DNA from: Candidatus Dormiibacterota bacterium
GTDB lineage: Bacteria > Chloroflexota > Dormibacteria > Aeolococcales > Aeolococcaceae
DNA: 64,000 nucleotides
Direction: 5' to 3'
Assembly (NCBI GenBank): GCA_003153505.1
Contig: PLZA01000025.1
Span: 4,513 to 68,512, forward strand
The notes under the pieces were generated by a model. It saw only the letters and a program-made list of their open reading frames with translations. It was not told the DNA's origin and made no database searches. How positions within the stretch are numbered: position 1 is the stretch's first letter; the number at the start of each line of letters is the position of its first letter. A program made the translations under genes and the position numbers. Shown here one piece after another: positions 1 through 64,000 of the stretch.

Positions 1-1089
1 GAGAACGTGGCGCGTTCACGCCACGACCGCCCCGGGCTGGCCGACGCGCTCGCGCTTGCGGCCGTGACCGCCGACAATGCGCGCGTCACGACCCGGCGCC
101 TTGAGGAAGCGGCGGCGATCTGGCGCGAGGTCGGGAATCCACTCGGTGAGGCCAAGGTGGAGCTGGTCCTCGCGTCGATCGACCGGGGAGCGGGCTCGGC
201 AGCAATGCGACGCAAGGCTGAGCACCAGCTCGAGGCCCTCGGCGTGCGCGCGCATCAGAGCGGCAACGTCGCCGCGGGCCTCCTGGCGTTTCTGAGCCCA
301 CATGACCGTGTGGCGGTGCGCCTTCAGTCCCTTGGCGGATTTTCCGTGTTTCGCGATGGAGAGCTCGTCCGCATCTCCGAGTGGCAATCGAAGCGTGCGC
401 GTGAGCTGCTCAAGCTCCTCATCGCGCGGCGCGGCCGCCCGGCGCCGCGCGGGTATCTCATGGAAACCCTCTGGCCGGGCGAGGATTCGGAGCGCGTGGC
501 AAATCGCCTGTCGGTTGCGCTGACCACGGTCCGCGGCGTGCTCGACCCCCAGCGCCGCTTCTCGCCCGAGCACTTTCTGTCCGCGGACAAGGACGCAGTC
601 GCGCTCAACCTGGATGCGGTCGACATCGACGTCGAACGGTTTCTCTCAGCGACCGACGATGGGCTCGACTGCCTTCGTCGTGGAGATGTCGCACGAGGGC
701 TGCCCGCCCTCAGCAGCGCAACCGTCCTCTACGCGGGAGACTTCCTCGAGGAGAACCCCTACGACGATTGGGCGGTGTCCCTCCGCGAGGAAGCTCGCGC
801 GGCGTACGTCGCCGCCCTGCGCCTCCTTGCGCGGCACGCGAACGATCCCGACGCAGCGGTCACGCATCTGCTGCGCATCCTCGAGACCGACCGCTACGAC
901 GAGCAGGCGCACGTCGGACTCGTTCGCGCGCTCGCCGACGCCGGCCGTCATGGCGAGGCGCACCGGCACTACCTCAACTACCGCCGCGCCATGGACGAGC
1001 TCGGCGTTGAACCGGCGCCGTTTCCAGGCAGCCGCGGCGGCAAACCGCCGGGCAGTGATCGCGCTGCGAGTGCCTTCAGCCAACCTTAA
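1..1089 (+). CDS. C-terminal part of a larger TPR-containing regulator, with a C-terminal OmpR-type winged-helix DNA-binding domain followed by a BTAD (SARP-type) domain; 5'-truncated by the window edge
   Basis: Reading frame is open from position 1 and the listed ORF 7..1089 has no upstream stop. The segment RLQSLGGFSVFRDGELVRISEWQSKRARELLKLLIARRGRPAPRGYLMETLWPGEDSERVANRLSVALTTVRGVL is a SARP/OmpR-like wHTH. A BTAD-like helical region follows (DDWAVSLREEARAAYVAALRLL...HYLNYRRAMDELGVEP). Confidence 0.6.
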   Translation, partial: ENVARSRHDRPGLADALALAAVTADNARVTTRRLEEAAAIWREVGNPLGEAKVELVLASIDRGAGSAAMRRKAEHQLEALGVRAHQSGNVAAGLLAFLSPHDRVAVRLQSLGGFSVFRDGELVRISEWQSKRARELLKLLIARRGRPAPRGYLMETLWPGEDSERVANRLSVALTTVRGVLDPQRRFSPEHFLSADKDAVALNLDAVDIDVERFLSATDDGLDCLRRGDVARGLPALSSATVLYAGDFLEENPYDDWAVSLREEARAAYVAALRLLARHANDPDAAVTHLLRILETDRYDEQAHVGLVRALADAGRHGEAHRHYLNYRRAMDELGVEPAPFPGSRGGKPPGSDRAASAFSQP

Positions 1090-1123
1090 GGCTGCCTGAA
1101 GAGGCCTGCGTAGGCTTCGGGCC

Positions 1124-1342
1124 ATGGAGACGTTCATGGTGCGGGTCTGGACCCCCGACGGCGACGACTGGTCCCCCGGCGTCCGCGGCACGGCAACCCA
1201 CCTCGCCTCGGGCAAGCAGGTCACCTTCAGCGAGGAGGCGGGACTGATCGCGTTCATCGCGGACACCAGGTCGTCAAGCGAAGGGCAGGCACTGGATGAG
1301 ACCCAACCACCCGCCACGAGTAAGGGCCATGCGCGTCCATAA
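1124..1342 (+). CDS. small hypothetical protein (72 aa) immediately downstream of the SARP-type gene
   Basis: ORF METFMVRVWTPDGDDWSPGVRGTATHLASGKQVTFSEEAGLIAFIADTR... GC3 is high in the first ~45 codons and lower at the 3' end. No recognisable family. Confidence 0.25.
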   Translation: METFMVRVWTPDGDDWSPGVRGTATHLASGKQVTFSEEAGLIAFIADTRSSSEGQALDETQPPATSKGHARP

Positions 1343-1369
1343 CTTGAAAAGCCAGAAGGAGACAGATCG

Positions 1370-2011
1370 ATGAGACGCACCTGGATGATCGGCACCACCG
1401 TGATCGGCGCGAGCCTGCTTGCGGCATGCGGGGCTTCGACGACCGGCGGCACTCCCACGCCCGCCGGCACCTCCGCCCCGGCAGCCACCCCGACGGCAAC
1501 TCCCGCGTCGACGCCCACCGCGTCACAGACGGCGGTGCCCACCTCGCTCGATCCCTGTCAGGTGGTGCCCGCATCTGAAGCCTCGTCGGTCGCGGGCGTC
1601 TCGTTCGCGACCGGCAAGGAGGAGACGTACTCCGGCAACGGCAAGGGCTGCGTCTACGGCGCCGCCACGCTGAACGTGTTCACCGTCATCGTTGCGGTGG
1701 CACCCGACGCCGCGACCGCGCAGGCCGACTGGGTCACGGAGGAAGCCCAGGTGAAGGCAACGCTGCAGACGGCCGCCCAGGGGCACGGGATCAACGTGAG
1801 CATCGGCGACGTGTCCCTGTCCGGCGCAGACAAGGCTGCGGTCGGCACCGGGAGCGCGAGCATCGCCGGGGTGACGCTCGCCGCGAGTGTCATCTACTTC
1901 CTCAAGGGCGCGACGTTCGTCTCCTTCTCGGATCTCACGCTCGGCCACACCGCACCCAGCGCCGCCACCATGGAGGCCGAGGCGCAGAACGTGATTGGGC
2001 GTCTGCCATGA
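1370..2011 (+). CDS. secreted lipoprotein with a Pro/Thr-rich linker (DUF3558-like fold guess)
   Basis: N-terminus MRRTWMIGTTVIGASLLAACG has a lipobox (LAAC). A low-complexity TPTPAGTSAPAATPTATPAST linker precedes a globular C-terminal domain. Confidence 0.55.
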   Translation: MRRTWMIGTTVIGASLLAACGASTTGGTPTPAGTSAPAATPTATPASTPTASQTAVPTSLDPCQVVPASEASSVAGVSFATGKEETYSGNGKGCVYGAATLNVFTVIVAVAPDAATAQADWVTEEAQVKATLQTAAQGHGINVSIGDVSLSGADKAAVGTGSASIAGVTLAASVIYFLKGATFVSFSDLTLGHTAPSAATMEAEAQNVIGRLP

Positions 2012-2150
2012 AGCGCGCAACGCCACGGCGCAGGCGGGTGGTCGTCGGCCTTCGACGCGCTGCGTGAGAGTCGGGGGTCGGTTGGGCGCAACCGGCCCCC
2101 GTGCTCAGCTGGGGCAGCCCGAGGGTCGTCATGTAGGCGTGAGGGCTCGA

Positions 2151-2501
2151 TCAATCCTCGGAGACTGTGGTCGCGTGTCCCGCTCGCAGGAGCAGCCCCG
2201 GCGGGCAGAGCCAGGTCATGACGTCGAGGGTGAGACGTCCGGCCTCCACGGCTGGATCCGCCTCCGCGAGCTCACGCGCCCGTTGCAGCGATCCGGTCCG
2301 GTAGAACGTGAGGCCACGAAGTGACTCGTCGGGCTGGTTCATCACCGGCCCGTTGGTGGCGATATGCCCCGACGCGCGAAGGGACGCGTGGTAGACGAGG
2401 TGCTCGCCCTGAATGCGATCCAGGGTCACTTCGTCGTAGGCCCGAGCGTTCGCCGGACGGCGAAGGAGCACCAGTTCGAAGGATTCCAGTTCCACGGTCA
2501 C
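2151..2501 (-). CDS. YciI-like (DGPF/stress-responsive) family protein
   Basis: VTVELESFELVLLRRP...EHLVYHASLRASGHIATNGPV...GLTFYRTGSLQRARELAEADPAVEAGRLTLDVMTW matches the YciI-like pattern (EH..Y...L...G..AGP ... A.S.EEA..L...DP). GTG start inferred at 2499-2501. Confidence 0.5.
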   Translation of the reverse strand: MTVELESFELVLLRRPANARAYDEVTLDRIQGEHLVYHASLRASGHIATNGPVMNQPDESLRGLTFYRTGSLQRARELAEADPAVEAGRLTLDVMTWLCPPGLLLRAGHATTVSED

Positions 2502-2580
2502 TCTCCCGGCTCGTATCTGCAGCTTTTGGGTCAGGGGTATTAGACTGCCCGGCGATCCGGCAACCCGTGGAGGGGCATCG

Positions 2581-3678
2581 ATGGGACTGGCAATCCTGCT
2601 GGTCGGAACGCGCAAGGGCCTGATGATCGCGCGCAGCACCGACGATCGCCGCACCTGGACGACGAACGACTTTCAGTTTCTCAATCAGGAGGTCTACAGC
2701 GTCGCGATCGACACCCGCCATGATCCGCCGCGGATCTTCGCCGGCGTCGGGACAGGTCACTGGGGTCCATTGCTCACCTTCTCCGATGACCTCGGCAAGT
2801 CCTGGACCGAGCCCGAGGAGCCGCCGATCGGATTTCCACCAGGAAGCGATGCCGCCGTTGCCCGCGTCTGGCAGATTCAACCGGCGCCGGCCGACCAGCC
2901 GGACGTCGTGTATGCGGGCGTCGAGCCGCACGCCCTGTTCAGATCGGATGATCGAGGCAAGAGCTTCGGGCTCGTCGAGGGCCTGTGGAATCATCCGCAT
3001 CGTCCGAGCTGGATGCCCGGCGGTGGCGGCGCGTGCCTGCACACGATCCTTCCCCATCCGGCGGATCCGGACGACCTGCTCGTGGTGATGTCCGCAGCCG
3101 GCGTCTATCACACGCGCGACGGCGGAGCGAGCTGGGAGCCGGCCAACCGCGGCATCCAGGCGGCGTTTCTCCCCGAGGATCAGCGCTTTCCGGTATTCGG
3201 ACAGTGCGTCCACAAGGTGGCATTCCACCCCGGCCGCCCTGAGCGGCTGTTCGCTCAGAACCACTTCGGCGTCTACCGCAGCGAGGACCGGGGCGGCTCG
3301 TGGACACCCATCGAGTCAGGACTGCCGAGCAACTTCGGATTCGCGCTGGTCGCCCACCCCCACCGGCCGGACACCTTGTATTCGTTTCCGCTCCAGGCGG
3401 ACGCTGAGAGGTTTCCGCCGGAGGCAAAGCTTCGCGTGTACCGGACCGAGAACGCCGGCGAGACGTGGGCGCCGCTCTCGGAGGGCCTGCCGAAGGATCC
3501 CTACTACGCCGCCGTACTTCGCGACGCCATGGTCGCCGACTCTGGAGACCCTGCCGGGATCTACTTCGGCACGCGGCTCGGAGAGGTCTACGGGAGCCGT
3601 GACGGCGGGGACGGCTGGTCGTTGCTCGCCAGCCACCTTCCCGACGTGCTCTCCGTGCGAGTCGCCGAGGTCGCGTGA
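2581..3678 (+). CDS. BNR/Asp-box repeat beta-propeller protein (sialidase-like / Ycf48-like glycoside-hydrolase fold)
   Basis: Repeated S-x-D-x-G-x-T/S-W motifs (SDDLGKSWTE, SDDRGKSF, TRDGGASWEP, SEDRGGSWTP, TENAGETWAP, SRDGGDGWSL) are typical BNR/Asp-box blades. 365 aa. Confidence 0.65.
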   Translation: MGLAILLVGTRKGLMIARSTDDRRTWTTNDFQFLNQEVYSVAIDTRHDPPRIFAGVGTGHWGPLLTFSDDLGKSWTEPEEPPIGFPPGSDAAVARVWQIQPAPADQPDVVYAGVEPHALFRSDDRGKSFGLVEGLWNHPHRPSWMPGGGGACLHTILPHPADPDDLLVVMSAAGVYHTRDGGASWEPANRGIQAAFLPEDQRFPVFGQCVHKVAFHPGRPERLFAQNHFGVYRSEDRGGSWTPIESGLPSNFGFALVAHPHRPDTLYSFPLQADAERFPPEAKLRVYRTENAGETWAPLSEGLPKDPYYAAVLRDAMVADSGDPAGIYFGTRLGEVYGSRDGGDGWSLLASHLPDVLSVRVAEVA

Positions 3679-3959
3679 CCTCGCGGCTGCTCCTGCCGGC
3701 GACACTTCGTCGCTACGCAGGCGGCCAGGCTGAGGTGGAGATCCGCGGCGGCAGGCTGGGCACCGCACTGGACGATCTCTGCGAGCGGCTTCCCCAACTG
3801 GAGCGCCGGTTACGTGACGAGCAGGGCCGGCTCCGGCCTCACGTCCTGATATTCGTCGACGGGGTGAGCGTGCGCGGCGGTTCGCCCATGGACACGCCGC
3901 TTCCGGAGGGGGCCGAGGTGTTCGTCGCGCCAGCCGTGTCGGGCGGGAGCTGCGGGTGA
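3675..3959 (+). CDS. MoaD/ThiS-family ubiquitin-like sulfur-carrier protein, start overlapping the BNR gene stop (GTGA)
   Basis: ATLRRYAGG...VEI.GGRLGTALDDLCERLP...HVLIFVDGVSVRG...DTPLPEGAEVFVAPAVSGG is a MoaD-like beta-grasp signature. The C-terminus is GG followed by a 4-residue extension SCG*. Confidence 0.6.
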   Translation: MTSRLLLPATLRRYAGGQAEVEIRGGRLGTALDDLCERLPQLERRLRDEQGRLRPHVLIFVDGVSVRGGSPMDTPLPEGAEVFVAPAVSGGSCG

Positions 3960-3960
3960 G

Positions 3961-4359
3961 TCAGTCCCCGGACTGAGCCGCCGGGGCCGCAGCCGGGTCC
4001 AGCCAGCGGTGGGCCCATCTGCCCAGGGCGCTGAGTGACTCGTTGAGATCCCTTCCGGCCCCGGTGAGGGTGTACTCGACTCCCACCGGCGGGCCCGGAA
4101 GGACGTGCCGCGACACCAGCCCGGCAACCTCCAGCTCACGCAAACGGTCGGCGCAGAGTCGCTCTGACATGCCGGGGACTGCGCTGACCAGCGCGTGAAA
4201 GCGAAGCGGTCCGCGGAAAAGCAAGCTCACGATCGCTCCCGTCCAGCGCTTGCCGATCAGCTCGACCGCCTGGTGATACACCGCGCAGACGACGGCGGGA
4301 TCGTGGGACACCTCGGGGGTGGACGTCGCAGCAGCATCGGGCGCAAGAGCCATACGCAC
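3961..4359 (-). CDS. HxlR-family winged-helix transcriptional regulator
   Basis: CAVYHQAVELIGKRWTGAIVSLLFRGPLRFHALVSAVPGMSERLCADRLRELEVAGLVSRHVLPGPPVGVEYTLT is an HxlR-type HTH. Divergent from a DoxX gene, which is the classic pairing. Confidence 0.8.
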   Translation of the reverse strand: MRMALAPDAAATSTPEVSHDPAVVCAVYHQAVELIGKRWTGAIVSLLFRGPLRFHALVSAVPGMSERLCADRLRELEVAGLVSRHVLPGPPVGVEYTLTGAGRDLNESLSALGRWAHRWLDPAAAPAAQSGD

Positions 4360-4381
4360 ATTATACCTCTGCTCCGTACTC

Positions 4382-4410
4382 TTGACATAGTTGCTTATTA
4401 TATGTAAGCT
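4382..4410 (+). promoter_or_regulatory. sigma-A-like promoter (TTGACA-17-TAAGCT) inside an AT-rich island, with an overlapping imperfect inverted repeat (AGTTGCTTA-n6-TAAGCTACT) as candidate HxlR operator
   Basis: Positions 4382-4387 read TTGACA, a 17-nt spacer follows, and TAAGCT sits at 4405-4410. This is the only strongly AT-rich stretch in the neighbourhood and lies between the divergent HxlR and DoxX genes. Confidence 0.45.
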
Positions 4411-4452
4411 ACTTTCATTACTGCAGTCCGTCCCAGGCCAGGAGGCCTCCTC

Positions 4453-4971
4453 ATGAACGCTGGTTTACTCATCCTTCGCCTCGCCTTCGGCGTGGCGCTC
4501 GCCGCCCACGGCGCCCAGAAGCTCTTCGGCTGGTGGGGCGGTCCAGGACCCCGCGGCCTTCGCGACCACCTCACCCACATGCGTTTCCGGCCGGCTCCGC
4601 TCTGGGTCGCCGGTGCGATCGCCACCGAGATCGGCGGCGGCCTTCTGCTCGCGCTCGGGTTCTTGAGCCCGCTCGGGTCAGTGGGCGCCGGCGCATCGAT
4701 GCTCATGGCGATCGTCGCCTTCCACTGGGGGAAGGGGTTCTTCGGTCAGCGGGGCGGGTTCGAGGTGCCACTCCTCTACCTGGTGGCCGCCTCGGTCCTC
4801 GGCATCACCGGAGCCGGTTCGTATTCTCTCGACTCGCTCTTCGGGATCTCGCTCCCCGAGCCCCTGATCGGCCTCGTCGCTGCCGCTCTTGCGGTCGGTG
4901 GTGTTGCCCTCGCGATGGCGGGGCGTCGCCCTGCCGTACCCGAGCAGCGCTCGGCGCGACTTGCGGCGTAA
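4453..4971 (+). CDS. DoxX-family membrane protein
   Basis: MNAGLLILRLAFGVALAAHGAQKLFGWWGG... has four predicted TM helices and the DoxX motif pattern. Confidence 0.8.
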   Translation: MNAGLLILRLAFGVALAAHGAQKLFGWWGGPGPRGLRDHLTHMRFRPAPLWVAGAIATEIGGGLLLALGFLSPLGSVGAGASMLMAIVAFHWGKGFFGQRGGFEVPLLYLVAASVLGITGAGSYSLDSLFGISLPEPLIGLVAAALAVGGVALAMAGRRPAVPEQRSARLAA

Positions 4972-5063
4972 GGTCCTTCGCCGCGCCTACCGTCAGTTCG
5001 ATCTGGCATTGCACATGGCCGGTCGCTCCCCGGACGGCGCTCGATTCCGCATGCGCGACGCGT

Positions 5064-5636
5064 TCACGGTTCGGACGACGGGGTGATGCGGTAGTGGAGA
5101 TGCACCATGCCGCCGGCGAAACGGCGCTCGTCGAGTAAGTCGAGTCCGATCCTGAGGTCGCTGGGCAGGGCAGCGATGCCGGCCCCGACGATGACCGGCG
5201 CGATCAGCAGGTGGTATTCGTCCACGAGGCCGGCTCGGAGCGCCTCAGCGCCAAGGTGAGGGCCGCCCACAGTGATGTCCTGACGTGCCTCGGCTTTGAG
5301 CCGCCGTACCGACGCAGGATCGAATTCCCGTTCGATGGTGGTCCTGCCGCTCGACGCCTGCGTAAGCGTTCTCGAGTACACGATCTTGCTGGCCGCCCGC
5401 CAGATTGCAGCAAACTCGCGCTCGACGGGCGGGAGACCCGCAGCCGTGTGGGCCGTCTCCCAGTAGACCATCACCTCATACATCCGCCGTCCGAAGAGAT
5501 AGATCCCGATGGGACGTTCGAGCTCATTGACGAACCGGAACACCTCCTCGTCGGGCTCGGCCCAGCCGAACTTCCCGTCCGCATCCGCCACGTAGCCGTC
5601 GAGCGACGCGATCGTGGTGTAGATCAACTTCGCCAT
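5064..5636 (-). CDS. dihydrofolate reductase family protein (RibD C-terminal domain)
   Basis: MAKLIYTTIASLDGYVADADGKFGWAEPDEEVFRFVNELERPIGIYLFGRRMYEVMVYWE...DEYHLLIAPVIVGAG is an RibD_C/DHFR-like fold. Start placed at MAKLIY (5634-5636), 2 nt after the stop of the upstream Ddn-like gene. Confidence 0.8.
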   Translation of the reverse strand: MAKLIYTTIASLDGYVADADGKFGWAEPDEEVFRFVNELERPIGIYLFGRRMYEVMVYWETAHTAAGLPPVEREFAAIWRAASKIVYSRTLTQASSGRTTIEREFDPASVRRLKAEARQDITVGGPHLGAEALRAGLVDEYHLLIAPVIVGAGIAALPSDLRIGLDLLDERRFAGGMVHLHYRITPSSEP

Positions 5637-5638
5637 GG

Positions 5639-6025
5639 TCAATCGGCGGGGCCGTCGATGGTCACTTCGAAGAGCGGGCTCTGTTCGACCATGGTTTCGA
5701 GGTCGTCGCGCTTCCACGCTCGTGCGATGGAAGGGAGCACCTCGCGACGCTCGGTCTCATCGGTGATCACGCGCGCCGTGGCGGCGAAGTCGGCGTTCAG
5801 CGCACCCTTGAGGTGAAAGATGAAGTGCGGGTTGGCCAGCAGGTTCGCGATGTAGCTCCGCTTGAACCCCGGCATGCCGCTGACGTACTGCCGGCCACCG
5901 ACGTTGTGGAAGACGATCTCGATGCGGTGTTGGGTCCCGGTCTTGCGACCGGTCGTGGTGATGTCGATCACCCCGCCGCGATTGAGCGCGTCGATGACGG
6001 GTCGGTCGAGCGGTGCGCTGGTCAT
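5639..6025 (-). CDS. deazaflavin (F420)-dependent nitroreductase family protein (Ddn-like, PNPOx-like fold)
   Basis: LNRGGVIDITTTGRKTGTQHRIEIVFHNVGGRQYVSGMPGFKRSYIANLLANPHFIFHL...EVLPSIARAW matches the DUF385/Ddn family. Confidence 0.8.
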   Translation of the reverse strand: MTSAPLDRPVIDALNRGGVIDITTTGRKTGTQHRIEIVFHNVGGRQYVSGMPGFKRSYIANLLANPHFIFHLKGALNADFAATARVITDETERREVLPSIARAWKRDDLETMVEQSPLFEVTIDGPAD

Positions 6026-6213
6026 GGTGCTTCCCTGGTGGTGGCTCGGCTCGTTGGCGCGTGAGGTATCAGCCTAAACCGCCTGCGCGCGAGGACGCCT
6101 TGTGACCTTCGTCCCGGCCGGCGACGACCTTCGCCCGTGGCCCGGGGCGACGTAGCAATTCCATCATTGAAATCGGACGACTCACACGGGCGCACGACTT
6201 GGAGGGCGAATCG

Positions 6214-7407
6214 ATGGAGATTCTGCGAAACCTCTGGCGGCGCAAGTTGCGCACGACACTCACTGTCAGCGGCATCGTCATGGGCATCTTCGCGCTGACG
6301 ACGATGGGGTCGCTGGCGGAGCATTTCAACGTTCTGCTTGGCGGCGGCATCACGTACTACGGCGGCAGCATCCAGGTCACCGACGACAAGAGCAACGGCG
6401 GTTTCGGCGCGGGCGCGATGTCGCTCGACACTCTCCAGAAGATCCAGCAGGTGGATGGGGTTCTGGCGGCGGGTCCCGCCGTCGGAACCTCCGCGAAACC
6501 AGGCTCGGTCTCGACTGTGAGCTTCGGTGTTCCCGACTACATCATGAATTTCGATGCCACGACGACCGCACATTCACCATTCAAGATCTCAGTCGCGAGC
6601 GGCGCGTTTCCGAATGACGCATCGCGCTTTCAGGTGACGCTGGGAAGCACGCTCGCCTCGGAATTCAGGAAGCATGTCGGCGATACGATCATGCTCCCGG
6701 TCAGGCCGAAGGACGCGACATCGGATTTCATCAATCACCGGTTCACGGTGATCGGCGTCCTCGACCAGACGCTCACGGCGCCGGACAACGGCGCGTACGT
6801 GAGCCTGCACGACGCCCAGATGCTCCTCGGCGAAAGCCTTCCCGCAGCACTCCGCGGCACGGTGAATCCCTACCAGCTGATCACGTCGGTGGTTGCGTAC
6901 GGGCGCCCCGGAGTCAACCTGGACGCGCTTGCCACGCGGATCACCGCCGTGGTGCCGGGGGTGAAGGCGACCAAACCGAGCGACCTCGTGAGCAGCTTCA
7001 AGTCGGGTGGAGCGATCTTCACCTTCATGACCACCGCGGCAGCGCTGCTGGCGCTGATCATCGGTGGCCTCTCCGTCGTCAACACGATGATCATGTCGGT
7101 TACCGAGCGCACCAGGGAAATCGGGCTCAAGAAAGCAATCGGGGCAAAGACGCGCAACATCCTGTCGGAGTTCGTCGCCGAGTCAACGGCGATGGGACTG
7201 ATCGGGGGCCTCATCGGTTTCCTCCTCGGCATGCTGATGACCTTCCTGCTCAACAACGGTGACCCGAGTGGCGGCCTTTTCCTGATCACTCCACGATTGA
7301 CGCTGATCGCACTCGTCTTTGCGGTCGCCCTCGGCGCGGGAGCCGGCGTGATCCCGGCAATGCGCGCGGCGAGGATGGATCCGGTCACTGCGCTGCGGGC
7401 GCAATAG
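6214..7407 (+). CDS. ABC transporter permease, FtsX/MacB-like (N-terminal TM, large periplasmic domain, C-terminal FtsX 4-TM bundle)
   Basis: MEILRNLWRRKLRTTLTVSGIVMGIFALTTM... and C-terminal ...SVTERTREIGLKKAIGAKTRNILSEFVAESTAMGLIGGLIGFLLG are MacB/FtsX signatures. GGAGGG sits 7 nt upstream of the ATG at 6214. Confidence 0.8.
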   Translation: MEILRNLWRRKLRTTLTVSGIVMGIFALTTMGSLAEHFNVLLGGGITYYGGSIQVTDDKSNGGFGAGAMSLDTLQKIQQVDGVLAAGPAVGTSAKPGSVSTVSFGVPDYIMNFDATTTAHSPFKISVASGAFPNDASRFQVTLGSTLASEFRKHVGDTIMLPVRPKDATSDFINHRFTVIGVLDQTLTAPDNGAYVSLHDAQMLLGESLPAALRGTVNPYQLITSVVAYGRPGVNLDALATRITAVVPGVKATKPSDLVSSFKSGGAIFTFMTTAAALLALIIGGLSVVNTMIMSVTERTREIGLKKAIGAKTRNILSEFVAESTAMGLIGGLIGFLLGMLMTFLLNNGDPSGGLFLITPRLTLIALVFAVALGAGAGVIPAMRAARMDPVTALRAQ

Positions 7408-7417
7408 GAGCACGGGG

Positions 7418-8143
7418 ATGGCGACGATCAAAACGCTGGGTCTCAGCAAGACGTACGGCACGGGCGAGTCCATGGTGAAGGCGCTCGACGGAGTCGATCT
7501 CACCATCGAGCAAGGTGAGTTCCTCGCGATCGTCGGTCGGTCGGGGAGTGGGAAGACCACGATGCTCGACTGCATGGGACTGCTGATGCGTCCCAGCAGC
7601 GGCGCGGTCATCGTCGACGGCACCGATGCGAGCACCCTCAACGACGGTCAGCGCGCAGAGCTCCGGAGCAAGCGCATCGGGTTCATCTTCCAGGAGTTCA
7701 ACCTGCTCCCGACCATGTCGGCGATGGAGAACATCCTCCTGCCGCTGCGCTACTCCGGTGGCGATCGAAAAGCTGCGCGGATTCGCGCCGAAGGGTTCCT
7801 CGAGGAGGTTGGTCTCGCGAAACGCGCCAACCACCGGCCCACGCAGATGTCGGGTGGCGAGCAGCAGCGTGTCGCGATCGCACGGTCATTGATCAACGAG
7901 CCGACACTGGTGCTGGGCGACGAGCCCATGGGCGAGGTCGACACCGACACTGCAAACGCGCTGCTCGAATTCATGCGCCGCATCAACGCCGAGCGCCGTG
8001 TCTCATTCGTGATCGTCACCCACGATCTGGACCTCGCCGCGCGCACCGACCGGGTGATCCGCCTGCGCGACGGACACGTGATCAGCGACGAGCGCCCGTC
8101 GAGACAGCTCGTTCAGCGACCGGCAGCCGCGGCGGCAGCTTAG
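7418..8143 (+). CDS. ABC transporter ATP-binding protein (MacB/LolD-type)
   Basis: Walker A GRSGSGKTT, Q-loop, signature LSGGEQQRVAIARSL, Walker B LVLGDEP. Confidence 0.9.
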   Translation: MATIKTLGLSKTYGTGESMVKALDGVDLTIEQGEFLAIVGRSGSGKTTMLDCMGLLMRPSSGAVIVDGTDASTLNDGQRAELRSKRIGFIFQEFNLLPTMSAMENILLPLRYSGGDRKAARIRAEGFLEEVGLAKRANHRPTQMSGGEQQRVAIARSLINEPTLVLGDEPMGEVDTDTANALLEFMRRINAERRVSFVIVTHDLDLAARTDRVIRLRDGHVISDERPSRQLVQRPAAAAAA

Positions 8144-8145
8144 AC

Positions 8146-8440
8146 GCGGCCCTCTCGCAGGTCGGCGATGGCTTTGTCGATGCGGCGCTGCCGCGTCGGG
8201 GGTGAGGGTCACGAGCACGCTGTCTCCGGCGTTGACACCCGCGCCGGCACGATGCTCGGCGCTGATCGGCAGCATGAACACGCCGCCCATTGCTGCGACA
8301 GTGCTTCGGTAGCGGTAGCCGTTGATGGTGACGTTGACGGCGGCCCGCCGGCCGCCGCCAAGTCCTTCGACGATGTGCTCCGGTACCTCGATACCCGTCG
8401 CAGTCTTTCCCGAGAGCAGAATCGTCGCCTTGAATTTCAT
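8146..8440 (-). pseudogene. DUF1905 family protein gene with an apparent +1 frame discontinuity in a C5 run (8198-8202); authentic C-terminus ...TRQRRIDKAIADLREGRV* ends at a TAA sharing 2 nt with the TAG of the convergent ABC ATPase gene
   Basis: DUF1905 core MKFKATILLSGKTATGIEVPEHIVEGLGGGRRAAVNVTINGYRYRSTVAAMGGVFMLPISAEHRAGAGVNAGDSVLVTLTP is intact. After the CCCCC run the original frame becomes low-complexity nonsense and runs into the ABC gene. The +1 frame gives a typical YdeI/DUF1905 C-terminal helix. Confidence 0.55.
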
Positions 8441-8469
8441 GACGGCCCCACGAACTGCGTGCCGCCGAA

Positions 8470-8898
8470 TCAGCCGGCGGTCTGCAGCACCGGAGCCATC
8501 TGCGCGACGCGGATGTGGTTGCCGAACGGATCGCGGAGTCCGAAGTCGATGCCGTAGGGCTGCTCCGTCGTCTCCTGGGTGAACTCGACGCCCTTGGCGC
8601 GCAACTCCTCGTACGTCGTGCGGGCGTCAGAGGTTGTGAAGAAGAGGTGGCCGCCGGTTCGACCCTTGGTGAGGAGTGAGCGAACCTCGTCCGCCGTCGC
8701 CGGATCCATCGCGGGCGGCCCGGGCTTCTCGAGCATGATCTGGCGGTCCGGGTCGCCGGGAACGTTGACAGTCAGGAATCGCATGAAGCCGAGGTCCTGG
8801 TCGGTGTTGATCTCGAGGCCGAGCTTCCCCACGTAGAAGTCGACGGCCTGGTCCTGGTCGAGCACGTAAATCTGCGAGATTCTGAGGCTGCTGAGCAT
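8470..8898 (-). CDS. VOC family protein (glyoxalase/bleomycin resistance/dioxygenase fold)
   Basis: ISQIYVLDQDQAVDFYVGKLGLEI...HLFFTTSDARTTYEELRAKGVEF...DPFGNHIRV is a VOC beta-alpha-beta-beta-beta module. Confidence 0.75.
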   Translation of the reverse strand: MLSSLRISQIYVLDQDQAVDFYVGKLGLEINTDQDLGFMRFLTVNVPGDPDRQIMLEKPGPPAMDPATADEVRSLLTKGRTGGHLFFTTSDARTTYEELRAKGVEFTQETTEQPYGIDFGLRDPFGNHIRVAQMAPVLQTAG

Positions 8899-8939
8899 GT
8901 CACTGGTTCCCTTCGGTGAGTCGGTTGATTGGCGCCACG

Positions 8940-9362
8940 CTACCGGGTCGATCCGCGTCCGTCTTCTCCAAAACTGCTCGGTCTTGTCCAGGCCATGGCG
9001 AAGCAGGTCGGGACCGCAAGGATCTCTGCGCGCCGCCGGTATTCCGTCGGCGATTCACCGACGATCTGGTGGAAGGTCTTGCTGAACGTGCCCACGCTCG
9101 AGAAGCCGACGTCGAAGCAGATGTCAGTGATGCTCCGATCCGTGCAGCGCAGCAGGTAGAGCGCCCGCTCGACTCGCCGGCGTTGCAGGTAGCGGTGCGG
9201 GGTCTCCCCGAACGCGGCGCGAAACGTTCGAATGAAATGCGCCTCGGACACGAAGGCGATGCGCGCCAGCGCGGCAATGTCGAGCGGGTGGCCGTAGGTG
9301 AGATCCATGGCGTCGCGGGCTCGCAGCAGCCGACGATTGGAGTCCTCGACCGCCCGGGTCAT
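8940..9362 (-). CDS. AraC-family HTH protein (DNA-binding domain only, about 140 aa)
   Basis: LDIAALARIAFVSEAHFIRTFRAAFGETPHRYLQRRRVERALYLL...SITDICFDVGFSSVGTFSKTFHQIVGESPTEYRRR is an AraC-type double HTH. No N-terminal effector domain; start inferred at MTRAVED. Confidence 0.7.
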   Translation of the reverse strand: MTRAVEDSNRRLLRARDAMDLTYGHPLDIAALARIAFVSEAHFIRTFRAAFGETPHRYLQRRRVERALYLLRCTDRSITDICFDVGFSSVGTFSKTFHQIVGESPTEYRRRAEILAVPTCFAMAWTRPSSFGEDGRGSTR

Positions 9363-9706
9363 CGAGAGCCGGACGGCTTGCCCGGAAGCGACCGCGCGTA
9401 GGCGACTCCCTCGTGCACCCACCGCTGCAACAGTGCTTGGGTTCGAACCCCTTCGGGATCGACCCGCAGCCACCCCTGCATCTCCTGCCCGCGCATCACG
9501 GCAACCTCGGCATGAAGACGGCTCGCGAGCTCGGCGGTTCTCGCCGGATCGACGCGCACCAGAACCCCGCCCTGCCCGCTGGCGCTGATGGCCATGTTGC
9601 CGCCGATCAGGAAGGCGAGCCCGCCGAACATCCGCTTCTCGGTCAGCCCCGCCTCGTTACGGACCAGCTCGCGGATGCGGGCGGCCAGTTCCTCGTCAAA
9701 CGCCAT
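9359..9706 (-). CDS. TfoX/Sxy N-terminal domain protein
   Basis: MAFDEELAARIRELV...EKRMFGGLAFLIGGNMAISASGQGGVLVRVDP matches TfoX_N. It overlaps the AraC-HTH gene start by 4 nt. Confidence 0.7.
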   Translation of the reverse strand: MAFDEELAARIRELVRNEAGLTEKRMFGGLAFLIGGNMAISASGQGGVLVRVDPARTAELASRLHAEVAVMRGQEMQGWLRVDPEGVRTQALLQRWVHEGVAYARSLPGKPSGSR

Positions 9707-9762
9707 GCCCGCATTTTCGGTCAGCGGGCGGTGCGTCGGCTGTGGCTGGTGCGCTTGGCGGG

Positions 9763-10734
9763 TCAGCCCGGCGCGGGGGACGCACGGAACTCAAACGTTG
9801 TCCCCACCGATGGCTGAACGAACGCGTCCGGCATGGTGCGCGCCAGCGCGTGGACCGCGCGCCATCCCGTGCAATGCGCCGGCACGATGCGGTCGATGCC
9901 GACGGCGCCGATGTCCGCCACCGTCTCGGGAATGAGCGGCTCGAACAGTCCGCCGGTGAGATGGAAGCCGCCGATCAGACCTGCCACGCGCCGCTCGCCG
10001 GTCAACCGCTGCGCATTGCGGACCACGTTCACGATGCCCGCGTGCGAGCAGCCGGACACGATGACGAGCCCGCGGTCGCGCACGTTCACGACCAAGTTCT
10101 GGTCGTCCCACGTCCAGGGATCCGGCTCCCATGTCCCCGCCGCTCCGGACCTCGCGACCTGCACCGGAAAGCCTTTCTCGTAGGCGGTCACGCGCTCGAC
10201 CTGACCCGAGACCAGGACGGTGCCATCGATGAGCAGTGTCGGCCCGCGCTCCTCGATCACCGTCAGCCCTTCACGCTCGAGGTCGTTGTGACTGGGCGGC
10301 GGCAGGTGCATCTCGGCGCCCGTCGGAAAGACGATCTTTCGGTCCTGCCGCGCATCGGGGTGGATCACCAGTGGCAGGTGCATGGCGCCATGGCGGCGGA
10401 GGAGCCCCTCCAGCCCGCCGTGATGATCGACATGTCCGTGCGAGATGACGATCGCCCGCAGGTCGGACGCATCGATCTGCATCACGTCGAGGTTGTGCTG
10501 CAGGCCGAGGGCGGAAAGGCCGCCGTCGTACAGGACAGCGTGTCGACCTCCGTCAACTGTCACGGTGACCAGCGCCGAGAAGCCGTGCTCGGCAAGCAGG
10601 GCTTCGTGGTCCGACCAGTCGTACGCGAGCTTGAATCGCTGCACGCCTTCCTGTCCCGCCATGAGGATGTCGAGCGACAGGTCCATCACGAGGGTCACAT
10701 CGACCGCATCGACAGGAACAAGTGCAACAGTCAC
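9763..10734 (-). CDS. MBL-fold metallo-hydrolase
   Basis: Metallo-beta-lactamase fold with HxHxDH motif (VISHGHVDHHGG) and downstream His/Asp ligands. 323 aa. Confidence 0.75.
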   Translation of the reverse strand: MTVALVPVDAVDVTLVMDLSLDILMAGQEGVQRFKLAYDWSDHEALLAEHGFSALVTVTVDGGRHAVLYDGGLSALGLQHNLDVMQIDASDLRAIVISHGHVDHHGGLEGLLRRHGAMHLPLVIHPDARQDRKIVFPTGAEMHLPPPSHNDLEREGLTVIEERGPTLLIDGTVLVSGQVERVTAYEKGFPVQVARSGAAGTWEPDPWTWDDQNLVVNVRDRGLVIVSGCSHAGIVNVVRNAQRLTGERRVAGLIGGFHLTGGLFEPLIPETVADIGAVGIDRIVPAHCTGWRAVHALARTMPDAFVQPSVGTTFEFRASPAPG

Positions 10735-10991
10735 GACGGTGTTCGGAATCGTACCCTTGACCTCGATGGCGTGTCGGTTCGAGCAATCGAGCGGCCGTCA
10801 AGGTGCTGACGCGTCACGACCTCGACTGGTCCGCATCGGCGTCCACGGCGAGCGAGGGGCTGTGGACAAGGCGCTCAAGGGCGCGCGCCTGCACCGATAG
10901 GCGCCCAGAGCGCTCCCGCCGGAATCCGCAATCGGACTGCAATCAGCCCAAGCGACGATCCCGGACGTCGTATAACACCAGGAGCGTCACC

Positions 10992-11375
10992 ATGACAGAC
11001 CCGATCGACAGGTTCACCCAGGCGATCGAAACCGCGTCCATGAGCGGATCAGGCGTGTTCGCCGAGGATGCGGTTCTCGATGCGACAGTGCCCCACTGGC
11101 GTTTCACCGTCAGCGGCGCGACCAGCGTCGAGGCTGAGCTGGGTCGCTGGTTTGCCGACCCGGGTCGCTTCGAGGAGATCCGCCGTACCCCGCTGCCCGA
11201 CGGCGCGCTCGTCGAGTTCGTGCTCACCTGGGAGGAGGACGGTGAGCCGCACATGGTCCACCAGGCGCACGTGATCGAGGTTCGCGATGGTCTGATCACC
11301 CGTGACCAGGCCTGGTGCGGGGGCCGCTGGGGCGCAGCGCTCCAGGCTGAGATGGCAGAGGCCGCGCGTCTGTGA
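10992..11375 (+). CDS. SnoaL-like / NTF2-like small protein (hypothetical)
   Basis: MTDPIDRFTQAIETASMSGSGVFAEDAVLDATVPHWRFTVSGATSVEAELGRWF...VEFVLTWEEDGEPHMVHQAHVIEVRDGLI is an alpha+beta-barrel NTF2-like pattern. Start inferred at MTDPID. Confidence 0.45.
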   Translation: MTDPIDRFTQAIETASMSGSGVFAEDAVLDATVPHWRFTVSGATSVEAELGRWFADPGRFEEIRRTPLPDGALVEFVLTWEEDGEPHMVHQAHVIEVRDGLITRDQAWCGGRWGAALQAEMAEAARL

Positions 11376-12379
11376 CAGCCCTCTCCTCGACGCAGAGGAC
11401 CGTTGAGGTCGCGGAGTCGGTCGAGGTGCTCCTGCGGGGCGTCGAGCGCCGCGAACCGCTGCAGACCGCCGACTCGCTGTCGGGCAGCCGTTTCGAGCGC
11501 GTTGTCATCGGCGGCGCTCCGCTGATCGTGAAATACCTCTCACTCGACGACGACTGGATCATGCGCGCCACCGGCGACCTGGGCCGGCGCCAGCTGACGC
11601 TCCTGTCCTCCGGGGTCCTCGATGCGCTACCCGGATGCATCGACCACGCCATCGTCGGGTGCGCTCCCTTCATCACGAGTCGCGGGCATCAGGGCATGGC
11701 GCTCCTCATGCGCGACGTCTCCGCTGCGCTGGTCCCCTCGGGGAACGAGCCCATCGCACGCGATCTGCATCGCGGCTTCATTGACCACATGGCATCGCTC
11801 CATGCGCACTACTGGGGTTTTCGCGACGAGCACGGTCTCTTTCCGCTTGCCCATCACTTCGTGGTACTGACGCCGATGATGGCCGCGCTCGAGGCCGAGT
11901 TCCCGCATGGCGATCCCGTGCCCCCGGCGGTGGCGGACGGATGGCGGCAGCTCGGCGAGCGGTACCCGGCGCTTGCGCGCCGCCTCGTCGAGCTGGCGAA
12001 CGATCCGTGGCCGCTGGTCACCGCGCTCCGGGCCGGACCGCAGACGCTCGTGCACGGCGACTGGAAGCTGGGCAACCTCGGAAGCGATGGGTCACGGACC
12101 ATCCTGCTGGACTGGGACCGCACCGGTGAAGGGCCGGCACTGCTCGACCTCGCCTGGTATCTCGCGGTGAATTGCGACCGGCTGCCGGAGACGAAGGAAG
12201 ACACCATCGCGGCATATCGAGCAGCGCTCGAAGCCGCCGGAATCGCAGCCGATGCGTGGTGGGATGCGCAGCTTGCGGCCGCCCTCGCCGGAGCGTTCCT
12301 GCAGCTCGGCTGGTCCAAAACCGGCGACGCGACCGAGTTCGCATGGTGGAGCGAGCGCCTCGCCGCGTGGCAGCCGTAA
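11372..12379 (+). CDS. phosphotransferase enzyme family protein (APH/choline-kinase-like)
   Basis: Brenner/catalytic motif LVHGDWKLGNL and activation segment ILLDWDRTGEGPALLDLAWYL. 335 aa. Confidence 0.75.
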   Translation: MTALSSTQRTVEVAESVEVLLRGVERREPLQTADSLSGSRFERVVIGGAPLIVKYLSLDDDWIMRATGDLGRRQLTLLSSGVLDALPGCIDHAIVGCAPFITSRGHQGMALLMRDVSAALVPSGNEPIARDLHRGFIDHMASLHAHYWGFRDEHGLFPLAHHFVVLTPMMAALEAEFPHGDPVPPAVADGWRQLGERYPALARRLVELANDPWPLVTALRAGPQTLVHGDWKLGNLGSDGSRTILLDWDRTGEGPALLDLAWYLAVNCDRLPETKEDTIAAYRAALEAAGIAADAWWDAQLAAALAGAFLQLGWSKTGDATEFAWWSERLAAWQP

Positions 12380-13167
12380 GCGCGGGACCGAGCAGCGCCT
12401 ATCAGGGCGTCGCAGCAGCATGGGCGCGAGGCCCGGCGGCGCTCTACGACGCGCTGGCCACGGTGGCGATCGCGGAGGTCGCCCACGAGCTTGCGGGGGC
12501 GACGGTGCTCGACGTCGGCGCCGGGACGGGCGCGCTCTGTCGCGCGCTGCGATCAGCGGGAGCGGTGCCCATCGCGGTCGACACGTCGGCAGACATGCTC
12601 CGCCTCGCCGGCGCTGCAGCCGCGTTTACCGTGGTCGCCGACATGTGCGCGCTGCCCATCAATGAGAGAAGCGTTGACGCGGCGGTGAGCGGGTTCGCCA
12701 TCTCGCATCTCCACCAGCCGGAGCGCGCGCTGGAGGAGATGCGCCGCGTGGTGCGACCGCACGGACGCGTCGTCGCGGCAGTGTTCGGTGAAGCTCCTGC
12801 GAGTGCGGCGAAGGACGTCGTCGATACTGTCGTCAAGGACTACGGGTATCAGCCGCCGGACTGGTATCTCGAGCTCAAGAACGGCACCGAGCCACGATCC
12901 AACACGCCCGCGCTGCTCCGGCACTGTGCCGAGAGCGCACGCCTCGACGCCATCGAGGTCGCCGACATCAGCGTCGAGCCCGGTCTCGACACGCCCGAGG
13001 CGATCACCGCGTATCGCACCGGTCTGGCGCATGTCGCGCCGTTCATTGCGGCGTTGCCGATGGCGCAACGCGACGAGCTCATCAGTCGCGCTGTCGCAGC
13101 GGTTCGAAACCGCGGTCAAGCCGTGCGGCCGCGAGTCCTGGTGCTCTCGAGTCGCGTTCCAGCGTAA
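12367..13167 (+). CDS. class I SAM-dependent methyltransferase
   Basis: Motif I VLDVGAGTGAL; post-I acidic D in IAVDTSADM; motif II/III ...AAVSGFAISHL...RVVRPHGRVV. GTG start inferred, overlapping the upstream stop. Confidence 0.7.
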   Translation: MAAVSAGPSSAYQGVAAAWARGPAALYDALATVAIAEVAHELAGATVLDVGAGTGALCRALRSAGAVPIAVDTSADMLRLAGAAAAFTVVADMCALPINERSVDAAVSGFAISHLHQPERALEEMRRVVRPHGRVVAAVFGEAPASAAKDVVDTVVKDYGYQPPDWYLELKNGTEPRSNTPALLRHCAESARLDAIEVADISVEPGLDTPEAITAYRTGLAHVAPFIAALPMAQRDELISRAVAAVRNRGQAVRPRVLVLSSRVPA

Positions 13168-16100
13168 TCAAGGAACGCCGCGCGCACCGACGCGTCGAGG
13201 TGTCCCGCGAGCCGGTCCCGATGCGCGTCCGCGAGGCCGAAGCACACGTCCGATCCCAGCGACGCGCCAAGCTCCGCCAGCACCCACCATGCTTCAATGC
13301 CGGCAACGGCCGACAGCGACGAGCTCAGCTCGGTCAGCACCTCCGGCGCCGGCGGCTCGGCCCCAAGCCCGGCACGGGCCTGCAGGCGAAGCACCTCGCC
13401 GAGCTGCGCATACCTGGGCGCATAGCGGTCCGTCGCACCCGCGATGAGGCGCTCGGCGAACTGGAGCGCCGCGTCCGGGTCGTTGCGGAGCAGCGCGATC
13501 CGCCCCTCGAGGAGGTCGAGCCGCAGCTCGTTGCGCCATCGGTACGCGTACGGTTCCTCCATCCGTGCACGCGCCGCGTCGATTCCATGGCGCGCGGCCG
13601 TGACATCTCGCGCGGCGATCGGATCGTCGCAGGGGTCGAGGAGCGCATACACCTCGAGCTCGCGATACCCCGAGTCGCGGGCAGGGTCGAGCGCCGCCGC
13701 GTTGGCTTCGCGAGCCCGGTCGATCTCACCGATGTTGCGCAGGACCCACGCGCCCATGTTCGCGCCGAGCGCCGCGTACCTGACCAACCCTCGCCGGCGG
13801 GCCTCAGCCACCGCGCGCTCGAGGACAGCGCCTGCCTCGGCCGCGCGACCGCATGTCGCCAGCGCGTACCCGTGAGCCAGATAGCCGTGCACCGGCGTGT
13901 AGATGATCGTCGACGCGGCGTCCGCGGCGGCGAGCGGGCTCGCCTCGATGGCGCTGATCGCGAGGCCGACCTCGCCCATGTGGACTTTCAGGAACGCGTA
14001 CACGGAGGTGGGCTGACGCAGCCGGTGTTTTCTGCACTCGGCTATGGCCTGCTCCATCGCATCGTCAGCGCCGACGACGTCGCCGATTGCGTGCAGTGCG
14101 CGAGCCTTGATCACCCCTCCTTGCACTCGCTGGCTCGGGTCGCCGGACTGCTGGATGAGTGCCTCGCCGAAACGTGCGGCGTGGACGAAATCCTTGCAGT
14201 AGTACGCGACGGCGCCTGCAACCTCGAGGGCCCGCGAGTCGGCGGCGACCCCGACGGCACTGGCGGCATCGGCCTGCGCAGCGTCGAACCGTGCAAGTCG
14301 CAGTTGCACAACAGCACGCTGGATGCGCGCATCGGCCGTGTCGTCAGCATCGATCGCCTCGGTGGCGAGGTCCAGCGCCGTCGCATAGTCGAATCGATCT
14401 GCGGCGATACGGCTTGCGCTGGTGAGCGCCGCCGAGGCGAGCGTTCGCGCGCCGCTGAGCCGGGCGTGATGCGCCACCAGGAGCGGATCCGCCGCCGGCC
14501 TGGTCGACAGCACGCGAGCCGCTTCCCGATGCAGGAGGGCACGCCGGGGCGACGCGGTGGACATGTCCAGGGCCTCACGCACGATCGCGTGGCGGAAGGC
14601 GTACGCGCCTTCTCGCGCCTCCAGCAGCCCGAGGCGCACACCGACATCGAGGTCCTCGAGCAGCAGGATCGGATCGGTCCTGAGTACCGCCGCGAGGACG
14701 TCGATGTCGATGGAGGCTCCGAGAACGGCCGCGCTCATCAACGTCCGCGCCGCTGTGCCCGCCTCCGAGCAGCGATCGAGCACGGCCGCCTGGATCGACG
14801 CCGGCGGGGCGGCATGCTCATCGCTCGACGCCAGCTGCGTGAGAAAGAGTGCGTTGCCACCGCTGCGTTCGTGCAGGCGGCGAGCGTGCTCCTCCCCGAC
14901 GATCTGTCGCGCCGCTTCGAGCGACAGCGGAGATAGCACGATGCGTGTCGCCTGCGCCGGCACCTCGCCTTCCTCGGTGCGGCGCGTCAGCAGCACCAGC
15001 AGGAGCAGGTCAGGGCTCGCGATCAATTCGTTGATCCAGGCCCACGTGAGCGGATCGGCCCGCTGCAGGTCATCGATGAAGAGCACCGCGGGTGACGTGC
15101 AGGCCCGGCGAACGAACCGCCGCAATGCGGCAAAAGCAACCGCGAGACCGGCGAGCGACGATGCCTGCGTCTGCGTGATGTCCCCAAATGGCACGCTCTC
15201 CGTCGAGCTCCAGTCGAGCATTGGCTCGAGCAGCAACGCGTCGGCGCCAAGCAGCTCGAGCCCGACATCGGTGCCGACCTTGCGCAGGTGGTTGCGGATC
15301 ATCTGCAGCACGGGCTGGAGGGGGAGCGATCTGCTCAACTGGTCGCAGCGCGCGGAGAGCACCACGGTGTCGGGGCCCAGCCGATCGATCCAAGCCGACG
15401 CGACGGCTGTCTTGCCGATTCCAGGCTCTCCCTCGATGACAACAGCGGCCGGGGATCCCGTCTGCGCCCTGGCAAACGCCTCGTCGAGCGCGCGCAGCTC
15501 GTCGTCCCGTCCGGGGAGGTCCGCTCCACCGCCGCTCCGGCGCGGACGTGACCGTGACGACGCCACGACGATGCCGGGAACGCGCAGCCCTTTGAGGACC
15601 GCGATATGCACGGCGGTGGTGAGCTCGGAGGGTGAGCTGCCGAGCTCATCGTCGAGACGGGCGCGCATGCGCTCGTACATCGCGAGCGCAGACGACGACC
15701 TGCCCTGGGCGGCCAGCGCCGCCATGACCAGCCGCAATGATTCCTCGTCGTACGGATCCTCATCGAGAGCCTGTTCAGCCGCCTCGACACCGGTGGCGAG
15801 ATCCCCGGCGGCGAACGCGGCTCGCGCAACCAGGTGCCGGGATCGGGCGCACAGGCGCTCGACAGCCCGTCGTTCCTCCGCCGGCCACGCCTCCTCGTCG
15901 AGCGCCGGGTGCGCGAGCAGGGCCCGAGCCGCCGCGGCCGCGGCAAGCGCGGGCGCGGGCTGGTCCTCGTGCAGCCGGCGGTCTGCCTCCGATGCGAGTT
16001 CCGACGCCGCGGTCAGGTCGACCCACTCGGCATGCAACGCGTACCCGGCGTCGCTGTGGGTGATGCGCCCGGCCCCGAAAACGCCCCGGAGCCTGCTCAT

Positions 16101-16388
16101 GATCACCGCCAGTTGGGCGGGTGGGTCGCGCGGCTGATCGTCGACCCAGAGAACGTCAGCGAGGCGCTCGATGCTGACCGGACGCCCCTGCGCGATACCG
16201 AGCACCCTCAGCGCAAGTCGGGCTTTGCGGCTGCCGAGCTGATGCTCGGAGAACCCTTCGACGGAGAGCCCGCCGATGACGTGGACTCGCACCTCGTCCG
16301 GCAACGACGCCGGGCGCACCGACGGCGGTGCCTCAGCGCGGACCACGGCACCTAGGATACGTGGCGCGGGTCCGCGCGAGGGCAGCAC
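13116..16388 (-). CDS. AfsR/SARP-family STAND regulator: N-terminal OmpR-type wHTH + BTAD, central NB-ARC/AAA ATPase (GEPGIGKT), C-terminal TPR array
   Basis: VHVIGGLSVEGFSEHQLGSRKARLALRVLG...RLADVLWVDDQPRDPPAQLAVIMSRLR (wHTH); BTAD helices; Walker A VIEGEPGIGKTAV; a long TPR-like C-terminal region. 1090 aa. Confidence 0.8.
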   Translation of the reverse strand: MLPSRGPAPRILGAVVRAEAPPSVRPASLPDEVRVHVIGGLSVEGFSEHQLGSRKARLALRVLGIAQGRPVSIERLADVLWVDDQPRDPPAQLAVIMSRLRGVFGAGRITHSDAGYALHAEWVDLTAASELASEADRRLHEDQPAPALAAAAAARALLAHPALDEEAWPAEERRAVERLCARSRHLVARAAFAAGDLATGVEAAEQALDEDPYDEESLRLVMAALAAQGRSSSALAMYERMRARLDDELGSSPSELTTAVHIAVLKGLRVPGIVVASSRSRPRRSGGGADLPGRDDELRALDEAFARAQTGSPAAVVIEGEPGIGKTAVASAWIDRLGPDTVVLSARCDQLSRSLPLQPVLQMIRNHLRKVGTDVGLELLGADALLLEPMLDWSSTESVPFGDITQTQASSLAGLAVAFAALRRFVRRACTSPAVLFIDDLQRADPLTWAWINELIASPDLLLLVLLTRRTEEGEVPAQATRIVLSPLSLEAARQIVGEEHARRLHERSGGNALFLTQLASSDEHAAPPASIQAAVLDRCSEAGTAARTLMSAAVLGASIDIDVLAAVLRTDPILLLEDLDVGVRLGLLEAREGAYAFRHAIVREALDMSTASPRRALLHREAARVLSTRPAADPLLVAHHARLSGARTLASAALTSASRIAADRFDYATALDLATEAIDADDTADARIQRAVVQLRLARFDAAQADAASAVGVAADSRALEVAGAVAYYCKDFVHAARFGEALIQQSGDPSQRVQGGVIKARALHAIGDVVGADDAMEQAIAECRKHRLRQPTSVYAFLKVHMGEVGLAISAIEASPLAAADAASTIIYTPVHGYLAHGYALATCGRAAEAGAVLERAVAEARRRGLVRYAALGANMGAWVLRNIGEIDRAREANAAALDPARDSGYRELEVYALLDPCDDPIAARDVTAARHGIDAARARMEEPYAYRWRNELRLDLLEGRIALLRNDPDAALQFAERLIAGATDRYAPRYAQLGEVLRLQARAGLGAEPPAPEVLTELSSSLSAVAGIEAWWVLAELGASLGSDVCFGLADAHRDRLAGHLDASVRAAFLDYAGTRLESTRTRGRTA

Positions 16389-16402
16389 CTAGCGAGCCTG
16401 AA

Positions 16403-16771
16403 TCACGCCTTCCCGTAGTTGCTCGCGCCGTTCCAGTCGATGAGCACGACCGGCTCGTCACCGACCACCCAGGCGTCATGACCCGACGGCAGCGCGGTGA
16501 TGTCGCCGGTTCGCGCGTCGAACTCGCTGCCGTCCGCCATCCGGATGCGGAGCACGCCGGACGCGTGGTACTGAAAATGCGGCGCCTCGCAGAGCTCGGT
16601 CCCCGCGATCGGCTTCACGTGCACTGACCACCGCCACCCTGGCTGCAGGGTCAGGCGCCCGACCGTGCCGCCACCGATGTTGACGAGATCGACCCGTCCC
16701 TTCTCGAAAACCCGCTCCTCGTCCGGGCTGCTCAGGGTCTTGTGTTCCGCCGTGATCGTGGTTGGCATCGC
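16403..16771 (-). CDS. cupin domain protein
   Basis: Double-stranded beta-helix motifs (...GRVDLVNIGGGTVGRLTLQPGWRWS...HFQYHASGVLRIRMADGSEF). Start inferred at MPTTITAEH. Confidence 0.55.
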   Translation of the reverse strand, partial: AMPTTITAEHKTLSSPDEERVFEKGRVDLVNIGGGTVGRLTLQPGWRWSVHVKPIAGTELCEAPHFQYHASGVLRIRMADGSEFDARTGDITALPSGHDAWVVGDEPVVLIDWNGASNYGKA

Positions 16772-16929
16772 ATGCCTCCTGTGAATGCTCGTGGCGCCGT
16801 CGCAGCGCCTCGAGTCGGCATCCTGCGCAGCGGCGATTGCAGGATCCATGCAGCTTGGTCAGGAAGCGTCGGCGGCAGGTCCGGGACTTCGTTGTTGAGG
16901 AAGAGACAGACGCGAGGCTGCCGCTGCCT

Positions 16930-17625
16930 TCAATCTTGAAAGGTGGACGCGTCCCCGGATTGAATCGCGGCCGCTGAGCCGGCCGCGCCGTGGCGAAGGC
17001 CGTCGAAGAGGAGTCCCACCAGGCGCTCGGAGGCCTCCGAGCGCTCCTGGTCGGTCGTCATGCAGATGCCGCCAACCGCCCGCAGGAGGTCGCCTCCATC
17101 CACGTCGGCGCGCACAGTCCCGGCCGCGACGCCGGCATCGAGGAGCTTGGAGGCGGCTTCGGTGGCGCGTCCTCGGGTTTGGTCGGAGAAGTTCGGATTG
17201 GTGCTGAGCAGCGGCTTGAGCACCGAGAGCATCCCCCGCTTGGTGGCCACATGGCGGACGAAGAGCTGCATCCACTCGGCGAGCGCCTGGTCGGGCGGCA
17301 TGGTCTCGAGGAGTTGGTCAGCGCGCTCACAGAGGACGTCGATCTCATGGCGATACACCGCTTCGACGAGCGCGTCGCGGGTGGGGAAGTGGCGGTAGAG
17401 AGTGCCGATCCCGACGCCGGCGCCGCGGGCGACGTCCTCGAGGGACACATCAGCGCCCCGGGCTGCGAAGGCGGCGGCGGCTGCGGTGATCAGCAGGTCG
17501 CGGTTGCGGAGGGCATCGGCGCGCGGGCGGCGATCTCCGGTAGCCGCGTCGGCGGCATCGACCGCCCCGCTCGGACCGACCGCGATGTCATGCGCCACTG
17601 GACCACCAATATCTTGAGTTTGCAA
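16930..17625 (-). CDS. TetR/AcrR-family transcriptional regulator
   Basis: HTH RNRDLLITAAAAAFAARGADVSLEDVARGAGVGIGTLYRHFPTRDALVEAVY. Divergent from the MFS efflux gene. The true start is probably internal (GTG), because the predicted -35 of the MFS promoter overlaps the first ORF codons. Confidence 0.8.
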   Translation of the reverse strand: MQTQDIGGPVAHDIAVGPSGAVDAADAATGDRRPRADALRNRDLLITAAAAAFAARGADVSLEDVARGAGVGIGTLYRHFPTRDALVEAVYRHEIDVLCERADQLLETMPPDQALAEWMQLFVRHVATKRGMLSVLKPLLSTNPNFSDQTRGRATEAASKLLDAGVAAGTVRADVDGGDLLRAVGGICMTTDQERSEASERLVGLLFDGLRHGAAGSAAAIQSGDASTFQD

Positions 17626-17648
17626 AACGGAGGGAGCCTCCGTATAAT
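17620..17648 (+). promoter_or_regulatory. near-consensus sigma-A promoter TTGCAA-17-TATAAT reading into the MFS gene; the 17-nt spacer holds a short stem-loop (CGGAGG-gag-CCTCCG), a candidate TetR operator
   Basis: TTGCAA at 17620-17625, a 17-nt spacer aacggagggagcctccg, and TATAAT at 17643-17648. GGAGG Shine-Dalgarno at 17687-17691, 7 nt before the MFS ATG at 17699. Confidence 0.5.
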
Positions 17649-17698
17649 ACCGGAGGTAGCGTCCGCTTTGACCATTCTACGCCACACGGAGGTCCTCC

Positions 17699-19204
17699 AT
17701 GTCATCCCCACTCACCCTCGTCGCCAAGCCCGTAAGGGCAACCCAGCGACCCACCCGCCGCGGCCTGGTGCTCGCCATCATCCTTGCCGTCCAGCTGATG
17801 GTGGTCCTCGACGCCACCATCGTGAACATCGCGCTCCCCCAAATCGCGGGCGCGCTCCACTTCTCCCCGGCCAACCTTTCGTGGGTGATCACCGCGTACA
17901 CGCTGGCCTTCGGGGGCTTCCTGCTCCTGGGAGCCAGAGCCGGTGACCTGCTCGGTCGCCGTCGCGTGTTCATCGCCGGCATCGCGGTCTTCACGGCTGC
18001 CTCCTTTCTCGGCGGGATCGCGCCGTGGAGCGGCTGGCTGCTCGCGGCGCGCGCGCTCCAAGGCATCGGTGGAGCGCTGGCGGCGCCTTCGGCCCTGGCC
18101 CTGCTCATGACCATGTTCCGCGACGGGCAGGAACGTGTCCGCGCAATCGGCTGGTACACCGCCGTCTCGATCGGTGGCGGCGCCATCGGCCTGATTCTCG
18201 GCGGCCTGCTCACCCAGGTGGCCTCCTGGCGCTGGGTGCTCTTCGTCAACGTGCCGATCGGCATCGTCGTCATCGCACTGGCCCGCCGCCTGCTCACCGA
18301 GACTCCCAGCCGCAACGGCCACTTCGACGTCCGCGGTGCGCTGACGTCGACGATCGGCGTCACCGCGCTGGCCTACGGCTTCGTGCGCGCTGCAACCTCC
18401 GGGTGGGGCGACACGCTGACTGTGGCCGCGTTCGCGGCGGGCGCCATCCTCCTGGTGACGTTCGTCCTGCTCGAGCGCCGGGCATCCGAGCCGATTACCC
18501 CCCTGCGGCTCTTCGCCGACAGGAGCCGCAGCGCCTCATACGTGGCGCGTCTGTTCCTCACAGCCGGCATGTTCGGGATGTTCTTCTTCCTCACGCAGTT
18601 CCTCCAGGAGGTGCTGCACTACAGCCCGCTGAAGACCGGGCTCGCGTTCCTGCCCTTCACCGTGGCGCTGTTCGCGATGTCGCAGCTGAGCGCGAGGGGA
18701 CTGGTGGAGCGGTTCGGCGCCAAGCCGCTGATGGTGTTCGGGTTCTCGGTGTCGACCATCGGCATGCTCCTGCTCACCCAGCTTTCGGCGTCGAGCAGCT
18801 ACGTCTCCCTGCTTGCACCTCTGGTGCTGTTCGGTGCCGGCAACGGACTCGCGTTCGTGCCCCTCACGTCCACGTCGCTGAGCGGCGTGCGCCAGGAGGA
18901 TGCGGGCGCCGCGTCAGGACTGGTCAACGTGATGCAGCAGCTCGGCGGGGCACTCGGGCTCGCGGTGCTCGTCTCGGTGTTCGGCACGGCAGCGCGTGGC
19001 GCGGCCGTGCAGTCAGTGAGCGCCGCGCAGCATTCGTTCGTCCTTGGCGCCGATCACGCCTTCATTGCGGGGACGGTGTTCGTGAGCGCGACGGTGGTCG
19101 TGCTGGTGGTGGCGATCCGCGGGCGGCGTGCAGCCGCCCGCGCCGCCGCCGTGCCCGTCTGGGTTCGCGACCTCGAGAGGACTCCTACAGCGGTTGAGGG
19201 GTGA
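17699..19204 (+). CDS. MFS transporter, DHA2 (14-TMS drug:H+ antiporter, EmrB/QacA-like)
   Basis: 501 aa with about 14 hydrophobic segments. Motif A-like GxLxDxxGRRR (GDLLGRRRVF) after TM2. TetR divergent partner. Confidence 0.85.
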   Translation: MSSPLTLVAKPVRATQRPTRRGLVLAIILAVQLMVVLDATIVNIALPQIAGALHFSPANLSWVITAYTLAFGGFLLLGARAGDLLGRRRVFIAGIAVFTAASFLGGIAPWSGWLLAARALQGIGGALAAPSALALLMTMFRDGQERVRAIGWYTAVSIGGGAIGLILGGLLTQVASWRWVLFVNVPIGIVVIALARRLLTETPSRNGHFDVRGALTSTIGVTALAYGFVRAATSGWGDTLTVAAFAAGAILLVTFVLLERRASEPITPLRLFADRSRSASYVARLFLTAGMFGMFFFLTQFLQEVLHYSPLKTGLAFLPFTVALFAMSQLSARGLVERFGAKPLMVFGFSVSTIGMLLLTQLSASSSYVSLLAPLVLFGAGNGLAFVPLTSTSLSGVRQEDAGAASGLVNVMQQLGGALGLAVLVSVFGTAARGAAVQSVSAAQHSFVLGADHAFIAGTVFVSATVVVLVVAIRGRRAAARAAAVPVWVRDLERTPTAVEG

Positions 19205-19739
19205 TCCGGTCGAGGAAGATCGTCGAGCGATAGTAGGCAAGCTCGGCGATCGACTCGCGGATGTCGCCGAGCGCTCGATGCGCCTCCTGCTTGGGAGCGG
19301 CGGCGGCGAGGACGTCCGGATACCACCGCCGGCAGAGTTCCTTGACGCTCGACACGTCGATGGAGCGGTAGTGCAGGAAGTTCTCGACCTCAGGCATGTG
19401 CGCTGCCAGAAAGCGCCGGTCCGTCCCGATGGAGTTGCCGCACAGCGGGACTGAACGCGGCTCACCAATATGGCCCCGGAGGAATCGCAGGGTCTGCTCG
19501 CCTGCTTCGGCGAGCGATATCGGCGATGACTCGATCGCCGCCAGGAGCCCCGACCGCGTGTGCATCGTCCGAACCACGTCGTCCATGCCGTCCAGCTCGG
19601 CCGGCGTGGCGTGCACGACGATGTCCGGGCCCTCCGCAACGGTGCGAAGCTCGTCGTCGGTGATCACGGTGGCAATCTCGACGATCACGTGCCGAGATGG
19701 GTCGAGACCGGTCATCTCCAGATCCATCCAGGCGAGCAC
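19185..19739 (-). CDS. orn: oligoribonuclease (3'-5' exoribonuclease, DEDDh)
   Basis: LAWMDLEMTGLDP...IVEIATVITDDEL...LCGNSIGTDRRFL...HYRSIDVSSVKELCRRWYP is the canonical Orn sequence. 20-nt convergent overlap with the MFS 3' end. Confidence 0.9.
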   Translation of the reverse strand: MLAWMDLEMTGLDPSRHVIVEIATVITDDELRTVAEGPDIVVHATPAELDGMDDVVRTMHTRSGLLAAIESSPISLAEAGEQTLRFLRGHIGEPRSVPLCGNSIGTDRRFLAAHMPEVENFLHYRSIDVSSVKELCRRWYPDVLAAAAPKQEAHRALGDIRESIAELAYYRSTIFLDRITPQPL

Positions 19740-19762
19740 CGTCCGATCCTAGCGCGGGTCCC

Positions 19763-21361
19763 TCAGGCACCGGCGCCGGGTGAGCCGAGCATCTCGTACC
19801 CGCGAAGCGTCAGGAACTCGGCGAGCCGGTCGCTGTAGACGAGCTCGTTGAACAGCGTTCGGGCCTGATCGAGGCAACCCTCCGCGGCAGATGCGGCGGC
19901 GATCTCAGTTCGGAATGCCGCGGCTTCCTCGTCCTCGATTCGCGCCATCAGCGCACGCGTCACCGTGCGCCCATCCGGCACCGCCGCACCTCGTTGCAAC
20001 CACTGCCAGAGCTGTGATCGGCAGATCTCCGCGGTTGCGACGTCCTCCATGAGGTTGAACACACCGGCCGCACCGTTGCCGCCGAACCAGGACGTGAGAT
20101 AGCGCAGGGTGACGCTGACGTTGTTGCGCACACCCGTCTCGGTCACCTCGTGCCCGGCCGAGTCGAGGTCGAGCAGGTCGCGCGAGGTCACTGCAACGTC
20201 CAGTCGAAGGCGGTCCAGTTGGTTGGCCTTGTCCCCGAGGACGGCGTCGAACTCTTCGCGCGCGGTCCCGACGAGGTCGGGGTGCGCCACCCACGTGCCG
20301 TCGAACCCGTCCCCCGCCTCACGGCGTTTGTCGGACCGCACCCCCGCGAGCGCGGCGGTCGTCGCGTCGGCATCGCGGCGGTTGGGTATCAGCGCTGCCA
20401 TGCCGCCGATGGCGTGCGCCCCGCGGCGATGGCAGGTGCGGACCAGCAGTTCGGTATATGCGCGCATGAAGGGCACGGTCATCGTGAGTCGCTTCCTGTC
20501 GGGGAGCACGCGGCGGTCCTGGTTCGCGAAGGTCTTCACCGCGCTGAACAGGTAGTCCCACCTGCCCGCATTGAGGCCGGCTGAGTGATCGCGCAGCTCG
20601 TAGAGAATCTCATCCATCTCGAGTACCGCCGGCATGGTCTCGATGAGCACGGTGGCGCGGATCGAACCCCTACCGAGACCGAGTTGGTCTTCGGTGAACA
20701 CGAAGACGTCGTTCCAGAGTCGCGCCTCCAAGTGGCTCTGCAGCTTGGGCAGATAGAGGTACGGATTGGTGCCCTGATCCCGCAGGTGCCTGGCGTTGTG
20801 GAATGCGAAGAGGCCGAAGTCGAACATGCTGGCTGAGGCAGGTGCGCCATCGATGAGGAAATGCCGCTCCGTGAGATGCCACCCGCGGGGACGCACCAGC
20901 AAGGTGGCGACCTCCTCTCGCAACCGGTACTCGCGACCGTCGGGGTTGACATAAGAGATGGTTCGGTTCACCGCATCGCGGAGATTGGCCTGCCCCTCGA
21001 CCATGTTCTCCCACGTCGGCGCGTTCGAATCCTCGAAGTCGGCCATGTACCCGGTGGCACCAGAATTGAGCGCGTTGATCAGCATCTTGCGATCTGTTGG
21101 CCCGGTGATCTCGACACGCCGGTCGGTGAGGTCGAGTGGCGCCGCCGCCACGGTCCACGAGCCAGCGCGCACGCCGGCAGTGTCGGAAAGGAAATCGAGC
21201 GAGTCCCCTGCGTCGATCCCCTGCTGCACCACGGCGCGGCGGGCAAGCAGCTGTTCCCGGACCGGGTTGAACCGGGTATGGAGCGAGGCGACGAATTGCT
21301 GCGCCGGAATGGTGAGCACCGATGCACTCGAACGCGTCGCGGATCCCTTGATCGTGATCAC
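19763..21361 (-). CDS. aceB: malate synthase A
   Basis: 532 aa. RVEITGPTDRKMLINALNSGATGYMADFEDSNAPTWENMVEGQANL... matches AceB throughout. Confidence 0.9.
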   Translation of the reverse strand: MITIKGSATRSSASVLTIPAQQFVASLHTRFNPVREQLLARRAVVQQGIDAGDSLDFLSDTAGVRAGSWTVAAAPLDLTDRRVEITGPTDRKMLINALNSGATGYMADFEDSNAPTWENMVEGQANLRDAVNRTISYVNPDGREYRLREEVATLLVRPRGWHLTERHFLIDGAPASASMFDFGLFAFHNARHLRDQGTNPYLYLPKLQSHLEARLWNDVFVFTEDQLGLGRGSIRATVLIETMPAVLEMDEILYELRDHSAGLNAGRWDYLFSAVKTFANQDRRVLPDRKRLTMTVPFMRAYTELLVRTCHRRGAHAIGGMAALIPNRRDADATTAALAGVRSDKRREAGDGFDGTWVAHPDLVGTAREEFDAVLGDKANQLDRLRLDVAVTSRDLLDLDSAGHEVTETGVRNNVSVTLRYLTSWFGGNGAAGVFNLMEDVATAEICRSQLWQWLQRGAAVPDGRTVTRALMARIEDEEAAAFRTEIAAASAAEGCLDQARTLFNELVYSDRLAEFLTLRGYEMLGSPGAGA

Positions 21362-21457
21362 CGCATACCTCTCAGCCCAAGCCTGGCGATATAGTAGACT
21401 TGTTACGCCCTACGAACGTAGTGACTGCCGACGGCCGCTCGCCGGCGCGCTGACAAG

Positions 21458-22327
21458 GTGGATGCGATGACGGACCATGGGGAGGCAATCGCTGAACGCC
21501 TCGCACAACTTGGGTTCACGCAATACGAGGCGCGCACGTACCTCGGACTGTTGCAGACGGACACCGCCACGGGCTACTCGATAGCCAACGAGACCGGTGT
21601 CCCCCAGCCCAAGGTCTATGAGACGCTGCGGCGCCTCGTGGAGCGCGGTGCGGCGGCGCGCACTGGCGAGAAGCCCGCCCGCTACCGGGCCGTCCCTCCG
21701 GATGCGCTCCTCAAGGGCATCGAAAAGGACTTCGCCGCGCGGGTTGCGGCGGCTCGCCACGACCTCGAGTCACTCCCGCGCCGCGAGACCCCTGCGCAGC
21801 TCCTGCCGGTCTCTCGGGTGGAGTCATTCGCTCCGGCGCTGGAGGCAGCCTCAGCGGCGATCGCTGCGGCGCGAACTCGCGTCTATCTCAGCGGGAACCA
21901 CGACGAGCTGTCCGGGTTGCGGGCTGCGGTCGGCCAGGCCGCGACGGCCGGCGTCGAGTTCGTGGTGGTGCACTTCGGCAAGCTCCCCTTCCCATCTCCG
22001 CCCGGCCAGGTCATTCGTCACGCGAGCACCGACGGAGCGATCTACCGATCGCGGCACGCGCGCCATCTGGCCGTTGCGGTCGACTCCCGGTGGGCGTTGT
22101 GGGGCGTCGCTCGCGACGGCACGCAGTGGGACATCCTCACCAGCGAGTCAGCGCTCCTCGCGGGTCTCGTCAAGGCATATATCCGCCACGACATGTTCGT
22201 CCAGCGAATCTTCGCGGACCTGCCGGCGGAGCTCGAGCGGCGGTACGGCTCTGGACTCCTCGAGCTCGATCACCTGTCCTGGTCGGGCGAGCGCAGCGGT
22301 GCCGATCATGCTGAGGAGGCCGGCTGA
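21458..22327 (+). CDS. TrmB-family transcriptional regulator
   Basis: N-terminal HTH LAQLGFTQYEARTYLGLLQTDTATGYSIANETGVPQPKVYETLRRLVERG is typical of TrmB. The C-terminal domain is TrmB-like. Confidence 0.7.
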   Translation: MDAMTDHGEAIAERLAQLGFTQYEARTYLGLLQTDTATGYSIANETGVPQPKVYETLRRLVERGAAARTGEKPARYRAVPPDALLKGIEKDFAARVAAARHDLESLPRRETPAQLLPVSRVESFAPALEAASAAIAAARTRVYLSGNHDELSGLRAAVGQAATAGVEFVVVHFGKLPFPSPPGQVIRHASTDGAIYRSRHARHLAVAVDSRWALWGVARDGTQWDILTSESALLAGLVKAYIRHDMFVQRIFADLPAELERRYGSGLLELDHLSWSGERSGADHAEEAG

Positions 22328-22384
22328 GGTGCCGGCTATGATCGGTGCGCTCCCGCCGTGGTCGCCGGCAACCACGGCCGAGTG

Positions 22385-23257
22385 ATGCGCACGATCGATC
22401 TGCATTGCTATCCGGGCACGCCCGAATGGATTGCCTCGCAAGGGCCATTCGTCGAGGCGCTTGCGGCCTACTGGAAGCGAGACTGGGTGGGCAAGGCCGA
22501 GGCGGAGGTGACCGCCGACTTCCGGCAAGCGGGCGTGAAAGCCGTGCTCGTGGCATTCGATATCGAGTCGGTGACCGGGTCGCCTCCATGCACCAACGAG
22601 TACGTCGCCGGCATGCGCGATCGCAACCGCGACACAATCCTGCAGGCGTGGGGAGCGGTTGACCCACTGAAGGGGAGCGCGGCGATCGCCGAGGCCGAGC
22701 GTGCGGTCAACGAGTTCCACGTGCTCGGCTTCCACTTCCACCCGATCATGGGTCACTACTCGGTCGACGACCCGGCGCTGCGTCCGCTGTTTGATGTCAT
22801 CGCCGGTCTCGGCGTGCCCGTGATGATCGATGTCGGCACCACCGGAATGGGCGCGGGACTCCCGGGCGGCCTCGGATCGAAGCTGCGTCACGCGCACCCC
22901 ATGTCGATCGACGATCTCGCCGGCAATTTTCCGAATCTGACCATCGTCGCCGCACATCCCGGGTGGCCGTGGGTTGAGGAGATGACCGCTGTGGCGCTGC
23001 ACAAGGGCAACGTCTTCTGGGAGGTCTCGGGATGGGCGCCGAAGTACCTGCCCGACGGCCTCAAGCGGGACATCCGCGGCCGGTTGCGGGACAAGGTGAT
23101 GTTCGGGAGCGACTACCCGAGCATGCCCTACGAGCGCATCTTCCGCGAGTGGGACGAGCTCGGCTACTCCGATGATGTGATGTCCGGGCTCTTTCACGCC
23201 AACGCCGAACGCATCCTCGGGCTCGACCTGGCGACAGCCGCGGAAAACGCCGGGTGA
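22385..23257 (+). CDS. amidohydrolase-2 (ACMSD/decarboxylase-like TIM-barrel metal hydrolase) family protein
   Basis: MRTIDLHCYPGTPEW..., ...HFHPIMG..., ...AAHPGWPW..., ...FGSDYPS... match PF04909 landmarks (HxH, His, Asp). Confidence 0.7.
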   Translation: MRTIDLHCYPGTPEWIASQGPFVEALAAYWKRDWVGKAEAEVTADFRQAGVKAVLVAFDIESVTGSPPCTNEYVAGMRDRNRDTILQAWGAVDPLKGSAAIAEAERAVNEFHVLGFHFHPIMGHYSVDDPALRPLFDVIAGLGVPVMIDVGTTGMGAGLPGGLGSKLRHAHPMSIDDLAGNFPNLTIVAAHPGWPWVEEMTAVALHKGNVFWEVSGWAPKYLPDGLKRDIRGRLRDKVMFGSDYPSMPYERIFREWDELGYSDDVMSGLFHANAERILGLDLATAAENAG

Positions 23258-24024
23258 GCGTCGACGCAGCACGCCCGGTCGCACTGGTCACCGGCGCTGC
23301 ACGAGGAATTGGCCGCAGCACAGCCATCGCCTGCGCTCGCAATGGCTTCGACGTCGCGCTCAACTTCAGCCGCAGCCGCGCCGCAACCGAGGCGGTGGCT
23401 GCAGACGTCGCCGCGCTCGGCGCCCGAACGCTGCTCTTTCAGGCTGATGTCGCGGACGAGGCGCTCGTGCGGGAGATGCTGCAGGCGGTCGGCAGCGAAT
23501 TCGGCCGCCTCGATGCGCTCGTCAACAACGCCGGCACGACGGTGTCCACCCCGCCGAGCGACCTCGACGGTCTGCGCATGGAGGACTGGGATCGCGTCTT
23601 CGCCGTCAACGTCCGAGGCACGTTCCAGGTGACGAGAGCCGCGGTCCCCTTGTTGCGCGAGTCGCCTCGCGGAGCCGTCGTCAACCTTGCAAGCATCGTG
23701 GGATTGCGGCCCGGACCGCAGCCGTTCCCGTACGCGGCGAGCAAAGCCGCCATCGTCAACCTCACGCGCACGCTGGCTGGTGCGCTCGGTCCCGCCATCC
23801 GAGTCAACGCCGTCGCGCCGGGATGGATGGTCGGCGACTGGATGGAGGAGGCTTTGGGGGACAACTACGATCGCCTGATGGACCGGCGCGCCAAGCTGAC
23901 GCCGCTACGACGCTGCGTCACCCCCGACGAGGTTGCGGAGACGATTCTCAGCCTCCTCGTCAGCAATCCGTTCGTCACCGGTGAGACCGTCGTCATCGAC
24001 GGCGGTTTCAGCGCGACGACCTAG
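23254..24024 (+). CDS. SDR-family oxidoreductase
   Basis: TGAARGIGRSTA (Rossmann motif), NNAG, catalytic YAASKAA. Confidence 0.85.
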   Translation: MSVDAARPVALVTGAARGIGRSTAIACARNGFDVALNFSRSRAATEAVAADVAALGARTLLFQADVADEALVREMLQAVGSEFGRLDALVNNAGTTVSTPPSDLDGLRMEDWDRVFAVNVRGTFQVTRAAVPLLRESPRGAVVNLASIVGLRPGPQPFPYAASKAAIVNLTRTLAGALGPAIRVNAVAPGWMVGDWMEEALGDNYDRLMDRRAKLTPLRRCVTPDEVAETILSLLVSNPFVTGETVVIDGGFSATT

Positions 24025-24032
24025 GCATATCG

Positions 24033-25616
24033 GTGCCTCCATTGGACGGCGTCGTCCCGTTTCCACCCGAGTTCGCCGCGCGCTACCGAGCCGCCGGCTA
24101 CTGGGAGGACCGCACGCTTGACGACGTCTTCAGCGAACTCTTCGCGGAACACGCGGAACGCGTCGCGCTCCTCCATGCTGGTGACACGATCACGTACCGG
24201 CAGCTCGCCGAGCGCAGGGCAACACTGGCCGCGCGGCTGCACGATATGGGACTGCGCCGCAACGACCGCGTGGTCATGCACCTCCCGAACGCGCCGGAAT
24301 TCCTCTATCTCTACTTCGCGCTCCAGATGCTCGGCGTGATCCCAGTTCTGGCGCTCGCGCCCCACCGGCGGCTCGAGATCGATCATTTCGTCAAGCTGAC
24401 CGATGCCGTTGCGTACTTCGGGACCGACCCTGAGCTGGGCGAGGTCATCCGCGCTGCAAACCCTGGCCTGCGCCACGTGATCCTGATCGACCAGCTGGCG
24501 CCCGGACCCGGAGGCGCCCAGCCGCCGCACGTCGAGATCGATCCGACCGACCCCTGCTGTCTCCTGCTCTCCGGCGGCACCACAGGCATCCCCAAGCTGA
24601 TCCCGCGCACGCACAACGACTATGTGTACAACTCGCGCGCAGCTGCAGCGGTGTATTACATCGATCGCGAGAGCTGCCAGCTGGCAGTGGCGCCGCTCGC
24701 CCACAACATGCCGCTCGCCTGTCCCGGCGTCCAGGGCTTCCTGATGCACGGGGCCCGGGTGGTGCTCAGCGAGGGGACGCGTGCCACCGAGATCCTGCCG
24801 CTTGTCGAGCGCCACCGGATCACGCACATCGCCGCCGTGCCCGCGCTGTACATCCGCTGGCTCGCGGATCCAGACGCCGGCGACCACGACATGTCCTCGG
24901 TACAGCTCCTCCAGTCAGGCGGCCAGCGTCTGCAGCCCGAGTTGCGCAGGCAGATGGCAGCGTTCTTTCCCAACGCCTTCGTCCAGGAGAACTTCGGCAT
25001 GAGTGAGGGCACGCTGTTCTTCGTGCGCAAGGACCAGCCGGAGGAGGCCCGCATGGAGACGGTCGGCTTACCCGTTTCAGCCGACGACGAGGTGCGGCTC
25101 TGCGATGAGTCGGGCGCCGAGGTTCCGGATGGCGAGGTCGGCGAGTTAACGGTGCGTGGGCCGTACACGCTCCGCGGCTACTACCGCGCACCCGAGTACA
25201 ACGAGCGCCAGTTCACACCCGACGGCTTCTATCGCTCCGGCGACCTGATGCGCCGGCATCCCTCGGGCGCCTACCTGGTCGAAGGACGCATCAAGGATCT
25301 CATCAACCGAGGTGGCGAGAAGATCAGCGCCGAGGAGATCGAGAATCTCATCCTCATGCATCCGTCGGTGCGCAACATCGCGTGCGTTCCCTTCCCGGAT
25401 CCGGTCCTCGGCGAGCGGATGTGCGCGTGCGTCATCCTGCGGCCCGGCGCACAGCTCACCCTGGATGCACTCGGGCAGTTCCTCTTCGACCTCGGCATCG
25501 CAAAGTTCAAGCTCCCTGAGCGACTCGAGATCCTCGACGACTTTCCGCTCTCGCCGTTCGGCAAGACCTCCAAGAAGGCGCTTACCGAAAACCTGCGCGA
25601 TCGGAGCGCGGTATGA
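24033..25616 (+). CDS. aryl-acid adenylating enzyme of the 2,3-dihydroxybenzoate-AMP ligase (DhbE/EntE/MbtA) clade; candidate aryl-AMP/aryl-CoA ligase
   Basis: Co-linear with Bacillus DhbE, which I have from memory: N-terminus FPPEFAARYRAAGYWED vs WPDELAETYRKNGCW; A3 LLSGGTTGIPKLIPRTHNDYVY vs [27 protein letters not shown], GEL(T)VRGPYTLRGYY, YRSGDL, and IKDLINRGGEKISAEEIEN vs KDQINRGGEKVAAEEVEN. Confidence 0.8.
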   Translation: MPPLDGVVPFPPEFAARYRAAGYWEDRTLDDVFSELFAEHAERVALLHAGDTITYRQLAERRATLAARLHDMGLRRNDRVVMHLPNAPEFLYLYFALQMLGVIPVLALAPHRRLEIDHFVKLTDAVAYFGTDPELGEVIRAANPGLRHVILIDQLAPGPGGAQPPHVEIDPTDPCCLLLSGGTTGIPKLIPRTHNDYVYNSRAAAAVYYIDRESCQLAVAPLAHNMPLACPGVQGFLMHGARVVLSEGTRATEILPLVERHRITHIAAVPALYIRWLADPDAGDHDMSSVQLLQSGGQRLQPELRRQMAAFFPNAFVQENFGMSEGTLFFVRKDQPEEARMETVGLPVSADDEVRLCDESGAEVPDGEVGELTVRGPYTLRGYYRAPEYNERQFTPDGFYRSGDLMRRHPSGAYLVEGRIKDLINRGGEKISAEEIENLILMHPSVRNIACVPFPDPVLGERMCACVILRPGAQLTLDALGQFLFDLGIAKFKLPERLEILDDFPLSPFGKTSKKALTENLRDRSAV

Positions 25617-26596
25617 CGGTCATCGACTCGTATGCGCACGTGTTCCCGATGCGCCTCATCGAAGCACTCGAGGACGTCAGCCCGACAGCGGAGCTGCGCG
25701 CGCTCCGCAACCAGAGCTCGTATCTGTATGACGACACGCGCCGGATCGCGTACATGGACGAGCACGGGTTCGACGTCCAGGTTCTGGTGCTCGCGCGACC
25801 GCCGGTATGGCTCGGCATGGAGCGTGCTGACATCCACCGGCTCACCCGCGTCGCGAACGACAGCATCGCCGAATTCGCGGGCCGTCACCCGCAGCGCTTC
25901 CTCGGAGTCGGCGTGATTCCGGTCGTCGACGACGTCATGATGGAGGAGTTCGAGCGACTCCATACCGAGCTCGGGCTCCGTGGTGTTCTGATCTTCTCGA
26001 ACATCGAGGGCAGGCCGCTCGACGACCCATCGATGTGGCCGCTGTACGAGCGCGCCGCGGCGACCGGCGTGCCGATCTGGATACATCCTCAGCATGCGAA
26101 CTTCTATCCGTGGATCGGCAAGGACGTGCTTGATCGTACCCTCGCCTGGCCATTCGATACATCACTGGCGATGGCGCGGCTGGTCTACGGCGGCGTCTTC
26201 GAGAAGTACCCCGACATCAAGTTCGTGACCCACCACATGGGCGGCATGATCCCGTACTTCGCGTCGCGCATCGACGCGTTCTCGCGGAGCACCGCAAAGG
26301 TCTACGCGCGCCTCGGGATTGGTGAGAGCAGCGGCCCGCAGCTCACCGGGCCGGCGATCGACCACTTCCGCCGCTTCTACAACGACTCCGTCAGCAACGG
26401 TTCCGCCGAGTCGCTGAGCCTCGCACTGCGTTTCTTCGGTTCCGACCACATCATGTTCGGGACGGACTTTCCCTTCGGGCCGGAGGATGGGTCGTGGGCG
26501 GTCGAGGAGCTGCGCAACGTGCGCTCGATCGACGTATCCGATGACGACCGCGAGCGGATCCTGCACGGCAACCTGGAGCACCTGCTCGGTCTCTAG
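25613..26596 (+). CDS. amidohydrolase-2 family protein (ACMSD-type decarboxylase/hydratase-like)
   Basis: MTVIDSYAHVFP..., ...IWIHP..., ...VTHHMGG..., ...MFGTDFPFG are PF04909 metal-ligand landmarks. It overlaps the ligase stop (ATGA). Confidence 0.75.
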   Translation: MTVIDSYAHVFPMRLIEALEDVSPTAELRALRNQSSYLYDDTRRIAYMDEHGFDVQVLVLARPPVWLGMERADIHRLTRVANDSIAEFAGRHPQRFLGVGVIPVVDDVMMEEFERLHTELGLRGVLIFSNIEGRPLDDPSMWPLYERAAATGVPIWIHPQHANFYPWIGKDVLDRTLAWPFDTSLAMARLVYGGVFEKYPDIKFVTHHMGGMIPYFASRIDAFSRSTAKVYARLGIGESSGPQLTGPAIDHFRRFYNDSVSNGSAESLSLALRFFGSDHIMFGTDFPFGPEDGSWAVEELRNVRSIDVSDDDRERILHGNLEHLLGL

Positions 26597-26617
26597 CCGC
26601 GACCGGCTGATCAGCGT

Positions 26618-27391
26618 CTATGGAGCGCGGTCTGCGGTGACCTCGTTCGGTGCGGTGGCCCCGAGAAAGATCTCGCGCATGTCCGGCTTCGCCAGCACCT
26701 CCTTCGCATCCGCCGACATGACCACCTCTCCGCGTACCAGCATGTATGCCCAGTCAGAGATGCCCAGCGCCGCCACCGCTTTCTGCTCGACGAGCAGCAC
26801 CGCCTTGCCGAGATCGCCGAGCGCTCGGACCTGGGTCTCGAGGACGGCTTTCGAGAGCTCCGGCGACAGGCCTGCCGTCGGCTCATCGAGCACGAGCACC
26901 GACGGGTCGAGCATGAGCACCCGGGCGATTGCGGTCATCTTCCGCTCGCCGCCGCTGAGGGTCTCGACATAGCGATTGAGCCGCGGCCGGAGTTGCGGGA
27001 AGACGGTGAGCGCGCGCTCCATGCGCTCGGCGCGCTGGTGCTTGTTGAAGAGGTACCCGCCCATGTCGAGGTTCTCGCGCACGCGCAATCCGTCGAAGAC
27101 GTCGTCGACCTGGGGCACGTAGCCGATGCCCAACCGCGCGAGCTTCTCGAGCGGCAGCCCCGTCACATCAGTGCCGTTCAACTCGACCCGTCCGGACTCC
27201 ACGCGGGCAATGCCGAGGATCGCCTTGAGCAGCGTGCTCTTGCCCGCACCGTTCGGTCCGACCACTGCCACCACCTTGCCTTTGGCGACGTCCATGTCAA
27301 GGTTGGTCACGATCGGCGGCCCGCCATAGCCGGCGGTGATCCCACGAATCGCCAGTGCCAGAAACGGTTTCTGAACGTCAGCCGATGACAT
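26618..27391 (-). CDS. branched-chain-amino-acid-type ABC transporter ATP-binding protein (LivF-like)
   Basis: Walker A GPNGAGKST, signature LSGGERKM, Walker B LVLDEPTAGL. Confidence 0.85.
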   Translation of the reverse strand: MSSADVQKPFLALAIRGITAGYGGPPIVTNLDMDVAKGKVVAVVGPNGAGKSTLLKAILGIARVESGRVELNGTDVTGLPLEKLARLGIGYVPQVDDVFDGLRVRENLDMGGYLFNKHQRAERMERALTVFPQLRPRLNRYVETLSGGERKMTAIARVLMLDPSVLVLDEPTAGLSPELSKAVLETQVRALGDLGKAVLLVEQKAVAALGISDWAYMLVRGEVVMSADAKEVLAKPDMREIFLGATAPNEVTADRAP

Positions 27392-28153
27392 ACGCGTCCT
27401 GCACCTCGCGGCTCAGGCGGAGCTCAGACATCCGACCCTCGGACAGCACCTTTCCCTGCGCCATCACCACGACCTTGCCGCAGAGCTTGTCCACGGTCTC
27501 GAGCTCGTGTTCGACGAGCAGCAGCGAGAGACCTCCATCGGCAAGCTTGAGGAGGACGTCCTCGAGATGGCGCGACAGGCTCGGGCTCAACCCGGCCATC
27601 GGCTCGTCGAGCAGCAACAGCTTGGGTTGCATCATCAACGCACGCATGATCTCGACGGCGCGTTTCTGGCCACCGCTGAGGGTACCCGCGAGGTCGTTCG
27701 CCTTCTGCGCCATGGAGAACGTCTCGAGCATCGCCTGCGCCTCGCTGACGAGCTCCTTCTCCTGGGAGCGCCAGGCGCGTCTGCCACCGACGACCCCGGC
27801 GGCGCGCTCCCCGCGCTGGCGAGGAGCTGCGACGAGGAGGTTCTCCAGCGTCGTCAGGTTCCCGAACACACGCGCCATCTGGAACGTGCGCACCAGGCCG
27901 ATCCGGGCACGTGCATGCATCGCCATTCCGGTGATGTCCACGCCGTCGAAGCGGATGCGTCCGCCACTCGGTTGCACGAATCCACCGATCATCGCAAGCG
28001 CGGTCGACTTGCCCGCACCGTTCGGTCCGATCAGCCCGGTGATGCTCCCGCGTTCCACGGTGAATGAGATGCCGTCGACGGCACGGACGCCGCCGTAGTG
28101 CTTTTCCAGATGGTCGACTTCGAGGAGCGGCCCGGTCGCAGCGAGTGCCACCG
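27378..28153 (-). CDS. branched-chain-amino-acid-type ABC transporter ATP-binding protein (LivG-like)
   Basis: Walker A GPNGAGKST, signature LSGGQKRAVEI, Walker B LLLDEPMAGL. Start inferred just after the upstream permease stop. Confidence 0.8.
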
Positions 28154-28155
28154 GG

Positions 28156-29124
28156 TCAGCCCGGTAACTTCGACGGTGACTCGCCGCGGTAGCGTGGCCG
28201 CCGCTCTTTGAGCACACCCTGCGGACGGAACCAGATGAAGGCGATCGTCGCAGCGCCCAGGATGATCCAGCCGAAGTCCTCACTGAGTCCGGGGCTCGAG
28301 GCGATCTGCGGCAGGAACTGGACTCCCTGGAGCAGGAGCACGGCGATGATCAGCGTGCCCAGACTGACGCCGAGGTCGCTGCCTCTGCCGCCGACGATGA
28401 TGCAGCTGAGAAATGCGAGGGTCTCGATGTATGCCCACGCCGAGGGCGACCATCCACCGATGAACCCGGCGAGCAGCGCCCCGCTCAGTCCGCCGAACGC
28501 GCCGCCGACCGCCTGGACAACGAGGCGAAGGCGCACGACATCCTTGCCCGCCGCCGACGCGGCGGTGTCGTCATCGCGCATCGCCCGGAGCGTCCGGCCC
28601 ATCGGGCCGGTGGTGAAACGACGCAGCACCACGAAGCCGATCAGGCAGCACACCGCGACCAATGCGACGTACGCCCAGCGTGCCGTGTCCGGATCGAGGT
28701 TGGAGAATGGATTGGGAATGAGTGCAAGGCCCGCGGTGCCGTTGAAGAGCCCGATGTCCGCGCTCACAATCGTCGTCACCATCAGGGACACGACCAGCAT
28801 CGCCACGCCCTGGTAGTCCTGACGCAGCCGTTTGAGCCCCGTGAGCCCAATGAGCGTGCCGACCAAAGCGCCGGCTGCCGCACCGACCAGCAGCGCCAGT
28901 GGAAAGGGCAACGTGAAGCCGCCGATGTACGTCTGAAAACCGCCGTTGCCCGACGACGGACCGAGGGTCACGATCGCGTACGCGTATGCGCCTGCGGCGA
29001 CCACCACGATGTACGCGAGATTGGCGATTCCCGCGACGCCGAACTCGAGGTTGAGCCCCCAGACCGCGAGCAGGTCGGTGCCGAGGTACACGAGCATGAC
29101 GACCAGGTAGTACTCCCAGGCCAT
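28156..29124 (-). CDS. ABC transporter permease (LivM-like)
   Basis: MAWEYYLVVMLVYLGTDLLAVWGLNLEFGVAGIANLAYIV... Start inferred at MAWEYY, directly after the TAG of the upstream LivH-like gene. The listed 560-aa ORF includes a non-coding-like Arg/Gly N-terminal extension. Confidence 0.8.
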   Translation of the reverse strand: MAWEYYLVVMLVYLGTDLLAVWGLNLEFGVAGIANLAYIVVVAAGAYAYAIVTLGPSSGNGGFQTYIGGFTLPFPLALLVGAAAGALVGTLIGLTGLKRLRQDYQGVAMLVVSLMVTTIVSADIGLFNGTAGLALIPNPFSNLDPDTARWAYVALVAVCCLIGFVVLRRFTTGPMGRTLRAMRDDDTAASAAGKDVVRLRLVVQAVGGAFGGLSGALLAGFIGGWSPSAWAYIETLAFLSCIIVGGRGSDLGVSLGTLIIAVLLLQGVQFLPQIASSPGLSEDFGWIILGAATIAFIWFRPQGVLKERRPRYRGESPSKLPG

Positions 29125-29126
29125 GC

Positions 29127-30017
29127 CTACCCCTCCATCAGCCGGCGGCTGGACCACGCGGCGCCGAAGAGGCCACGCGGCCGGACGAGCAGCACGATGA
29201 TGAGGATCACGAAGGCCACCACGTCCTTGTAGTTCGGGTTGCTCACCGCGGCCGCCACCTCGCTGGAGATGCCGATGATCATCCCGCCCAGCATCGCGCC
29301 ATACGGCTGACCGATGCCGCCGAGCACCGCTGCCGCGATCATCGGAATGAGGAACAGGGCGCCGAGCGAGAAGTCGAAGCTGACGGTGGTGATCGCCAGC
29401 GCAACGCCGGCCGCACCGCACAGGCATCCTGAGATGAACCATGCGATGTCGCTGATGCGGCTCGTCGCGATGCCGCAGCTGCGCGCGAGAGTCCGGTTCG
29501 AGGATGTTGCGCGCATCGCCTTGCCGAGCGTCGTCCGGGTCAGAAGCAAATGCAGCGCCAGCATCAGGATCGCGGTGAGCACGATGATCGTGACCTGCCC
29601 GAAGGAGAGCGTCAGATCCAGGAAGTGGAAGGTTTGGCCGCTCTGCTCCCCATAGCTCTGCGACGACGGTCCGGCGATCGCCACGATCACGTACTGCAGG
29701 ATGGTTCCCGCAGACACAGTGACGATGATCATGGCGATCGCCCGGGTGCCACGCCGCACCAGCGGTGCCAGGAGAATGCGGTGGTAGATCACCGAAACGG
29801 CCCCTACTGCGACGGCGCTGATGGCGAGTGCTGCCCACGCATTGATGCCGTGGTTGATCAGCACCAGCCCGATGTACGCGGAGAGCGTCATCAGCGCGCC
29901 ATAGGTGATGTTGAGGATGTTGCTGATGCCGAACTGCACCGAGAAGCCGACCGCGCCCAGAGCGATCACTGCACCGGTGGCGATGCCGAAACCGATGGCC
30001 TCAATGATCAGCTGCAA
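29127..30017 (-). CDS. ABC transporter permease (LivH-like)
   Basis: MQLIIEAIGFGIATGAVIALGAVGFSVQFGISNILNITYGALMTLSAY... 296 aa. Confidence 0.85.
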   Translation of the reverse strand: MQLIIEAIGFGIATGAVIALGAVGFSVQFGISNILNITYGALMTLSAYIGLVLINHGINAWAALAISAVAVGAVSVIYHRILLAPLVRRGTRAIAMIIVTVSAGTILQYVIVAIAGPSSQSYGEQSGQTFHFLDLTLSFGQVTIIVLTAILMLALHLLLTRTTLGKAMRATSSNRTLARSCGIATSRISDIAWFISGCLCGAAGVALAITTVSFDFSLGALFLIPMIAAAVLGGIGQPYGAMLGGMIIGISSEVAAAVSNPNYKDVVAFVILIIVLLVRPRGLFGAAWSSRRLMEG

Positions 30018-30065
30018 CGGTCATCCCCACTGGGCGATTGTATGAATGAGGCACTGCCTCCGCCG

Positions 30066-31367
30066 TCACAGCAGGCCGAGAACCTGCGTGCCGGAGATGC
30101 TGCCCACGCGGCTGGCGCTGCCGTCGGGGTTGAAGATGTTTGCGGCGAACTCGCCCGCCGAGTTGTGGTACTGGTTGAAGACCACAGGGCCGATGACACC
30201 GACGTACTGGATCTGCTTGCCGGCCTTGAGCGCCGCCACACCGTCGGCGAAGTTGCTCACCACCACGGCTCCGGGCTTCGGAGAGATGATCTTGGTCACG
30301 AACTGGTTGTAGTACGAGCCGACGGTCGACTTGGCCATGACCATGGCAAGCGCCATGATGTTGATCCCGTCGTACGCGGACGCCGGCGGGCCCACGGCGC
30401 TGAGCACGTCGGCGATCGCGCTCGTCCGGGAGTCGTTCTGGAGCGCGGTCTTGTACGTGTTGAAGGCCGCAGTCGTCTGGCTGAACGAGGATCCGACAAG
30501 GTAAACGTCCTGGGTGACGTAGGTGACGCCTACGACCCGCTTCAGGGCACCAAAGAAGTCAGGGGTCAACGAGTCGGTGGCGGTCACCATCGGCGGGATC
30601 GAGCCGTTGTTGAGCTGCTTGTACTCGGACATGAAGGTCGCCGTGGTCTGCGGATCAGCGGACCAGATCAGCGCATCCGGGTGGGCGTTGATGACCCGGG
30701 CCACTTCGCTCGAGTACGAGGCCGCGTCCGCCGGAATTGTCAGCTGCAGCCCGAGGCTGCCGCCGAGCTTCGGCATCGCGGATGTCAGACCAGGAAGGTT
30801 CCCCTCGGAGCCGATCCCGTTCTGGAAGACAACCGCGACGTTCTTGAATCCCTTCTGCACCGCCCACACGGCAAACGCCGCGCCATTGGCGTCGTCGGAC
30901 GGAGTGAGCCGCCAGTAGTACGGGTAGCTGTTCTTCGTGAATGCCACGAGCCCATTCGTCGTGACGATCGGGATCTTGGCGTCGTTGACGAGCGGCACGG
31001 TGGTCGCGGCCGTATTGCTCTCGAGGCCGACCGCTATATCCAGGTTCGTCGTGGTCGCGATTGCGCGGGTGACGTTGGGGACCGCGTCCGCCGGGTCGCC
31101 GGTATCGTCGATCGCCGAGCAGCTGATCGTCTTGCCCAAGATGCCGCCGGCCTTGTTGATCAAATCCGTGGCCGCGAAGCAGGGGGCCGACAGGAGCTTG
31201 CCGAATTGGGCGGCCGGCCCGGTGAACGGCGCGATCACGCCCGCGGTGATGTTGCCCGACTGTGTCGGGACTGACGACGAGGAGGACGGGCTGCTGCTCC
31301 CGCAGGCAGCGACCAGCGCGGTCGCTCCCACCAGAGCGGCCACTCGCCAGGTTCTCTGGGAGCCCAT
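30066..31367 (-). CDS. ABC transporter substrate-binding lipoprotein, Peripla_BP_6 (LivK/LivJ-like) family
   Basis: Lipoprotein signal MGSQRTWRVAALVGATALVAACGSSS and a Ser-rich linker. The 433-aa body has the LivK-like fold. Confidence 0.8.
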   Translation of the reverse strand: MGSQRTWRVAALVGATALVAACGSSSPSSSSSVPTQSGNITAGVIAPFTGPAAQFGKLLSAPCFAATDLINKAGGILGKTISCSAIDDTGDPADAVPNVTRAIATTTNLDIAVGLESNTAATTVPLVNDAKIPIVTTNGLVAFTKNSYPYYWRLTPSDDANGAAFAVWAVQKGFKNVAVVFQNGIGSEGNLPGLTSAMPKLGGSLGLQLTIPADAASYSSEVARVINAHPDALIWSADPQTTATFMSEYKQLNNGSIPPMVTATDSLTPDFFGALKRVVGVTYVTQDVYLVGSSFSQTTAAFNTYKTALQNDSRTSAIADVLSAVGPPASAYDGINIMALAMVMAKSTVGSYYNQFVTKIISPKPGAVVVSNFADGVAALKAGKQIQYVGVIGPVVFNQYHNSAGEFAANIFNPDGSASRVGSISGTQVLGLL

Positions 31368-31535
31368 GGAAAAACCTCCTTGTGAAGGTCACGCCGTTCC
31401 GGCGGTGTCGCGTCCGCACCGTCCACCCTACCGTGGTGAGCAGTACCATAATGGACGCAGCAGACAAGTGCAAGGCCCGCCGGCCTGTGCGTGCCGCGAT
31501 GCGGCAAGCGCCTCGAAACGGGCGAAGGAGACGCG

Positions 31536-33185
31536 ATGATCGACGACGGTTTCGAGATCAAATTCCTCCCCGGCACGTCTCCCCAGGACGCGGGGTGTCC
31601 ACCGCTGTCACCACGCACGGAGCGCGTTGACGGCATGATCATCGAGTACGACACGGCGGTTCGCATGCGCGACGGCATCGAGATCTACGCGGATGTCTTC
31701 CGGCCGGACGGCCCGGAGCCCGTGCCACCGATCATCGGCTGGGGACCGTATGGCAAGCACGGCGCGGTCAAGTACGACATCTTCCCCAAACACGGGGTCG
31801 ACCCCGCATGGACCTCGAAGTACGCCGGGTTCGAGGCACCCGACCCCCTGTATTGGACCCGCCACGGTTACGCCGTGATCAACGTGGATCCTCGCGGCAT
31901 GTGGAACTCTCAGGGTGACGCCACCTTCTACTCATCGCAGGAGGCACGTGACGTTTACGACTTCATCGAGTGGGCGGGAACGCAGCCGTGGAGCAACGGC
32001 AGGGTCGGCATGTCCGGCGTGTCCTACCTCGCGATCACGCAGTGGCGGGCGGCGGCCGATCGCCCCCCGCATCTCGCAGCGATCAACCCATGGGAAGGGG
32101 TCAGCGATCGCTATCGAGACATGTCGTATCACGGTGGCATTCCGGAGGACAGTTTCGGACCGATGTGGCGGTCGAAGCGCGTCGCCTTCTCCAACGGCAT
32201 GGTCGAGGACACGGTCGCCATGCACGCGGATCACCCGCTCTTCGATGCGTACTGGGCGAGCAAGACGCCCGACCTGTCAAAGGTTGAGATCCCCACGTTC
32301 GTGGTTGCCAGCTGGTCGGACCAGGGATTGCACAACCGCGGCACCATCGAGGGCTTCAAGCACATCAGCTCGAAGGACAAATGGCTTCTCGTGCACGGCC
32401 GGAAGAAGTGGCAGTTCTACTACCGTCCTGACAACGTCGAGTTGCTCCGCCAGTTCTTCGACAAGTTCCTCCGCGGTGTGGAGGACAGCGGAGTCGATTC
32501 GTGGCCCCGTGTGCGACTCGAGACGCGCGAGCGCTTCTACGTCGGCGACTATCGCGACGAGGCCGGCTGGCCGCTGGCGCAGACGCAGGCGCGGGCGCTG
32601 TACCTCGAGCCCGAGTCGAAAACACTGGTCGCCGACGTGCCGCCCAAGGAAGGTACCGTGCGATATGCCGGCGCCACCGAGCGGGTCGAATTCACGCATC
32701 GATTCGGGGAGCGAACCGACCTGATCGGCCCGATGAAACTGCACCTCTGGGTCGAGGCTGAGGGCTCCAGCGACATGGACCTGTTCGTCGCAATCCAAAA
32801 GCTCGACGAGCAGGGTGAGATCGTGCCCTTCTCGTTCCTCAACTCGCTCGAGGATGGCCCGGTCGCGCTTGGCTGGCTGCGCGCGTCGCACCGCGAGCTG
32901 GACCCGGACCTTTCCACCGACCTGCAGCCGTGGCATCCCCACACGCGCGAGCAGTTGCTCGAGCCTGGGCAGATCGTGCCGGTCGACATCGAGATATGGC
33001 CATCCGGAACGCGCTTCGAGGCCGGTGAGCAGCTGCGCATGATCGTCCAGGGCAGCGACATCTACATGTATCCGCCGGGCATCGTGCGCATGGGTCATTC
33101 GAAGACGCGCAACGCGGGGAGCCACGTGATCCACACAGGCGGCCGCTACGACTCGCACCTGCTCGTGCCGGTCATCCCCGCCTGA
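31536..33185 (+). CDS. CocE/NonD-family alpha/beta hydrolase (X-Pro dipeptidyl-peptidase S15-like)
   Basis: YDTAVRMRDGIEIYADVFRP..., GWGPYGKHG, nucleophile elbow GMSGVSYLA, C-terminal beta-sandwich. Start inferred at MIDDGF. Confidence 0.8.
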   Translation: MIDDGFEIKFLPGTSPQDAGCPPLSPRTERVDGMIIEYDTAVRMRDGIEIYADVFRPDGPEPVPPIIGWGPYGKHGAVKYDIFPKHGVDPAWTSKYAGFEAPDPLYWTRHGYAVINVDPRGMWNSQGDATFYSSQEARDVYDFIEWAGTQPWSNGRVGMSGVSYLAITQWRAAADRPPHLAAINPWEGVSDRYRDMSYHGGIPEDSFGPMWRSKRVAFSNGMVEDTVAMHADHPLFDAYWASKTPDLSKVEIPTFVVASWSDQGLHNRGTIEGFKHISSKDKWLLVHGRKKWQFYYRPDNVELLRQFFDKFLRGVEDSGVDSWPRVRLETRERFYVGDYRDEAGWPLAQTQARALYLEPESKTLVADVPPKEGTVRYAGATERVEFTHRFGERTDLIGPMKLHLWVEAEGSSDMDLFVAIQKLDEQGEIVPFSFLNSLEDGPVALGWLRASHRELDPDLSTDLQPWHPHTREQLLEPGQIVPVDIEIWPSGTRFEAGEQLRMIVQGSDIYMYPPGIVRMGHSKTRNAGSHVIHTGGRYDSHLLVPVIPA

Positions 33186-33191
33186 CATCGT

Positions 33192-34157
33192 GTGGCGGGC
33201 AGCGGTGTGAACGTGCTGCTGCTGCTCGCCTTGCCTGAGCCCGTCCGCGCCGCGTATCTCGGAAGGCTGCGGCGAGCATTTCCCGAGGTGACCGTCAACC
33301 TCGCGGAGCATCACGAGAAGGTCGGTCCCTACATCGCCGATGCGGATGTGCTGATCACCTTCGGCGCTCACATGAGTGACCACGTGCTCGAGGAAGGTGT
33401 CAACCTCCGCTGGATCCAGGCGCTCGGCACCGGCGTGGACGGCATCGCCGATCGACCTGCCCTTCGTGCCGGTGTGCTCGTCACCAACCTGCGCGGGCTG
33501 CATGGACCCGCAGTGTCCGAATCCGTGCTCGCGTCGATGCTCGCGCTGGCGCGCGATCTGCCGCGCTCGCTCGGCAACCAGTGGCGCGGGCAGTGGCAGC
33601 GATTCCCGGTGCAGCTGCTCAAGGGCAAGACTGCGGGCATCCTGGGGGTCGGTGTCATTGCCGAAGAGCTCGCGCCAAAATGCGCTGCGCTGGGGATGCG
33701 CGTCGTCGGTGTGTCGTCAGCTCAGCGAATCGTCCCCGGCTTCGAATCCATCTGGGGGCTCGACCGGCTCAACCAGGTTGCCGGTGAGTCGGACTTCCTG
33801 GTGCTGCTGACCCCCTACTCGGCTGCGACGCACGGCATTGTCAACGCTCGGGTGATCGCGGCGATGCGGCCGTCCAGCTTTCTGATCAATGTGGCGAGAG
33901 GCGGGATCGTCGACGAGCCCGCGTTGATCACCGCGTTGGAGCAGCACAGCATCGCCGGTGCCGCGCTCGATGTCTTCAGCGATGAGCCCCTGCCCGCAGA
34001 TCACCCACTCTGGAGGCTCGACAATGTCATCCTCACGCCGCACATCGCAGGGTTTCACGTCGGCTACATCGACGACGCGCTGCCGATCGTGGAGGAGAAC
34101 TTGCGTCGATTCATCGCCGGGGATGTCAGCACCATGCGCAACGTGGTGAGCACCTGA
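33192..34157 (+). CDS. D-isomer-specific 2-hydroxyacid dehydrogenase (NAD-binding)
   Basis: GKTAGILGVGVIAEELAPKCAALGMRV (GxGxxG Rossmann); catalytic region ...INVARGGIVDEPAL...AALDVFSDEPLP...LDNVILTPHIAGF. Confidence 0.85.
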   Translation: MAGSGVNVLLLLALPEPVRAAYLGRLRRAFPEVTVNLAEHHEKVGPYIADADVLITFGAHMSDHVLEEGVNLRWIQALGTGVDGIADRPALRAGVLVTNLRGLHGPAVSESVLASMLALARDLPRSLGNQWRGQWQRFPVQLLKGKTAGILGVGVIAEELAPKCAALGMRVVGVSSAQRIVPGFESIWGLDRLNQVAGESDFLVLLTPYSAATHGIVNARVIAAMRPSSFLINVARGGIVDEPALITALEQHSIAGAALDVFSDEPLPADHPLWRLDNVILTPHIAGFHVGYIDDALPIVEENLRRFIAGDVSTMRNVVST

Positions 34158-35377
34158 TGGCCGGGTTTCCAGCCGTCCCGCGTGCAGCCGAGCGGGTCAA
34201 CACGCCGATCCCCAGTCGTGAGCTCGAGCGGCGATGGGCCGCAATCCGAGCAGCAATGGACTCGGCCGGGCTGGATGTGCTGCTCGCCCAGGCAAACAAC
34301 GACTTCATGGGCGGCTACGTCAAATACTTGACCGACCTCCCCGCCACCAACGGCTACGTGACCACTGTCATCTTCTTCAAGGACGAGCCGATGACGATCA
34401 TCGGGCAGGGTGCGTTCGGCATCGACAGCCACCTGCCCGAGGAAGGTGACGGCGTCAGGCGGGGGGTTGCTCGGGTGATGGGCACGCCCAGCTACGCGTC
34501 AGCGCACTACAGCGCCGGATACGACGCCGAGCTCGCGGCGCGCGCACTGGCGCGCCATGCACATGGGACGATCGGCATGCTGGGCACCGCTGCCATCTCA
34601 TTCGCCCTCATCGAGTCGCTCCGGACCGGAGCGCTGAGCGGTGCTCACTTCGTCGATGCCTCAGACGTGATCGATCCCATCAAAGCGGTGAAGAGTGCTG
34701 ATGAGATGGCACTCGTGCGCTTGGCCGCAACCGCGCAGGACGAGGCGATGCGCGCCGCGCTCGCGGCGGTCAAGCCCGGCATGCGCGAGCTCGATGTCGC
34801 CGCGATCGCCGAGCAGGTCGGGCACTCGTTCGGCAGCGAGCAGGGCCTCTTTCTGGCGTTCGCCGGACCCGCTGGGCAGCCGGGCCAGATCGTCAATCGG
34901 CACCTGCAATATCGCGTCATCGAACCGGGGGACCAGTTCAGCCTCCTGATCGAGAACAACGGCCCGGGTGGGATGTATTGCGAGCTCGGCCGCAGCATCG
35001 TGCTCGGCACGGCGACACCCGAGATGCGCGAGCAGCACCAGTTCCTCCTCGAGGCGCAGCGGTTCTGTGTCGAGCAACTGCACGACGGCGCGGACGGTCC
35101 GGACATCTGGGACCGGTACAACCTCTTTATGCGTGAGCACGGGCGACCAGAGGAAAAGCGCGTGCACTTCCACGGACAGGGCTACGACATGGTGGAGCGC
35201 CCGCTCATTCGTCACGATGAGACGATGGCGATTCGCAGCAACATGTACTTCTCGCTCCATCCGGCTTTCAGCACGCCGCACGGCTATAGCTGGATCTCCG
35301 ACAACTACTTCCTCGACGGCGACGGGACGGTGGAGCGTTTGCACGCCACGCCTCAGGAGCTGTTCGAAATCGATTGA
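34157..35377 (+). CDS. M24-family metallo-hydrolase (Xaa-Pro aminopeptidase / creatinase / ectoine-hydrolase-like) with creatinase-type N-terminal domain
   Basis: Creatinase_N-like N-terminal half. The M24 pita-bread C-terminal half carries conserved His/Glu/Asp ligands (...HFHGQGYDMVERP...). Confidence 0.7.
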   Translation: MAGFPAVPRAAERVNTPIPSRELERRWAAIRAAMDSAGLDVLLAQANNDFMGGYVKYLTDLPATNGYVTTVIFFKDEPMTIIGQGAFGIDSHLPEEGDGVRRGVARVMGTPSYASAHYSAGYDAELAARALARHAHGTIGMLGTAAISFALIESLRTGALSGAHFVDASDVIDPIKAVKSADEMALVRLAATAQDEAMRAALAAVKPGMRELDVAAIAEQVGHSFGSEQGLFLAFAGPAGQPGQIVNRHLQYRVIEPGDQFSLLIENNGPGGMYCELGRSIVLGTATPEMREQHQFLLEAQRFCVEQLHDGADGPDIWDRYNLFMREHGRPEEKRVHFHGQGYDMVERPLIRHDETMAIRSNMYFSLHPAFSTPHGYSWISDNYFLDGDGTVERLHATPQELFEID

Positions 35378-35383
35378 GCACCA

Positions 35384-36547
35384 GTGCCTGACGCGGTCGT
35401 GGTCGCGGCCGGACGGTCGCCGATCGGCCGTGCCGGGAAGGGGTCGCTCGTGGGCTGGCGCCCCGATGATCTCGGCGCGCTCGTCGTCACCAAGGTGCTC
35501 GAACAGATCCCGCAACTCCCGCTGAGCGACATCGAGGATCTCATCTGCGGCTGCGGTCGGCCGGGTGGCGAGCAGGGCTTCAACCTGGGGCGCATCGTGG
35601 CGGTGCTCGCGGGCCTCGACGTCCCCGGGACGACGGTCACGCGCTTCTGTGCGAGCTCGTTGCAGACCACGCGGATGGCCGCGCATGCGATCACTGTCGG
35701 CGAGGGCGATGTGTTCCTGTCTGTCGGGATCGAGATGGTGTCGCGGTTCGTCAATGGCATGCCCGACACGGCCGAGAACCGAAACCCGCGACTCGCGCCT
35801 GGCAACACCGAATCACTACCGGACGTGTACATCGCAATGGGTCAGACAGCGGAGAACGTGGCTCGTCGAGAGGGAATCTCACGAGAGGAACAGGACCGGT
35901 TCGCGCTGCGCAGTCAGGAACGCGCGGTCGCGGCGCAGGACAGCGGCTTCTCCGACCGCGAGATCATCCCGGTGCCGCTCGCTGACGGCAGGGTGATGAC
36001 CAGGGACGACGGCCCGCGGCCCGGGACCAGCCTGGACAAGCTCGCGGCGCTCGCCCCCGTGTTTCGCGAGGATGGCACGGTCACGGCCGGCAATTCGTGT
36101 CCGCTCAACGACGGTGCCGCAGCGGTAGTTGTCATGAGCGACTCCCGTGCACGCGACCTGGGTATCACCCCGCTGGCGCGCATCGTCAGCACCGGGCTCG
36201 GATCGCTGGACCCCAACTACATGGGACTGGGCCCGATCAGTGCGAGCAGGCAGGCGCTCGCCCGTGCCGGTATGAGCATCGACGACATCGACGTGGTCGA
36301 GCTCAACGAGGCATTCGCTGCCCAGGTCATCCCGTCCGCGCGAGGCATCGGCATCGACCCGTGGGATGAGCGCTTCAATCCGCACGGTGGGGCAATCGCA
36401 CTCGGCCATCCGTTCGGAATGACCGGAGCCCGCATCCTGACGACGCTGCTCAACGATCTACGCACCAGTGACAGCTCTATCGGCCTCGAGACGATGTGCG
36501 TCGGTGGCGGAATGGGGATGGCAATGATCGTGGAGCGATTGAGTTAA
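35384..36547 (+). CDS. acetyl-CoA C-acyltransferase (thiolase)
   Basis: VVAAGRSPIGRAGKGSL..., active-site Cys region RFCASSLQT, C-terminal NPHGGAIALGHPFGMTGARI and CVGGGMGMAM. Confidence 0.9.
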   Translation: MPDAVVVAAGRSPIGRAGKGSLVGWRPDDLGALVVTKVLEQIPQLPLSDIEDLICGCGRPGGEQGFNLGRIVAVLAGLDVPGTTVTRFCASSLQTTRMAAHAITVGEGDVFLSVGIEMVSRFVNGMPDTAENRNPRLAPGNTESLPDVYIAMGQTAENVARREGISREEQDRFALRSQERAVAAQDSGFSDREIIPVPLADGRVMTRDDGPRPGTSLDKLAALAPVFREDGTVTAGNSCPLNDGAAAVVVMSDSRARDLGITPLARIVSTGLGSLDPNYMGLGPISASRQALARAGMSIDDIDVVELNEAFAAQVIPSARGIGIDPWDERFNPHGGAIALGHPFGMTGARILTTLLNDLRTSDSSIGLETMCVGGGMGMAMIVERLS

Positions 36548-36586
36548 AGTCTGTCCGAGGGCGACACGCAGCCAGGAGCGCAGTCC

Positions 36587-37036
36587 ATGGGCACCAGGAT
36601 CCGCGTGGCCACCACCATCAGGGCATCCCCCGACACGACGTGGTCGGCGATCGAGAAGCTCGAAACACACGTCAACTGGATGGCGGATGCGGAGTCGATC
36701 GCGTTCACGACGGCGCAACACTCTGGCGTGGGCACCATGTTCGACTGCGTGACCAGGATCGGCCCGATTCGCCTCGTCGACGCAATGTCGATCACCCGGT
36801 GGGTGCAGGGTGAGGCAATGGGTGTCGAACATCGCGGCGTCGTACGCGGTTCCGGCGTCTTCACGCTGCGCGCGATTGGTGACCGGCGCACGCTGTTCTC
36901 CTGGGAGGAGGCGCTGACATTTCCGTGGTGGCTCGGCGGTTCGATTGGTGAGATCGTCGCCCGACCGCTGCTCACTCGGATCTGGCGGGGCAACCTGGTC
37001 CGGCTCAAGCGCATGGTTGAGGAACGTGGCTCGTGA
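36587..37036 (+). CDS. SRPBCC (START/Bet v1/polyketide-cyclase-like) family protein
   Basis: MGTRIRVATTIRASPDTTWSAIEKLETHVNWMADAESIAFT... 149 aa with the typical SRPBCC pattern. Confidence 0.6.
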   Translation: MGTRIRVATTIRASPDTTWSAIEKLETHVNWMADAESIAFTTAQHSGVGTMFDCVTRIGPIRLVDAMSITRWVQGEAMGVEHRGVVRGSGVFTLRAIGDRRTLFSWEEALTFPWWLGGSIGEIVARPLLTRIWRGNLVRLKRMVEERGS

Positions 37037-37286
37037 CCCCGAGTCGCGTGTGCGACCGCGCCGGCGAGCGCCCGGGTGCTGGGTCGAGCGATCTGGACGC
37101 CTGGGTCGGACCGCTGTAACAAGAACGCAACCGCAGGCGGTCCAGATCGGACCGCTCTGGCAAGGCCCTCACGGCTCGCTCCCCTGGAAGTCACAAAACC
37201 GATCACGGGTGATCACAAGGCCTTGAGACGAGCGGGTTTCGCATACGGTCGTGGCGTCTTCGTCTATCAGGTTTGAGAGATCCTTT

Positions 37287-40200
37287 GTGAGCAACACTCA
37301 CCCGCTCCGATCGTCCGGACACGCCCTGGCCCGCCGGCTGCAAACGCCGATGTGCATGGTGACCGTGTTCGCGACGCTATTCGCGCTCCTGCCGGCCGAC
37401 GCACTCGCCGCGGGCTCCACGCTCGAGACGGAGACGTTCGCCAACAACTCCACGGGCGCCGGGCAGTGGTACCTGCCCGCCGGGCGAGGGGGCACCAACG
37501 GAGCGTGCCTGACCGCTGGACCAGTGTCGGCCACCACCTCCATACCGAACTGCCCGTCGCCGCCTGACACCTCAGGGAGTGGCGCGCTCCGGCTGACCAC
37601 CAACGCCGGCAACGCGGTCGGGGCCGCCTTCTACCAGGCGAGCCTGCCGACCACCGAGGGTCTGGACCTCACGCTCGACACCTATCAATACAACGGCACC
37701 GGCGCGGACGGCATCGTCTTCACCCTCGCCGCAGCCAACCCCGCGAGCCCCACGCCGCCCTCGACCACCGGCCCGCTGGGCGGTGACCTGGGCTACGCGG
37801 CGAATACCCAGGGCTCGCCGGGAACAGCCGGGATGCCTTACGGGTACCTCGGCATCGGCCTCGACGTATATGGCAACTACGAGAACACTCCGCTCGCGGG
37901 GGGGTCCGGCTGCACGATCCCCTCGCCGCTTGTGGCCAACAAGGCCTACCCGGAGTCGGTGACGGCACGCGGGCCCGGCAACGGCACCGTGGGCTACTGC
38001 ATCCTCGGCACGACCGCGACCACGTACAACAAGTCGAGCGGCGGCGGCAGCGGCGGCGGCACGATCGGCAATGTCGGCGCCGGCAACACGCTCGACAAGC
38101 AGACCGCGACCTCGCGTGCCGGGGTCTTGGTTCCTGTCGAGATGGCGATCAACCCGTCGGCATCGGCAACGACCACGGCGAGCGGGCTGTCCGTCCCTGC
38201 CAACTCCTGGATCATCGCCTACACGCCACTCGGGACCACCACCCAGCAGACTCTGACCGGTGCCCTTCCCACCACCACCAACAACGCCGCACTGGCGACA
38301 TTCCCGGCGTCGTGGATCAATCCCGCGACCGGGATCCCCTACCAGCTCACCTTCGGTTGGACGGCGTCGACCGGCGGGTCGAATGAGTACCACGAGGTCA
38401 ACCAGCTGGTCGCGACGACGCTGGTGGGCGCGGTCCCTGACCTGTCGATCACCACGTCCGACAACGAGGGCGGACAGATGCTCGCCGGCAACCACGCCAA
38501 CTTCATCCTCGCCCCTGGGGTCGCGGCAAGTGGTGGCACCGAGGCGAACCTGCTGACGGTCACCGACACGCTCCCGGCGGGCATGACCCCCGGTACGGCA
38601 ACGAGCAGCTCGGACTGGGCGTGCACCACCGTGTCCCAGACGGTCACGTGCACGTACACGCCGGGCTCGGCGATCGCGGCCGGCACCTCGCTCCCCAACA
38701 TCACCATTCCGGTGACGCTGTCGTCGGGGTTGAGCGGCAGCGTCACCAACTCCGCGCGCATCTCGTCAACCGACGGGCTGCCCGCGGTGAGCAGCGACAC
38801 GGTGAACGTTTCCTCTTTCACTGCAACCGCTTTGCCCTCTCCGCAGGCATACAGGCAGGCGGTGACGTACACAGCAGCGCTGCCCGCTTCTGCAACCGGT
38901 ACGGTCACCTTCAGCATCGGCGGCACGACGATGTGCACCGCGACACTGCCCGCGCTGAGCTGCAGCGCGACCACTGCGCCCGTCGGCTCGGACACCGTCA
39001 CCGCGACGTACTCGGGTGACTCGAACTTTGCGCCCCAGACGACCACGACACCGCTCACGATCACCAAGGCAACCCCATCCTTCACAGAGTCGGCGGCGCC
39101 GGCGACGATCGTCTTCGGCGCACAGGACACACTCTCCGCCTCCGGTCTTCCCGCCGGCGCAACCGGGACGGTGACCTTCGCTTCTGGCGGGTCGACGTTG
39201 TGCGTCACCACGCTCCCGGCGACGAACTGCCAGACGGCGAGCACCCTTGCGGCAGGGACATACCCGGTCACCGCGACCTATTCCGGTGACGCTAACTACA
39301 CCACCGCAACCGCAACCGGCGCCAGCTTCACCGTGACCAAGGCGAGCACCTCGATGACCGAATCTGCCGCGCCCGCGAGCATCCCGTACGGGACGGCGGA
39401 CACGGTCTCGGTCTCCGGGCTGCCTGCGGGAATCGCCGGCACCGTCACCTTCGCGTCGGGCGGATCAACGCTCTGCGTCGCCACACTGCCTGCCTCGAGC
39501 TGCGCAACGTCCACGACACTGGCTCCGGGCACGTACCCGGTGACCGCGACGTACTCGGGTGACACCAACCACAGCGGCACCACCGCGACCGGTGCGAGCT
39601 TCACGGTCACCAAGGCGAGCGCGTCGATGACCGAGTCCGCAGCGCCGTCCAGCGTTCCCTACGGCACCAGCGACACGCTCTCGGTCTCGGGGTTGCCCGG
39701 TGGCGCCACCGGCAGCGTGACGTTCACCTCGGGTGGGTCAACGCTGTGCACCGCGACGCTTCCCGCAACGAGCTGCGCCACGTCGACGACACTCGCACCA
39801 GGCACGTACCCCGTGACCGCGACCTACTCGGGTGACAGCAACTTCACCGGCACGACCGTGGGTGGGGCGAGCTTCATCGTCACCAAAGCGGACACGTCGA
39901 TGACCGAGTCCGCGTCGCCGCCGTCGATCGGGTTCGGCGCGCAGGACACGCTGTCCGTGGCGGGTTTGCCCGCAGGCGCAACGGGAACTGTCACCTTCAC
40001 CTCGGGCGGATCCACCCTCTGCGTCACCACGCTTCCGGCGGCCAGCTGCCAGACAGCGACGACACTCGCCCCCGGCGCGTACCCGGTGCAGGCGACCTAT
40101 TCGGGTGACAGCAACTACAACGGCACCACCGCAAGCGGTGCGAGCTTCATCGTCACCAAGGCTGATCCGACATTCAGCGAATCCGCGGCACCGTCGAGCG

Positions 40201-41942
40201 TTGCGTACGGCACAGCCGACACGCTGTCCGTGACCGGGCTTCCTGCCGGCGCCACCGGGACGCTGACCTTCACGTCGGGTGGATCGACGCTCTGCGTCAC
40301 CACGCTTCCGGCGACCAGCTGTGACACGTCGTCGACGCTGGACCCGGCGTCCTACCCTGTGACCGCAACCTATTCCGGCGACAGCAACTACAACCCCGCC
40401 ACTGCGACGGGCGCAAGCTTCACCGTCACCAGGGCGGACACCGCGATGACCGAGTCCGCGTCACCCGCATCCATCCCGTACGGATCGCAGGACACCCTGT
40501 CGGTGGCCGGGCTGCCCGTCGACGCGACGGGAACGGTGACCTTCTCCTCGGGCGGCTCCTCGCTCTGCACCGCGACCTTGCCGGCGATTAGTTGCCAGAC
40601 CGCCTCCACGCTCGCCCCGGGCACGTACCCGGTGACCGCGACATACGCCGGCGACAGCCATTACAAGGGCACCGCCGCGGGGGGCGCGAGCTTCAGGGTC
40701 ACCAAGGCCGATCCCCCGTTTACCGAGTCGGCCGCACCCGCGATCATCCCCTACGGCGCCGCTGACACACTGTCCGCGGCCGGACTCCCAGGCGCTGCCA
40801 CCGGCACCGTGACCTTCACATCGGGCGGGCCCACACTCTGCGTCGCCACAATCCCCGCGATCAGCTGCCAGACGTCGATGACGCTCGCTCCGGGCACATA
40901 CCCAGTGATCGCGACGTACTCCGGTGACAGCAACTTCAGCGGCAGCACCGCGACGGGCGCGAGTTTCACTGTGACCCAGGCAGACACGGCAATGACCGAG
41001 TCTGCCTCGCCCGCGAGCATCCCCTTTGGGTCGCAGGACACGCTGTCGGCAGCGGGACTGCCGGGCGACGCGACGGGGACGGTGACCTTCACCTCGGGTG
41101 GATCCACGCTCTGCACCGCCACCCTGCCCGCGATCACGTGCCCGACGGCTGCGACGCTGGTGCCGGGGACGTATCCCGTCACCGCGACCTACTCGGGTGA
41201 CAGCCACTACAACGGCAACACGGCATCTGGCGTGAGCTTCACGGTCACCCGCGACATCGTCGACCTCCTCGAGTCGGCGGCTCCCGCCACGATCGTCTAC
41301 GGCTCGACCGACACCATCTCCGCGCTGGGACTGCCTGCGGGCGCCACCGGGACGGTGACGTTCACGTCCGGCGGCACGACGCTGTGCGTGGCCACGCTCG
41401 CAGCAACGAGTTGCCACACGGTGGCCACGCTGACGCCGGCGACCTACCCAGTGACGGCCGCCTACTCGGGCGACACCTTGAACGCCCCCGCAACCGCAAC
41501 CGGCGCGCAGTTCACGGTCATCAAGGCGGATACGCACATCACGGTCACCGTCTCGCCCGCGTCCACGATCAGAGGACAGACCGTCACGGTGTCGGTCGGC
41601 GGCCTCCCGCCCGGCGTGTTCGGGACGATCACGTTCACCTCCGTTGGCCTGGTGCTCTGCACCGCGACGCTGCCGGCGCTGAGTTGCACCACGACGATCA
41701 ACTTCAACCCCGGCACCTATCCCGTGACCGCCACGTACTCGGGTGATCCCGACTACAACGGATCGACCGCTGGCGGCAGCGGCCAGGATGGTGTGCTCTC
41801 CGTGGTTGAGGGCATCGCTGATCCCTCGACCGGCGCAGGTCCGATGGGCCAGCGGGGCCTGCTCGGTGCGGCGATGGTCATCCTCGGGACCGGCATGATG
41901 GTGGTCTCGCGGGGCCGGCGGCGGCGCAACCGGAAGATCTGA
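37287..41942 (+). CDS. giant secreted cell-surface protein: signal peptide, L-type (legume-like) lectin domain, DUF11 'conserved repeat' domain, 11 tandem 91-aa Ig-like repeats, C-terminal Pro/Gly motif + hydrophobic helix + Arg-rich tail
   Basis: Signal ...RRLQTPMCMVTVFATLFALLPADALAAG. Start ambiguous: GTG 37287 or ATG 37350. Lectin-like GALRLTTNAGNAVGAAFYQASLP...GADGIVFTLA...GYLGIGLDVYGNYEN. DUF11-like LLTVTDTLPAGMTPG...ACTT...TVTCTY. Repeats have consensus FTVTKAdtsMTESAAPasIpYG..DTLSvsGLPagATGTVTFtSGGSTLCvaTLPatSCqTstTLAPGTYPVTATYSGDsNy.gtTAtGAS. Tail IADPSTGAGPMGQRGLLGAAMVILGTGMMVVSRGRRRRNRKI*. Confidence 0.8.
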   Translation: MSNTHPLRSSGHALARRLQTPMCMVTVFATLFALLPADALAAGSTLETETFANNSTGAGQWYLPAGRGGTNGACLTAGPVSATTSIPNCPSPPDTSGSGALRLTTNAGNAVGAAFYQASLPTTEGLDLTLDTYQYNGTGADGIVFTLAAANPASPTPPSTTGPLGGDLGYAANTQGSPGTAGMPYGYLGIGLDVYGNYENTPLAGGSGCTIPSPLVANKAYPESVTARGPGNGTVGYCILGTTATTYNKSSGGGSGGGTIGNVGAGNTLDKQTATSRAGVLVPVEMAINPSASATTTASGLSVPANSWIIAYTPLGTTTQQTLTGALPTTTNNAALATFPASWINPATGIPYQLTFGWTASTGGSNEYHEVNQLVATTLVGAVPDLSITTSDNEGGQMLAGNHANFILAPGVAASGGTEANLLTVTDTLPAGMTPGTATSSSDWACTTVSQTVTCTYTPGSAIAAGTSLPNITIPVTLSSGLSGSVTNSARISSTDGLPAVSSDTVNVSSFTATALPSPQAYRQAVTYTAALPASATGTVTFSIGGTTMCTATLPALSCSATTAPVGSDTVTATYSGDSNFAPQTTTTPLTITKATPSFTESAAPATIVFGAQDTLSASGLPAGATGTVTFASGGSTLCVTTLPATNCQTASTLAAGTYPVTATYSGDANYTTATATGASFTVTKASTSMTESAAPASIPYGTADTVSVSGLPAGIAGTVTFASGGSTLCVATLPASSCATSTTLAPGTYPVTATYSGDTNHSGTTATGASFTVTKASASMTESAAPSSVPYGTSDTLSVSGLPGGATGSVTFTSGGSTLCTATLPATSCATSTTLAPGTYPVTATYSGDSNFTGTTVGGASFIVTKADTSMTESASPPSIGFGAQDTLSVAGLPAGATGTVTFTSGGSTLCVTTLPAASCQTATTLAPGAYPVQATYSGDSNYNGTTASGASFIVTKADPTFSESAAPSSVAYGTADTLSVTGLPAGATGTLTFTSGGSTLCVTTLPATSCDTSSTLDPASYPVTATYSGDSNYNPATATGASFTVTRADTAMTESASPASIPYGSQDTLSVAGLPVDATGTVTFSSGGSSLCTATLPAISCQTASTLAPGTYPVTATYAGDSHYKGTAAGGASFRVTKADPPFTESAAPAIIPYGAADTLSAAGLPGAATGTVTFTSGGPTLCVATIPAISCQTSMTLAPGTYPVIATYSGDSNFSGSTATGASFTVTQADTAMTESASPASIPFGSQDTLSAAGLPGDATGTVTFTSGGSTLCTATLPAITCPTAATLVPGTYPVTATYSGDSHYNGNTASGVSFTVTRDIVDLLESAAPATIVYGSTDTISALGLPAGATGTVTFTSGGTTLCVATLAATSCHTVATLTPATYPVTAAYSGDTLNAPATATGAQFTVIKADTHITVTVSPASTIRGQTVTVSVGGLPPGVFGTITFTSVGLVLCTATLPALSCTTTINFNPGTYPVTATYSGDPDYNGSTAGGSGQDGVLSVVEGIADPSTGAGPMGQRGLLGAAMVILGTGMMVVSRGRRRRNRKI
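38812..41790 (+). repeat. eleven tandem copies of a 273-bp coding repeat (period 91 aa), near-identical at the DNA level
   Basis: Unit starts: accaaggcaacc at 39063 and accaaggcgagc at 39336, a 273-bp spacing. Eleven units by protein alignment. This causes the many long antisense ORFs listed in the six-frame track for 38.3-42.0 kb. Confidence 0.85.
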
Positions 41943-42019
41943 CTCGAGGCGCGGTCCCGAGTCCCGAGATCGGGCGGTCGCAGGCGCCGGTGCGCGTGAG
42001 AGTAGGCTCGTGGGCAGCA

Positions 42020-43120
42020 ATGACCACCGCTGCAACGAGCGTCACCGACCGGAGCCTGCTCCACCGGATGACGCAGACCACGCCCACCTGCCTCTGGAAT
42101 GACTCGGCGTCGATCGAGGAGCTCACGTACGCGATCGAGCAGGGCGCTGTCGGCGCCACGTGCAATCCGGTGATCGCCATGGCGGTGCTTGCGGCTGATA
42201 CGGCCACATGGCGTCCGCGCACGGAAACCCTGATTCGCGAACTGCCCACCGCGACCGAGGACACCATCGCCTGGAGGCTGGTGGAGGAGCTGTCGATCAG
42301 AGCGGCGCGGCTGCTCGAACCGATCTTCGAGGCACAGCACGGGCGCAACGGGCGGCTGTCGATTCAGACCGATCCCCGGTTGTTCCGCGACAGCGATGCG
42401 ATCGTCGAGCAGGCGCTCGCCTTCAACACGCTCGCCCCGAACATGATCGTGAAGATTCCCGTGACCCGCGCCGGAATCGTGGCGATCGAGGAAGCGACAT
42501 ACCAGGGGATCAGCATCAACGCGACCGTCAGCTTCACGCTCCCGCAGTGCATCGCTGTTGCCGAGGCCGTGGAGCGCGGACTCCGGCGCCGCGAGCACGA
42601 GGGCAAGGACATCGCGTCCATGGGTCCGGTGTGCACGATCATGGTCGGCCGTCTTGACGACTGGCTCAAGGCGTCAATGGAGCGGGATGGGATCGCCATC
42701 GATCCCGGGTACCTCGAGTGGGCGGGTGTGGCGGTGTTCAAGAAGGCGTACGCGATCTTTCGCGAGCGTGGCTACCGGATCAGGCTGCTGTCAGCAGCGT
42801 TCCGCAATCACATGCACTGGAGCGAATTCATCGGCGCCGACGCCGTGGTATCCCCGACGTCCGCGTGGCAGAAACGCATCAATGCCAGCGATATCGAGGT
42901 TGTTCCCCGCATTGACAACACGGTCGATCCGAAGGTGGTGGACGAACTGCTCGCGCACTTCGATGACTTCCGCCGCGCGTACGCCGAGGACGGCCTCAGC
43001 GTCGAGGAGTTCGACGGTTTCGGTGCGACGCGGCACACGCTGCGCCAGTTCTGCGCAGCGTGCTGCGACCTGAACGCATTCGTGCGTGATGTGATGATCC
43101 CCGACCCGGGTCGAGGCTAG
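42020..43120 (+). CDS. transaldolase-family protein
   Basis: ...TPTCLWNDSASIEELTYAIEQGAVGATCNPVI...MIVKIPVTRAGIVAIEEATYQGISINATVSFTL... is a transaldolase/F6P-aldolase TIM-barrel signature, including the Schiff-base Lys region (KIPVT). Confidence 0.7.
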   Translation: MTTAATSVTDRSLLHRMTQTTPTCLWNDSASIEELTYAIEQGAVGATCNPVIAMAVLAADTATWRPRTETLIRELPTATEDTIAWRLVEELSIRAARLLEPIFEAQHGRNGRLSIQTDPRLFRDSDAIVEQALAFNTLAPNMIVKIPVTRAGIVAIEEATYQGISINATVSFTLPQCIAVAEAVERGLRRREHEGKDIASMGPVCTIMVGRLDDWLKASMERDGIAIDPGYLEWAGVAVFKKAYAIFRERGYRIRLLSAAFRNHMHWSEFIGADAVVSPTSAWQKRINASDIEVVPRIDNTVDPKVVDELLAHFDDFRRAYAEDGLSVEEFDGFGATRHTLRQFCAACCDLNAFVRDVMIPDPGRG

Positions 43121-43140
43121 GCATCATCGACACGACGTCG

Positions 43141-43908
43141 TTGATCCGCGCGGGCGAGCAGACCACGTACATCTCGCTCGAGCTGATCGCGGCGCACGGT
43201 GGGGAATCGATTGCGCTCGAGGCTGGGAACGAGCGGCTGGCGGTCATCCTGTCCGGGCGTGCGTCGGTCACATTCGACGGACGGGGGTCCGGAACAGCCG
43301 GCGGCCGGGCCGACGTCTTCGACGGCGCGGGTGACGCCATCTACCTCCCGCCGTCATCCTCGGCGGAGCTGGTGCCGACGGGCGATGGCGATGCGACGGC
43401 ATTCCTCGTCGCGGTCGTGGCTGCGCCGGCCGGTTCGCAGCCGCCCGGCCCTGCGCGTGTGATCCCTGCTGCGTCACAGCGCGAGGCCGTGGTGGGACGC
43501 GACAGTTGGGGCCGCACGGTGCGAACCATCCTCGGACCGGACGATCCCGCGTCGCGACTCATCGTCGGCGAAACGGTGCACAACGGCACCGGCACATGGT
43601 CGTCGTTCCCGCCGCACCGGCACGACCGGGAGTCAGCGGATGAGGCGCGGCTCGAGGAGGTCTACTACTACCGCGTGCACCCCAACAATGGCTTCGCTGT
43701 GCAGGTCCGCTACGACACCGACAGCGGGAGCGAGGACCTGCGAATCGTGCGCGATGGGGATGCCGCGGCGATCACGTCGGGCTTCCATCCGGTCGTCGCC
43801 GCGCCAGGTCACGGTCTCTACTATCTCTGGGTGTTGGCTGGGGAAGCGCGAGCGATGCGTGTATACCTCGATCCACGCTATCGGTGGGTCAACGCACCGG
43901 CTCCGTAG
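43141..43908 (+). CDS. iolB: 5-deoxy-glucuronate isomerase
   Basis: ...TWSSFPPHRHDRESADEARLEEVYYYRV... and the overall cupin-like IolB layout. 255 aa. Confidence 0.75.
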   Translation: MIRAGEQTTYISLELIAAHGGESIALEAGNERLAVILSGRASVTFDGRGSGTAGGRADVFDGAGDAIYLPPSSSAELVPTGDGDATAFLVAVVAAPAGSQPPGPARVIPAASQREAVVGRDSWGRTVRTILGPDDPASRLIVGETVHNGTGTWSSFPPHRHDRESADEARLEEVYYYRVHPNNGFAVQVRYDTDSGSEDLRIVRDGDAAAITSGFHPVVAAPGHGLYYLWVLAGEARAMRVYLDPRYRWVNAPAP

Positions 43909-44261
43909 ACGAAGCCGCGACGCATCTGGTGAGCGGATCAGCAACGAGTCGTTGCTGGCCGCGTGGAGATTCGTGCCCGGTGGGACGGGAAGCGGCGATC
44001 CGCGATGGGAGTGGGCGCAATCACGGAGCCGCTACTCCCCATCCACGCGCCGGGACTTTGGGGCGGGTGTCTGCCGGCATCGTGCGGGTGGCGCCGGATC
44101 AGTAAGGCCCGGGCATGACTGTGACCACCTCGAATGGCGCGAGTCTGCCCGCTACCGTACGTACCCGCTGTTGCTGTCTTTATTACGGGCAACGGCACAG
44201 GCTCAGTGAGCATGAGTCCGCCGAGCGCGGATGTCGCGACCAATTATTGAGGAGTAGACAG

Positions 44262-44417
44262 ATGATCTTTCTCGGCATCGTGCTGCTGATAATCGGCTTT
44301 GTTGCAAGTGTCCCAATCTTCTGGACCATCGGCATCGTCCTGGTCTTCATCGGGATCGTCCTCGAGCTCATGGGAATGGCAGGACACGCGGTGGCTGGCC
44401 GACGCCACTACTACTGA
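44262..44417 (+). CDS. small hydrophobic membrane protein (51 aa, two TM helices)
   Basis: MIFLGIVLLIIGFVASVPIFWTIGIVLVFIGIVLELMGMAGHAVAGRRHYY. GAGGAG Shine-Dalgarno 7 nt upstream. A GC hairpin (cccgcc-ctcgc-ggcggg) follows the stop. Confidence 0.55.
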   Translation: MIFLGIVLLIIGFVASVPIFWTIGIVLVFIGIVLELMGMAGHAVAGRRHYY

Positions 44418-44513
44418 GCGGGTCGGCACGCGCCTACTCCCGCCCTCGCGGCGGGTGCCGCGACAAACCTGGCAGGCATCCCACGGCAGAACATCAAGGC
44501 GGCAACGACCACG

Positions 44514-44539
44514 TTGTCACCGACGATCGTCGGTGACAA
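44514..44539. promoter_or_regulatory. 26-bp perfect palindrome TTGTCACCGACGA|TCGTCGGTGACAA ending at the first base of the lipoprotein ATG; candidate operator
   Basis: Verified base by base: positions 44514..44539 are self-complementary with no mismatch. Confidence 0.6.
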
Positions 44540-44973
44540 TGCCTGATATGAAACGACTCGTCCTCCTGGTGGTACTCGGCGGCGGCCTTGCCGCGTGCGG
44601 TGCGACGCCCTCGGTGAGCCCCACCGCCGCCCCCGTGCAATCGTCCATCGCGACACCAACGCCGACCGCCACGCCGAGCTCGAGCCCGACTGCGACGCCG
44701 CCGGCGACGCCCACCCCCTCACCGGCGCCGAGCCCCAAGCTCACCACCACCTGCGCGGTGACCGGAACCGCCCAGGGCGGCAGCGTCTCCTGGACGGGCA
44801 CAGGCGCCTCGTGGCAGCTGCTCATCTCCCCTGGCGGCATCGTGGTGAACCCGACGAACACGAGCGGCGAGTACGGACCCCTCAACGCGGGCACCTACGC
44901 GTATGAGTTCAAGGATGCCGGCGGGAACGAGGTCATGCACGGGCAATTCCAGGTCGCGGCATGCGCCACGTGA
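44539..44973 (+). CDS. lipoprotein with Pro/Thr/Ser-rich linker and Cys-containing C-terminal domain (hypothetical)
   Basis: MPDMKRLVLLVVLGGGLAACG has a lipobox. Low-complexity linker ...TPTPTATPSSSPTATPPATPTPSPAPSPK. C-terminal domain TTCAVTGTAQGGSVSWTGTG...QFQVAACAT. Confidence 0.6.
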   Translation: MPDMKRLVLLVVLGGGLAACGATPSVSPTAAPVQSSIATPTPTATPSSSPTATPPATPTPSPAPSPKLTTTCAVTGTAQGGSVSWTGTGASWQLLISPGGIVVNPTNTSGEYGPLNAGTYAYEFKDAGGNEVMHGQFQVAACAT

Positions 44974-45138
44974 TGATCGATCAGCATCGTTCATGTCCGG
45001 TGCTCGGCGGGGTCCCATCCAGCTGACCTAGGCGATTGGCTCTTCACGGGACCTTTGCCCGGGCAACGCAATGCCCTCCGGCCCTGTTCACCACCAGAGA
45101 CGAGATGGACACTGTGAGCAGGAGGTCCGAACGCAGAG

Positions 45139-45531
45139 ATGATCCGCGCCCGTCTGATGACCGTTCTGGCGCTCGTGGCCGGTGGCCTTGCCGCGTGCAG
45201 TAGCGCTTCGCCGGCCACTCCGACGAACACGGTGTCAATCGGCAGTGCTGGTGTCCATCTCGGTACCCCCGCCGTGGTCGTTGCGGCGACTGATCAGAAC
45301 ACCTTCAACCCCGTGACCGTGACGGTGACCGCCGGCGAGATCGTTGAGTGGAGGGACGACGGTTCGGTCGCTCACAACATCATCTTTGCCGACGACTCGT
45401 CGATCGGGGATCCTGTGATCGATGGTGGCGGCGGTTCGTGGCAGGTGAAATTCACCACCCCGGGCACGTACCAGTACGCGTGCACGATTCACACGGGAAT
45501 GCTCGGCACGGTTGTTGTGACCTCCGGATAG
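45139..45531 (+). CDS. cupredoxin (plastocyanin/azurin-like blue-copper) lipoprotein
   Basis: Lipobox MIRARLMTVLALVAGGLAACS. Type-1 Cu ligands: His in VAHNIIF, then C-x2-H-x4-M in YACTIHTGMLGTV. Confidence 0.75.
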   Translation: MIRARLMTVLALVAGGLAACSSASPATPTNTVSIGSAGVHLGTPAVVVAATDQNTFNPVTVTVTAGEIVEWRDDGSVAHNIIFADDSSIGDPVIDGGGGSWQVKFTTPGTYQYACTIHTGMLGTVVVTSG

Positions 45532-45579
45532 CCACCCAGGCTGGCCGGCGGGTCTCGCCTGGCTCTATGCTGCGCCGTC

Positions 45580-46818
45580 GTGGCCCAGCAACGCGATCTC
45601 GACGTGGTCGTCTTTGGTGCGACTGGGTTTGTCGGCCGGCTGGTCGCCGCTTACCTGGCGCGTCACGCCCCGGACGGCGTGCGCGTCGGACTCGCAGCGA
45701 GGTCCCAGGAGAAGCTGTCCGCGATCCGCTCCAGACTCGGACCGAGTGCCGAGTCGTGGCCACTCATCGTGGCCAACTCCGATGACACGCGCTCGCTCAC
45801 AGCGCTTGCCGGCAGGACACGCGTGGTGGCGACCACTGTGGGGCCATATCGAAAACACGGGCTGCCGCTGGTGATGGCATGCACCGATGCGGGCACGCAC
45901 TACGCCGACCTCGCCGGCGAGGTCGCCTTCATGCGCGAGAGCATCGACACGTGTCACGAGGAAGCCGCGCGGACCGGCGTGCGCATCGTTCATGCGTGCG
46001 GATTCGACTCGATCCCCTCGGACCTGGGAGTCCTGCTGCTGCATCAGGCAGTCGGGGCCGACGGCGCGGGCGATCTCGAGGACACCACGCTCGTCGTGAA
46101 GATCATGAAGGGAACGCTCAGCGGTGGAACCATCGACTCCATGCGAGTGCAGCTCCAGGAGGCCCGCGCAGAACCGAGCGTTCGCCGGCTCGTCGCTGAT
46201 CCGTATGCGTTGAGCCCCGATCGCGCTGAGGAGCCGGCACTTGGCGACGAACGCGACCTGCTGTCCGTCCGCCACGACAGCGACCTGGGCATGTGGGTCG
46301 GTCCCTTCCTGATGGCAGGCTCGAACACGCGCGTGGTGCGGCGCAGCAACGCGCTGCAGGGCTGGGCGTACGGGCGGCATTTCCGGTATCGGGAGGTGAC
46401 CGGGTTCGGGAGCGGTGTCCCGGCTCCGTTCAAAGCGGCCGGGATGGCGAGCTTGGTCGTCGGTCTGGCGGCCGGCCTCAGCTTTGGGCCATCGCGTGCG
46501 GTCCTCGGACGCGTGCTGCCGGCTCCTGGTGAGGGGCCGAGCGAAAAGGCTCGCGAAGCGGGGTCGTTCCTGGTCGAAATCCATACCCGGACGTCGAGTG
46601 GGAAGCGGTATATCAGCCGCGTGGGAGCGCGTGGTGACCCGGGTTACGCCGCGACCTCGGTGATGCTCGGCGAGTCGGCGCTGTGCCTGGCCTTCGACGA
46701 GGAGCGTCTCCCGGCGCGCGCCGGCGTCCTCACTCCGGCGACGGCAATGGGAACGCGGCTGGTTGAGCGGCTCCAGGCGGCGGGAATGACCCTGAGCGCC
46801 CAGCCTGCTGGGGCCTGA
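45580..46818 (+). CDS. saccharopine-dehydrogenase-family NAD(P)-binding oxidoreductase
   Basis: VVVFGATGFVGRLVAAYLARH (Rossmann) and C-terminal saccharopine-dehydrogenase-like domain. 412 aa. Confidence 0.75.
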   Translation: MAQQRDLDVVVFGATGFVGRLVAAYLARHAPDGVRVGLAARSQEKLSAIRSRLGPSAESWPLIVANSDDTRSLTALAGRTRVVATTVGPYRKHGLPLVMACTDAGTHYADLAGEVAFMRESIDTCHEEAARTGVRIVHACGFDSIPSDLGVLLLHQAVGADGAGDLEDTTLVVKIMKGTLSGGTIDSMRVQLQEARAEPSVRRLVADPYALSPDRAEEPALGDERDLLSVRHDSDLGMWVGPFLMAGSNTRVVRRSNALQGWAYGRHFRYREVTGFGSGVPAPFKAAGMASLVVGLAAGLSFGPSRAVLGRVLPAPGEGPSEKAREAGSFLVEIHTRTSSGKRYISRVGARGDPGYAATSVMLGESALCLAFDEERLPARAGVLTPATAMGTRLVERLQAAGMTLSAQPAGA

Positions 46819-46998
46819 GAGAACGACACCGACTCGCACATCGGGTGCGCCAAACAGCGCCGGGCGCTGCTCTAACTGACGGCTATGGAGGAAGACATCC
46901 GCCAATGCCTTCGGCTCCGGCAACCGCACAGCCACCTCGCCCACACGTGGGTCGCTCGCGGCGCGTGGCGCACTGAGGGGTACCGAGCGCTCGCCGAC

Positions 46999-47154
46999 AT
47001 GATCGTGTATGCCCTGGCCGGCGCGCTTGGGCTGCTCGTGGCTCCGGCCATCGGACTCATCCTCTTCTGTGTGCTGCCCGTGTTCTACGCGGTTTCCAGT
47101 GAGGGACAATCGGCAGCCAGGGGAGGCCTGCCTTCACGCCGCCAACGGGAGTAG
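46999..47154 (+). CDS. possible small single-TM protein (51 aa)
   Basis: MIVYALAGALGLLVAPAIGLILFCVLPVFYAVSSEGQ... The longer ORF 46885..47154 has a non-coding-like N-terminal part. Confidence 0.2.
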   Translation: MIVYALAGALGLLVAPAIGLILFCVLPVFYAVSSEGQSAARGGLPSRRQRE

Positions 47155-47230
47155 CGTTGCCGCGCATGCCGTGCTGCGATGTCCGGAGGATTTCACGGAT
47201 CGCGACGTGGCCCGCTTTCGGGTGATCTGA

Positions 47231-47773
47231 ATGGCGGATGCGTGGCCCGCTGTCGAGCCCGAGTTGAGCGACGGCCGGCCTCCCACGCGACGGCGGCCTC
47301 GCAGCCTGCTCATCGCCGCCATCGTGCTGGTTCCAATCGCGATCGGGGTATTGGTCAGCACCGTGCTCTACTCGACTCGAGTGGCACCATCGGTGTCGGT
47401 GCTGGCGCCATTGCCTTCGCCGAGCGCGATGGATGCGTTTGTCACCGACGGGCAGGTGCTGCTCGTCGAGCCGGCGACGTCAGCTCCCGTGTCCATGCTG
47501 ACCGGACGGAAGATCGAGATCGTTCTGAACACGGGCATCGGACAGACGGTGTCCACGCTCGATCCGTCAGTCCTCGAAGCAGTCGCAAATCCACTGTGTC
47601 ATCTCACCCCAGTCTGCGGTGTGACGGGCGCAGGGTCGTGGACATTCCTTGCACGACGCTCGGGGACGGCGAATCTCCATGTCATCTTCGGTACCGGCAA
47701 CTGCCCCCAGCGTTCCAGCTGCCCGCGATTGCTGCAGCTGCTGATTCCGATCACGGTGATGCGCACTCCATAA
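47231..47773 (+). CDS. membrane-anchored (N-in, single TM) secreted-domain protein with 5 Cys; hypothetical, loosely chagasin/I42-inhibitor-like
   Basis: Arg-rich N-terminus, TM LLIAAIVLVPIAIGVLVSTVL, ectodomain ...GRKIEIVLNTGIGQTV...GAGSWTFLARRSGTANLHVIF.... Confidence 0.4.
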   Translation: MADAWPAVEPELSDGRPPTRRRPRSLLIAAIVLVPIAIGVLVSTVLYSTRVAPSVSVLAPLPSPSAMDAFVTDGQVLLVEPATSAPVSMLTGRKIEIVLNTGIGQTVSTLDPSVLEAVANPLCHLTPVCGVTGAGSWTFLARRSGTANLHVIFGTGNCPQRSSCPRLLQLLIPITVMRTP

Positions 47774-47806
47774 GACGCATCACGCCCGCGATCGTCAGCG
47801 TTCCGA

Positions 47807-50800
47807 TCAGACAGCTCGAACCTCTCCGATTCTGCGGCCCACCAGGGGAAGGACGTCCAACGGCGGATCGGCTGCATCGTCGTCGTCACCGATCGCATAG
47901 GCGACGGCTTCGTCGATCGTCATCGCCGCCCCGAGGCTTCGAGCCCGTGCCAGCGTTTCCTCGTCCAGCAGCCCGCACACCCTGGACACGGTGCGCTCGG
48001 CGGCGTCGCGGTCGGGGAGACTGTCAGGAGCAGCACCGCATCGCGCAGCGATACTCTCCACCGCCGCCGCCAGAACCGCGGCCCGGAACGGTCGATCGGT
48101 GGCGGCCGCGATGAACGCACAGGTCTCCATGGTGGTTGACAACCCGAGGGCGAACTCGGTGCGATGAGCAATGCGCAGCGACGCGACCGCGTGGTCTCGG
48201 GCCACGCTGTAGCTCCCCACATGGCGCTCGAGATTGGCGAGACTGTTGCGCACGGTCACGGTGCCGAGACAGTCTTCGAAGCCGAGACGGATCGCGGCTT
48301 CATACCAGGCTCGAGCCTGCTCGAAATCGCCGCGGTAGAAACAGGTTTCGCCAAGATTCCCATAACCGGCCATGAGCCCAACCGGTATCTTGAGCAACTC
48401 CCATACCGCTACGGCCTGGCGGAAATGCGCTTCGGCACCGGCAGCGTCGTCGCGCTTGTTTGCGAGGATGCCAAGGCTGTTATGCAGCACTGCCACGTTG
48501 GGCTGGTCGTCAGCCTGCAGCGAAAGCGCCATGCCCTCGACAAAGGCCGCCTCGGCTTCGCCAATGTCTCCTTGAATCGCGGCAAGGCGCCCCTTGCCGC
48601 TGAGCGCACGCCCGCGGGCTCGATTACTCCCACCCTGCATTGCCAGTGCACGATCGAGCCAGACGCGTCCCTCCGTGAGCGAGCCCTGCAGCCACCAGTA
48701 GTGCCACCAGGTGGCTGCGAGGCAGAGAAACAGCGCGGCATCAGCTCCCTCAGCCCACTCGAGAGCTGCCCGAGCATTGCTGTAATCGGCGTCCAGCCGG
48801 CGGACGAGCGTGCCCGATCGGACTTCGCGGTACCGCTGCTCAAATGACTCTCCGACACTCAAATAGTGCGTGGCATGGCGACTCCGAATCCGGTCTCCCC
48901 ACGGGTCATTCGCCAGTTTGTCTTGAGCGAACTGGCGCACCGTTTCGAGCAGCCGATAGCGTCCTTCCCCCGCGACCAGGTCGGAATACACGACCAGCGA
49001 TTTGTCGACCAGTTTCGCCAGCAATTCGACAACCTCCGCGGAGGGAAGGTCGTGGTCCGCACAGACGGTCTCAGCGGCGGCGAGGTCAAAGCTCCCGGCA
49101 AACACGCCCAATCGGCGGAACATGAGTTGTTCCTGTGCCGTGAGCAGGCGGTGACTCCAGTCGATCGTCTCCTGCATGGTGCGGTGGCGCGAGACGGTCG
49201 CCCGCCGGCTGCCGGTGATGAGCCGGAAGCGGTTCCCAAGGTGTTCCAGCAACTCTTCGGGTGAGAGCGCCGCACTGCGCGCGGCCGCAAGCTCGATGGC
49301 AAGGGGGATGCCGTCGAGCCGGGCGCAGAGTTGTGTGACGGCTCCCGCGTTGCCGGCGGTGAGGGCGAACGACTGACGCGACTTGTGCGCGCGCTCGACG
49401 AAAAGTCTCACCGCGTCGTGCTCGAGAAGCCGCTCGACGGAGGGGATCCGCGCAGCGTTCGGGGTGTCGAGCGGCGGCACCGACCAGGCCTGCTCCCCGT
49501 CGCAATTGAGGCGCTCTCGGCTGGTTGCGAGAATTGACAGCGCGGCGCAATCGCGGAGCAGTGTTTGCGCCAGTTCAGCCGTGGCGTCAACCAGGTGCTC
49601 GCAGTTGTCGAAGACAAGGAGCAGATGGCGTGGCTCGAGGAGCCCGGCAAGGCTCTGCACCGGAGTGAGGTCGGGTTGCTGACGAAGCCCCAGCCGGGCC
49701 ATCACCTCATGAGGGAGCGCCTCGGCCTCAGCAACGGTCGCGAGATCGATGAGCCAGACGCCATCGCGATAGCGGTCAACGGCGCGGCGCGCGACCTGAA
49801 GGGCGAGCCGGGTCTTTCCGATGCCACCCGAACCGACCAGGGTGACCAGGCGATTCGATGCCAGCAGCTCCGCCACCTCGGCGATCTGGTCTGCACGCCC
49901 TATGAAGCTGGAAACCTCGGCGGGGAGGTTGGTGCGGCTGCTCGTCGCTGACGGCGGATGGACGCGCCCTTCGGGTTCGGTGGAGCGAACAGGACTCACC
50001 TCATGCCTGAGGATCTCCCGGAACGTCGCCTGGAGGTCGGGTCCCGGCTCCATCCCCAGGTCATCCAACAGCCGGCGACGGGTGCGCTGATACGCGTCGG
50101 AAGCCTCGGCCTGCCGTCCGCACCGATAGAGCGTGACGAGGAGTTGGCTTTGCAGGCGTTCCCGAAGTGGATGCTCGTCGGCAAGCGCCTCGATCGCGCT
50201 GACGTTCTCTCGATGCAGGCCCATGCGCAGGCAGAGGTCGAATCGATCCTCGAGCGCCTCGAGGCGCAGCTTCTCGAAGCGAACGCGGTAGGCAGCGACA
50301 AAGGCAGCGTCGCCGAAGTCGTCCAGAGTGGGGCCTCGCCACAAGCCGAGAGCGCGGTCAAACAGGGCGAGCGCCTGCTGGTGACCGCCGCCGCCGGCAG
50401 CGGTTCGAGCTTCCGCGATGAGCCCGCGAAAGCGCGTCAGATCAAGTTCATCGGCCTTGAGCAATAGGGAGTATCCGGCCGGCCGACGCACCAAGAGCCT
50501 GCCCTCGGTGTGATCACAGTTCCCGTTCGGTTCGATCGTTCGACGCAACCGGTGGACGTGAACCCGAAGCGCGTCGACGACTCCATCGGCGGGCTCATCG
50601 CCCCAGATGATCTTCACGAGCTCGTCGTCCGACACGACGCGGTTCGCCTCGAGCGCGAGGGCCGCCAGGAGCATCCGCTGTTTCGCCCCACCGAGGTCGA
50701 GCGGCTTCCCATTGCGCCATACCTCGAGCGGGCCGAGGATGGCGAGGTCAAGAGCGAGCGACTCTGTGGGGGCCTGTCCGATCAGCGCCCCCCTGCCGTG

Positions 50801-50809
50801 AGCGGACAT
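47807..50809 (-). CDS. AfsR/SARP-family STAND regulator (wHTH + BTAD + NB-ARC ATPase + TPR), 1000 aa
   Basis: LAILGPLEVWRNGKPLDLGGAKQRMLLAALALE...LVKIIWGDEP (wHTH); BTAD; Walker A LVGSGGIGKTRLALQVA; TPR-like C-terminus. Confidence 0.8.
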   Translation of the reverse strand: MSAHGRGALIGQAPTESLALDLAILGPLEVWRNGKPLDLGGAKQRMLLAALALEANRVVSDDELVKIIWGDEPADGVVDALRVHVHRLRRTIEPNGNCDHTEGRLLVRRPAGYSLLLKADELDLTRFRGLIAEARTAAGGGGHQQALALFDRALGLWRGPTLDDFGDAAFVAAYRVRFEKLRLEALEDRFDLCLRMGLHRENVSAIEALADEHPLRERLQSQLLVTLYRCGRQAEASDAYQRTRRRLLDDLGMEPGPDLQATFREILRHEVSPVRSTEPEGRVHPPSATSSRTNLPAEVSSFIGRADQIAEVAELLASNRLVTLVGSGGIGKTRLALQVARRAVDRYRDGVWLIDLATVAEAEALPHEVMARLGLRQQPDLTPVQSLAGLLEPRHLLLVFDNCEHLVDATAELAQTLLRDCAALSILATSRERLNCDGEQAWSVPPLDTPNAARIPSVERLLEHDAVRLFVERAHKSRQSFALTAGNAGAVTQLCARLDGIPLAIELAAARSAALSPEELLEHLGNRFRLITGSRRATVSRHRTMQETIDWSHRLLTAQEQLMFRRLGVFAGSFDLAAAETVCADHDLPSAEVVELLAKLVDKSLVVYSDLVAGEGRYRLLETVRQFAQDKLANDPWGDRIRSRHATHYLSVGESFEQRYREVRSGTLVRRLDADYSNARAALEWAEGADAALFLCLAATWWHYWWLQGSLTEGRVWLDRALAMQGGSNRARGRALSGKGRLAAIQGDIGEAEAAFVEGMALSLQADDQPNVAVLHNSLGILANKRDDAAGAEAHFRQAVAVWELLKIPVGLMAGYGNLGETCFYRGDFEQARAWYEAAIRLGFEDCLGTVTVRNSLANLERHVGSYSVARDHAVASLRIAHRTEFALGLSTTMETCAFIAAATDRPFRAAVLAAAVESIAARCGAAPDSLPDRDAAERTVSRVCGLLDEETLARARSLGAAMTIDEAVAYAIGDDDDAADPPLDVLPLVGRRIGEVRAV

Positions 50810-50941
50810 CGTAATCAGGATCTTATTTGGTTGAAAGCCCCTTCACCGATGCTGGCGGCAGTTCACCCGCGACCGGCCTTTCAGGAAGACCACGGAACGG
50901 GCTCCTCCTGACTGTCCAATTCGCCGCAGGAGGCCAGCCCT

Positions 50942-51424
50942 GTGCGCAACCACACCGGACCCGCCTCAGCGTCGCGTGCACCAAGCCGTCAGCAGCCGGA
51001 TCGGGGTAGCTCCACTCCTTCGCTGCGCACGGAGCGTGACCGGGCTCGTTGTGCCGAGCTCTACAGTGCTCACCGCGAAACGATCTTCGATCATTGTCTG
51101 CGACGGCTGGGGTCGCGCATGGATGCCGAGGACGCGGTACAGGAGACCTTTGTACGGGTCCTGTCCCATCCGCCACCACCCCAGATCGAGCCCCTTGCCT
51201 GGCTGCGACGAGTGGCCAGCAACCTGTGCATCGATCACATCCGGCGCCTCTACAGACAGGACAGACAGACGGACCCGTCGACCCTTGATGTTCCGCTTCG
51301 CGGTCGAATTCATTGGCGCCGACACACTCGAAGGTCGCGCCTTCGCCGACAAGTGGCGCTACGCGGAGTTCCGCCACGCATTTCGGGTGACAACGGTGGT
51401 CTGGGGCCTCTCATACATCGCTGA
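50942..51424 (+). pseudogene. ECF sigma-70 factor remnant: regions 2.1-2.4 present, region 4 absent
   Basis: AELYSAHRETIFDHCLRRLGSRMDAEDAVQETFVRVLSH...PLAWLRRVASNLCIDHIRR is sigma-70 region 2. The downstream sequence in this frame is Arg-rich nonsense. A membrane-protein C-terminal fragment lies in the +1 frame (see findings). Confidence 0.5.
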
Positions 51425-51650
51425 AGCCGCTGTACAACTCGTGATCATCCAGCTCGCGTCGACCACCTTCGCCAAGACCACGTCACAGGTGCTGCCGCTC
51501 CTGTTCACCGGCGCGGTGATTGCCTGGAACATCTCGTACGCCAAACGTGGCCAGCGACGAGGTGCCCTGCTGGAGGCCGCCGCTCGCGCTCGCGGTGATA
51601 GAGCCCCCGAGATGCCGGCGTAGCGCTACCGCGCGCGAAAGCGCCGGCGC

Positions 51651-51908
51651 TCAGTCGTCGTCGCCGCAGGCGTGCGCGTTCGAGACGGCCTGCAGCTCAT
51701 CGAAGATCCGTCGCACGACCGCCGAGTGCGTCGCAGCCGATGCCAGGGTCGCGAGCTCGCCGTCGATGGCCGCCAGGATGGCGTCGACCTCTTCGCCACT
51801 GACGAGCACGTCCATCGATTCAGCGGCACGCTCGACATCCGATGCGCCATACGCCACGCGCACGGTGATGCGATGTGCCGGGGTGGCGACTGTCGCTGCG
51901 CTGGTCAT
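51651..51908 (-). CDS. small hypothetical protein (about 85 aa)
   Basis: MTSAATVATPAHRITVRVAYGASDVERAAESMDVLVSGEEVDAILAAIDGELATLASAATHSAVVRRIFDELQAVSNAHACGDDD. No family recognised. Start inferred internal to the ORF 51651..52109. Confidence 0.35.
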   Translation of the reverse strand: MTSAATVATPAHRITVRVAYGASDVERAAESMDVLVSGEEVDAILAAIDGELATLASAATHSAVVRRIFDELQAVSNAHACGDDD

Positions 51909-52112
51909 GTGTGCATGGTCACCCTCGCTCGCTGGCTTCGCCAGTGCCGTTGGTCCCAAAAACCCCTCGGGGGGGTGATCGCAGAGCCACGCATGCCAAG
52001 CGACCTTCGGTCCTCGGGTGAGGACTTTCGCCTCTGTTGGCGGCGGCATGCGGTGGCGGATGGTGGGTTCGGCGGAGACCCACCAGTCTCCCAAGCATGA
52101 GGAGAACACACC

Positions 52113-52601
52113 ATGCGAAAAGCCATGACGAAGACCGTGCGAACGCGCCGGCTAACGCGCAATCCTGAGGACGGCCTGCTGAACAAGACCTGGGCCGGCA
52201 TCGCTCGACGGGAGGAAGCGGTGCTCAACGCCGCCACCGAGGTGGTTGAGACCCTGCCCGCCCCGGCAGACGTCGTCGACGGCGCCCTGGCGTTCGCCGC
52301 CAGGACCCTGAAGGCGCAGCGGGAAGCGCTTGTGCCACTCCTCCAGACTGTCACGCCCGAGATGGCAATGGGCCGCTCGGCTCCCACCGTCGCCGAAGCT
52401 GTCGCATCAGCATTCGGCCTCGCTGAACGGGTGCTCGAGACGCAGCGGAAAGCGCTCCGCGGGATGATCGAAACGGTCACGCCGCCGCTTTCCAGGCACG
52501 CCAGGCGGGCAAATGCCGCCCCGGCGCCCCCGAAGCCCGCAGTCGCACGCCGCGCCGTGCGCCGCGTCGCCGCGAGGAAGACGACGAGCGTCCGCGGCTA
52601 A
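52113..52601 (+). CDS. hypothetical protein with an internal duplicated about 27-aa helical module and an Arg/Ala-rich basic tail
   Basis: LAFAARTLKAQREALVPLLQTVTPEMA vs FGLAERVLETQRKALRGMIETVTPPLS. C-terminal ...PKPAVARRAVRRVAARKTTSVRG. Confidence 0.45.
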   Translation: MRKAMTKTVRTRRLTRNPEDGLLNKTWAGIARREEAVLNAATEVVETLPAPADVVDGALAFAARTLKAQREALVPLLQTVTPEMAMGRSAPTVAEAVASAFGLAERVLETQRKALRGMIETVTPPLSRHARRANAAPAPPKPAVARRAVRRVAARKTTSVRG

Positions 52602-52668
52602 AGTTCCCCACTCCAGGAGGGCTTCGCGACCTCACGTGAGGCTCGCGGAGCCCTTTGCGTGATGTCGC

Positions 52669-53268
52669 CTAGTGGGCTCCGACGATCAACGCCCGCACCG
52701 CGTCCACCACCAGCTGGACCGCGATGGCGGAGAGGAGGAGCGCGAGGACGCGGGTCAGGAAATCGACGAACGCCGGTCTGAGAAGGCGCGCCAGCTGCCC
52801 CGCGAGCAACAGGATGACCGCCACCGCTGCCACCACCGCCACCACCCCGAGGGTCACGCCGATCCGGCCGGCGACGTCGCTGTGACGGTTGGCGAGGACC
52901 ATCACCGCGGCGATCGCGCCTGGACCGGCGAGCAATGGGGTGGCGAGGGGAACCAGCACGATGTTGACGTTGCCGCTCACCTCCCCCGAGCGTCCGCGGA
53001 ACATCTCGAGCGCAACGAGCAGGAGGAGGAGACCGCCGGCGATGGCGAGACTTTGAATCGAGACGTTGAGGTAGCTCAGGAGAATGCGTCCGAACAGCGC
53101 GAAGACCGCGATGAGCAGGCCGGCCGTGGCGGCGGCCTGGACCGCGGCCCAGCGCCGCTGGGCAGGTGTCCGCCCAGCCGTCAGCGCAACGAACATCGGG
53201 ACCGTTCCGAGCGGATCCACGATCACGAAGAGCGTCACGACGGTCTCTGAGAACGCGAGCCAGTTCAC
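52669..53268 (-). CDS. MarC-family (UPF0056) integral membrane protein
   Basis: MNWLAFSETVVTLFVIVDPLGTVPMFVALTAGRTPAQRR... is the typical MarC N-terminus. Six TM helices. Confidence 0.8.
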   Translation of the reverse strand: MNWLAFSETVVTLFVIVDPLGTVPMFVALTAGRTPAQRRWAAVQAAATAGLLIAVFALFGRILLSYLNVSIQSLAIAGGLLLLLVALEMFRGRSGEVSGNVNIVLVPLATPLLAGPGAIAAVMVLANRHSDVAGRIGVTLGVVAVVAAVAVILLLAGQLARLLRPAFVDFLTRVLALLLSAIAVQLVVDAVRALIVGAH

Positions 53269-53391
53269 GCACGGAAGCCTAGTGGTATTCCGACCGAGCC
53301 GTCACGAATTGCCGGCAGGGCTCAGGCGACACCGCAGCGCGTCGCTGCCAGCGTGCACCTCCGCTTGCGCACACCTGCTGTGGCACGCGCC

Positions 53392-56019
53392 TCAGCGGGC
53401 CTGGGATGCTCCCGCTGCCAACGCCGCCAGCGCGGGTACCGGTGTCGGCACCGCGACGTTGTGCTCGAGCAGCCGTCGCATCGCGAGCGGCGACAGCGGT
53501 TGTCCGAAGAGGAATCCCTGAGCCAGCTCGCAGCCCAGTTCGTGGAGCTCGTTGAGGCACTCCTCGGTCTCGACGCCCTCGGCGATGACGCTCAGGCCGA
53601 GACCGACTCCGAAATTGAACACAGAATGCGCGAAGCCGATCGACGTCGTGGGCCCGCACAGCGATGCGGTGAACGATCGGTCGATCTTGAGGATATCCAC
53701 CGGGAAGTCACGCAGCCGGCTGAGCGATGAGTGTCCGGTCCCGAAGTCGTCGAGCGCGATGCGCACGCCCAGCTCGCGAAGCTCGTTGAGGCAGCCGATG
53801 ATCGGCTCCGTGTCGTTGATGATGTCAGCTTCGGTCACCTCGACGATCAGTCGGCGCGCGTCGAGTCCCGTTTCCCGGAGCGCGGTGCGCACGGTGTCGA
53901 CGAAGTCCGGCTCGCGAAGCTGGCGGACGGCGACGTTGACGCTCACCGCGACTGGATCGATGCCATCGATCGACGGCCAGTCGCGCGCCTCCTCGCAGGC
54001 GCTGCGCAACACCCATGCTCCGACCTGGGTGATCAGCCCCGTCTCCTCGACGAGGCTGATGAAGTCGTCCGGCAGGACCGTCCCGCGCGTGGGATGCCGC
54101 CAGCGGAGCAGCGCCTCGGCAGCAACCACCGAGCAATTCGAGACGCGCACGATCGGCTGATACACCAGCTCGAATTCGACCGACTCCACCGCGTGGTACA
54201 GGTCGGCCTTGAGCCGGTGCCGGTGCTGCACCGCCGCGTACATCGCCGGCTCGAACAGCTCCCAGCGAGACTTGCCGGAACTCTTGGCGGTGTACAGGGC
54301 GAGGTCGGCGTTCTGGAGCAGCTCCTGACCGTCGCACCCGGTGTCGACGGCCGTCGCGATGCCGATGCTCGCGTGGGTCAGCACCTCCTCGGTGGCGATG
54401 GCGAACGGCTCGCGGAGTGCCTCGATGACCCGCTCCGCGATACGCACGGCAGTCGGCGCGCCGTCGATGCCGATGAGCAGCACGGCGAATTCGTCGCCGC
54501 CCAAACGCGCGGCCACATCGCCGGGACGCAGGCATTGCCCGATGCGGTCGGCGATCGCGCGCAGCAGCTCGTCGCCCGCGGCGTGGCCGAGGCTGTCGTT
54601 GACGGTCTTGAAGTCGTCGATGTCGATGAAGAGCACGCCCACGTGCTGTCCGGACTGCGCGAGGGCCTGGTCGACGCGAGAGCCGAAGAGCAATCGGTTC
54701 GCCATGCCGGTCAACGGATCGTGCGACGCCTCGTGACGCAGCTGGTCCTGGAGCACGGTGAGCTGCGACAGCGAGTGCTGCAGCCGTCCGCGTTCGAGGA
54801 TGACGCCGGTCTGATTGGCGAGCATCTCCAGCAGGCGAAGATCCTCGTCGTCGAAACCGGTGACCTCACCGAGGCGGTTGGCGATGAGCATCGTTCCCAC
54901 CATGTTGTTCTCGCCGCGGAGCACCACGGCCATGGCGTCGCGCAACCCGCGGCTTTCCAGGAACCCGTTGGGGTCACCACCGGTCTTGCCGTGCGCACTC
55001 AGCAGCAAGGGCGAGTCGAGGAGGAGCCGGCTCATGAACTGCAGCTCCGCGTCGTCGAGCGTCACCGGGGTCATGAACTCCGTGGTCTGTTCCTTGTCAA
55101 CCGCGGTGCGTACCACCGCGTCGCGCTCGCGGGTGGGGAGGAACGTGATCTCCGCGCGCTCCGCACGGAAGACCTCGCATGATTTAGTGAGCAGCGCCGC
55201 CACGGCGTCGTCGACGGCCGCGGTGCGTTGCAGGTCCTTGCTCGACTGGTAGAGGAAGTCGACCTGGTCGCGCTTCTCGCGCTCCGCAACATAGAAGCGG
55301 TAGGCGACAAAGACGCCGACGGTGGGAATGGCGAGCAGCCAGATCTCCCCAGGGTTCTCCCACACGAGGCGGACGCCGATCAGCGCGAGACACGTGTTCA
55401 CGATCGTTGCCGCCTGGGTGAACCCAAAGGTCGACGCGATGCCGGCGCGGTCGATGCGTCCCTCGGAGAGCGATATCGCGGCGAGGATCACCAGCGACTG
55501 GAGCACACCGCCGGCGAGGATCGCCCCCAGGACGCCGAGGAAGCTCATCGCGCTCAGCGGGTCGTGATGGTTGACGAGGTGCATGAAGAGCACCGCCACG
55601 ACGCTGTTGGCTACGGTGAAATTGGCGAGGTTGAAGGCCAGCTTCAGCGGTGACTGGCGGCGATGGACTGAGAGCGCCAACGCGGTCCCGGCAACCATCG
55701 AGAGCACCACCACCACCGGCGGTGCGAAGAAGAATCCTGCGACCAGAGGCAGCTCGCTGAGCGAGAAGGAATGCGCGTCGCGCCGGAACTGGAGGTGGAC
55801 CACGAACACCTCGGCCGCGCAGAAGGCCGGGATGAGCACCCACCAGGGGATCTGGCGGGGCGCCGCCAGCTCGTGCAGCGGGCCCACGACCTTGACGAGG
55901 AGGACGACCGCGGTGGCGACGAGCAGCACCGTCAGAAGAAGGACGCGGTGTCCCCTCCGAGCAGAAGCGGCGTGCCCCGGGTCGTCAGCGGACGCGCGGG
56001 CATCGACCTCGCTGGTCAT
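53392..56019 (-). CDS. c-di-GMP signalling protein: N-terminal polytopic membrane sensor (MASE-like) - GAF - GGDEF - EAL
   Basis: GGDEF ...VGVLFIDIDDFKTVNDSLGHAAGDELL...RLGGDEFAVLL. EAL ...ELVYQPIV...E-A-L-L-R..., DDFGTGHSSLSRLRDFPVDILKIDRSF. The start is uncertain between 56019 and 56109. Confidence 0.85.
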   Translation of the reverse strand: MTSEVDARASADDPGHAASARRGHRVLLLTVLLVATAVVLLVKVVGPLHELAAPRQIPWWVLIPAFCAAEVFVVHLQFRRDAHSFSLSELPLVAGFFFAPPVVVVLSMVAGTALALSVHRRQSPLKLAFNLANFTVANSVVAVLFMHLVNHHDPLSAMSFLGVLGAILAGGVLQSLVILAAISLSEGRIDRAGIASTFGFTQAATIVNTCLALIGVRLVWENPGEIWLLAIPTVGVFVAYRFYVAEREKRDQVDFLYQSSKDLQRTAAVDDAVAALLTKSCEVFRAERAEITFLPTRERDAVVRTAVDKEQTTEFMTPVTLDDAELQFMSRLLLDSPLLLSAHGKTGGDPNGFLESRGLRDAMAVVLRGENNMVGTMLIANRLGEVTGFDDEDLRLLEMLANQTGVILERGRLQHSLSQLTVLQDQLRHEASHDPLTGMANRLLFGSRVDQALAQSGQHVGVLFIDIDDFKTVNDSLGHAAGDELLRAIADRIGQCLRPGDVAARLGGDEFAVLLIGIDGAPTAVRIAERVIEALREPFAIATEEVLTHASIGIATAVDTGCDGQELLQNADLALYTAKSSGKSRWELFEPAMYAAVQHRHRLKADLYHAVESVEFELVYQPIVRVSNCSVVAAEALLRWRHPTRGTVLPDDFISLVEETGLITQVGAWVLRSACEEARDWPSIDGIDPVAVSVNVAVRQLREPDFVDTVRTALRETGLDARRLIVEVTEADIINDTEPIIGCLNELRELGVRIALDDFGTGHSSLSRLRDFPVDILKIDRSFTASLCGPTTSIGFAHSVFNFGVGLGLSVIAEGVETEECLNELHELGCELAQGFLFGQPLSPLAMRRLLEHNVAVPTPVPALAALAAGASQAR

Positions 56020-56157
56020 GTGCGCATGCTCCGCGACGTGAGGGGAACCCGAACTCACCGTGCCAGCCCTGTTGCCAAGCGGTAGCAGGGCCATCGGCGG
56101 CGCGCGCATCGTCGTGGCGAGGCGATGGCGAGAACGTGCCGGGCGAAGGTCGCGGAC

Positions 56158-57906
56158 CTAACTCCAGTCGTCTTCGGACCAGCTCGAGCCCGACCAGGAG
56201 GAACCGGACCACGAGCCTCCTGACCACGAGGAGCCGAGCCATTCGGCGCCTGACCACGATGACCCGGACCAGGATGAGCCCGACCACGATGAGCCCGACC
56301 ACGACGATCCCGACCAGGACGAGCCCGACCACGAGGAGCCGGACCACGACGAGCCGTTGAAATCCCCGCCATCCCAGGCAGAGCCATTCGCCTCGGCCGC
56401 GGCGAGTGCCGTGGTGTCGACGTTGTTGCCGAAGATGTCCTGCTCGCCGGTGAGCGCATTGCCGTTCGCGTCGACCACATGCTGCGAACCGCGCGCGGCC
56501 TCGAGGCTGCCGGTGCCGGTCGACGCCTGCCAGTTCTGGGTGGCGTTCGGCGTGGGCGCGGCGAGCACGCCGGCGAGGTTCAGCTCACCGCTGCCCTTGA
56601 GGTCGCTGTAGCCGTACATGGAATGGGTGTGGCCGACGAGGAGCGCCTTCACCTGGTCCGGCGTCAGGCCGGGCCGCTGGCTGAGCAGGAGAGCCGCCGC
56701 GCCCGAGACGACGGCGGCTGCCTGCGACGTGCCGCTCCCGAGGAAGAAGCGATTGCTGACCGTTGCGGTGGCGCCGAATGCATCGTCGACGAAGGATCCC
56801 GGATCCCGCAGTGAGACGATGTGGACGCCAGGAGCTGAGAGGTCGGGGTTGCGCGTGCCGTCGCCCTCGCTTGTAAAGCCCGCGGGCGAGTGGTAGCGGA
56901 CCATCGTGGTGTTGCGGGTGTTGGCCGCACCCACTGCGATGACGTACGGGTCGATCGCCGGGTCGGCGAGGCCGTTGGAGTCATTGCCCTGGTTACCGGC
57001 AGCGACCACCACGACGATGCCGTGCAGCCAGGCCTGCTCCGCTGCATAAGCAAGCGGGTCGAGGACGTAACTCTGGTTGCTGTCGGTGCCGTATGAGAGG
57101 TTGAGCACGCGGATGTTCATGCCGTTGTCTTTCTGGTGCTGTACCACCCAGTCGATGGCGGCGAGCACCTGCGACACGTCGGTCTGGCCGAGCGCATCGG
57201 CGACCTTGATGCTGACGATCTGCGCATCAGGCGCCATGCCCATGAAATGGGTGGTGTCGCTCGAGCTCACCGACGTCGCCTCACTGTCGCGGCCGGCGAT
57301 GATCCCAGCCATGTGGGTGCCATGACCGAAGGTGTCGAGATACTCGAGCGACGGGTTCTGTGATTCGAAGGAGAGGTCGGGCCCGTTGACCACCTTGCCG
57401 GGGGTGGTGAGTCCGTCGACGGGGGCCACGCCGGAGTCGATCAGTGCAACGCCGACGCCCTGGCCGGTGTAGCCCGCGTTCCAGTACGCGTGCGCGCCGT
57501 CCATCTGCTCGACGTTGTACATGGAGTTGACGTCGGTCACCGGGTTGTACGGGTTGCTCGGCGTGCCCCAGCCGGCGCCGAGGAGCTGGACCGGTGCGTT
57601 GAGGGTGACCTGGGCGACGGCGCCCGAAGTCTCGAGTTCCGGGACGGCGTCTGCGGGGACGTCCGCGACGGTCGCGTTGATCAGACTGATGTGCTCCTGG
57701 ACGGTGCCACCGAGCGAGGTGATCTCCTGATCCGCGGCGGCGGTCCCGGCCGGCTGCGCGCGCACGATCACGGACACGAGGTGTGCATCGGCATGCGCTG
57801 TCGTGGCCAGCGCGCCGGCGCTGAGCAGGACGGCCGTGGCGCTCGCGAGCGCGCTGACGGTGCGCCGCTTGCGATCGTCCCAGCTGATGCCGTGGACAGG
57901 AGCCAT
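56158..57906 (-). CDS. secreted S8-family subtilisin-like serine peptidase with a C-terminal (G-S-S-W-S)n Trp-rich pentapeptide-repeat tail
   Basis: Signal peptide ...RRTVSALASATAVLLSAGALATTAHA. Catalytic Asp VALIDSGV, His HGTHMAGIIAG, Ser GTSQAAAVVSGAAALL. Tail NGSSWSGSSWSGSSWSGSSWSGSSWSGSSWSGSSWSGAEWLGSSWSGGSWSGSSWSGSSWSEDDWS*. Confidence 0.85.
   Translation of the reverse strand: MAPVHGISWDDRKRRTVSALASATAVLLSAGALATTAHADAHLVSVIVRAQPAGTAAADQEITSLGGTVQEHISLINATVADVPADAVPELETSGAVAQVTLNAPVQLLGAGWGTPSNPYNPVTDVNSMYNVEQMDGAHAYWNAGYTGQGVGVALIDSGVAPVDGLTTPGKVVNGPDLSFESQNPSLEYLDTFGHGTHMAGIIAGRDSEATSVSSSDTTHFMGMAPDAQIVSIKVADALGQTDVSQVLAAIDWVVQHQKDNGMNIRVLNLSYGTDSNQSYVLDPLAYAAEQAWLHGIVVVVAAGNQGNDSNGLADPAIDPYVIAVGAANTRNTTMVRYHSPAGFTSEGDGTRNPDLSAPGVHIVSLRDPGSFVDDAFGATATVSNRFFLGSGTSQAAAVVSGAAALLLSQRPGLTPDQVKALLVGHTHSMYGYSDLKGSGELNLAGVLAAPTPNATQNWQASTGTGSLEAARGSQHVVDANGNALTGEQDIFGNNVDTTALAAAEANGSAWDGGDFNGSSWSGSSWSGSSWSGSSWSGSSWSGSSWSGSSWSGAEWLGSSWSGGSWSGSSWSGSSWSEDDWS
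56164..56358 (-). repeat. about 13 tandem copies of a 15-nt coding repeat (encodes SSWSG) at the 3' end of the S8 peptidase gene
   Basis: The plus strand shows reiterated gaccacga(g/c)gagcc(c/g) units through 56160-56360. Confidence 0.8.
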
Positions 57907-58115
57907 CCCTGGAAACCCCCCGGTCTCGTGCCTTGCGGCACTGTTTCCCCGCCTCTGATTCGTCTGGCGTGAACGCTAGAACGAGTCGCGTGGTGCGGCT
58001 CCGTCCGCCACCGTTCTGCGACGTCGTGATCGGATCTCGGCCGCGTCAATCGGATGTCGCTCGGGTGCTGCGATGGCGCGGCCGGGCGCCAGAGAGCAAA
58101 TCGCGGGTCCCGGTG

Positions 58116-59513
58116 TCAGGGAGCGGCAGTCGCGTCGACGGCGCGGCGCACGGCATCGACAGACCGCGCCACGTCGGCAGAATCGGTGGACCAATTGCTC
58201 ACTGAGATGCGCAGCACATCCTGGTCACGCCAGCGAGAGCCCGACATCCAGACCGTGCCGTCGGCGATCAGGTGAGCGGTCACCGCGCGGGTGCGCGCGT
58301 CGTCGCCAAAGCGCAGGCATACCTGCGTGTACACGACTTCGTTGACCACCTGTACCCCGTTGATGGCGGCGATCCCCTCCGCCAGCGCCTGAGCATTGCG
58401 GACGAGCCCCTCGACCAGATCGGCGACGCCCGACCGTCCCAGCGATCGGAGCGCCGCCCAAACGGGCACACCACGCGCCCGCCGCGAGAACTCCGGCACC
58501 TTTTCCATGGGGTCGCCCGGGCCGGAGTCATCGGCGATCAGGTAGCTGGCGTGCGCCCCGAACGTGGAGCGCATCGCCACCGGGTCGGCCACGATGGCGA
58601 TGCCGCAGTCATACGGCACGTTGAGCGTCTTGTGCGCGTCGGTGGTCCATGAGTCCGCGCCGGCGAGTCCGGTCGTCAAGTGACGCAGTGACGGTGCTGC
58701 CGCCGCCCAGAGGCCGAACGCACCGTCGATGTGCACCCAGGCCCCGTGCTGGTGCGCCACCTCGATGGCGGCCTCCAGTGGATCGAAGGCACCGGAGTGC
58801 ACGTTGCCGGCCTGTAGGCAGACGATCAGCGGCGTTCCCGAGTCGAAGGCATCCAGCGCCTCGGACAGGGCATCGACCCTGACCCGGCCCTGCTCGTCGG
58901 CCGCAACCGGCTGTGGACTGCCGAGGGCGAGGTAGCGAAGCGCGAGATCGATCGTTTCATGCCGCTCAGCGCCGACGAGCACACGAATTCGCGGCGATTC
59001 GCTCAGCCCGTCGCGGCCGACGTCCCAGCCAGCCCGAGAGAGCACCGCGCCGCGTGCGGCCGCCAGGCAGGTGAAGTTCGCCATCATCGCGCCGGTCACG
59101 AAGCCCACGTCGGCTCCCGCGGGGAGCCCGAGCAGTTCGAGCAGCCAGGCGGCCGCCGCTTCCTCCGCCGCAGCCGTTGCCGGGGTTGCGTACCGCGATG
59201 CCGCGTTCTGATCCCATGCGCTGACGAGCCAGTCCGCCGCGAGTGCCGCCGGCAGAGTTCCGCCGATCACCCAACCGTAGAAGCGGCCCGATTGCATTGC
59301 CATGAGCCCAGGTTCCGCCAGCGTCGCCAGCAGATCGACGACGTCCTCGGGTGGTAACGGCGCTGCGGGGAGCGGACCGCCGAAGCCTGCGAGCAACTCG
59401 CTGGCCGTCGCACGCGGTCCCACCGGGCGCTCCGCAACCGAGTCCAGCCAGGTTCGCGCGTGCTCGGTGGCGCGCGTCAGCGCTCGGTCGTACGAATCGC
59501 CGCGGAATGACAT
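58116..59513 (-). CDS. pyridoxal-phosphate-dependent decarboxylase (group II, aspartate-aminotransferase fold)
   Basis: PLP-Lys motif SWTTDAHKTLNVPYDCG, and ...HIDGAFGLWAAA... Start inferred at MSFRGDSYD. The listed 590-aa ORF carries an N-terminal extension that looks non-coding. Confidence 0.75.
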   Translation of the reverse strand: MSFRGDSYDRALTRATEHARTWLDSVAERPVGPRATASELLAGFGGPLPAAPLPPEDVVDLLATLAEPGLMAMQSGRFYGWVIGGTLPAALAADWLVSAWDQNAASRYATPATAAAEEAAAAWLLELLGLPAGADVGFVTGAMMANFTCLAAARGAVLSRAGWDVGRDGLSESPRIRVLVGAERHETIDLALRYLALGSPQPVAADEQGRVRVDALSEALDAFDSGTPLIVCLQAGNVHSGAFDPLEAAIEVAHQHGAWVHIDGAFGLWAAAAPSLRHLTTGLAGADSWTTDAHKTLNVPYDCGIAIVADPVAMRSTFGAHASYLIADDSGPGDPMEKVPEFSRRARGVPVWAALRSLGRSGVADLVEGLVRNAQALAEGIAAINGVQVVNEVVYTQVCLRFGDDARTRAVTAHLIADGTVWMSGSRWRDQDVLRISVSNWSTDSADVARSVDAVRRAVDATAAP

Positions 59514-59691
59514 TGGCGGTCTCCTGATGCGTGGCCGGGTCGTGTCATCGTCGTCGTTGGCCGGGGGCGAGGTCAAGATTCGTGGCCCGCCCATGAAGCG
59601 TTCCGTGTCCAGCAGACGGCTCGCGTCGCAGACAACGGTCCGCCGCAATGCGGGATATCGACTTGTGATAATGATGATGCGTACTGGCACG

Positions 59692-60084
59692 ATGAGCATG
59701 AGGTCTGCCGTGAACGACGAGAGCCAATTCGACACCCATCTGGACATCCGATTCGCGGGACTCGAGCTCATCGACGTGCAGGCGCTCGTCGATGCCAACA
59801 CGCACCCCTGGTACAACCAAACGCTCTGCCGAGTCAACGATTGTGTGATGCGCCTTGGAGTTGTGCAGGGCGAGTACATCTGGCACAAGCATGACGACGA
59901 GGATGAGTTCTTCTATGTCGTCGAAGGCAGGCTCCTCTTGGATCTCGAGAACCGCACCGTCGAGCTCGCAGAACGGCAGGGGTTCTGCGTGCCGAAAGGG
60001 GTACGTCACCGTCCTCGCGCGCCCGAACGCACCATCATCCTCATGGTCGAAGGCGCCGGCGTGGTTCCGACCGGCGACGCCTGA
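59692..60084 (+). CDS. cupin domain protein
   Basis: ...HPWYNQTLCRVNDCVMRLGVVQGEYIWHKHDDEDEFFYVVEGRLLLDLENRTVELAERQGFCVPKGVRHR... carries cupin motifs 1 and 2. Start among clustered ATGs at 59671-59698. Confidence 0.6.
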   Translation: MSMRSAVNDESQFDTHLDIRFAGLELIDVQALVDANTHPWYNQTLCRVNDCVMRLGVVQGEYIWHKHDDEDEFFYVVEGRLLLDLENRTVELAERQGFCVPKGVRHRPRAPERTIILMVEGAGVVPTGDA

Positions 60085-60216
60085 CGCGTGCGCTGCGGCG
60101 TGCTGCGCAGGTTCGCTGCAGAGCGCATGACCGCGGTGCGCCCCATGCGCGAGTCAGACTTTGAGCTGGAAAGACCTCTGGTTACAACACAACGCGATGC
60201 CGAAGTCCGGCTCCAG

Positions 60217-61944
60217 CTAGACCGCGCGCACGGGTCGATACGCCGGCTCCCACATAGCACTCCGGACTTGATCGATCAGATCGCCGAGGTCGGCACGCGC
60301 GAGCCCTTCGTCGAGCGCTGCGCGGGCCACCGCGACGCCGACGTGCAGTGATACCGCGCGCAGGTCGTCCACTGGTGGCGTGATCGAGGCGCCCGGTTGT
60401 CGCACATCGACCAGCTCGGCCACCGCGCCGGCCGCGGCGGCGAGCATGCCGTCGCTCACCCCGCTCGCTCTCGCCACGATCGCGCCCAGGCCGAGGCCCG
60501 GAAAGACCAGGGCGTTGTTGGCCTGGCCGATCGTATACGTGGTGCCTGCATGGGTGACCGGCGGAAATGGGCCGCCGGTTGCGATCAGCGCGCTTCCATC
60601 GGTCCATTCGATGAGACCGGATGGCACCGCTTCGGAGAGCGACGTGGGGTTCGAGAGCGCGAAGATGACCGGCCGCTCCGCGTGAGCCGCCATCTCTCGG
60701 ATGATCTCCTCCGTAAACGCACCGGGTGAGGCGGAGCACCCGATCAACAGGGTCGGCTGAACCCGGCGCACCACCTCGAGCAGATGGATCCCCCCTTCGT
60801 CGCCTTCCCCGTCCCGACGCCAGGCGCCCACCTCGGCATCTGGACGCGCGTAGGGCACTTGAAAGTCGCGCATCTGGCTGAGCATGTCGGTGGTCAGCAG
60901 GCCACGATGCCCGAGGCACCAGAACCGACTGGTTGCTTCCGAGCGTGAGAGCCCGTCACGCACCATCGCATCGCGAATCAGGTCAGCAATGCCGATGCCG
61001 GCAGTCCCCGCCCCGAAGATGACAACGCGGTGGTCGGCGAGTCGCTGACCGGAAGCCCGCGACGCCGCGATGACACCGCCGAGCACCACCGCACCAGTCC
61101 CCTGCATGTCGTCGTTGAAGGTGCAGAGCTGCGAACGGTAGCGATCAAGGATGCGTCGCGCATTGCTGGCGCCAAAGTCCTCCCAATGCAGGAGCGCGTT
61201 GGGGAATCTGGACATCACCGCCCGCACGCAGGCGTCGATGAAGGCATCGTAGGGCTCGCCGCGCACCCGCGCGTGATGTGCGCCCATGTAGGCCGGGTAG
61301 TCCAGAAGTGCGGCACGATCGGTGCCGACATCGAGCATCAAGGGGATCACGCGCGTCGGGTCGATACCCGCTGCGGCCGTGTACACGTCGAGCTTCCCAA
61401 CCGAGATTGCGATGCCCCCGACACCCCAGTCGCCAATGCCGAGGATTTGCTCGGCGTCAGTGACGACGATCAGATCGATGTCGTCTGGCCCTGCACCGAG
61501 GTTGCGAAAGGCATCGTCGATCGAGTCGGAGCTATCGATGCTCAGGTAGACACCGCGGGGGCGTTGGAATTCCTGGCTATACCGCTGGATCGCCTCCCCG
61601 ACTGTCGGTGTGTAGATGATCGGGAGCATCTCGCCAAGGTGGTCGCAAAGGATCCGGTAGTAGAGCGCTTCGTTGCGATCGTGGAGTCCGCTGAGAAAGA
61701 TGTACTTGGCGAGATCATCCGGCTGGTGTTGGAACTGCATGTACGACCGCGCAGCCTGAAGGCCGATGTCCGTCACCGCTGATGGGAGCAGGCCGGTCAA
61801 CTCCAGATCGCGGCGCTCCGTGAGCGTGAACGCCGACCCCTTGTTGAGGAATGGCGTCTCGAGCACTTCGAAGCCTCGGGCGCGCGTCTCGTAGACGCCG
61901 TCAGCAGCGACCTGGAAGTTGCGCCCTCGGCTGATGCTGGTCAT
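60217..61944 (-). CDS. NAD-dependent malic enzyme
   Basis: 575 aa. ...FNDDMQGTGAVVLGGVIAASRASG...VVIFGAGTAGIGIADLI... plus an N-terminal malic domain. Confidence 0.9.
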   Translation of the reverse strand: MTSISRGRNFQVAADGVYETRARGFEVLETPFLNKGSAFTLTERRDLELTGLLPSAVTDIGLQAARSYMQFQHQPDDLAKYIFLSGLHDRNEALYYRILCDHLGEMLPIIYTPTVGEAIQRYSQEFQRPRGVYLSIDSSDSIDDAFRNLGAGPDDIDLIVVTDAEQILGIGDWGVGGIAISVGKLDVYTAAAGIDPTRVIPLMLDVGTDRAALLDYPAYMGAHHARVRGEPYDAFIDACVRAVMSRFPNALLHWEDFGASNARRILDRYRSQLCTFNDDMQGTGAVVLGGVIAASRASGQRLADHRVVIFGAGTAGIGIADLIRDAMVRDGLSRSEATSRFWCLGHRGLLTTDMLSQMRDFQVPYARPDAEVGAWRRDGEGDEGGIHLLEVVRRVQPTLLIGCSASPGAFTEEIIREMAAHAERPVIFALSNPTSLSEAVPSGLIEWTDGSALIATGGPFPPVTHAGTTYTIGQANNALVFPGLGLGAIVARASGVSDGMLAAAAGAVAELVDVRQPGASITPPVDDLRAVSLHVGVAVARAALDEGLARADLGDLIDQVRSAMWEPAYRPVRAV

Positions 61945-62063
61945 CGACTCCGCTCTATTGTTTCATGGGTCGCAGGAACGCGCGGTTGCCGACCAACCCG
62001 GTCCTGCCTTTCCGAACTGGGTGATGACTCGCCCCGTGACGTCCAGGGTGCGAGCACACAGGC

Positions 62064-62089
62064 ACCGGTCGGCCCGCGGGCCGACCGGT
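62064..62089. terminator. 26-nt perfect GC-rich palindrome ACCGGTCGGCCCG|CGGGCCGACCGGT; hairpin between the convergent-orientation ACT gene 3' end and the malic-enzyme gene 5' region
   Basis: Verified self-complementary. Lies 16-41 nt downstream of the ACT gene stop on the minus strand. No U-tract. Confidence 0.45.
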
Positions 62090-62104
62090 CCTTATGACAG
62101 AGGC

Positions 62105-62503
62105 TTAGCGGGAGGCGACGACGGTCAGATCCTTCCAGGCCGTCTCGAGCGCCGAAAGGTTCTCGCAACCGAGCACCAAACGCGTGTCTGTTGCCAGGTA
62201 CACCGTTGTCAGATTGATGCCGGCGTCAGCAAGGCGACGCGTGACCTTGCCAAGCATGCCGGGAGAATTCTCAACGCGCTCAACGATCACTTCCGTCGTG
62301 CGGATGACCTTGTAGCCGACCTTGGTGATGGCGAGGCTGGTTCCGGACTTGTCCGCAGTCAGCAGGTGGAAGATGACGCTCCCGTTTTCCTCGACGGCGC
62401 AGAGCCCCTCGATATTGATCTTCTCGCGACCCAACTCCTCCGCGAGAGTCGCAAGACTGCCCTTGGTGTGGGGTACGGCGACGGTGAAGTCATAAGCGTG
62501 CAT
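62105..62503 (-). CDS. ACT-domain pair protein (small-molecule-binding regulatory domains)
   Basis: MHAYDFTVAVPHTKGSLATLAEELGREKINIEGLCAV... and ...VENSPGMLGKVTRRLADAGINLTTVYLA.. are two ACT modules. Confidence 0.65.
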   Translation of the reverse strand: MHAYDFTVAVPHTKGSLATLAEELGREKINIEGLCAVEENGSVIFHLLTADKSGTSLAITKVGYKVIRTTEVIVERVENSPGMLGKVTRRLADAGINLTTVYLATDTRLVLGCENLSALETAWKDLTVVASR

Positions 62504-62844
62504 GACTGACCTCCTGTGTCGGGCGCCGAGTATTTCAGCTGGCCCACCACTCACCGTGCGCGTGCTGTCACACGAAATGCAACCGCAGCGAATCGCGCAG
62601 TGTCATCGGACGACGCGCACCGGTCGGAATGTGACATTCGGTCCCGGTGCGCGTGTCACTCGCCTCTGTTGGTGCGAACACTCATGCGTCCATGCTCTCG
62701 GGCAGCCATCCCTGGGGCGAGCGAGCAACAATCACGATTGAAGGGAGCAGATGTACGCAGCGCCTGAGCGTTCTGCCTTGGTCGACAGACCAGCGATGCG
62801 AGTTCGGCAGGAGGCCCGGACCCTGGACTACGATTATCCGACTA

Positions 62845-63629
62845 TGGCTGTTGTCGAACCAACCGCTGGCGAATCGGTGCCATCGCGCCTCTTCTCCGGA
62901 AAGGTGGCCATCGTCACCGGGGGCACCCGCGGCATCGGGGCTGCGATCACCCGGGAGCTGACTCGCCTCGGCGCCCATGTGGCTGCCGGGTACAACCGCG
63001 ACGCCGAGTCCGCGACGGCCCTCCGTGACGAGCTGTCCGCCCAGGGTGGCTCGATCTCCGTCCACCAGGGCAACGTCGGTGCCGCCTCGGACTGCACCCG
63101 CGTGGTCGACGAGGTCTTGAGCAGTTACGGTCAGGTCGACTTTCTTGTCAACAACGCCGGCATCACCCTTGACAAGACCGTCCGGAAGATGAGCCTCGAT
63201 GACTGGCATGCGGTGATGCGGATCAACATCTCGGGCGCTTTCTACATGATGAAGGCGGTTCTGGACCACATGCTCGAGCGTGGCAGCGGACGGATCGTCA
63301 ACCTGAGTTCGGTCATTGGCCAGACAGGAAACATCGGACAGGCGAATTACGCTGCCTCAAAGGCAGCCCTCTATGGACTCACGCAGAGCCTCGCGCTGGA
63401 GACGGCTCGCAAAGGGATCACCGTCAACTGCGTGGCTCCAGGGTTCATCGAAACTGAGATGGTTGCCAAGATCGCGCAGCCGATCCTCGACGGCATCATC
63501 GAGAAGGTGCCGATGCGGCGGCTGGGCCGGCCCGACGAGGTGGCTCGCGTGGTCCGGTTCCTCCTCGAGGACGAGTCGGCATACATCACCGGGGCGATGT
63601 ACGCGGTGAACGGCGGCCTGTTCATGTGA
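62845..63629 (+). CDS. phaB: acetoacetyl-CoA reductase-like SDR (PhaB/FabG clade)
   Basis: GKVAIVTGGTRGIGAAI, NNAGIT, LSSVIGQTGNIGQANYAASKAALYGLT, ...ITGAMYAVNGGLFM. Immediately upstream of a PhaC N-terminus. Start inferred at MAVVEP, with an alternative at 62751. Confidence 0.8.
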
Positions 63630-63648
63630 TCGGCTCGTGAGCAACAAC

Positions 63649-64000
63649 ATGGGCGAGGACACGGCCTACGAGGCGCTGCTTGCCAAGGTGGACCAGAGCG
63701 ATTTCGGCGGAGCCTTGCGCAGCGTGTTCCTCGATGACGCGGTGCGTCACCCGCTGCACTTCGCGAAGGCCGGTCTGGATCTCTCGGCCGGGCAGACGGC
63801 GGTAGCGGCGCGCGCGGCCCGGCGCGCATTGGGCCGGGGAACGGGTGACCCAGTTGCTCCGGGCGACAACCGCTTTGCGGACCGGACGTGGCAGGCGAAC
63901 CCAGCGTTCCGAACGCTGGCCGAGAGTTATCTGAGCACGGTGCAGTGGGCGCAGCAGTTGATCGATACGTCACCCGCTCCCGCCGTCCAGCGTGAGAAGG
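63649..64000 (+). CDS. phaC: poly(3-hydroxyalkanoate) synthase, N-terminal part (3'-truncated by window edge)
   Basis: ...APGDNRFADRTWQANPAFRTLAESYLSTVQWAQQLID... matches the conserved PhaC N-terminal domain (DRRFxDxxWxxNPxY...). The frame stays open to position 64000. Confidence 0.65.
   Translation, partial: MGEDTAYEALLAKVDQSDFGGALRSVFLDDAVRHPLHFAKAGLDLSAGQTAVAARAARRALGRGTGDPVAPGDNRFADRTWQANPAFRTLAESYLSTVQWAQQLIDTSPAPAVQREK

Follow-up and report, generated by a model that had tools for sequence, protein, structure and literature searches.

A TrmB-linked operon around a stand-alone EntE/DhbE-type ligase: candidate CoA-dependent catabolism of a salicylate-like acid

What might a siderophore-type adenylating enzyme do in an operon that encodes a dehydrogenase and two amidohydrolase-family proteins, beside an importer and with no carrier protein to load? 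The question is raised by a stretch of 64,000 nucleotides (hereafter the window) from a Candidatus Dormiibacterota soil bacterium (contig PLZA01000025.1). The answer we favour, and to which we would give roughly an even chance, is that a TrmB-controlled operon here serves to catabolise, in a CoA-dependent manner, a salicylate-like aromatic acid, which would carry an ortho-hydroxy or amino group and probably a further polar group at the far side of the ring.

Layout of the operon and its neighbours

Positions 21467-26596 of the forward strand form one operon encoding a TrmB-family regulator, an Amidohydro_2 protein (AH_A), a short-chain dehydrogenase/reductase (SDR), the ligase (LIG) and a second Amidohydro_2 protein (AH_B) (Table 1). 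Its genes are tightly packed, overlapping or almost abutting: the SDR start overlaps the AH_A stop (GTGA), 8 nt separate SDR from LIG, and the translational coupling proposed earlier for LIG and AH_B is seen as an ATGA overlap at 25613-25616. Convergent with the operon lie the five genes of a Liv-type ABC importer (26618-31367, reverse strand), for which Pfam confirms two ABC ATPases, two BPD_transp_2 permeases and a Peripla_BP_6 protein. The gene positions of the initial annotation agree with the Pfam domains, with one correction: the ORF at 21458/21467-22327 encodes not an amidohydrolase but a TrmB-family HTH regulator, which had been omitted. This gene could also start at the GTG at 21458; on identical contigs it is annotated at 286 aa. 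The operon block is not a product of chance, for it was met again in 80 genome loci that were retrieved and on numerous independent contigs from metagenomes.

Table 1. Features of the operon and adjoining genes (window coordinates). The limits of the LivG-type and LivM-type genes are taken from gene calls on matching metagenome contigs.
Feature	Position	Strand	Evidence
Operator-like palindrome CCCTACGAACGTAGTG	21408..21423		consensus CACTAC-N4-GTAGTG
TrmB-family HTH transcriptional regulator, operon gene 1	21467..22327	+	PF01978 E=1e-21
AH_A, Amidohydro_2 TIM-barrel metal hydrolase	22385..23257	+	PF04909 E=4e-38
SDR, FabG-like short-chain dehydrogenase/reductase	23254..24024	+	adh_short_C2 E=4e-57
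LIG, stand-alone EntE/DhbE/MbtA-clade aryl-acid adenylating enzyme	24033..25616	+	AMP-binding and AMP-binding_C (Pfam)
AH_B, Amidohydro_2 of ACMSD/gamma-RSD/LigW/IDCase-related group	25613..26596	+	PF04909 E=1e-32
LivF-type ABC ATPase	26618..27391	-	ABC_tran; NCBIfam matches UrtE and LivF
LivG-type ABC ATPase	27378..28151	-	ABC_tran; NCBIfam LivG 3e-63
LivM-type permease	28156..29124	-	BPD_transp_2
LivH-type permease	29127..30017	-	BPD_transp_2 E=3e-41
Peripla_BP_6 substrate-binding lipoprotein	30066..31367	-	PF13458 E=6e-31
CocE/NonD (peptidase S15) family hydrolase	31536..33185	+	Peptidase_S15 and PepX_C; TIGR00976 E=1e-79
D-2-hydroxyacid dehydrogenase	33207..34157	+	2-Hacid_dh_C; best NCBIfam match, the D-2-hydroxyacid dehydrogenase model, is below cutoff
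M24-family metallopeptidase-like protein	34256..35377	+	Peptidase_M24
Thiolase	35384..36547	+	Thiolase_N and Thiolase_C

The regulator gene is found in 35 of 37 Dormibacterota-type loci. The palindrome sits in the promoter region shared by the divergent malate synthase and TrmB genes. Nowhere else in the window is the consensus matched with one mismatch or none, and about 24 Dormibacterota loci keep such a site ahead of the TrmB gene, at a distance of 41-91 nt and with a variable 4-nt spacer. It is a putative operator to which the regulator may bind. The same window search, allowing one mismatch, found no copy ahead of either the S15 gene or those of the transporter, so that synteny alone ties these to the operon.

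The N-terminus of the binding protein has a lipobox-like end (...LVAAC), and its top PDB matches are 3sg0, 4dqd, 4ey3, 4evq and 4f06 (1e-11 to 1e-5). We take these best solved relatives to be aromatic-acid binders, and to that extent the earlier suggestion of an aromatic-acid importer stands, although a similarity of 1e-11 is weak. The CocE/NonD hydrolase, whose gene diverges from that of the binding protein, is a candidate esterase or amidase for releasing the acid; 33 of 56 loci have S15-type genes in the vicinity of LIG. The D-2-hydroxyacid dehydrogenase and M24 genes that follow are syntenic in close relatives only and their part in the pathway is uncertain, while the thiolase, 43 % identical to the 3-oxoadipyl-CoA thiolase of an Acidovorax operon described below, possibly provides the last step.

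The ligase and its acyl pocket

By its sequence LIG belongs firmly to the EntE/DhbE/MbtA clade. Residues 4-523 align with residues 2-531 of DhbE (1md9, E=2e-125), in keeping with the co-linearity initially reported; the top solved relative is the salicylate-AMP ligase 5wm2 (E=1e-141), and bit scores are 476 for 5wm2 and 422 for DhbE, against at most 171 for other ANL enzymes. Whole-length similarity to DhbE, EntE, PchD and 5wm2 is also what a siderophore or natural-product aryl-capping enzyme would display, and with a visible genome of 64 kb the NRPS or carrier protein that such an enzyme served in trans might be encoded at a distant locus. This is highly improbable. When the larger ORFs of the whole 64-kb window were scanned with Pfam, no domain of the PP-binding, condensation, isochorismatase or isochorismate synthase families turned up, a six-frame search found no match to the phosphopantetheine-attachment motif, and none of these functions, carrier protein and NRPS included, is recurrent in 56 well-flanked loci. 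The constant neighbours are instead the SDR and a hydrolase, and the operon is linked with importers (Liv-type here, Bug-type binding proteins in Betaproteobacteria), a thiolase and crotonases. Moreover, LIG scores 470 with the DHB_AMP_lig equivalog model, under the cutoff of 723.55, and its pocket is non-canonical. The initial picture of a stand-alone ligase in a catabolic island rather than a siderophore locus is thus upheld by the bit scores and window scans, by the transporters and hydrolases nearby, and by the beta-oxidation genes and aryl-CoA or aromatic hydroxylases found in relatives.

The pocket is formed by H224, N225, M226, C230, Q298, N320, G322, L328, F329, F330 and K511, with the catalytic Lys and the His-Asn pair kept. 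Ser240 of DhbE is replaced by Cys, which is also present in the salicylate-AMP ligases 5wm2 and PchD (7tyb). The residue check proposed at the outset therefore gives a divided answer: Asn225 and Cys230 are of the salicylate type, whereas Gln298 and Asn320 depart from the canonical pattern. Homologues scarcely vary in the pocket, Gln298 and Asn320, which are unique, included; as genomes were scanned for ligases with the peptide motifs FVQENFGM and DPVLGERM, the conservation of Asn320 is partly built into the sample. An independently fetched Trebonia ligase has the same pocket code.

Gene context leads us to propose that LIG acts as a CoA ligase. The initial annotation called its route not a textbook one, yet there is a precedent: SdgA of Streptomyces WA46, a DhbE-like enzyme on which Ishiyama et al. 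worked in 2004, reportedly makes salicylyl-CoA for catabolism. The subsequent SdgC step converts salicylyl-CoA to gentisyl-CoA, according to two papers (PMC13215587, PMC6460240).

Amidohydrolases and their possible substrates

AH_A belongs to an uncharacterised Amidohydro_2 subfamily. Proteins encoded next to LIG in other phyla are 63-72 % identical to it, and D5, H7, H191, D243 and a Gly-rich loop (149-164) are invariant. Its sole close solved relative is BB4693 (3irs), itself uncharacterised, which is also the best solved fold match of its AF2 model (pLDDT 86.5; TM 0.78). Any chemistry assigned to AH_A is thus a guess.

On a model in line with the initial annotation, the two amidohydrolases, which do flank the ligase and SDR, would either hydrate free hydroxybenzoates or decarboxylate them non-oxidatively, in the manner of gamma-RSD, LigW or 2,3-DHB decarboxylase, and the ligase would activate the substrate or a side product. 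Similarity to ACMSD-type decarboxylases at the sequence level is confined to AH_B, whose PDB matches are 3ij6 (1e-33) and IDCase, gamma-RSD and LigW (about 1e-29), and which keeps the HPxH, HHMGG and GTDxPF motifs (IDSYAHV, IHPQH, THHMGG and GTDFPF in the protein), but has Tyr in place of the first metal-binding His. For AH_A the fold matches after BB4693 are indeed LigW, LigJ and gamma-RSD, but the likeness is one of fold only (TM ~0.68, 13-20 % identity), and a sequence search gave no match to any known decarboxylase; the decarboxylase idea would accordingly suit AH_B and not AH_A. Furthermore, decarboxylation would strip the acid of the carboxyl group that the ligase needs, AH_B (33 of 37 Dormibacterota-type loci) does not accompany the trio SDR-LIG-AH_A outside genomes of this type, and the thiolase, crotonase and aryl-CoA hydroxylase-like partners found elsewhere all use CoA esters. 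Free-acid decarboxylation is therefore unlikely, and the context points to enzymes acting on a CoA thioester, followed by thiolysis.

The conserved trio and a proposed pathway

The trio recurs in at least six phyla, its range covering Dormibacterota, Chloroflexota, delta-type and Binatia MAGs, Beta- and Alphaproteobacteria, Acidobacteria and Actinobacteria. In 56 well-flanked loci the SDR adjoins LIG 54 times and AH_A is present 42 times, with a distant Amidohydro_2 protein in the same position in 10 more. The five-gene block suggested earlier is thus conserved as regards the trio, but the Liv transporter, like AH_B, is confined to Dormibacterota-type genomes. Plasmids of the cultured strains Acidovorax DW039 and Sphaerotilus D-507 bear the same operon in the order Bug binding protein, SDR, LIG, AH_A, carboxylesterase (in a place analogous to that of the CocE/NonD hydrolase), thiolase and two crotonases. 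This thiolase passes the NCBIfam cutoff for a 3-oxoadipyl-CoA thiolase (670 bits against 597), and the Acidovorax operon is flanked by ben/cat genes and a gallate dioxygenase gene. In Rhodoferax and in Trebonia, too, a thiolase adjoins the trio. Delta-type loci have, immediately upstream of SDR-LIG-AH_A, a gene resembling the N-terminal half of a bifunctional salicylyl-CoA 5-hydroxylase (E=3.5e-124). A Variovorax SRS16 cluster has the same architecture, SDR and AH_A-like gene included, with a PaaK-family CoA ligase that is not homologous to LIG, and in Haloferax an AH_A-like gene adjoins paaABCDE, a crotonase and PaaI.

The large subunit of a xanthine-DH/CODH-family molybdenum hydroxylase adjoins the trio in 28 loci, and in Trebonia AH_A and SDR are followed by the full three-subunit set, neighbours that are equally in keeping with a heteroaromatic and an aromatic substrate. 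They might supply ring hydroxyls, in many lineages, for a hydroxylated pyridine- or quinoline-carboxylate, whose CoA ester would be reduced at the pyridone ring by the SDR and opened as a lactam or imide by the amidohydrolases; the isonicotinate-citrazyl-CoA route reportedly used by Mycobacterium INA1 would be the model. EntE-clade enzymes activate 3-hydroxypicolinate and quinoxaline or quinaldate acids, and a ring N-H or C=O could be bound by the two polar residues at the pocket's far end, Gln298 and Asn320. We nevertheless hold this scheme to be improbable: the window contains no molybdenum enzyme, and the best family of the large subunit is the aldehyde-type glyceraldehyde DH alpha (4.6e-177), which together with a benzoylformate-decarboxylase-like gene in the same loci suggests a sequence from arylglyoxylate via aldehyde to acid. 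We know of no PF04909 member that hydrolyses amides, and carbocyclic aromatics are suggested both by the gene resembling salicylyl-CoA hydroxylase and by the ben/cat/gallate setting.

The best solved relatives of the SDR are FabG 3-oxoacyl-ACP reductases, and it could be a 3-hydroxyacyl-CoA dehydrogenase if the EntE-type pocket, which recognises a hydroxyl beta to the carboxyl, had been re-used for a non-aromatic acid, that is, an alicyclic (hydroaromatic) or aliphatic 3-hydroxy acid derived from a lactone or ester, whose 3-oxoacyl-CoA the thiolase or AH_A would cleave. The recurrent esterase (S15 or carboxylesterase) suits this idea, as do the combination of 3-oxoadipyl-CoA thiolase, two PaaF/PaaG-like crotonases and SDR, which resembles a Paa-like lower pathway, and the absence of an oxygenase from both the window and the betaproteobacterial operon. 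It is quite unlikely all the same, as LIG retains the His-Asn pair and Cys of salicylate-AMP ligases, several lineages have aromatic hydroxylases alongside the trio and, to our knowledge, the EntE-clade enzymes characterised so far all take aromatic or heteroaromatic acids.

For the salicylate-like acid that we favour, the Liv-type system and its lipoprotein would import either the acid or an ester or amide then cut by the CocE/NonD hydrolase. LIG would adenylate the acid and transfer it to free CoA instead of a carrier protein, as reported for SdgA. On the thioester the SDR may carry out a keto/hydroxy redox step, and the metal-dependent AH_A may hydrolyse an intermediate by C-C cleavage (in the ring or of a beta-keto compound) or thioester cleavage. 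Such a step would have parallels: CouO, of the amidohydrolase superfamily, has been shown to carry out the final step in the beta-oxidation of a CoA ester (PMC4737184), and ring opening has been proposed for ThnN and BamU, candidate hydrolases in aryl-CoA clusters (PMC12016498). AH_B could be a lineage-specific accessory decarboxylase or hydratase, and beta-oxidation-type enzymes and thiolase would take up the open-chain CoA ester. No oxygenase, crotonase or aryl-CoA hydroxylase is encoded near the operon in the window, a point against the proposal, in which an aromatic thioester would have to be dearomatised. The SDR and AH_A, conserved follow-up enzymes of the proposed pathway, have never been characterised; if the proposal is true, a siderophore-type enzyme feeds a salicylate-like acid into CoA-dependent breakdown.

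Gene organisation and regulation

The gene map, built from Pfam and NCBIfam scans together with gene calls on identical contigs, shows four enzyme genes that are packed as an operon behind a gene for a TrmB-family regulator. They encode two Amidohydro_2 proteins (AH_A and AH_B), a FabG-like short-chain dehydrogenase/reductase (SDR) and a stand-alone ligase of the EntE/DhbE clade (LIG). The AH_A and SDR genes overlap by GTGA, the gap between SDR and LIG is 8 nt, and LIG and AH_B overlap by ATGA, a coupling already noticed in the initial annotation. That annotation described the genes correctly overall, except that the ORF at which it began the block encodes the regulator and not an amidohydrolase. 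The window has a G+C content of about 67 %. Identical copies of the LIG protein occur on many metagenome contigs from soil and permafrost, and its nearest named relatives belong to Candidatus Dormibacterota MAGs.

Features of the window, with positions, strand and basis or arrangement
Feature	Position	Strand	Basis or arrangement
SARP/AfsR-like regulator	1-1089	+	BTAD + AAA_16/TPR
SARP/AfsR-like regulator	13116-16388	-	BTAD + AAA_16/TPR
Malate synthase	19763-21361	-	divergent from operon
TrmB-family regulator	21467-22327	+	Pfam/NCBIfam scans, gene calls
AH_A, Amidohydro_2	22385-23257	+	PF04909, 4e-38
FabG-like SDR	23254-24024	+	Pfam/NCBIfam scans
LIG, EntE/DhbE clade	24033-25616	+	AMP-binding N-domain + AMP-binding_C (Pfam)
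AH_B, Amidohydro_2	25613-26596	+	PF04909, 1e-32
LivF, LivG, LivM, LivH, Peripla_BP_6 lipoprotein	26618-31367	-	convergent on operon
CocE/NonD (S15) hydrolase, D-2-hydroxyacid dehydrogenase, M24 protein, thiolase	31536-36547		divergent from binding-protein gene
Ig-like repeat protein, 1563 aa	37251-41942	+	11 Big_3_5 repeats (E=1e-122)
Transaldolase/FSA-family + KduI/IolB-family isomerase genes, adjacent	41990-43908	+	
SARP/AfsR-like regulator	47807-50809	-	BTAD + AAA_16/TPR

Upstream of the TrmB gene, by 41-91 nt, about 24 Dormibacterota loci carry a palindrome, CACTAC-N4-GTAGTG, in which the arms are conserved and the spacer varies. Its copy in the window, CCCTACGAACGTAGTG (21408-21423), is the only good match there; the distances to the starts of TrmB and of the divergent malate synthase gene are 44 and 47 nt, respectively. 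In the window and in the related loci L008-L052, the palindrome closely follows a TAnnnT-like -10 element within the promoter region between the divergent malate synthase and TrmB genes. Such a site would be in keeping with an operon autoregulated through the TrmB protein and, given its distance from the malate synthase start, may control that gene too. Malate synthase is syntenic in the closest relatives only (8 loci); it could link the operon to acetyl-CoA/glyoxylate handling or be there by coincidence. A sigma-70 and terminator scan of 21300-31600, which is uninformative for this organism, gave no promoters, and terminators at chance level.

The convergent Liv/HAAT-type importer is complete, with a Peripla_BP_6 protein, two BPD_transp_2 permeases and two ATPases encoded by a single transcription unit. 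The solved structures closest to its binding protein are 3sg0, 4dqd, 4ey3, 4evq and 4f06 (1e-11 to 1e-5), which we take to be aromatic-acid binding proteins of Rhodopseudomonas and Pseudomonas; they rank ahead of LivJ-type amino-acid binders and point to a weak kinship with binders of aromatic acids. The promoter region shared by the binding-protein gene and the S15 hydrolase gene contains no palindrome at up to 2 mismatches. Transporter and hydrolase are tied to the operon by synteny, which persists through rearrangement in L036-L056.

Elsewhere in the window, three large SARP/AfsR-like regulators per 64 kb represent an unusually dense set. The Ig-like repeat protein is probably a surface protein; in its stretch, the GC skew is strongly negative and antisense ORFs with a high GC content at third positions are numerous. 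The transaldolase/KduI pair may belong to an inositol or uronate pathway that has no connection with the operon.

The conserved trio and its neighbours

A scan of species-representative genomes revealed 497 LIG relatives, which span at least six phyla. The best 80 of these 497 loci were analysed by tblastn and clustering of flanking ORFs, and the SDR and AH_A counts that come next are for the 56 loci flanked by 2.5 kb or more on either side. SDR adjoins LIG in 54 of them. AH_A is present at 55 % identity or more in 42 loci, and a distant Amidohydro_2 gene occupies the same position in 10 more. Outside Dormibacterota-type genomes (Chloroflexota, delta-type and Binatia, Beta- and Alphaproteobacteria, Acidobacteria) the proteins are still 63-72 % (AH_A), 60-68 % (SDR) and 55-62 % (LIG) identical. 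Since only Dormibacterota-type loci have AH_B, the TrmB regulator and the Liv transporter, while SDR, LIG and AH_A also recur elsewhere, the conserved unit is SDR-LIG-AH_A; the block of five genes originally proposed is not conserved as such. Several contigs with near-identical Dormibacterota-type synteny (L008, L045, L048) are deposited as Saccharimonadales, Micrarchaeaceae or Micrarchaeia, labels that probably reflect binning or classification errors in the source MAGs.

The neighbours of the trio vary. S15-type hydrolases lie nearby in 33 of the 56 loci, and Bordetella- and Comamonadaceae-labelled loci have a FAD aromatic hydroxylase and a Bug-type binding protein. The large subunit of a molybdenum enzyme of the xanthine-DH/CODH family, with glyceraldehyde dehydrogenase alpha as its best match, occurs in 28 loci, several of which also contain a benzoylformate-decarboxylase-like TPP enzyme, and in Trebonia a full three-subunit molybdenum enzyme follows AH_A and SDR. 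These genes would suit an N-heteroaromatic acid that is hydroxylated by the molybdenum enzyme, reduced by SDR and opened by lactam hydrolysis. No molybdenum enzyme is found in the window by tblastn with the large subunit from related loci, and we consider this route unlikely.

The trio is also present in cultured bacteria. A protein search detected AH_A at 64 % identity on annotated plasmids of Acidovorax sp. DW039 (NZ_AP029020.1, operon at about 110.7-119.7 kb) and Sphaerotilus sulfidivorans D-507 (NZ_CP035710.1), in the same LysR-controlled operon, which runs through a Bug binding protein, SDR, AMP-binding protein, amidohydrolase, carboxylesterase, 3-oxoadipyl-CoA thiolase and two crotonases. 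The thiolase clears the NCBIfam PcaF cutoffs (670 vs 597 and 683 vs 605 bits) and one of the crotonases is PaaF-like. In Acidovorax, the operon is flanked by benABC/catA and a muconate cycloisomerase gene on one side and by a gallate dioxygenase gene on the other. The trio is likewise followed by crotonases or a thiolase in Verticiella, an Acidobacteriia MAG and Rhodoferax. This arrangement resembles the lower Paa/beta-ketoadipate pathway (PaaF, PaaG, PaaH, PaaJ or PcaF), in that a genuine 3-oxoadipyl-CoA thiolase and two crotonases of the PaaF/PaaG kind follow the trio in the cultured strains, but the PaaABCDE epoxidase and PaaZ are missing. In the window, the thiolase is more distant (43 % identity) and crotonases are absent.

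Ligase clade, pocket and proposed acceptor

LIG aligns co-linearly with DhbE (1md9) over its whole length, as the initial annotation had stated (residues 4-523 to 2-531, E=2e-125), and is closest to the salicylate-AMP ligase 5wm2 (E=1e-141), presumably CahJ. Its bit scores range from 476 to 318 against 5wm2, DhbE, PchD, MbtA and EntE and do not exceed 171 against 4CL, FadD and benzoate-CoA ligase. By these comparisons LIG is a true member of the aryl-acid adenylating EntE/DhbE/MbtA clade, and the clustering with fatty-acyl-CoA ligases that had been envisaged as one objection is not seen. LIG nevertheless falls below the equivalog cutoffs for 2,3-dihydroxybenzoate-AMP ligase (TIGR02275 / NF008192), with 470.4 vs 723.55 and 437 vs 783 bits, respectively.

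The pocket residues were read through the DhbE alignment. LIG shares the core of the siderophore enzymes (DhbE, EntE, PchD, MbtA and 5wm2), including the His-Asn pair and the catalytic Lys: DhbE His234, Asn235 and Lys519 are kept as H224, N225 and K511, and these positions are occupied likewise in all 85 aligned ligases. Ser240 of DhbE is replaced by Cys230, as in the salicylate-AMP ligases 5wm2 and PchD (7tyb), and Val337 by Leu328. Further changes are A308Q (Gln298), V329N (Asn320), Y236M/L, N338F/M and Y339F, such that the DHB-type pocket formed by Ser240, Ala308, Val329 and Val337 is absent. Of the 85 ligases in the alignment, which come from related loci, 75 have the pocket code H N M/L C G Q N G L F/M F K, a conservation that is partly selected for at Asn320 because the scan retrieved its loci via the peptides FVQENFGM and DPVLGERM; four further ligases deviate at the third position only. 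The Trebonia ligase, which was fetched through AH_A instead, carries the identical code. Such a pocket suggests an ortho-hydroxy (or amino) acid with extra polar groups at the distal side of the ring; a route for a non-aromatic beta-hydroxy acid is quite improbable.

Some Dormibacterota (L036, L040-L043, L046) possess a second EntE-clade ligase of about 52 % identity (at ~6.2-7.9 kb in L041) with a DHB-like pocket, i.e., Ser and Val at the two key positions. This paralogue is coupled to a copy of AH_B, an F420-dependent LLM oxidoreductase, an S15-like hydrolase and a benzoylformate-decarboxylase-like enzyme.

What distinguishes LIG from the siderophore adenylating enzymes, besides its pocket and its scores, is the catabolic context and the lack of a partner for the activated acid. 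Among the larger ORFs of the 64-kb window, Pfam detected no PP-binding, condensation, thioesterase, isochorismatase or isochorismate synthase domain; these ORFs otherwise encode regulators, transporters and unrelated metabolic enzymes. The absence of a carrier protein, NRPS and isochorismatase initially claimed thus extends to the larger ORFs scanned across the whole window. In addition, a six-frame search gave no match to the phosphopantetheine-attachment motif, and no aryl carrier protein, NRPS or isochorismate genes recur among the 56 loci. LIG could still serve a siderophore pathway in trans, as its clade would allow, but this is a very remote prospect.

A catabolic role for an enzyme of this clade has a precedent. 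Streptomyces sp. WA46, reportedly described by Ishiyama et al. in 2004, is said to convert salicylate via salicylyl-CoA and gentisyl-CoA to gentisate in the Sdg pathway, and its SdgA is said to be a stand-alone DhbE-like enzyme with CoA as the acceptor and no carrier protein. LIG resembles SdgA in standing alone without a carrier protein. To our knowledge, neither a FabG-like SDR nor an Amidohydro_2 enzyme belongs to the Sdg pathway, and the pocket with Gln298 and Asn320 is another difference. Neither an SdgC-like salicylyl-CoA 5-hydroxylase nor a gentisate 1,2-dioxygenase is present among the window ORFs scanned. However, six delta-type loci, and only these, contain directly upstream of the trio a gene like the N-terminal, hydroxylase half of the bifunctional salicylyl-CoA 5-hydroxylase (NF006101, E=3.5e-124). 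SdgC catalyses the step from salicylyl-CoA to gentisyl-CoA (PMC13215587, PMC6460240).

The context of the Acidovorax/Sphaerotilus, delta-type and Variovorax loci supports CoA as the putative acceptor of LIG. Distant AH_A-like genes (38-39 % identity) occur in three further cases. In Haloferax volcanii (pHV4), such a gene adjoins paaABCDE, a crotonase gene and PaaI; on a Streptomyces plasmid it adjoins an SDR gene and an F420-dependent oxidoreductase gene; and in Variovorax SRS16 it is clustered with an SDR and a PaaK-family CoA ligase. Because the Variovorax cluster has this architecture although its CoA ligase is non-homologous, it provides the strongest contextual argument that LIG would form a CoA thioester, on which the SDR and AH_A-type enzymes would act.

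These neighbourhoods also bear on a sugar-lactonase system composed of AH_A and SDR. The idea was prompted by the TrmB regulator, by the top NCBIfam match of SDR (glucose 1-dehydrogenase, just below cutoff) and by a sugar-type ABC system in Trebonia; it was rejected as the main reading, given that the Haloferax gene lies next to paa-type and not sugar genes and the Variovorax gene beside a PaaK-type CoA ligase.

The amidohydrolases and the proposed fate of the substrate

Both amidohydrolases have the PF04909 TIM barrel in common with the ACMSD, gamma-resorcylate (gamma-RSD), LigW and IDCase decarboxylases and the LigJ hydratase. In decarboxylases of the ACMSD type, metal and catalytic residues comprise HxH or ExH on strand 1, a His on strand 5, the catalytic His of strand 6 and an Asp on strand 8. 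AH_B matches best an uncharacterised Lactobacillus protein (3ij6, 1e-33), followed by IDCase, gamma-RSD and LigW at about 1e-29, and its motifs IHPQH, THHMGG and GTDFPF (HPxH, HxGG and GTDxPF) align to metal and catalytic residues of IDCase and gamma-RSD. However, in its strand-1 motif IDSYAHV (D5-x-Y7-x-H9) a Tyr replaces the first metal-binding His. The sole solved relative of AH_A at the sequence level is the uncharacterised protein BB4693 (3irs, 1.5e-17), on which a literature search found nothing. The AlphaFold model of AH_A (pLDDT 86.5) has the same protein as its top fold match (TM 0.78, 24 % identity), whereas the likeness to LigW, LigJ, gamma-RSD and IDCase is at the level of the fold only (TM ~0.68, 13-20 % identity).

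Across 26 homologues, the AH_A residues D5-x-H7, H117/H119, H169/H171, H191, E213 and D243 are invariant, and the putative metal residues among them were placed by alignment and secondary structure rather than by superposition. AH_A keeps D5, H7, H191 and D243, and AH_B retains its motifs; a metal site is therefore plausible in both proteins, and the lack of a His/Asp set that the initial annotation had thought damaging to its case is not seen. Also invariant in AH_A is a Gly-rich stretch, DVGTTGMGAGxPGGxG, at residues 149-164 (window ~22829-22876), which is disordered in the model and of very low confidence there. Possible roles are those of a mobile lid or of a phosphate-/CoA-binding element, and we know of no equivalent in characterised Amidohydro_2 decarboxylases.

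The family assignment made at the outset, to the decarboxylases of hydroxybenzoates, therefore stands weakly for AH_B and does not extend to AH_A. A decarboxylation model of the kind first suggested, with the free acid as substrate, would draw on this kinship of AH_B. AH_A, the amidohydrolase of the conserved unit, offers it a likeness of fold, and we regard this model as unlikely.

Better precedents for the place of AH_A are found among hydrolases of acyl-CoA rings and chains. The Cou pathway employs a 4-coumarate-type ligase and shortens a side chain, whereas here the ligase is EntE-type and the carboxyl group would sit on the ring. CouO, an amidohydrolase-superfamily protein of Rhodococcus jostii RHA1, catalyses the final beta-oxidative cleavage when p-hydroxycinnamates are catabolised (PMC4737184), and ThnN and BamU, from anaerobic naphthoyl- and benzoyl-CoA clusters, are candidate hydrolytic openers of a 1,3-dioxo acyl-CoA ring (PMC12016498). 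As in the trio, an amidohydrolase-superfamily gene is encoded there with a CoA ligase and a dehydrogenase, and by the genomic association of AH_A-like genes with CoA ligases and Paa genes AH_A is a candidate counterpart of enzymes that act (CouO) or are proposed to act (ThnN, BamU) hydrolytically on a beta-oxo acyl-CoA.

We favour, at about even confidence, a general picture in which the aromatic acid would be imported, possibly after the S15 hydrolase has freed it from an ester or amide, and converted by LIG to its CoA thioester, as SdgA is said to do. SDR and AH_A would then act on the thioester, with CouO, ThnN and BamU as best precedents, and the product would enter a Paa-like lower pathway ending in 3-oxoadipyl-CoA-type thiolysis. 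The window contains neither an oxygenase nor an aryl-CoA hydroxylase that would account for the dearomatising step.

One speculative reading, to which we assign a low probability, is an oxygenase-free ring opening of a resorcylic-type aryl-CoA by reduction and subsequent hydrolysis. An acid of the resorcylic or salicylic type, for instance a 2,4-di- or 2,4,6-trihydroxybenzoate that the adjacent esterase has set free from a depside or flavonoid ester, would be converted to the CoA thioester, the FabG-like SDR would reduce its keto tautomer, AH_A, as a member of a new Amidohydro_2 subfamily with its invariant Gly-rich loop, would open the ring by metal-assisted retro-Claisen hydrolysis and the product would pass to the crotonases and the 3-oxoadipyl-CoA thiolase. 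If true, this would be the CoA-ester counterpart of the route via phloroglucinol reductase and cyclohydrolase (PMC10470551), and would assign a first function to the family to which the ThnN and BamU candidates may belong. Dihydrophloroglucinol cyclohydrolase was rejected as a homologue of AH_A; because it belongs to the 'cyclase' family and not to Amidohydro_2, the analogy is functional only.

Irrespective of the chemistry, the SDR-LIG-AH_A trio is a real, conserved, widespread and uncharacterised catabolic module. CoA-dependent aromatic catabolism is already known from the Box, Paa, Sdg and anaerobic benzoyl-CoA routes, and the trio is a variant within it rather than a categorically new system, the use of an EntE-clade ligase in catabolism having its precedent in SdgA. 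The trio combines a ligase of the siderophore type with an SDR that is FabG-like and with a novel Amidohydro_2 enzyme. The question is directly testable, as both Acidovorax sp. DW039 and Sphaerotilus sulfidivorans D-507, which carry the operon, are in culture. Dormibacterota are abundant in peat and permafrost soils, and the carriers among them are known here from metagenome-assembled genomes only. Identification of the substrate would add to such soils a route by which the carbon of plant or lichen phenolics is turned over, would show the recruitment of the EntE clade from biosynthesis to catabolism, and would perhaps give a chemistry to amidohydrolase-superfamily proteins whose presence in aryl-CoA clusters lacks an explanation, such as ThnN and BamU.

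Follow-up and report, generated by a model that had tools for sequence, protein, structure and literature searches.

A probable fibrillar lectin adhesin of Candidatus Dormibacterota with a predicted LPXTG-type wall sorting signal

The window, which is the entire 64-kb stretch of DNA analyzed here, carries on its + strand, at 37251..41942, an open reading frame listed as 1563 aa counted from its first GTG. Two further starts are available within it. GTG 37287 gives a coding sequence of 1551 aa (37287..41942, +) and agrees with the N-termini of the orthologues that were compared (P0001 and P0002), while ATG 37356, the start in the public gene calls, gives 1528 aa. The reading frame is real, and the length of about 1550 aa proposed in an initial annotation of this DNA holds, as evidenced by the 1551 aa from 37287 and by the exact 1528-aa product being present on 12 independent public contigs from differing samples and assemblers, short-read assemblies included. 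No Rfam match, to a riboswitch or any other RNA, is found upstream of the gene at E ≤ 1, and neither a sigma-70-like promoter nor a + strand terminator-like site is found within 36900–42200.

The N-terminus reads as a Sec-type signal peptide (37287..37409, +), with a basic n-region containing ARRLQ, a hydrophobic core CMVTVFATLFALL and a putative cleavage site between ADALA and AGS. The assignment was made by inspection, and the same layout is seen in the orthologues. The mature protein has 28 Cys residues, which by spacing fall into 14 pairs. Eleven of these are the C-x8-C pairs that recur in every unit of the stalk described below, and the remaining three, in the head and the DUF11 domain, are suggested by adjacency and conservation. 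Such a pattern is as expected for an extracytoplasmic protein.

After the signal peptide comes a domain of ~330 aa (37419..38417, +), identified as an L-type (legume-like) lectin from a fold model, Foldseek, motifs and a weak match to PF18483. The AF2 model of this head has a pLDDT of 92.5 and a pTM of 0.89, and its best Foldseek matches are SraP (4m00), YwfG (7yl4), the pea, FRIL and peanut-type lectins, and ERGIC-53; Aap (A-domain, 8deo) is also among the fold matches. The E values are 1e-8 to 1e-6 to SraP, YwfG, the pea, FRIL and Platypodium lectins and ERGIC-53, and the target TM-scores against legume lectins are 0.6–0.69, at a sequence identity of just 13–14% to the best matches SraP and YwfG. 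As modeled, the head truly adopts the L-type lectin fold, a concanavalin-like β-sandwich that superposes on solved L-type lectins. The L-type lectin-like head of the initial annotation is thereby confirmed; the motifs it quoted are present, and both the model and the fold search rank L-type lectins best. Profile searches bear out the same proposal in part. The head alone matches PF18483 (Lectin_L-type_dom) with an E value of 3e-6 to 6e-6, yet its 26.6–27.6 bits lie far under the gathering cut-off of 78.3, and a Pfam scan of the whole protein at E ≤ 0.1 returns no match to PF18483 or PF00139. Precomputed matches to one or other of these two families are present in many homologues of the head.

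Residues expected of a sugar site are found in the head at Asp153, Gly177/178, Asp205 and Asn209, with His381 and two Cys pairs also marked (numbering from 37251). In a profile alignment with peanut lectin, gADGisF falls on ADGIIFF, GGsLG on GGTLG and GiGlDvYGN on GVEFDTYSN, so that the sugar-contact triad (Asp of ADG, Gly of GGxLG, Asn of DxYxN) and the Ca-site Asp are all in place. D153, G177/G178, D205 and N209 are unchanged in 54 family sequences. The alignment of these three motifs also upholds the earlier suggestion of an adhesin-like architecture that is possibly carbohydrate-binding. Sugar binding would nevertheless be misjudged if the lectin fold served a non-carbohydrate or non-canonical ligand, or if the protein chiefly lent structure or spacing to the envelope or biofilm matrix. 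Staphylococcal lectin-like domains related to the head bind non-canonically; those of Aap, SasG and Pls are without the cis-peptide and seemingly follow this mode (PMC9999234). The head, moreover, is ~100 aa longer than legume lectins, with extra loops, and GIGLDVYGN has Gly where legume lectins have the Mn-site Glu. Against this, none of the three canonical sugar-contact residues varies within the family, and glycan binding is proven for YwfG and SraP, which match best in structure (10.1101/2022.08.19.504583). We regard a ligand other than sugar, or a purely structural role, as improbable, and the head as a likely glycan-binding domain.

Between the head and the stalk lies a DUF11-like β-sandwich (38439..38810, +) with one Cys pair, C458/C467. 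The DUF11 assignment had been made in the initial annotation, and the region forms a confident all-β domain in the AF2 model. The match to PF01345, which covers 101 of 114 profile positions (E 4.5e-5), scores 24.2 bits and so stops just below the cut-off of 24.6; several homologues carry precomputed PF01345 matches.

The stalk itself (38811..41810, +) consists of eleven Big_3_5 Ig-like units with an exact period of 91 aa, or 273 bp. Pfam finds 11 stretches of Big_3_5 (PF16640), with an E value of 1.3e-122 and a score of 401 bits where the cut-off is 35.5. Modeled with AF2, two units fold as tandem Ig-like sandwiches (pLDDT 94.6) and match tandem Ig/Fn3 structures. The eleven Ig-like repeats of 91 aa read from the sequence are thus corroborated both by the profile and by the structure prediction that had been proposed for them. 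The description of these repeats as near-identical and conserved down to the DNA level does not survive the comparison. Tandem Repeats Finder recovers a part of the array (39142..41249, +) as 7.7 copies of period 273 with 73% matches, and units 2–10 compared pairwise are 63–77% identical in DNA and 59–79% identical in protein. Units 1 and 11 are divergent. Unit 11 is 44–53% identical in protein to units 2–10, and unit 1 reaches ~20% in an ungapped comparison whose register is off by one residue. Exact DNA words shared inside the array reach 26 bp at most.

The number of units is fixed as well. Each of five orthologues at 72–78% identity (four, in the count of intact ones) has exactly 11 units, with positional orthology; units at the same position across orthologues are 72–78% identical, as against 67–68% for other pairs. 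Three further loci (L001–L003) are collinear along their full length, and in the 90% cluster each of the six full-length members has 1528 aa. Frameshifts break the relatives that come from long-read assemblies. Because the repeats have diverged and their number is fixed at 11, the recent expansion, ongoing gene conversion, variation in length between strains and fragility in short-read assemblies inferred earlier from the array are unsupported. Indeed, it is the same-position units that are most alike across orthologues, and the stalk repeats are old and stable, without fresh duplication.

These observations also bear on two other accounts of the array. The first takes the protein to be of the Periscope type, in which highly similar DNA repeats recombine and the repeat number of a strain tunes how far the head projects. 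The architecture of Aap, SasG and Pls, with an N-terminal lectin, a tandem array and a C-terminal wall anchor, speaks for this (PMC9999234, PMC8201768), as does the protein identity of 60–79% between adjacent units, which is above the <50% usual in multidomain proteins (PMC8201768). It is, however, already largely refuted by the diverged DNA of the units, with no shared exact word above 26 bp, by the 11 positionally orthologous units in every orthologue at 72–78% identity, and by the uniform 1528 aa of the 90% cluster together with the identical protein on 12 contigs; we consider it very improbable. The second account, in which the 11 units are an assembly artefact produced by collapse or inflation of the repeat, can appeal to repeat arrays as a known assembly hazard and to the frameshifts that split the long-read relatives. 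We give it almost no credence, since samples and assemblers that differ have yielded the identical 1528-aa product on 12 contigs, short- and long-read orthologues are collinear over their full length with 11 units, and exact repeats never exceed 26 bp.

The nearest genomic relatives of the protein are found in Dormibacterota MAGs. An Acidimicrobiales origin, to which the named protein matches pointed, is rejected on the ground that the genome loci at 78–86% identity are all from such MAGs. Beyond this lineage, the head has homologues in Actinomycetota that are 32–56% identical along the whole lectin plus DUF11 module, among them the Streptomyces mesophilus 'lectin-like domain-containing protein' (P0118) and loci in Leifsonia, Curtobacterium, Micromonospora and Streptosporangium. 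The C-terminal parts of this family differ, comprising fn3, OmpA-like or CWB2 modules, arrays of up to >3800 aa, or nothing at all. Many of the actinomycetal proteins terminate in LPxTG or LAxTG followed by a TM segment and an Arg tail, and others end in modules that bind the wall, OmpA-like and CWB2 among them. The searched literature contains no experimental characterization of a family member. The lectin plus DUF11 head defines a large uncharacterized family in soil Actinomycetota and Dormibacterota.

At the C-terminus the protein reads IADPSTGAG, a hydrophobic stretch and RGRRRRNRKI. The DPSTG pentapeptide (41820..41834, +; residues 1524–1528) is followed by a membrane-spanning stretch GLLGAAMVILGTGMMVV (41856..41906, +) and a positively charged stop-transfer tail, SRGRRRRNRKI, with the stop codon (41907..41942, +); the last two elements are conserved in the orthologues. 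The hydrophobic span and the basic tail thus follow the motif within ~35 residues and close the protein, and a signal peptide, as a sortase substrate would have, is recognizable by inspection at the other end. In an alignment of tails from the long Dormibacterota MAG orthologues and the short head-only paralogues, the P-x-T-G core is present in 13 of 13, while the first motif position varies among V, I, T and D across the orthologues and the shorter, probably Dormibacterota, paralogues. The adjoining linker residues vary but P-x-T-G does not, a pattern that points to selection on the motif, and the actinobacterial homologues of the head have LPxTG or LAxTG in the corresponding position. The tripartite sorting-signal layout that had been proposed for the tail is therefore supported. 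The accompanying statement that LPXTG and LAXTG are lacking is literally true, in that only the P-x-T-G core of the canonical motif is present and conserved; DPSTG, however, differs from LPXTG at one position. Read in this way, the tail belongs with the LPXTG-type sorting signals and departs from them at the first motif position; no novel sorting system is involved.

Searches for relatives of the tail returned little. The NCBIfam LPXTG-type anchor models give no significant match to it, the best being Rumino_NPXTG at E 0.41, and a tail query of a 5.8-billion-protein word index returned a single 65-aa fragment. Compared by HMMER with 1.84 billion representatives, a search that is uninformative on generic LPXTG-type signals, the 50-aa tail gave 3 matches, all orthologues or fragments, and so does not qualify as a sequence-conserved CTERM-type domain. 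As stated in the initial annotation, the window is without a sortase, by Pfam on ~50 ORFs and likewise by a TLxTC motif scan and phmmer. The TLxTC scan of the window and all loci hit only spurious out-of-frame ORFs, and phmmer with S. aureus SrtA returned nothing from the ORFs of the window and the 88 fetched loci. No sortase was found in those 88 loci, ~1.8 Mb in all, or in the neighborhoods of the short paralogues P0046 and P0050. Finally, our literature search found no report linking Dormibacterota and sortase and nothing usable on Chloroflexota sortases.

Non-Leu motifs are familiar from other sortase substrates, such as the pneumococcal pilins RrgA/B/C (YPRTG, IPQTG, VPDTG) and the (S/P)PxTG substrates of Clostridioides difficile, which are served by Bacillota class C or class B enzymes. 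As in the V/I/T/D series here, position 1 is non-Leu in these motifs and P-x-T-G is kept, but the acidic residue of DPSTG is found in none of these examples, and we know of no characterized sortase substrate with Asp at position 1. This unusual residue, the absence of a sortase from the window and the 88 loci, the failure of the LPXTG-anchor HMMs to match and the lack of sequence relatives of the whole tail beyond orthologues in 1.84 billion representatives would all suit the same lectin-stalk protein being held as a type I membrane protein by its C-terminal TM helix and never processed by a sortase, with PxTG as a relic. We consider this unlikely, though a serious competitor, given that P-x-T-G is invariant across lineages at 72–86% identity and in the paralogues beside a variable linker, that the canonical LPxTG or LAxTG occupies this place in the Actinomycetota homologues, and that genes for housekeeping sortases do not as a rule lie beside those of their substrates. 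Sortase cleavage accordingly stays the favored, if conditional, fate of the DPSTG tail. A more tentative extension, possible but one we would not yet lean on, is that the V/I/T/D-P-x-T-G tails mark a Dormibacterota sortase with relaxed or unusual specificity at position 1, and the head a widespread shared glycan-attachment module. If so, the tails would be the first indication of covalent wall anchoring in the uncultured, presumably monoderm Dormibacterota, and the lectin plus DUF11 module would be common to soil Actinomycetota and Dormibacterota, possibly by transfer.

Considering these data together, the gene probably encodes a secreted fibrillar lectin adhesin of Candidatus Dormibacterota with an LPXTG-type wall sorting signal. 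The protein would be exported by way of its Sec signal peptide and may be held in the membrane by DPSTG, the membrane helix and the Arg-rich tail until a sortase acts, cutting between Thr1527 and Gly1528 and joining the Thr to peptidoglycan. The N-terminal L-type lectin, with its Asp-Gly-Asn sugar-contact residues and Ca-site Asp, would be the ligand-binding tip, and the DUF11 β-sandwich and the eleven disulfide-stapled Big_3_5 domains a stalk that keeps it away from the cell, ~40–50 nm long if each domain spans ~4 nm. In peat or soil such a protein probably serves to fasten the cell to glycans carried by plant litter, fungi or other microbes or belonging to its own matrix. It is an expected kind of protein, of a well-known bacterial adhesin type, and the young or unstable repeats and the novel sorting system that might have set it apart do not hold. 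For a phylum that is known from metagenomes alone, it does provide a concrete surface adhesin backed by confident structure models, and a hint that Dormibacterota cells have a wall with sortase-linked proteins. The glycan specificity of the lectin plus DUF11 head could bear on how these bacteria attach to organic matter.

Among known systems, SraP of Staphylococcus aureus (4M00) and YwfG of Lactococcus lactis (7YL4-6), the latter binding α-1,2-mannose (10.1101/2022.08.19.504583), are alike in being wall-anchored with a distal L-type lectin followed by β-sandwich modules. The head described here differs in its ~330 aa and two disulfides, and it is followed by DUF11 and Big_3_5 rather than by cadherin-like, mucin-binding or serine-rich regions. 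In addition, it comes from Dormibacterota instead of Bacillota, and the motif is DPSTG instead of LPXTG. With Aap, SasG and Pls, which are Periscope proteins, the layout of N-terminal legume-like lectin, tandem-domain rod and C-terminal sortase signal is common. What defines Periscope proteins, however, is a high identity of the repeats in DNA and a repeat number that differs from one close strain to another (PMC8201768), neither of which is seen here, and their rod is built of E-G5 domains, whereas this stalk is Big_3_5 and its unit number is fixed at 11 across species. The protein belongs instead to the fibrillar lectin adhesins. Like the fibrillar adhesins surveyed by Monzon and colleagues in Firmicutes and Actinobacteria (PMC9210967), it combines an adhesive domain, here the lectin, a stalk, here DUF11 and Ig-like domains, and an anchor in one polypeptide, with the tip distal to the anchor; it differs from those surveyed in coming from Dormibacterota and in the variant motif of its tail.

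The putative adhesin gene occupies an open reading frame that in its longest form runs from GTG 37251 to 41942 on the forward strand (1563 aa), with its start ambiguous among 37251, 37287 and 37356. The initial annotation chose GTG 37287 (+; 1551 aa) and public gene callers use ATG 37356 (+; 1528 aa), a start that leaves the predicted signal peptide without its basic n-region. A GAGAGA stretch lies a few bases 5' of GTG 37287, and the N-terminus read from this codon agrees with those called for the orthologues, in which 'M..H....H..ARRL..' leads into a hydrophobic core and A-x-A; judged by these orthologue N-termini, GTG 37287 is the start we favour. The exact 1528-aa product is present in public collections as a 'hypothetical protein'; the 12 contigs that carry it come from different samples and were built with different assemblers, and on all 12 the gene is flanked by a thiolase/SRPBCC pair and a transaldolase. 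Therefore, the gene is real and reproducibly assembled. Its GC3 is 0.86. Three long antisense ORFs within the repeat array (38339-39277, 39296-39658 and 40751-41188, reverse strand; GC3 0.84-0.86) were rejected as genes: each merely shadows the coding strand, whose GC content is high, and such frames are a possible trap for gene callers.

When the N-terminal 540 aa were scanned alone against Pfam, Lectin_L-type_dom was matched at E 6e-6, far under the gathering score, and DUF11 at 24.2 bits against a cut-off of 24.6. Residues 54-540 as query retrieved 138 relatives, many of which carry precomputed PF18483, PF00139 or PF01345 matches. The AF2 model of the head, built on a 54-sequence alignment, has a pLDDT of 92.5 and a pTM of 0.89. 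Its top Foldseek match in the PDB is the ligand-binding region of the S. aureus adhesin SraP, followed by the L. lactis mannose-binding surface protein YwfG, the pea, FRIL and Platypodium lectins (target TM-scores 0.6-0.69), an archaeal legume-lectin domain, and then ERGIC-53 and the Aap A domain. Alignment of the family profile with peanut lectin brings three motif pairs into coincidence: gADGisF/ADGIIFF, GGsLG/GGTLG and GiGlDvYGN/GVEFDTYSN. In legume lectins, the ADG, GGxLG and DxYxN motifs provide the Asp, Gly and Asn that contact the sugar, and also the Asp of the Ca site; the counterparts here are Asp153, Gly177/178 and Asn209 for sugar contact and Asp205 for the Ca site (numbered from GTG 37251), all invariant across the 54 sequences, with the Mn-site Glu replaced by Gly. 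The fold matches together with the motif alignment thus leave the predicted L-type lectin-like head, as initially proposed, structurally well supported.

The stalk likewise bears out the eleven 91-aa Ig-like repeats of the initial annotation. Pfam places Big_3_5 (bacterial Ig-like group 3) on 11 stretches (E 1.3e-122) with a strict period of 91 aa, the first two units being 90 aa apart, and AlphaFold models a pair of consecutive units confidently (pLDDT 94.6) as two beta-sandwiches, for which the matches are tandem Ig/Fn3 modules, bacterial adhesins among them. The repeats are not near-identical, as had been claimed: units 2-10 share 63-77% identity in DNA and 59-79% in protein, TRF reports 7.7 copies with 73% matches, and no exact DNA word that recurs in the array is longer than 26 bp. 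Unit 11 shows 44-53% protein identity to units 2-10, and unit 1 about 20% in an ungapped comparison that is offset by one residue. The mature protein (~143 kDa, pI near 4, 19% Thr) contains 28 Cys, which spacing defines as 14 pairs. Two of these lie in the lectin domain and a third in DUF11, and each stalk unit contributes one C-x8-C; this pairing and composition fit an extracytoplasmic protein.

All four intact orthologues from Dormibacterota MAGs (loci L004-L007; 72-78% protein identity) carry 11 units with identical spacing, and units at the same position are 72-78% alike versus 67-68% for units at different positions. The long-read orthologues (L001-L003) are collinear along their full length, and each of the six full-length proteins in the 90% identity cluster measures 1528 aa. 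As judged from these comparisons, the array arose before these species diverged and has kept the same number of units ever since, which contradicts the recent expansion, the strain-level length variation and the short-read fragility that had been predicted, as well as gene conversion in its strong form. The nearest relatives that come from long-read (metaFlye-style) assemblies are broken by +1 frameshifts (loci L001 and L002; proteins P0001-P0007, P0020 and P0091). Relative to the short-read orthologue L006, L001 has an extra T at two of three indel sites, both in the context GAG(T)TCG and both coinciding with its frame changes (~11192 and 13104); the third is a compensating pair. A systematic error in base calling, perhaps where a GAGTC site is methylated, appears to account for these frameshifts, rather than true pseudogenization.

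The last 42 residues read IA-DPSTG-AGPMGQR-GLLGAAMVILGTGMMVV-SRGRRRRNRKI. The motif appears as DPSTG, DPTTG, TPDTG, VPETG, VPTTG or VPSTG in orthologous lineages and as VPSTG, VPMTG, IPPTG or VPPTG in short head-only paralogues, so that every one of these tails keeps P-x-T-G and the adjacent residues vary. Homologues of the head in Actinomycetota terminate in LPxTG, LAxTG or similar plus a TM segment and Arg tail, others in OmpA-like or CWB2 wall-binding modules. The invariant P-x-T-G and the Actinomycetota LPxTG/LAxTG termini place the tail among putative LPXTG-type sortase signals in which the first position is relaxed. Of the earlier sortase/exosortase proposal, the sortase part is favoured; an exosortase- or rhombosortase-type signal was rejected because the tail contains no PEP or GlyGly motif. 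Several findings weaken the sortase assignment. Anchor HMMs did not match the tail, and a search with its whole sequence returned only orthologues. As first noted, the window holds no sortase gene by Pfam on ~50 ORFs, motif scan or phmmer; none was found in the fetched loci, and the literature searched yielded no report of sortases from the Dormibacterota lineage. The short paralogues (~520 aa; proteins P0031, P0034, P0041, P0046 and P0050; loci L013, L084 and L085) consist of the lectin + DUF11 head, [VI]PxTG, a TM segment and a basic tail. At two of these loci, L084 and L085, a YkuD L,D-transpeptidase gene is located ~1.6 kb upstream of the short paralogue. Proteins in which this head is joined instead to fn3, OmpA-like, CWB2 or very long arrays of >3800 aa also occur.

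Among GTDB species genomes, the closest loci (head 78-86% identity) all belong to MAGs of Candidatus Dormibacterota, sampled from palsa, bog and Danish soil; the next (about 50% or lower) are mostly Acidimicrobiia and other Actinomycetota, with one Dormibacterota paralogue locus. Dormibacterota are the sister group of Chloroflexota or a class inside it (PMC10608941). The surrounding genes have roles in metabolism or regulation (thiolase, SRPBCC, transaldolase, KduI, peptidases, ABC transporters, AfsR-like regulators); none of the window's neighbouring genes shows a functional link to the adhesin, and no riboswitch lies upstream of it. Three AfsR/SARP-like regulators occur within the 64 kb: two full-length (13116-16388 and 47807-50809, both reverse; ~1000-1090 aa; BTAD + AAA), one additionally with Trans_reg_C, NB-ARC and TPR, and a 360-aa Trans_reg_C + BTAD ORF at the 5' edge (7-1089, forward). 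An S8 subtilase (56158-57906, reverse; Pfam E 4e-40) with a C-terminal tail of SSWSG/GSSWSG repeats adjoins a GAF-GGDEF-EAL protein (53392-56109, reverse). Candidate envelope proteins are a BNR/Asp-box, Sortilin-Vps10-like beta-propeller (2581-3678, forward) and a DUF3558 protein (1370-2011, forward); a cupredoxin lies at 45139-45531.

Beyond the demonstrated domain identities, motif conservation and fixed length, we infer a course in which the protein would be exported via Sec, lose its signal peptide, fold with disulfide bonds outside the membrane, and be retained there by the TM helix and Arg tail until a sortase cuts at Thr1527/Gly1528 and transfers it onto peptidoglycan. The stalk of 11 Ig-like units, together with the DUF11 domain, would keep the lectin tens of nanometres off the wall, where its tip may bind glycan, probably in a Ca-dependent manner. 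Periscope proteins, a class whose defining traits are DNA repeats of high identity and a repeat number that varies among close strains (PMC8201768, PMC9999234), share the overall layout; however, the repeats here are not highly identical in DNA and their number does not vary, and that identity was rejected. The protein falls within the definition of a fibrillar adhesin (PMC9210967), and its proposed mode of action resembles that of SraP, YwfG, Aap and SasG. It is of a known kind, and what is new is that this member comes from an uncultured phylum and carries a putative sortase motif of variant form.
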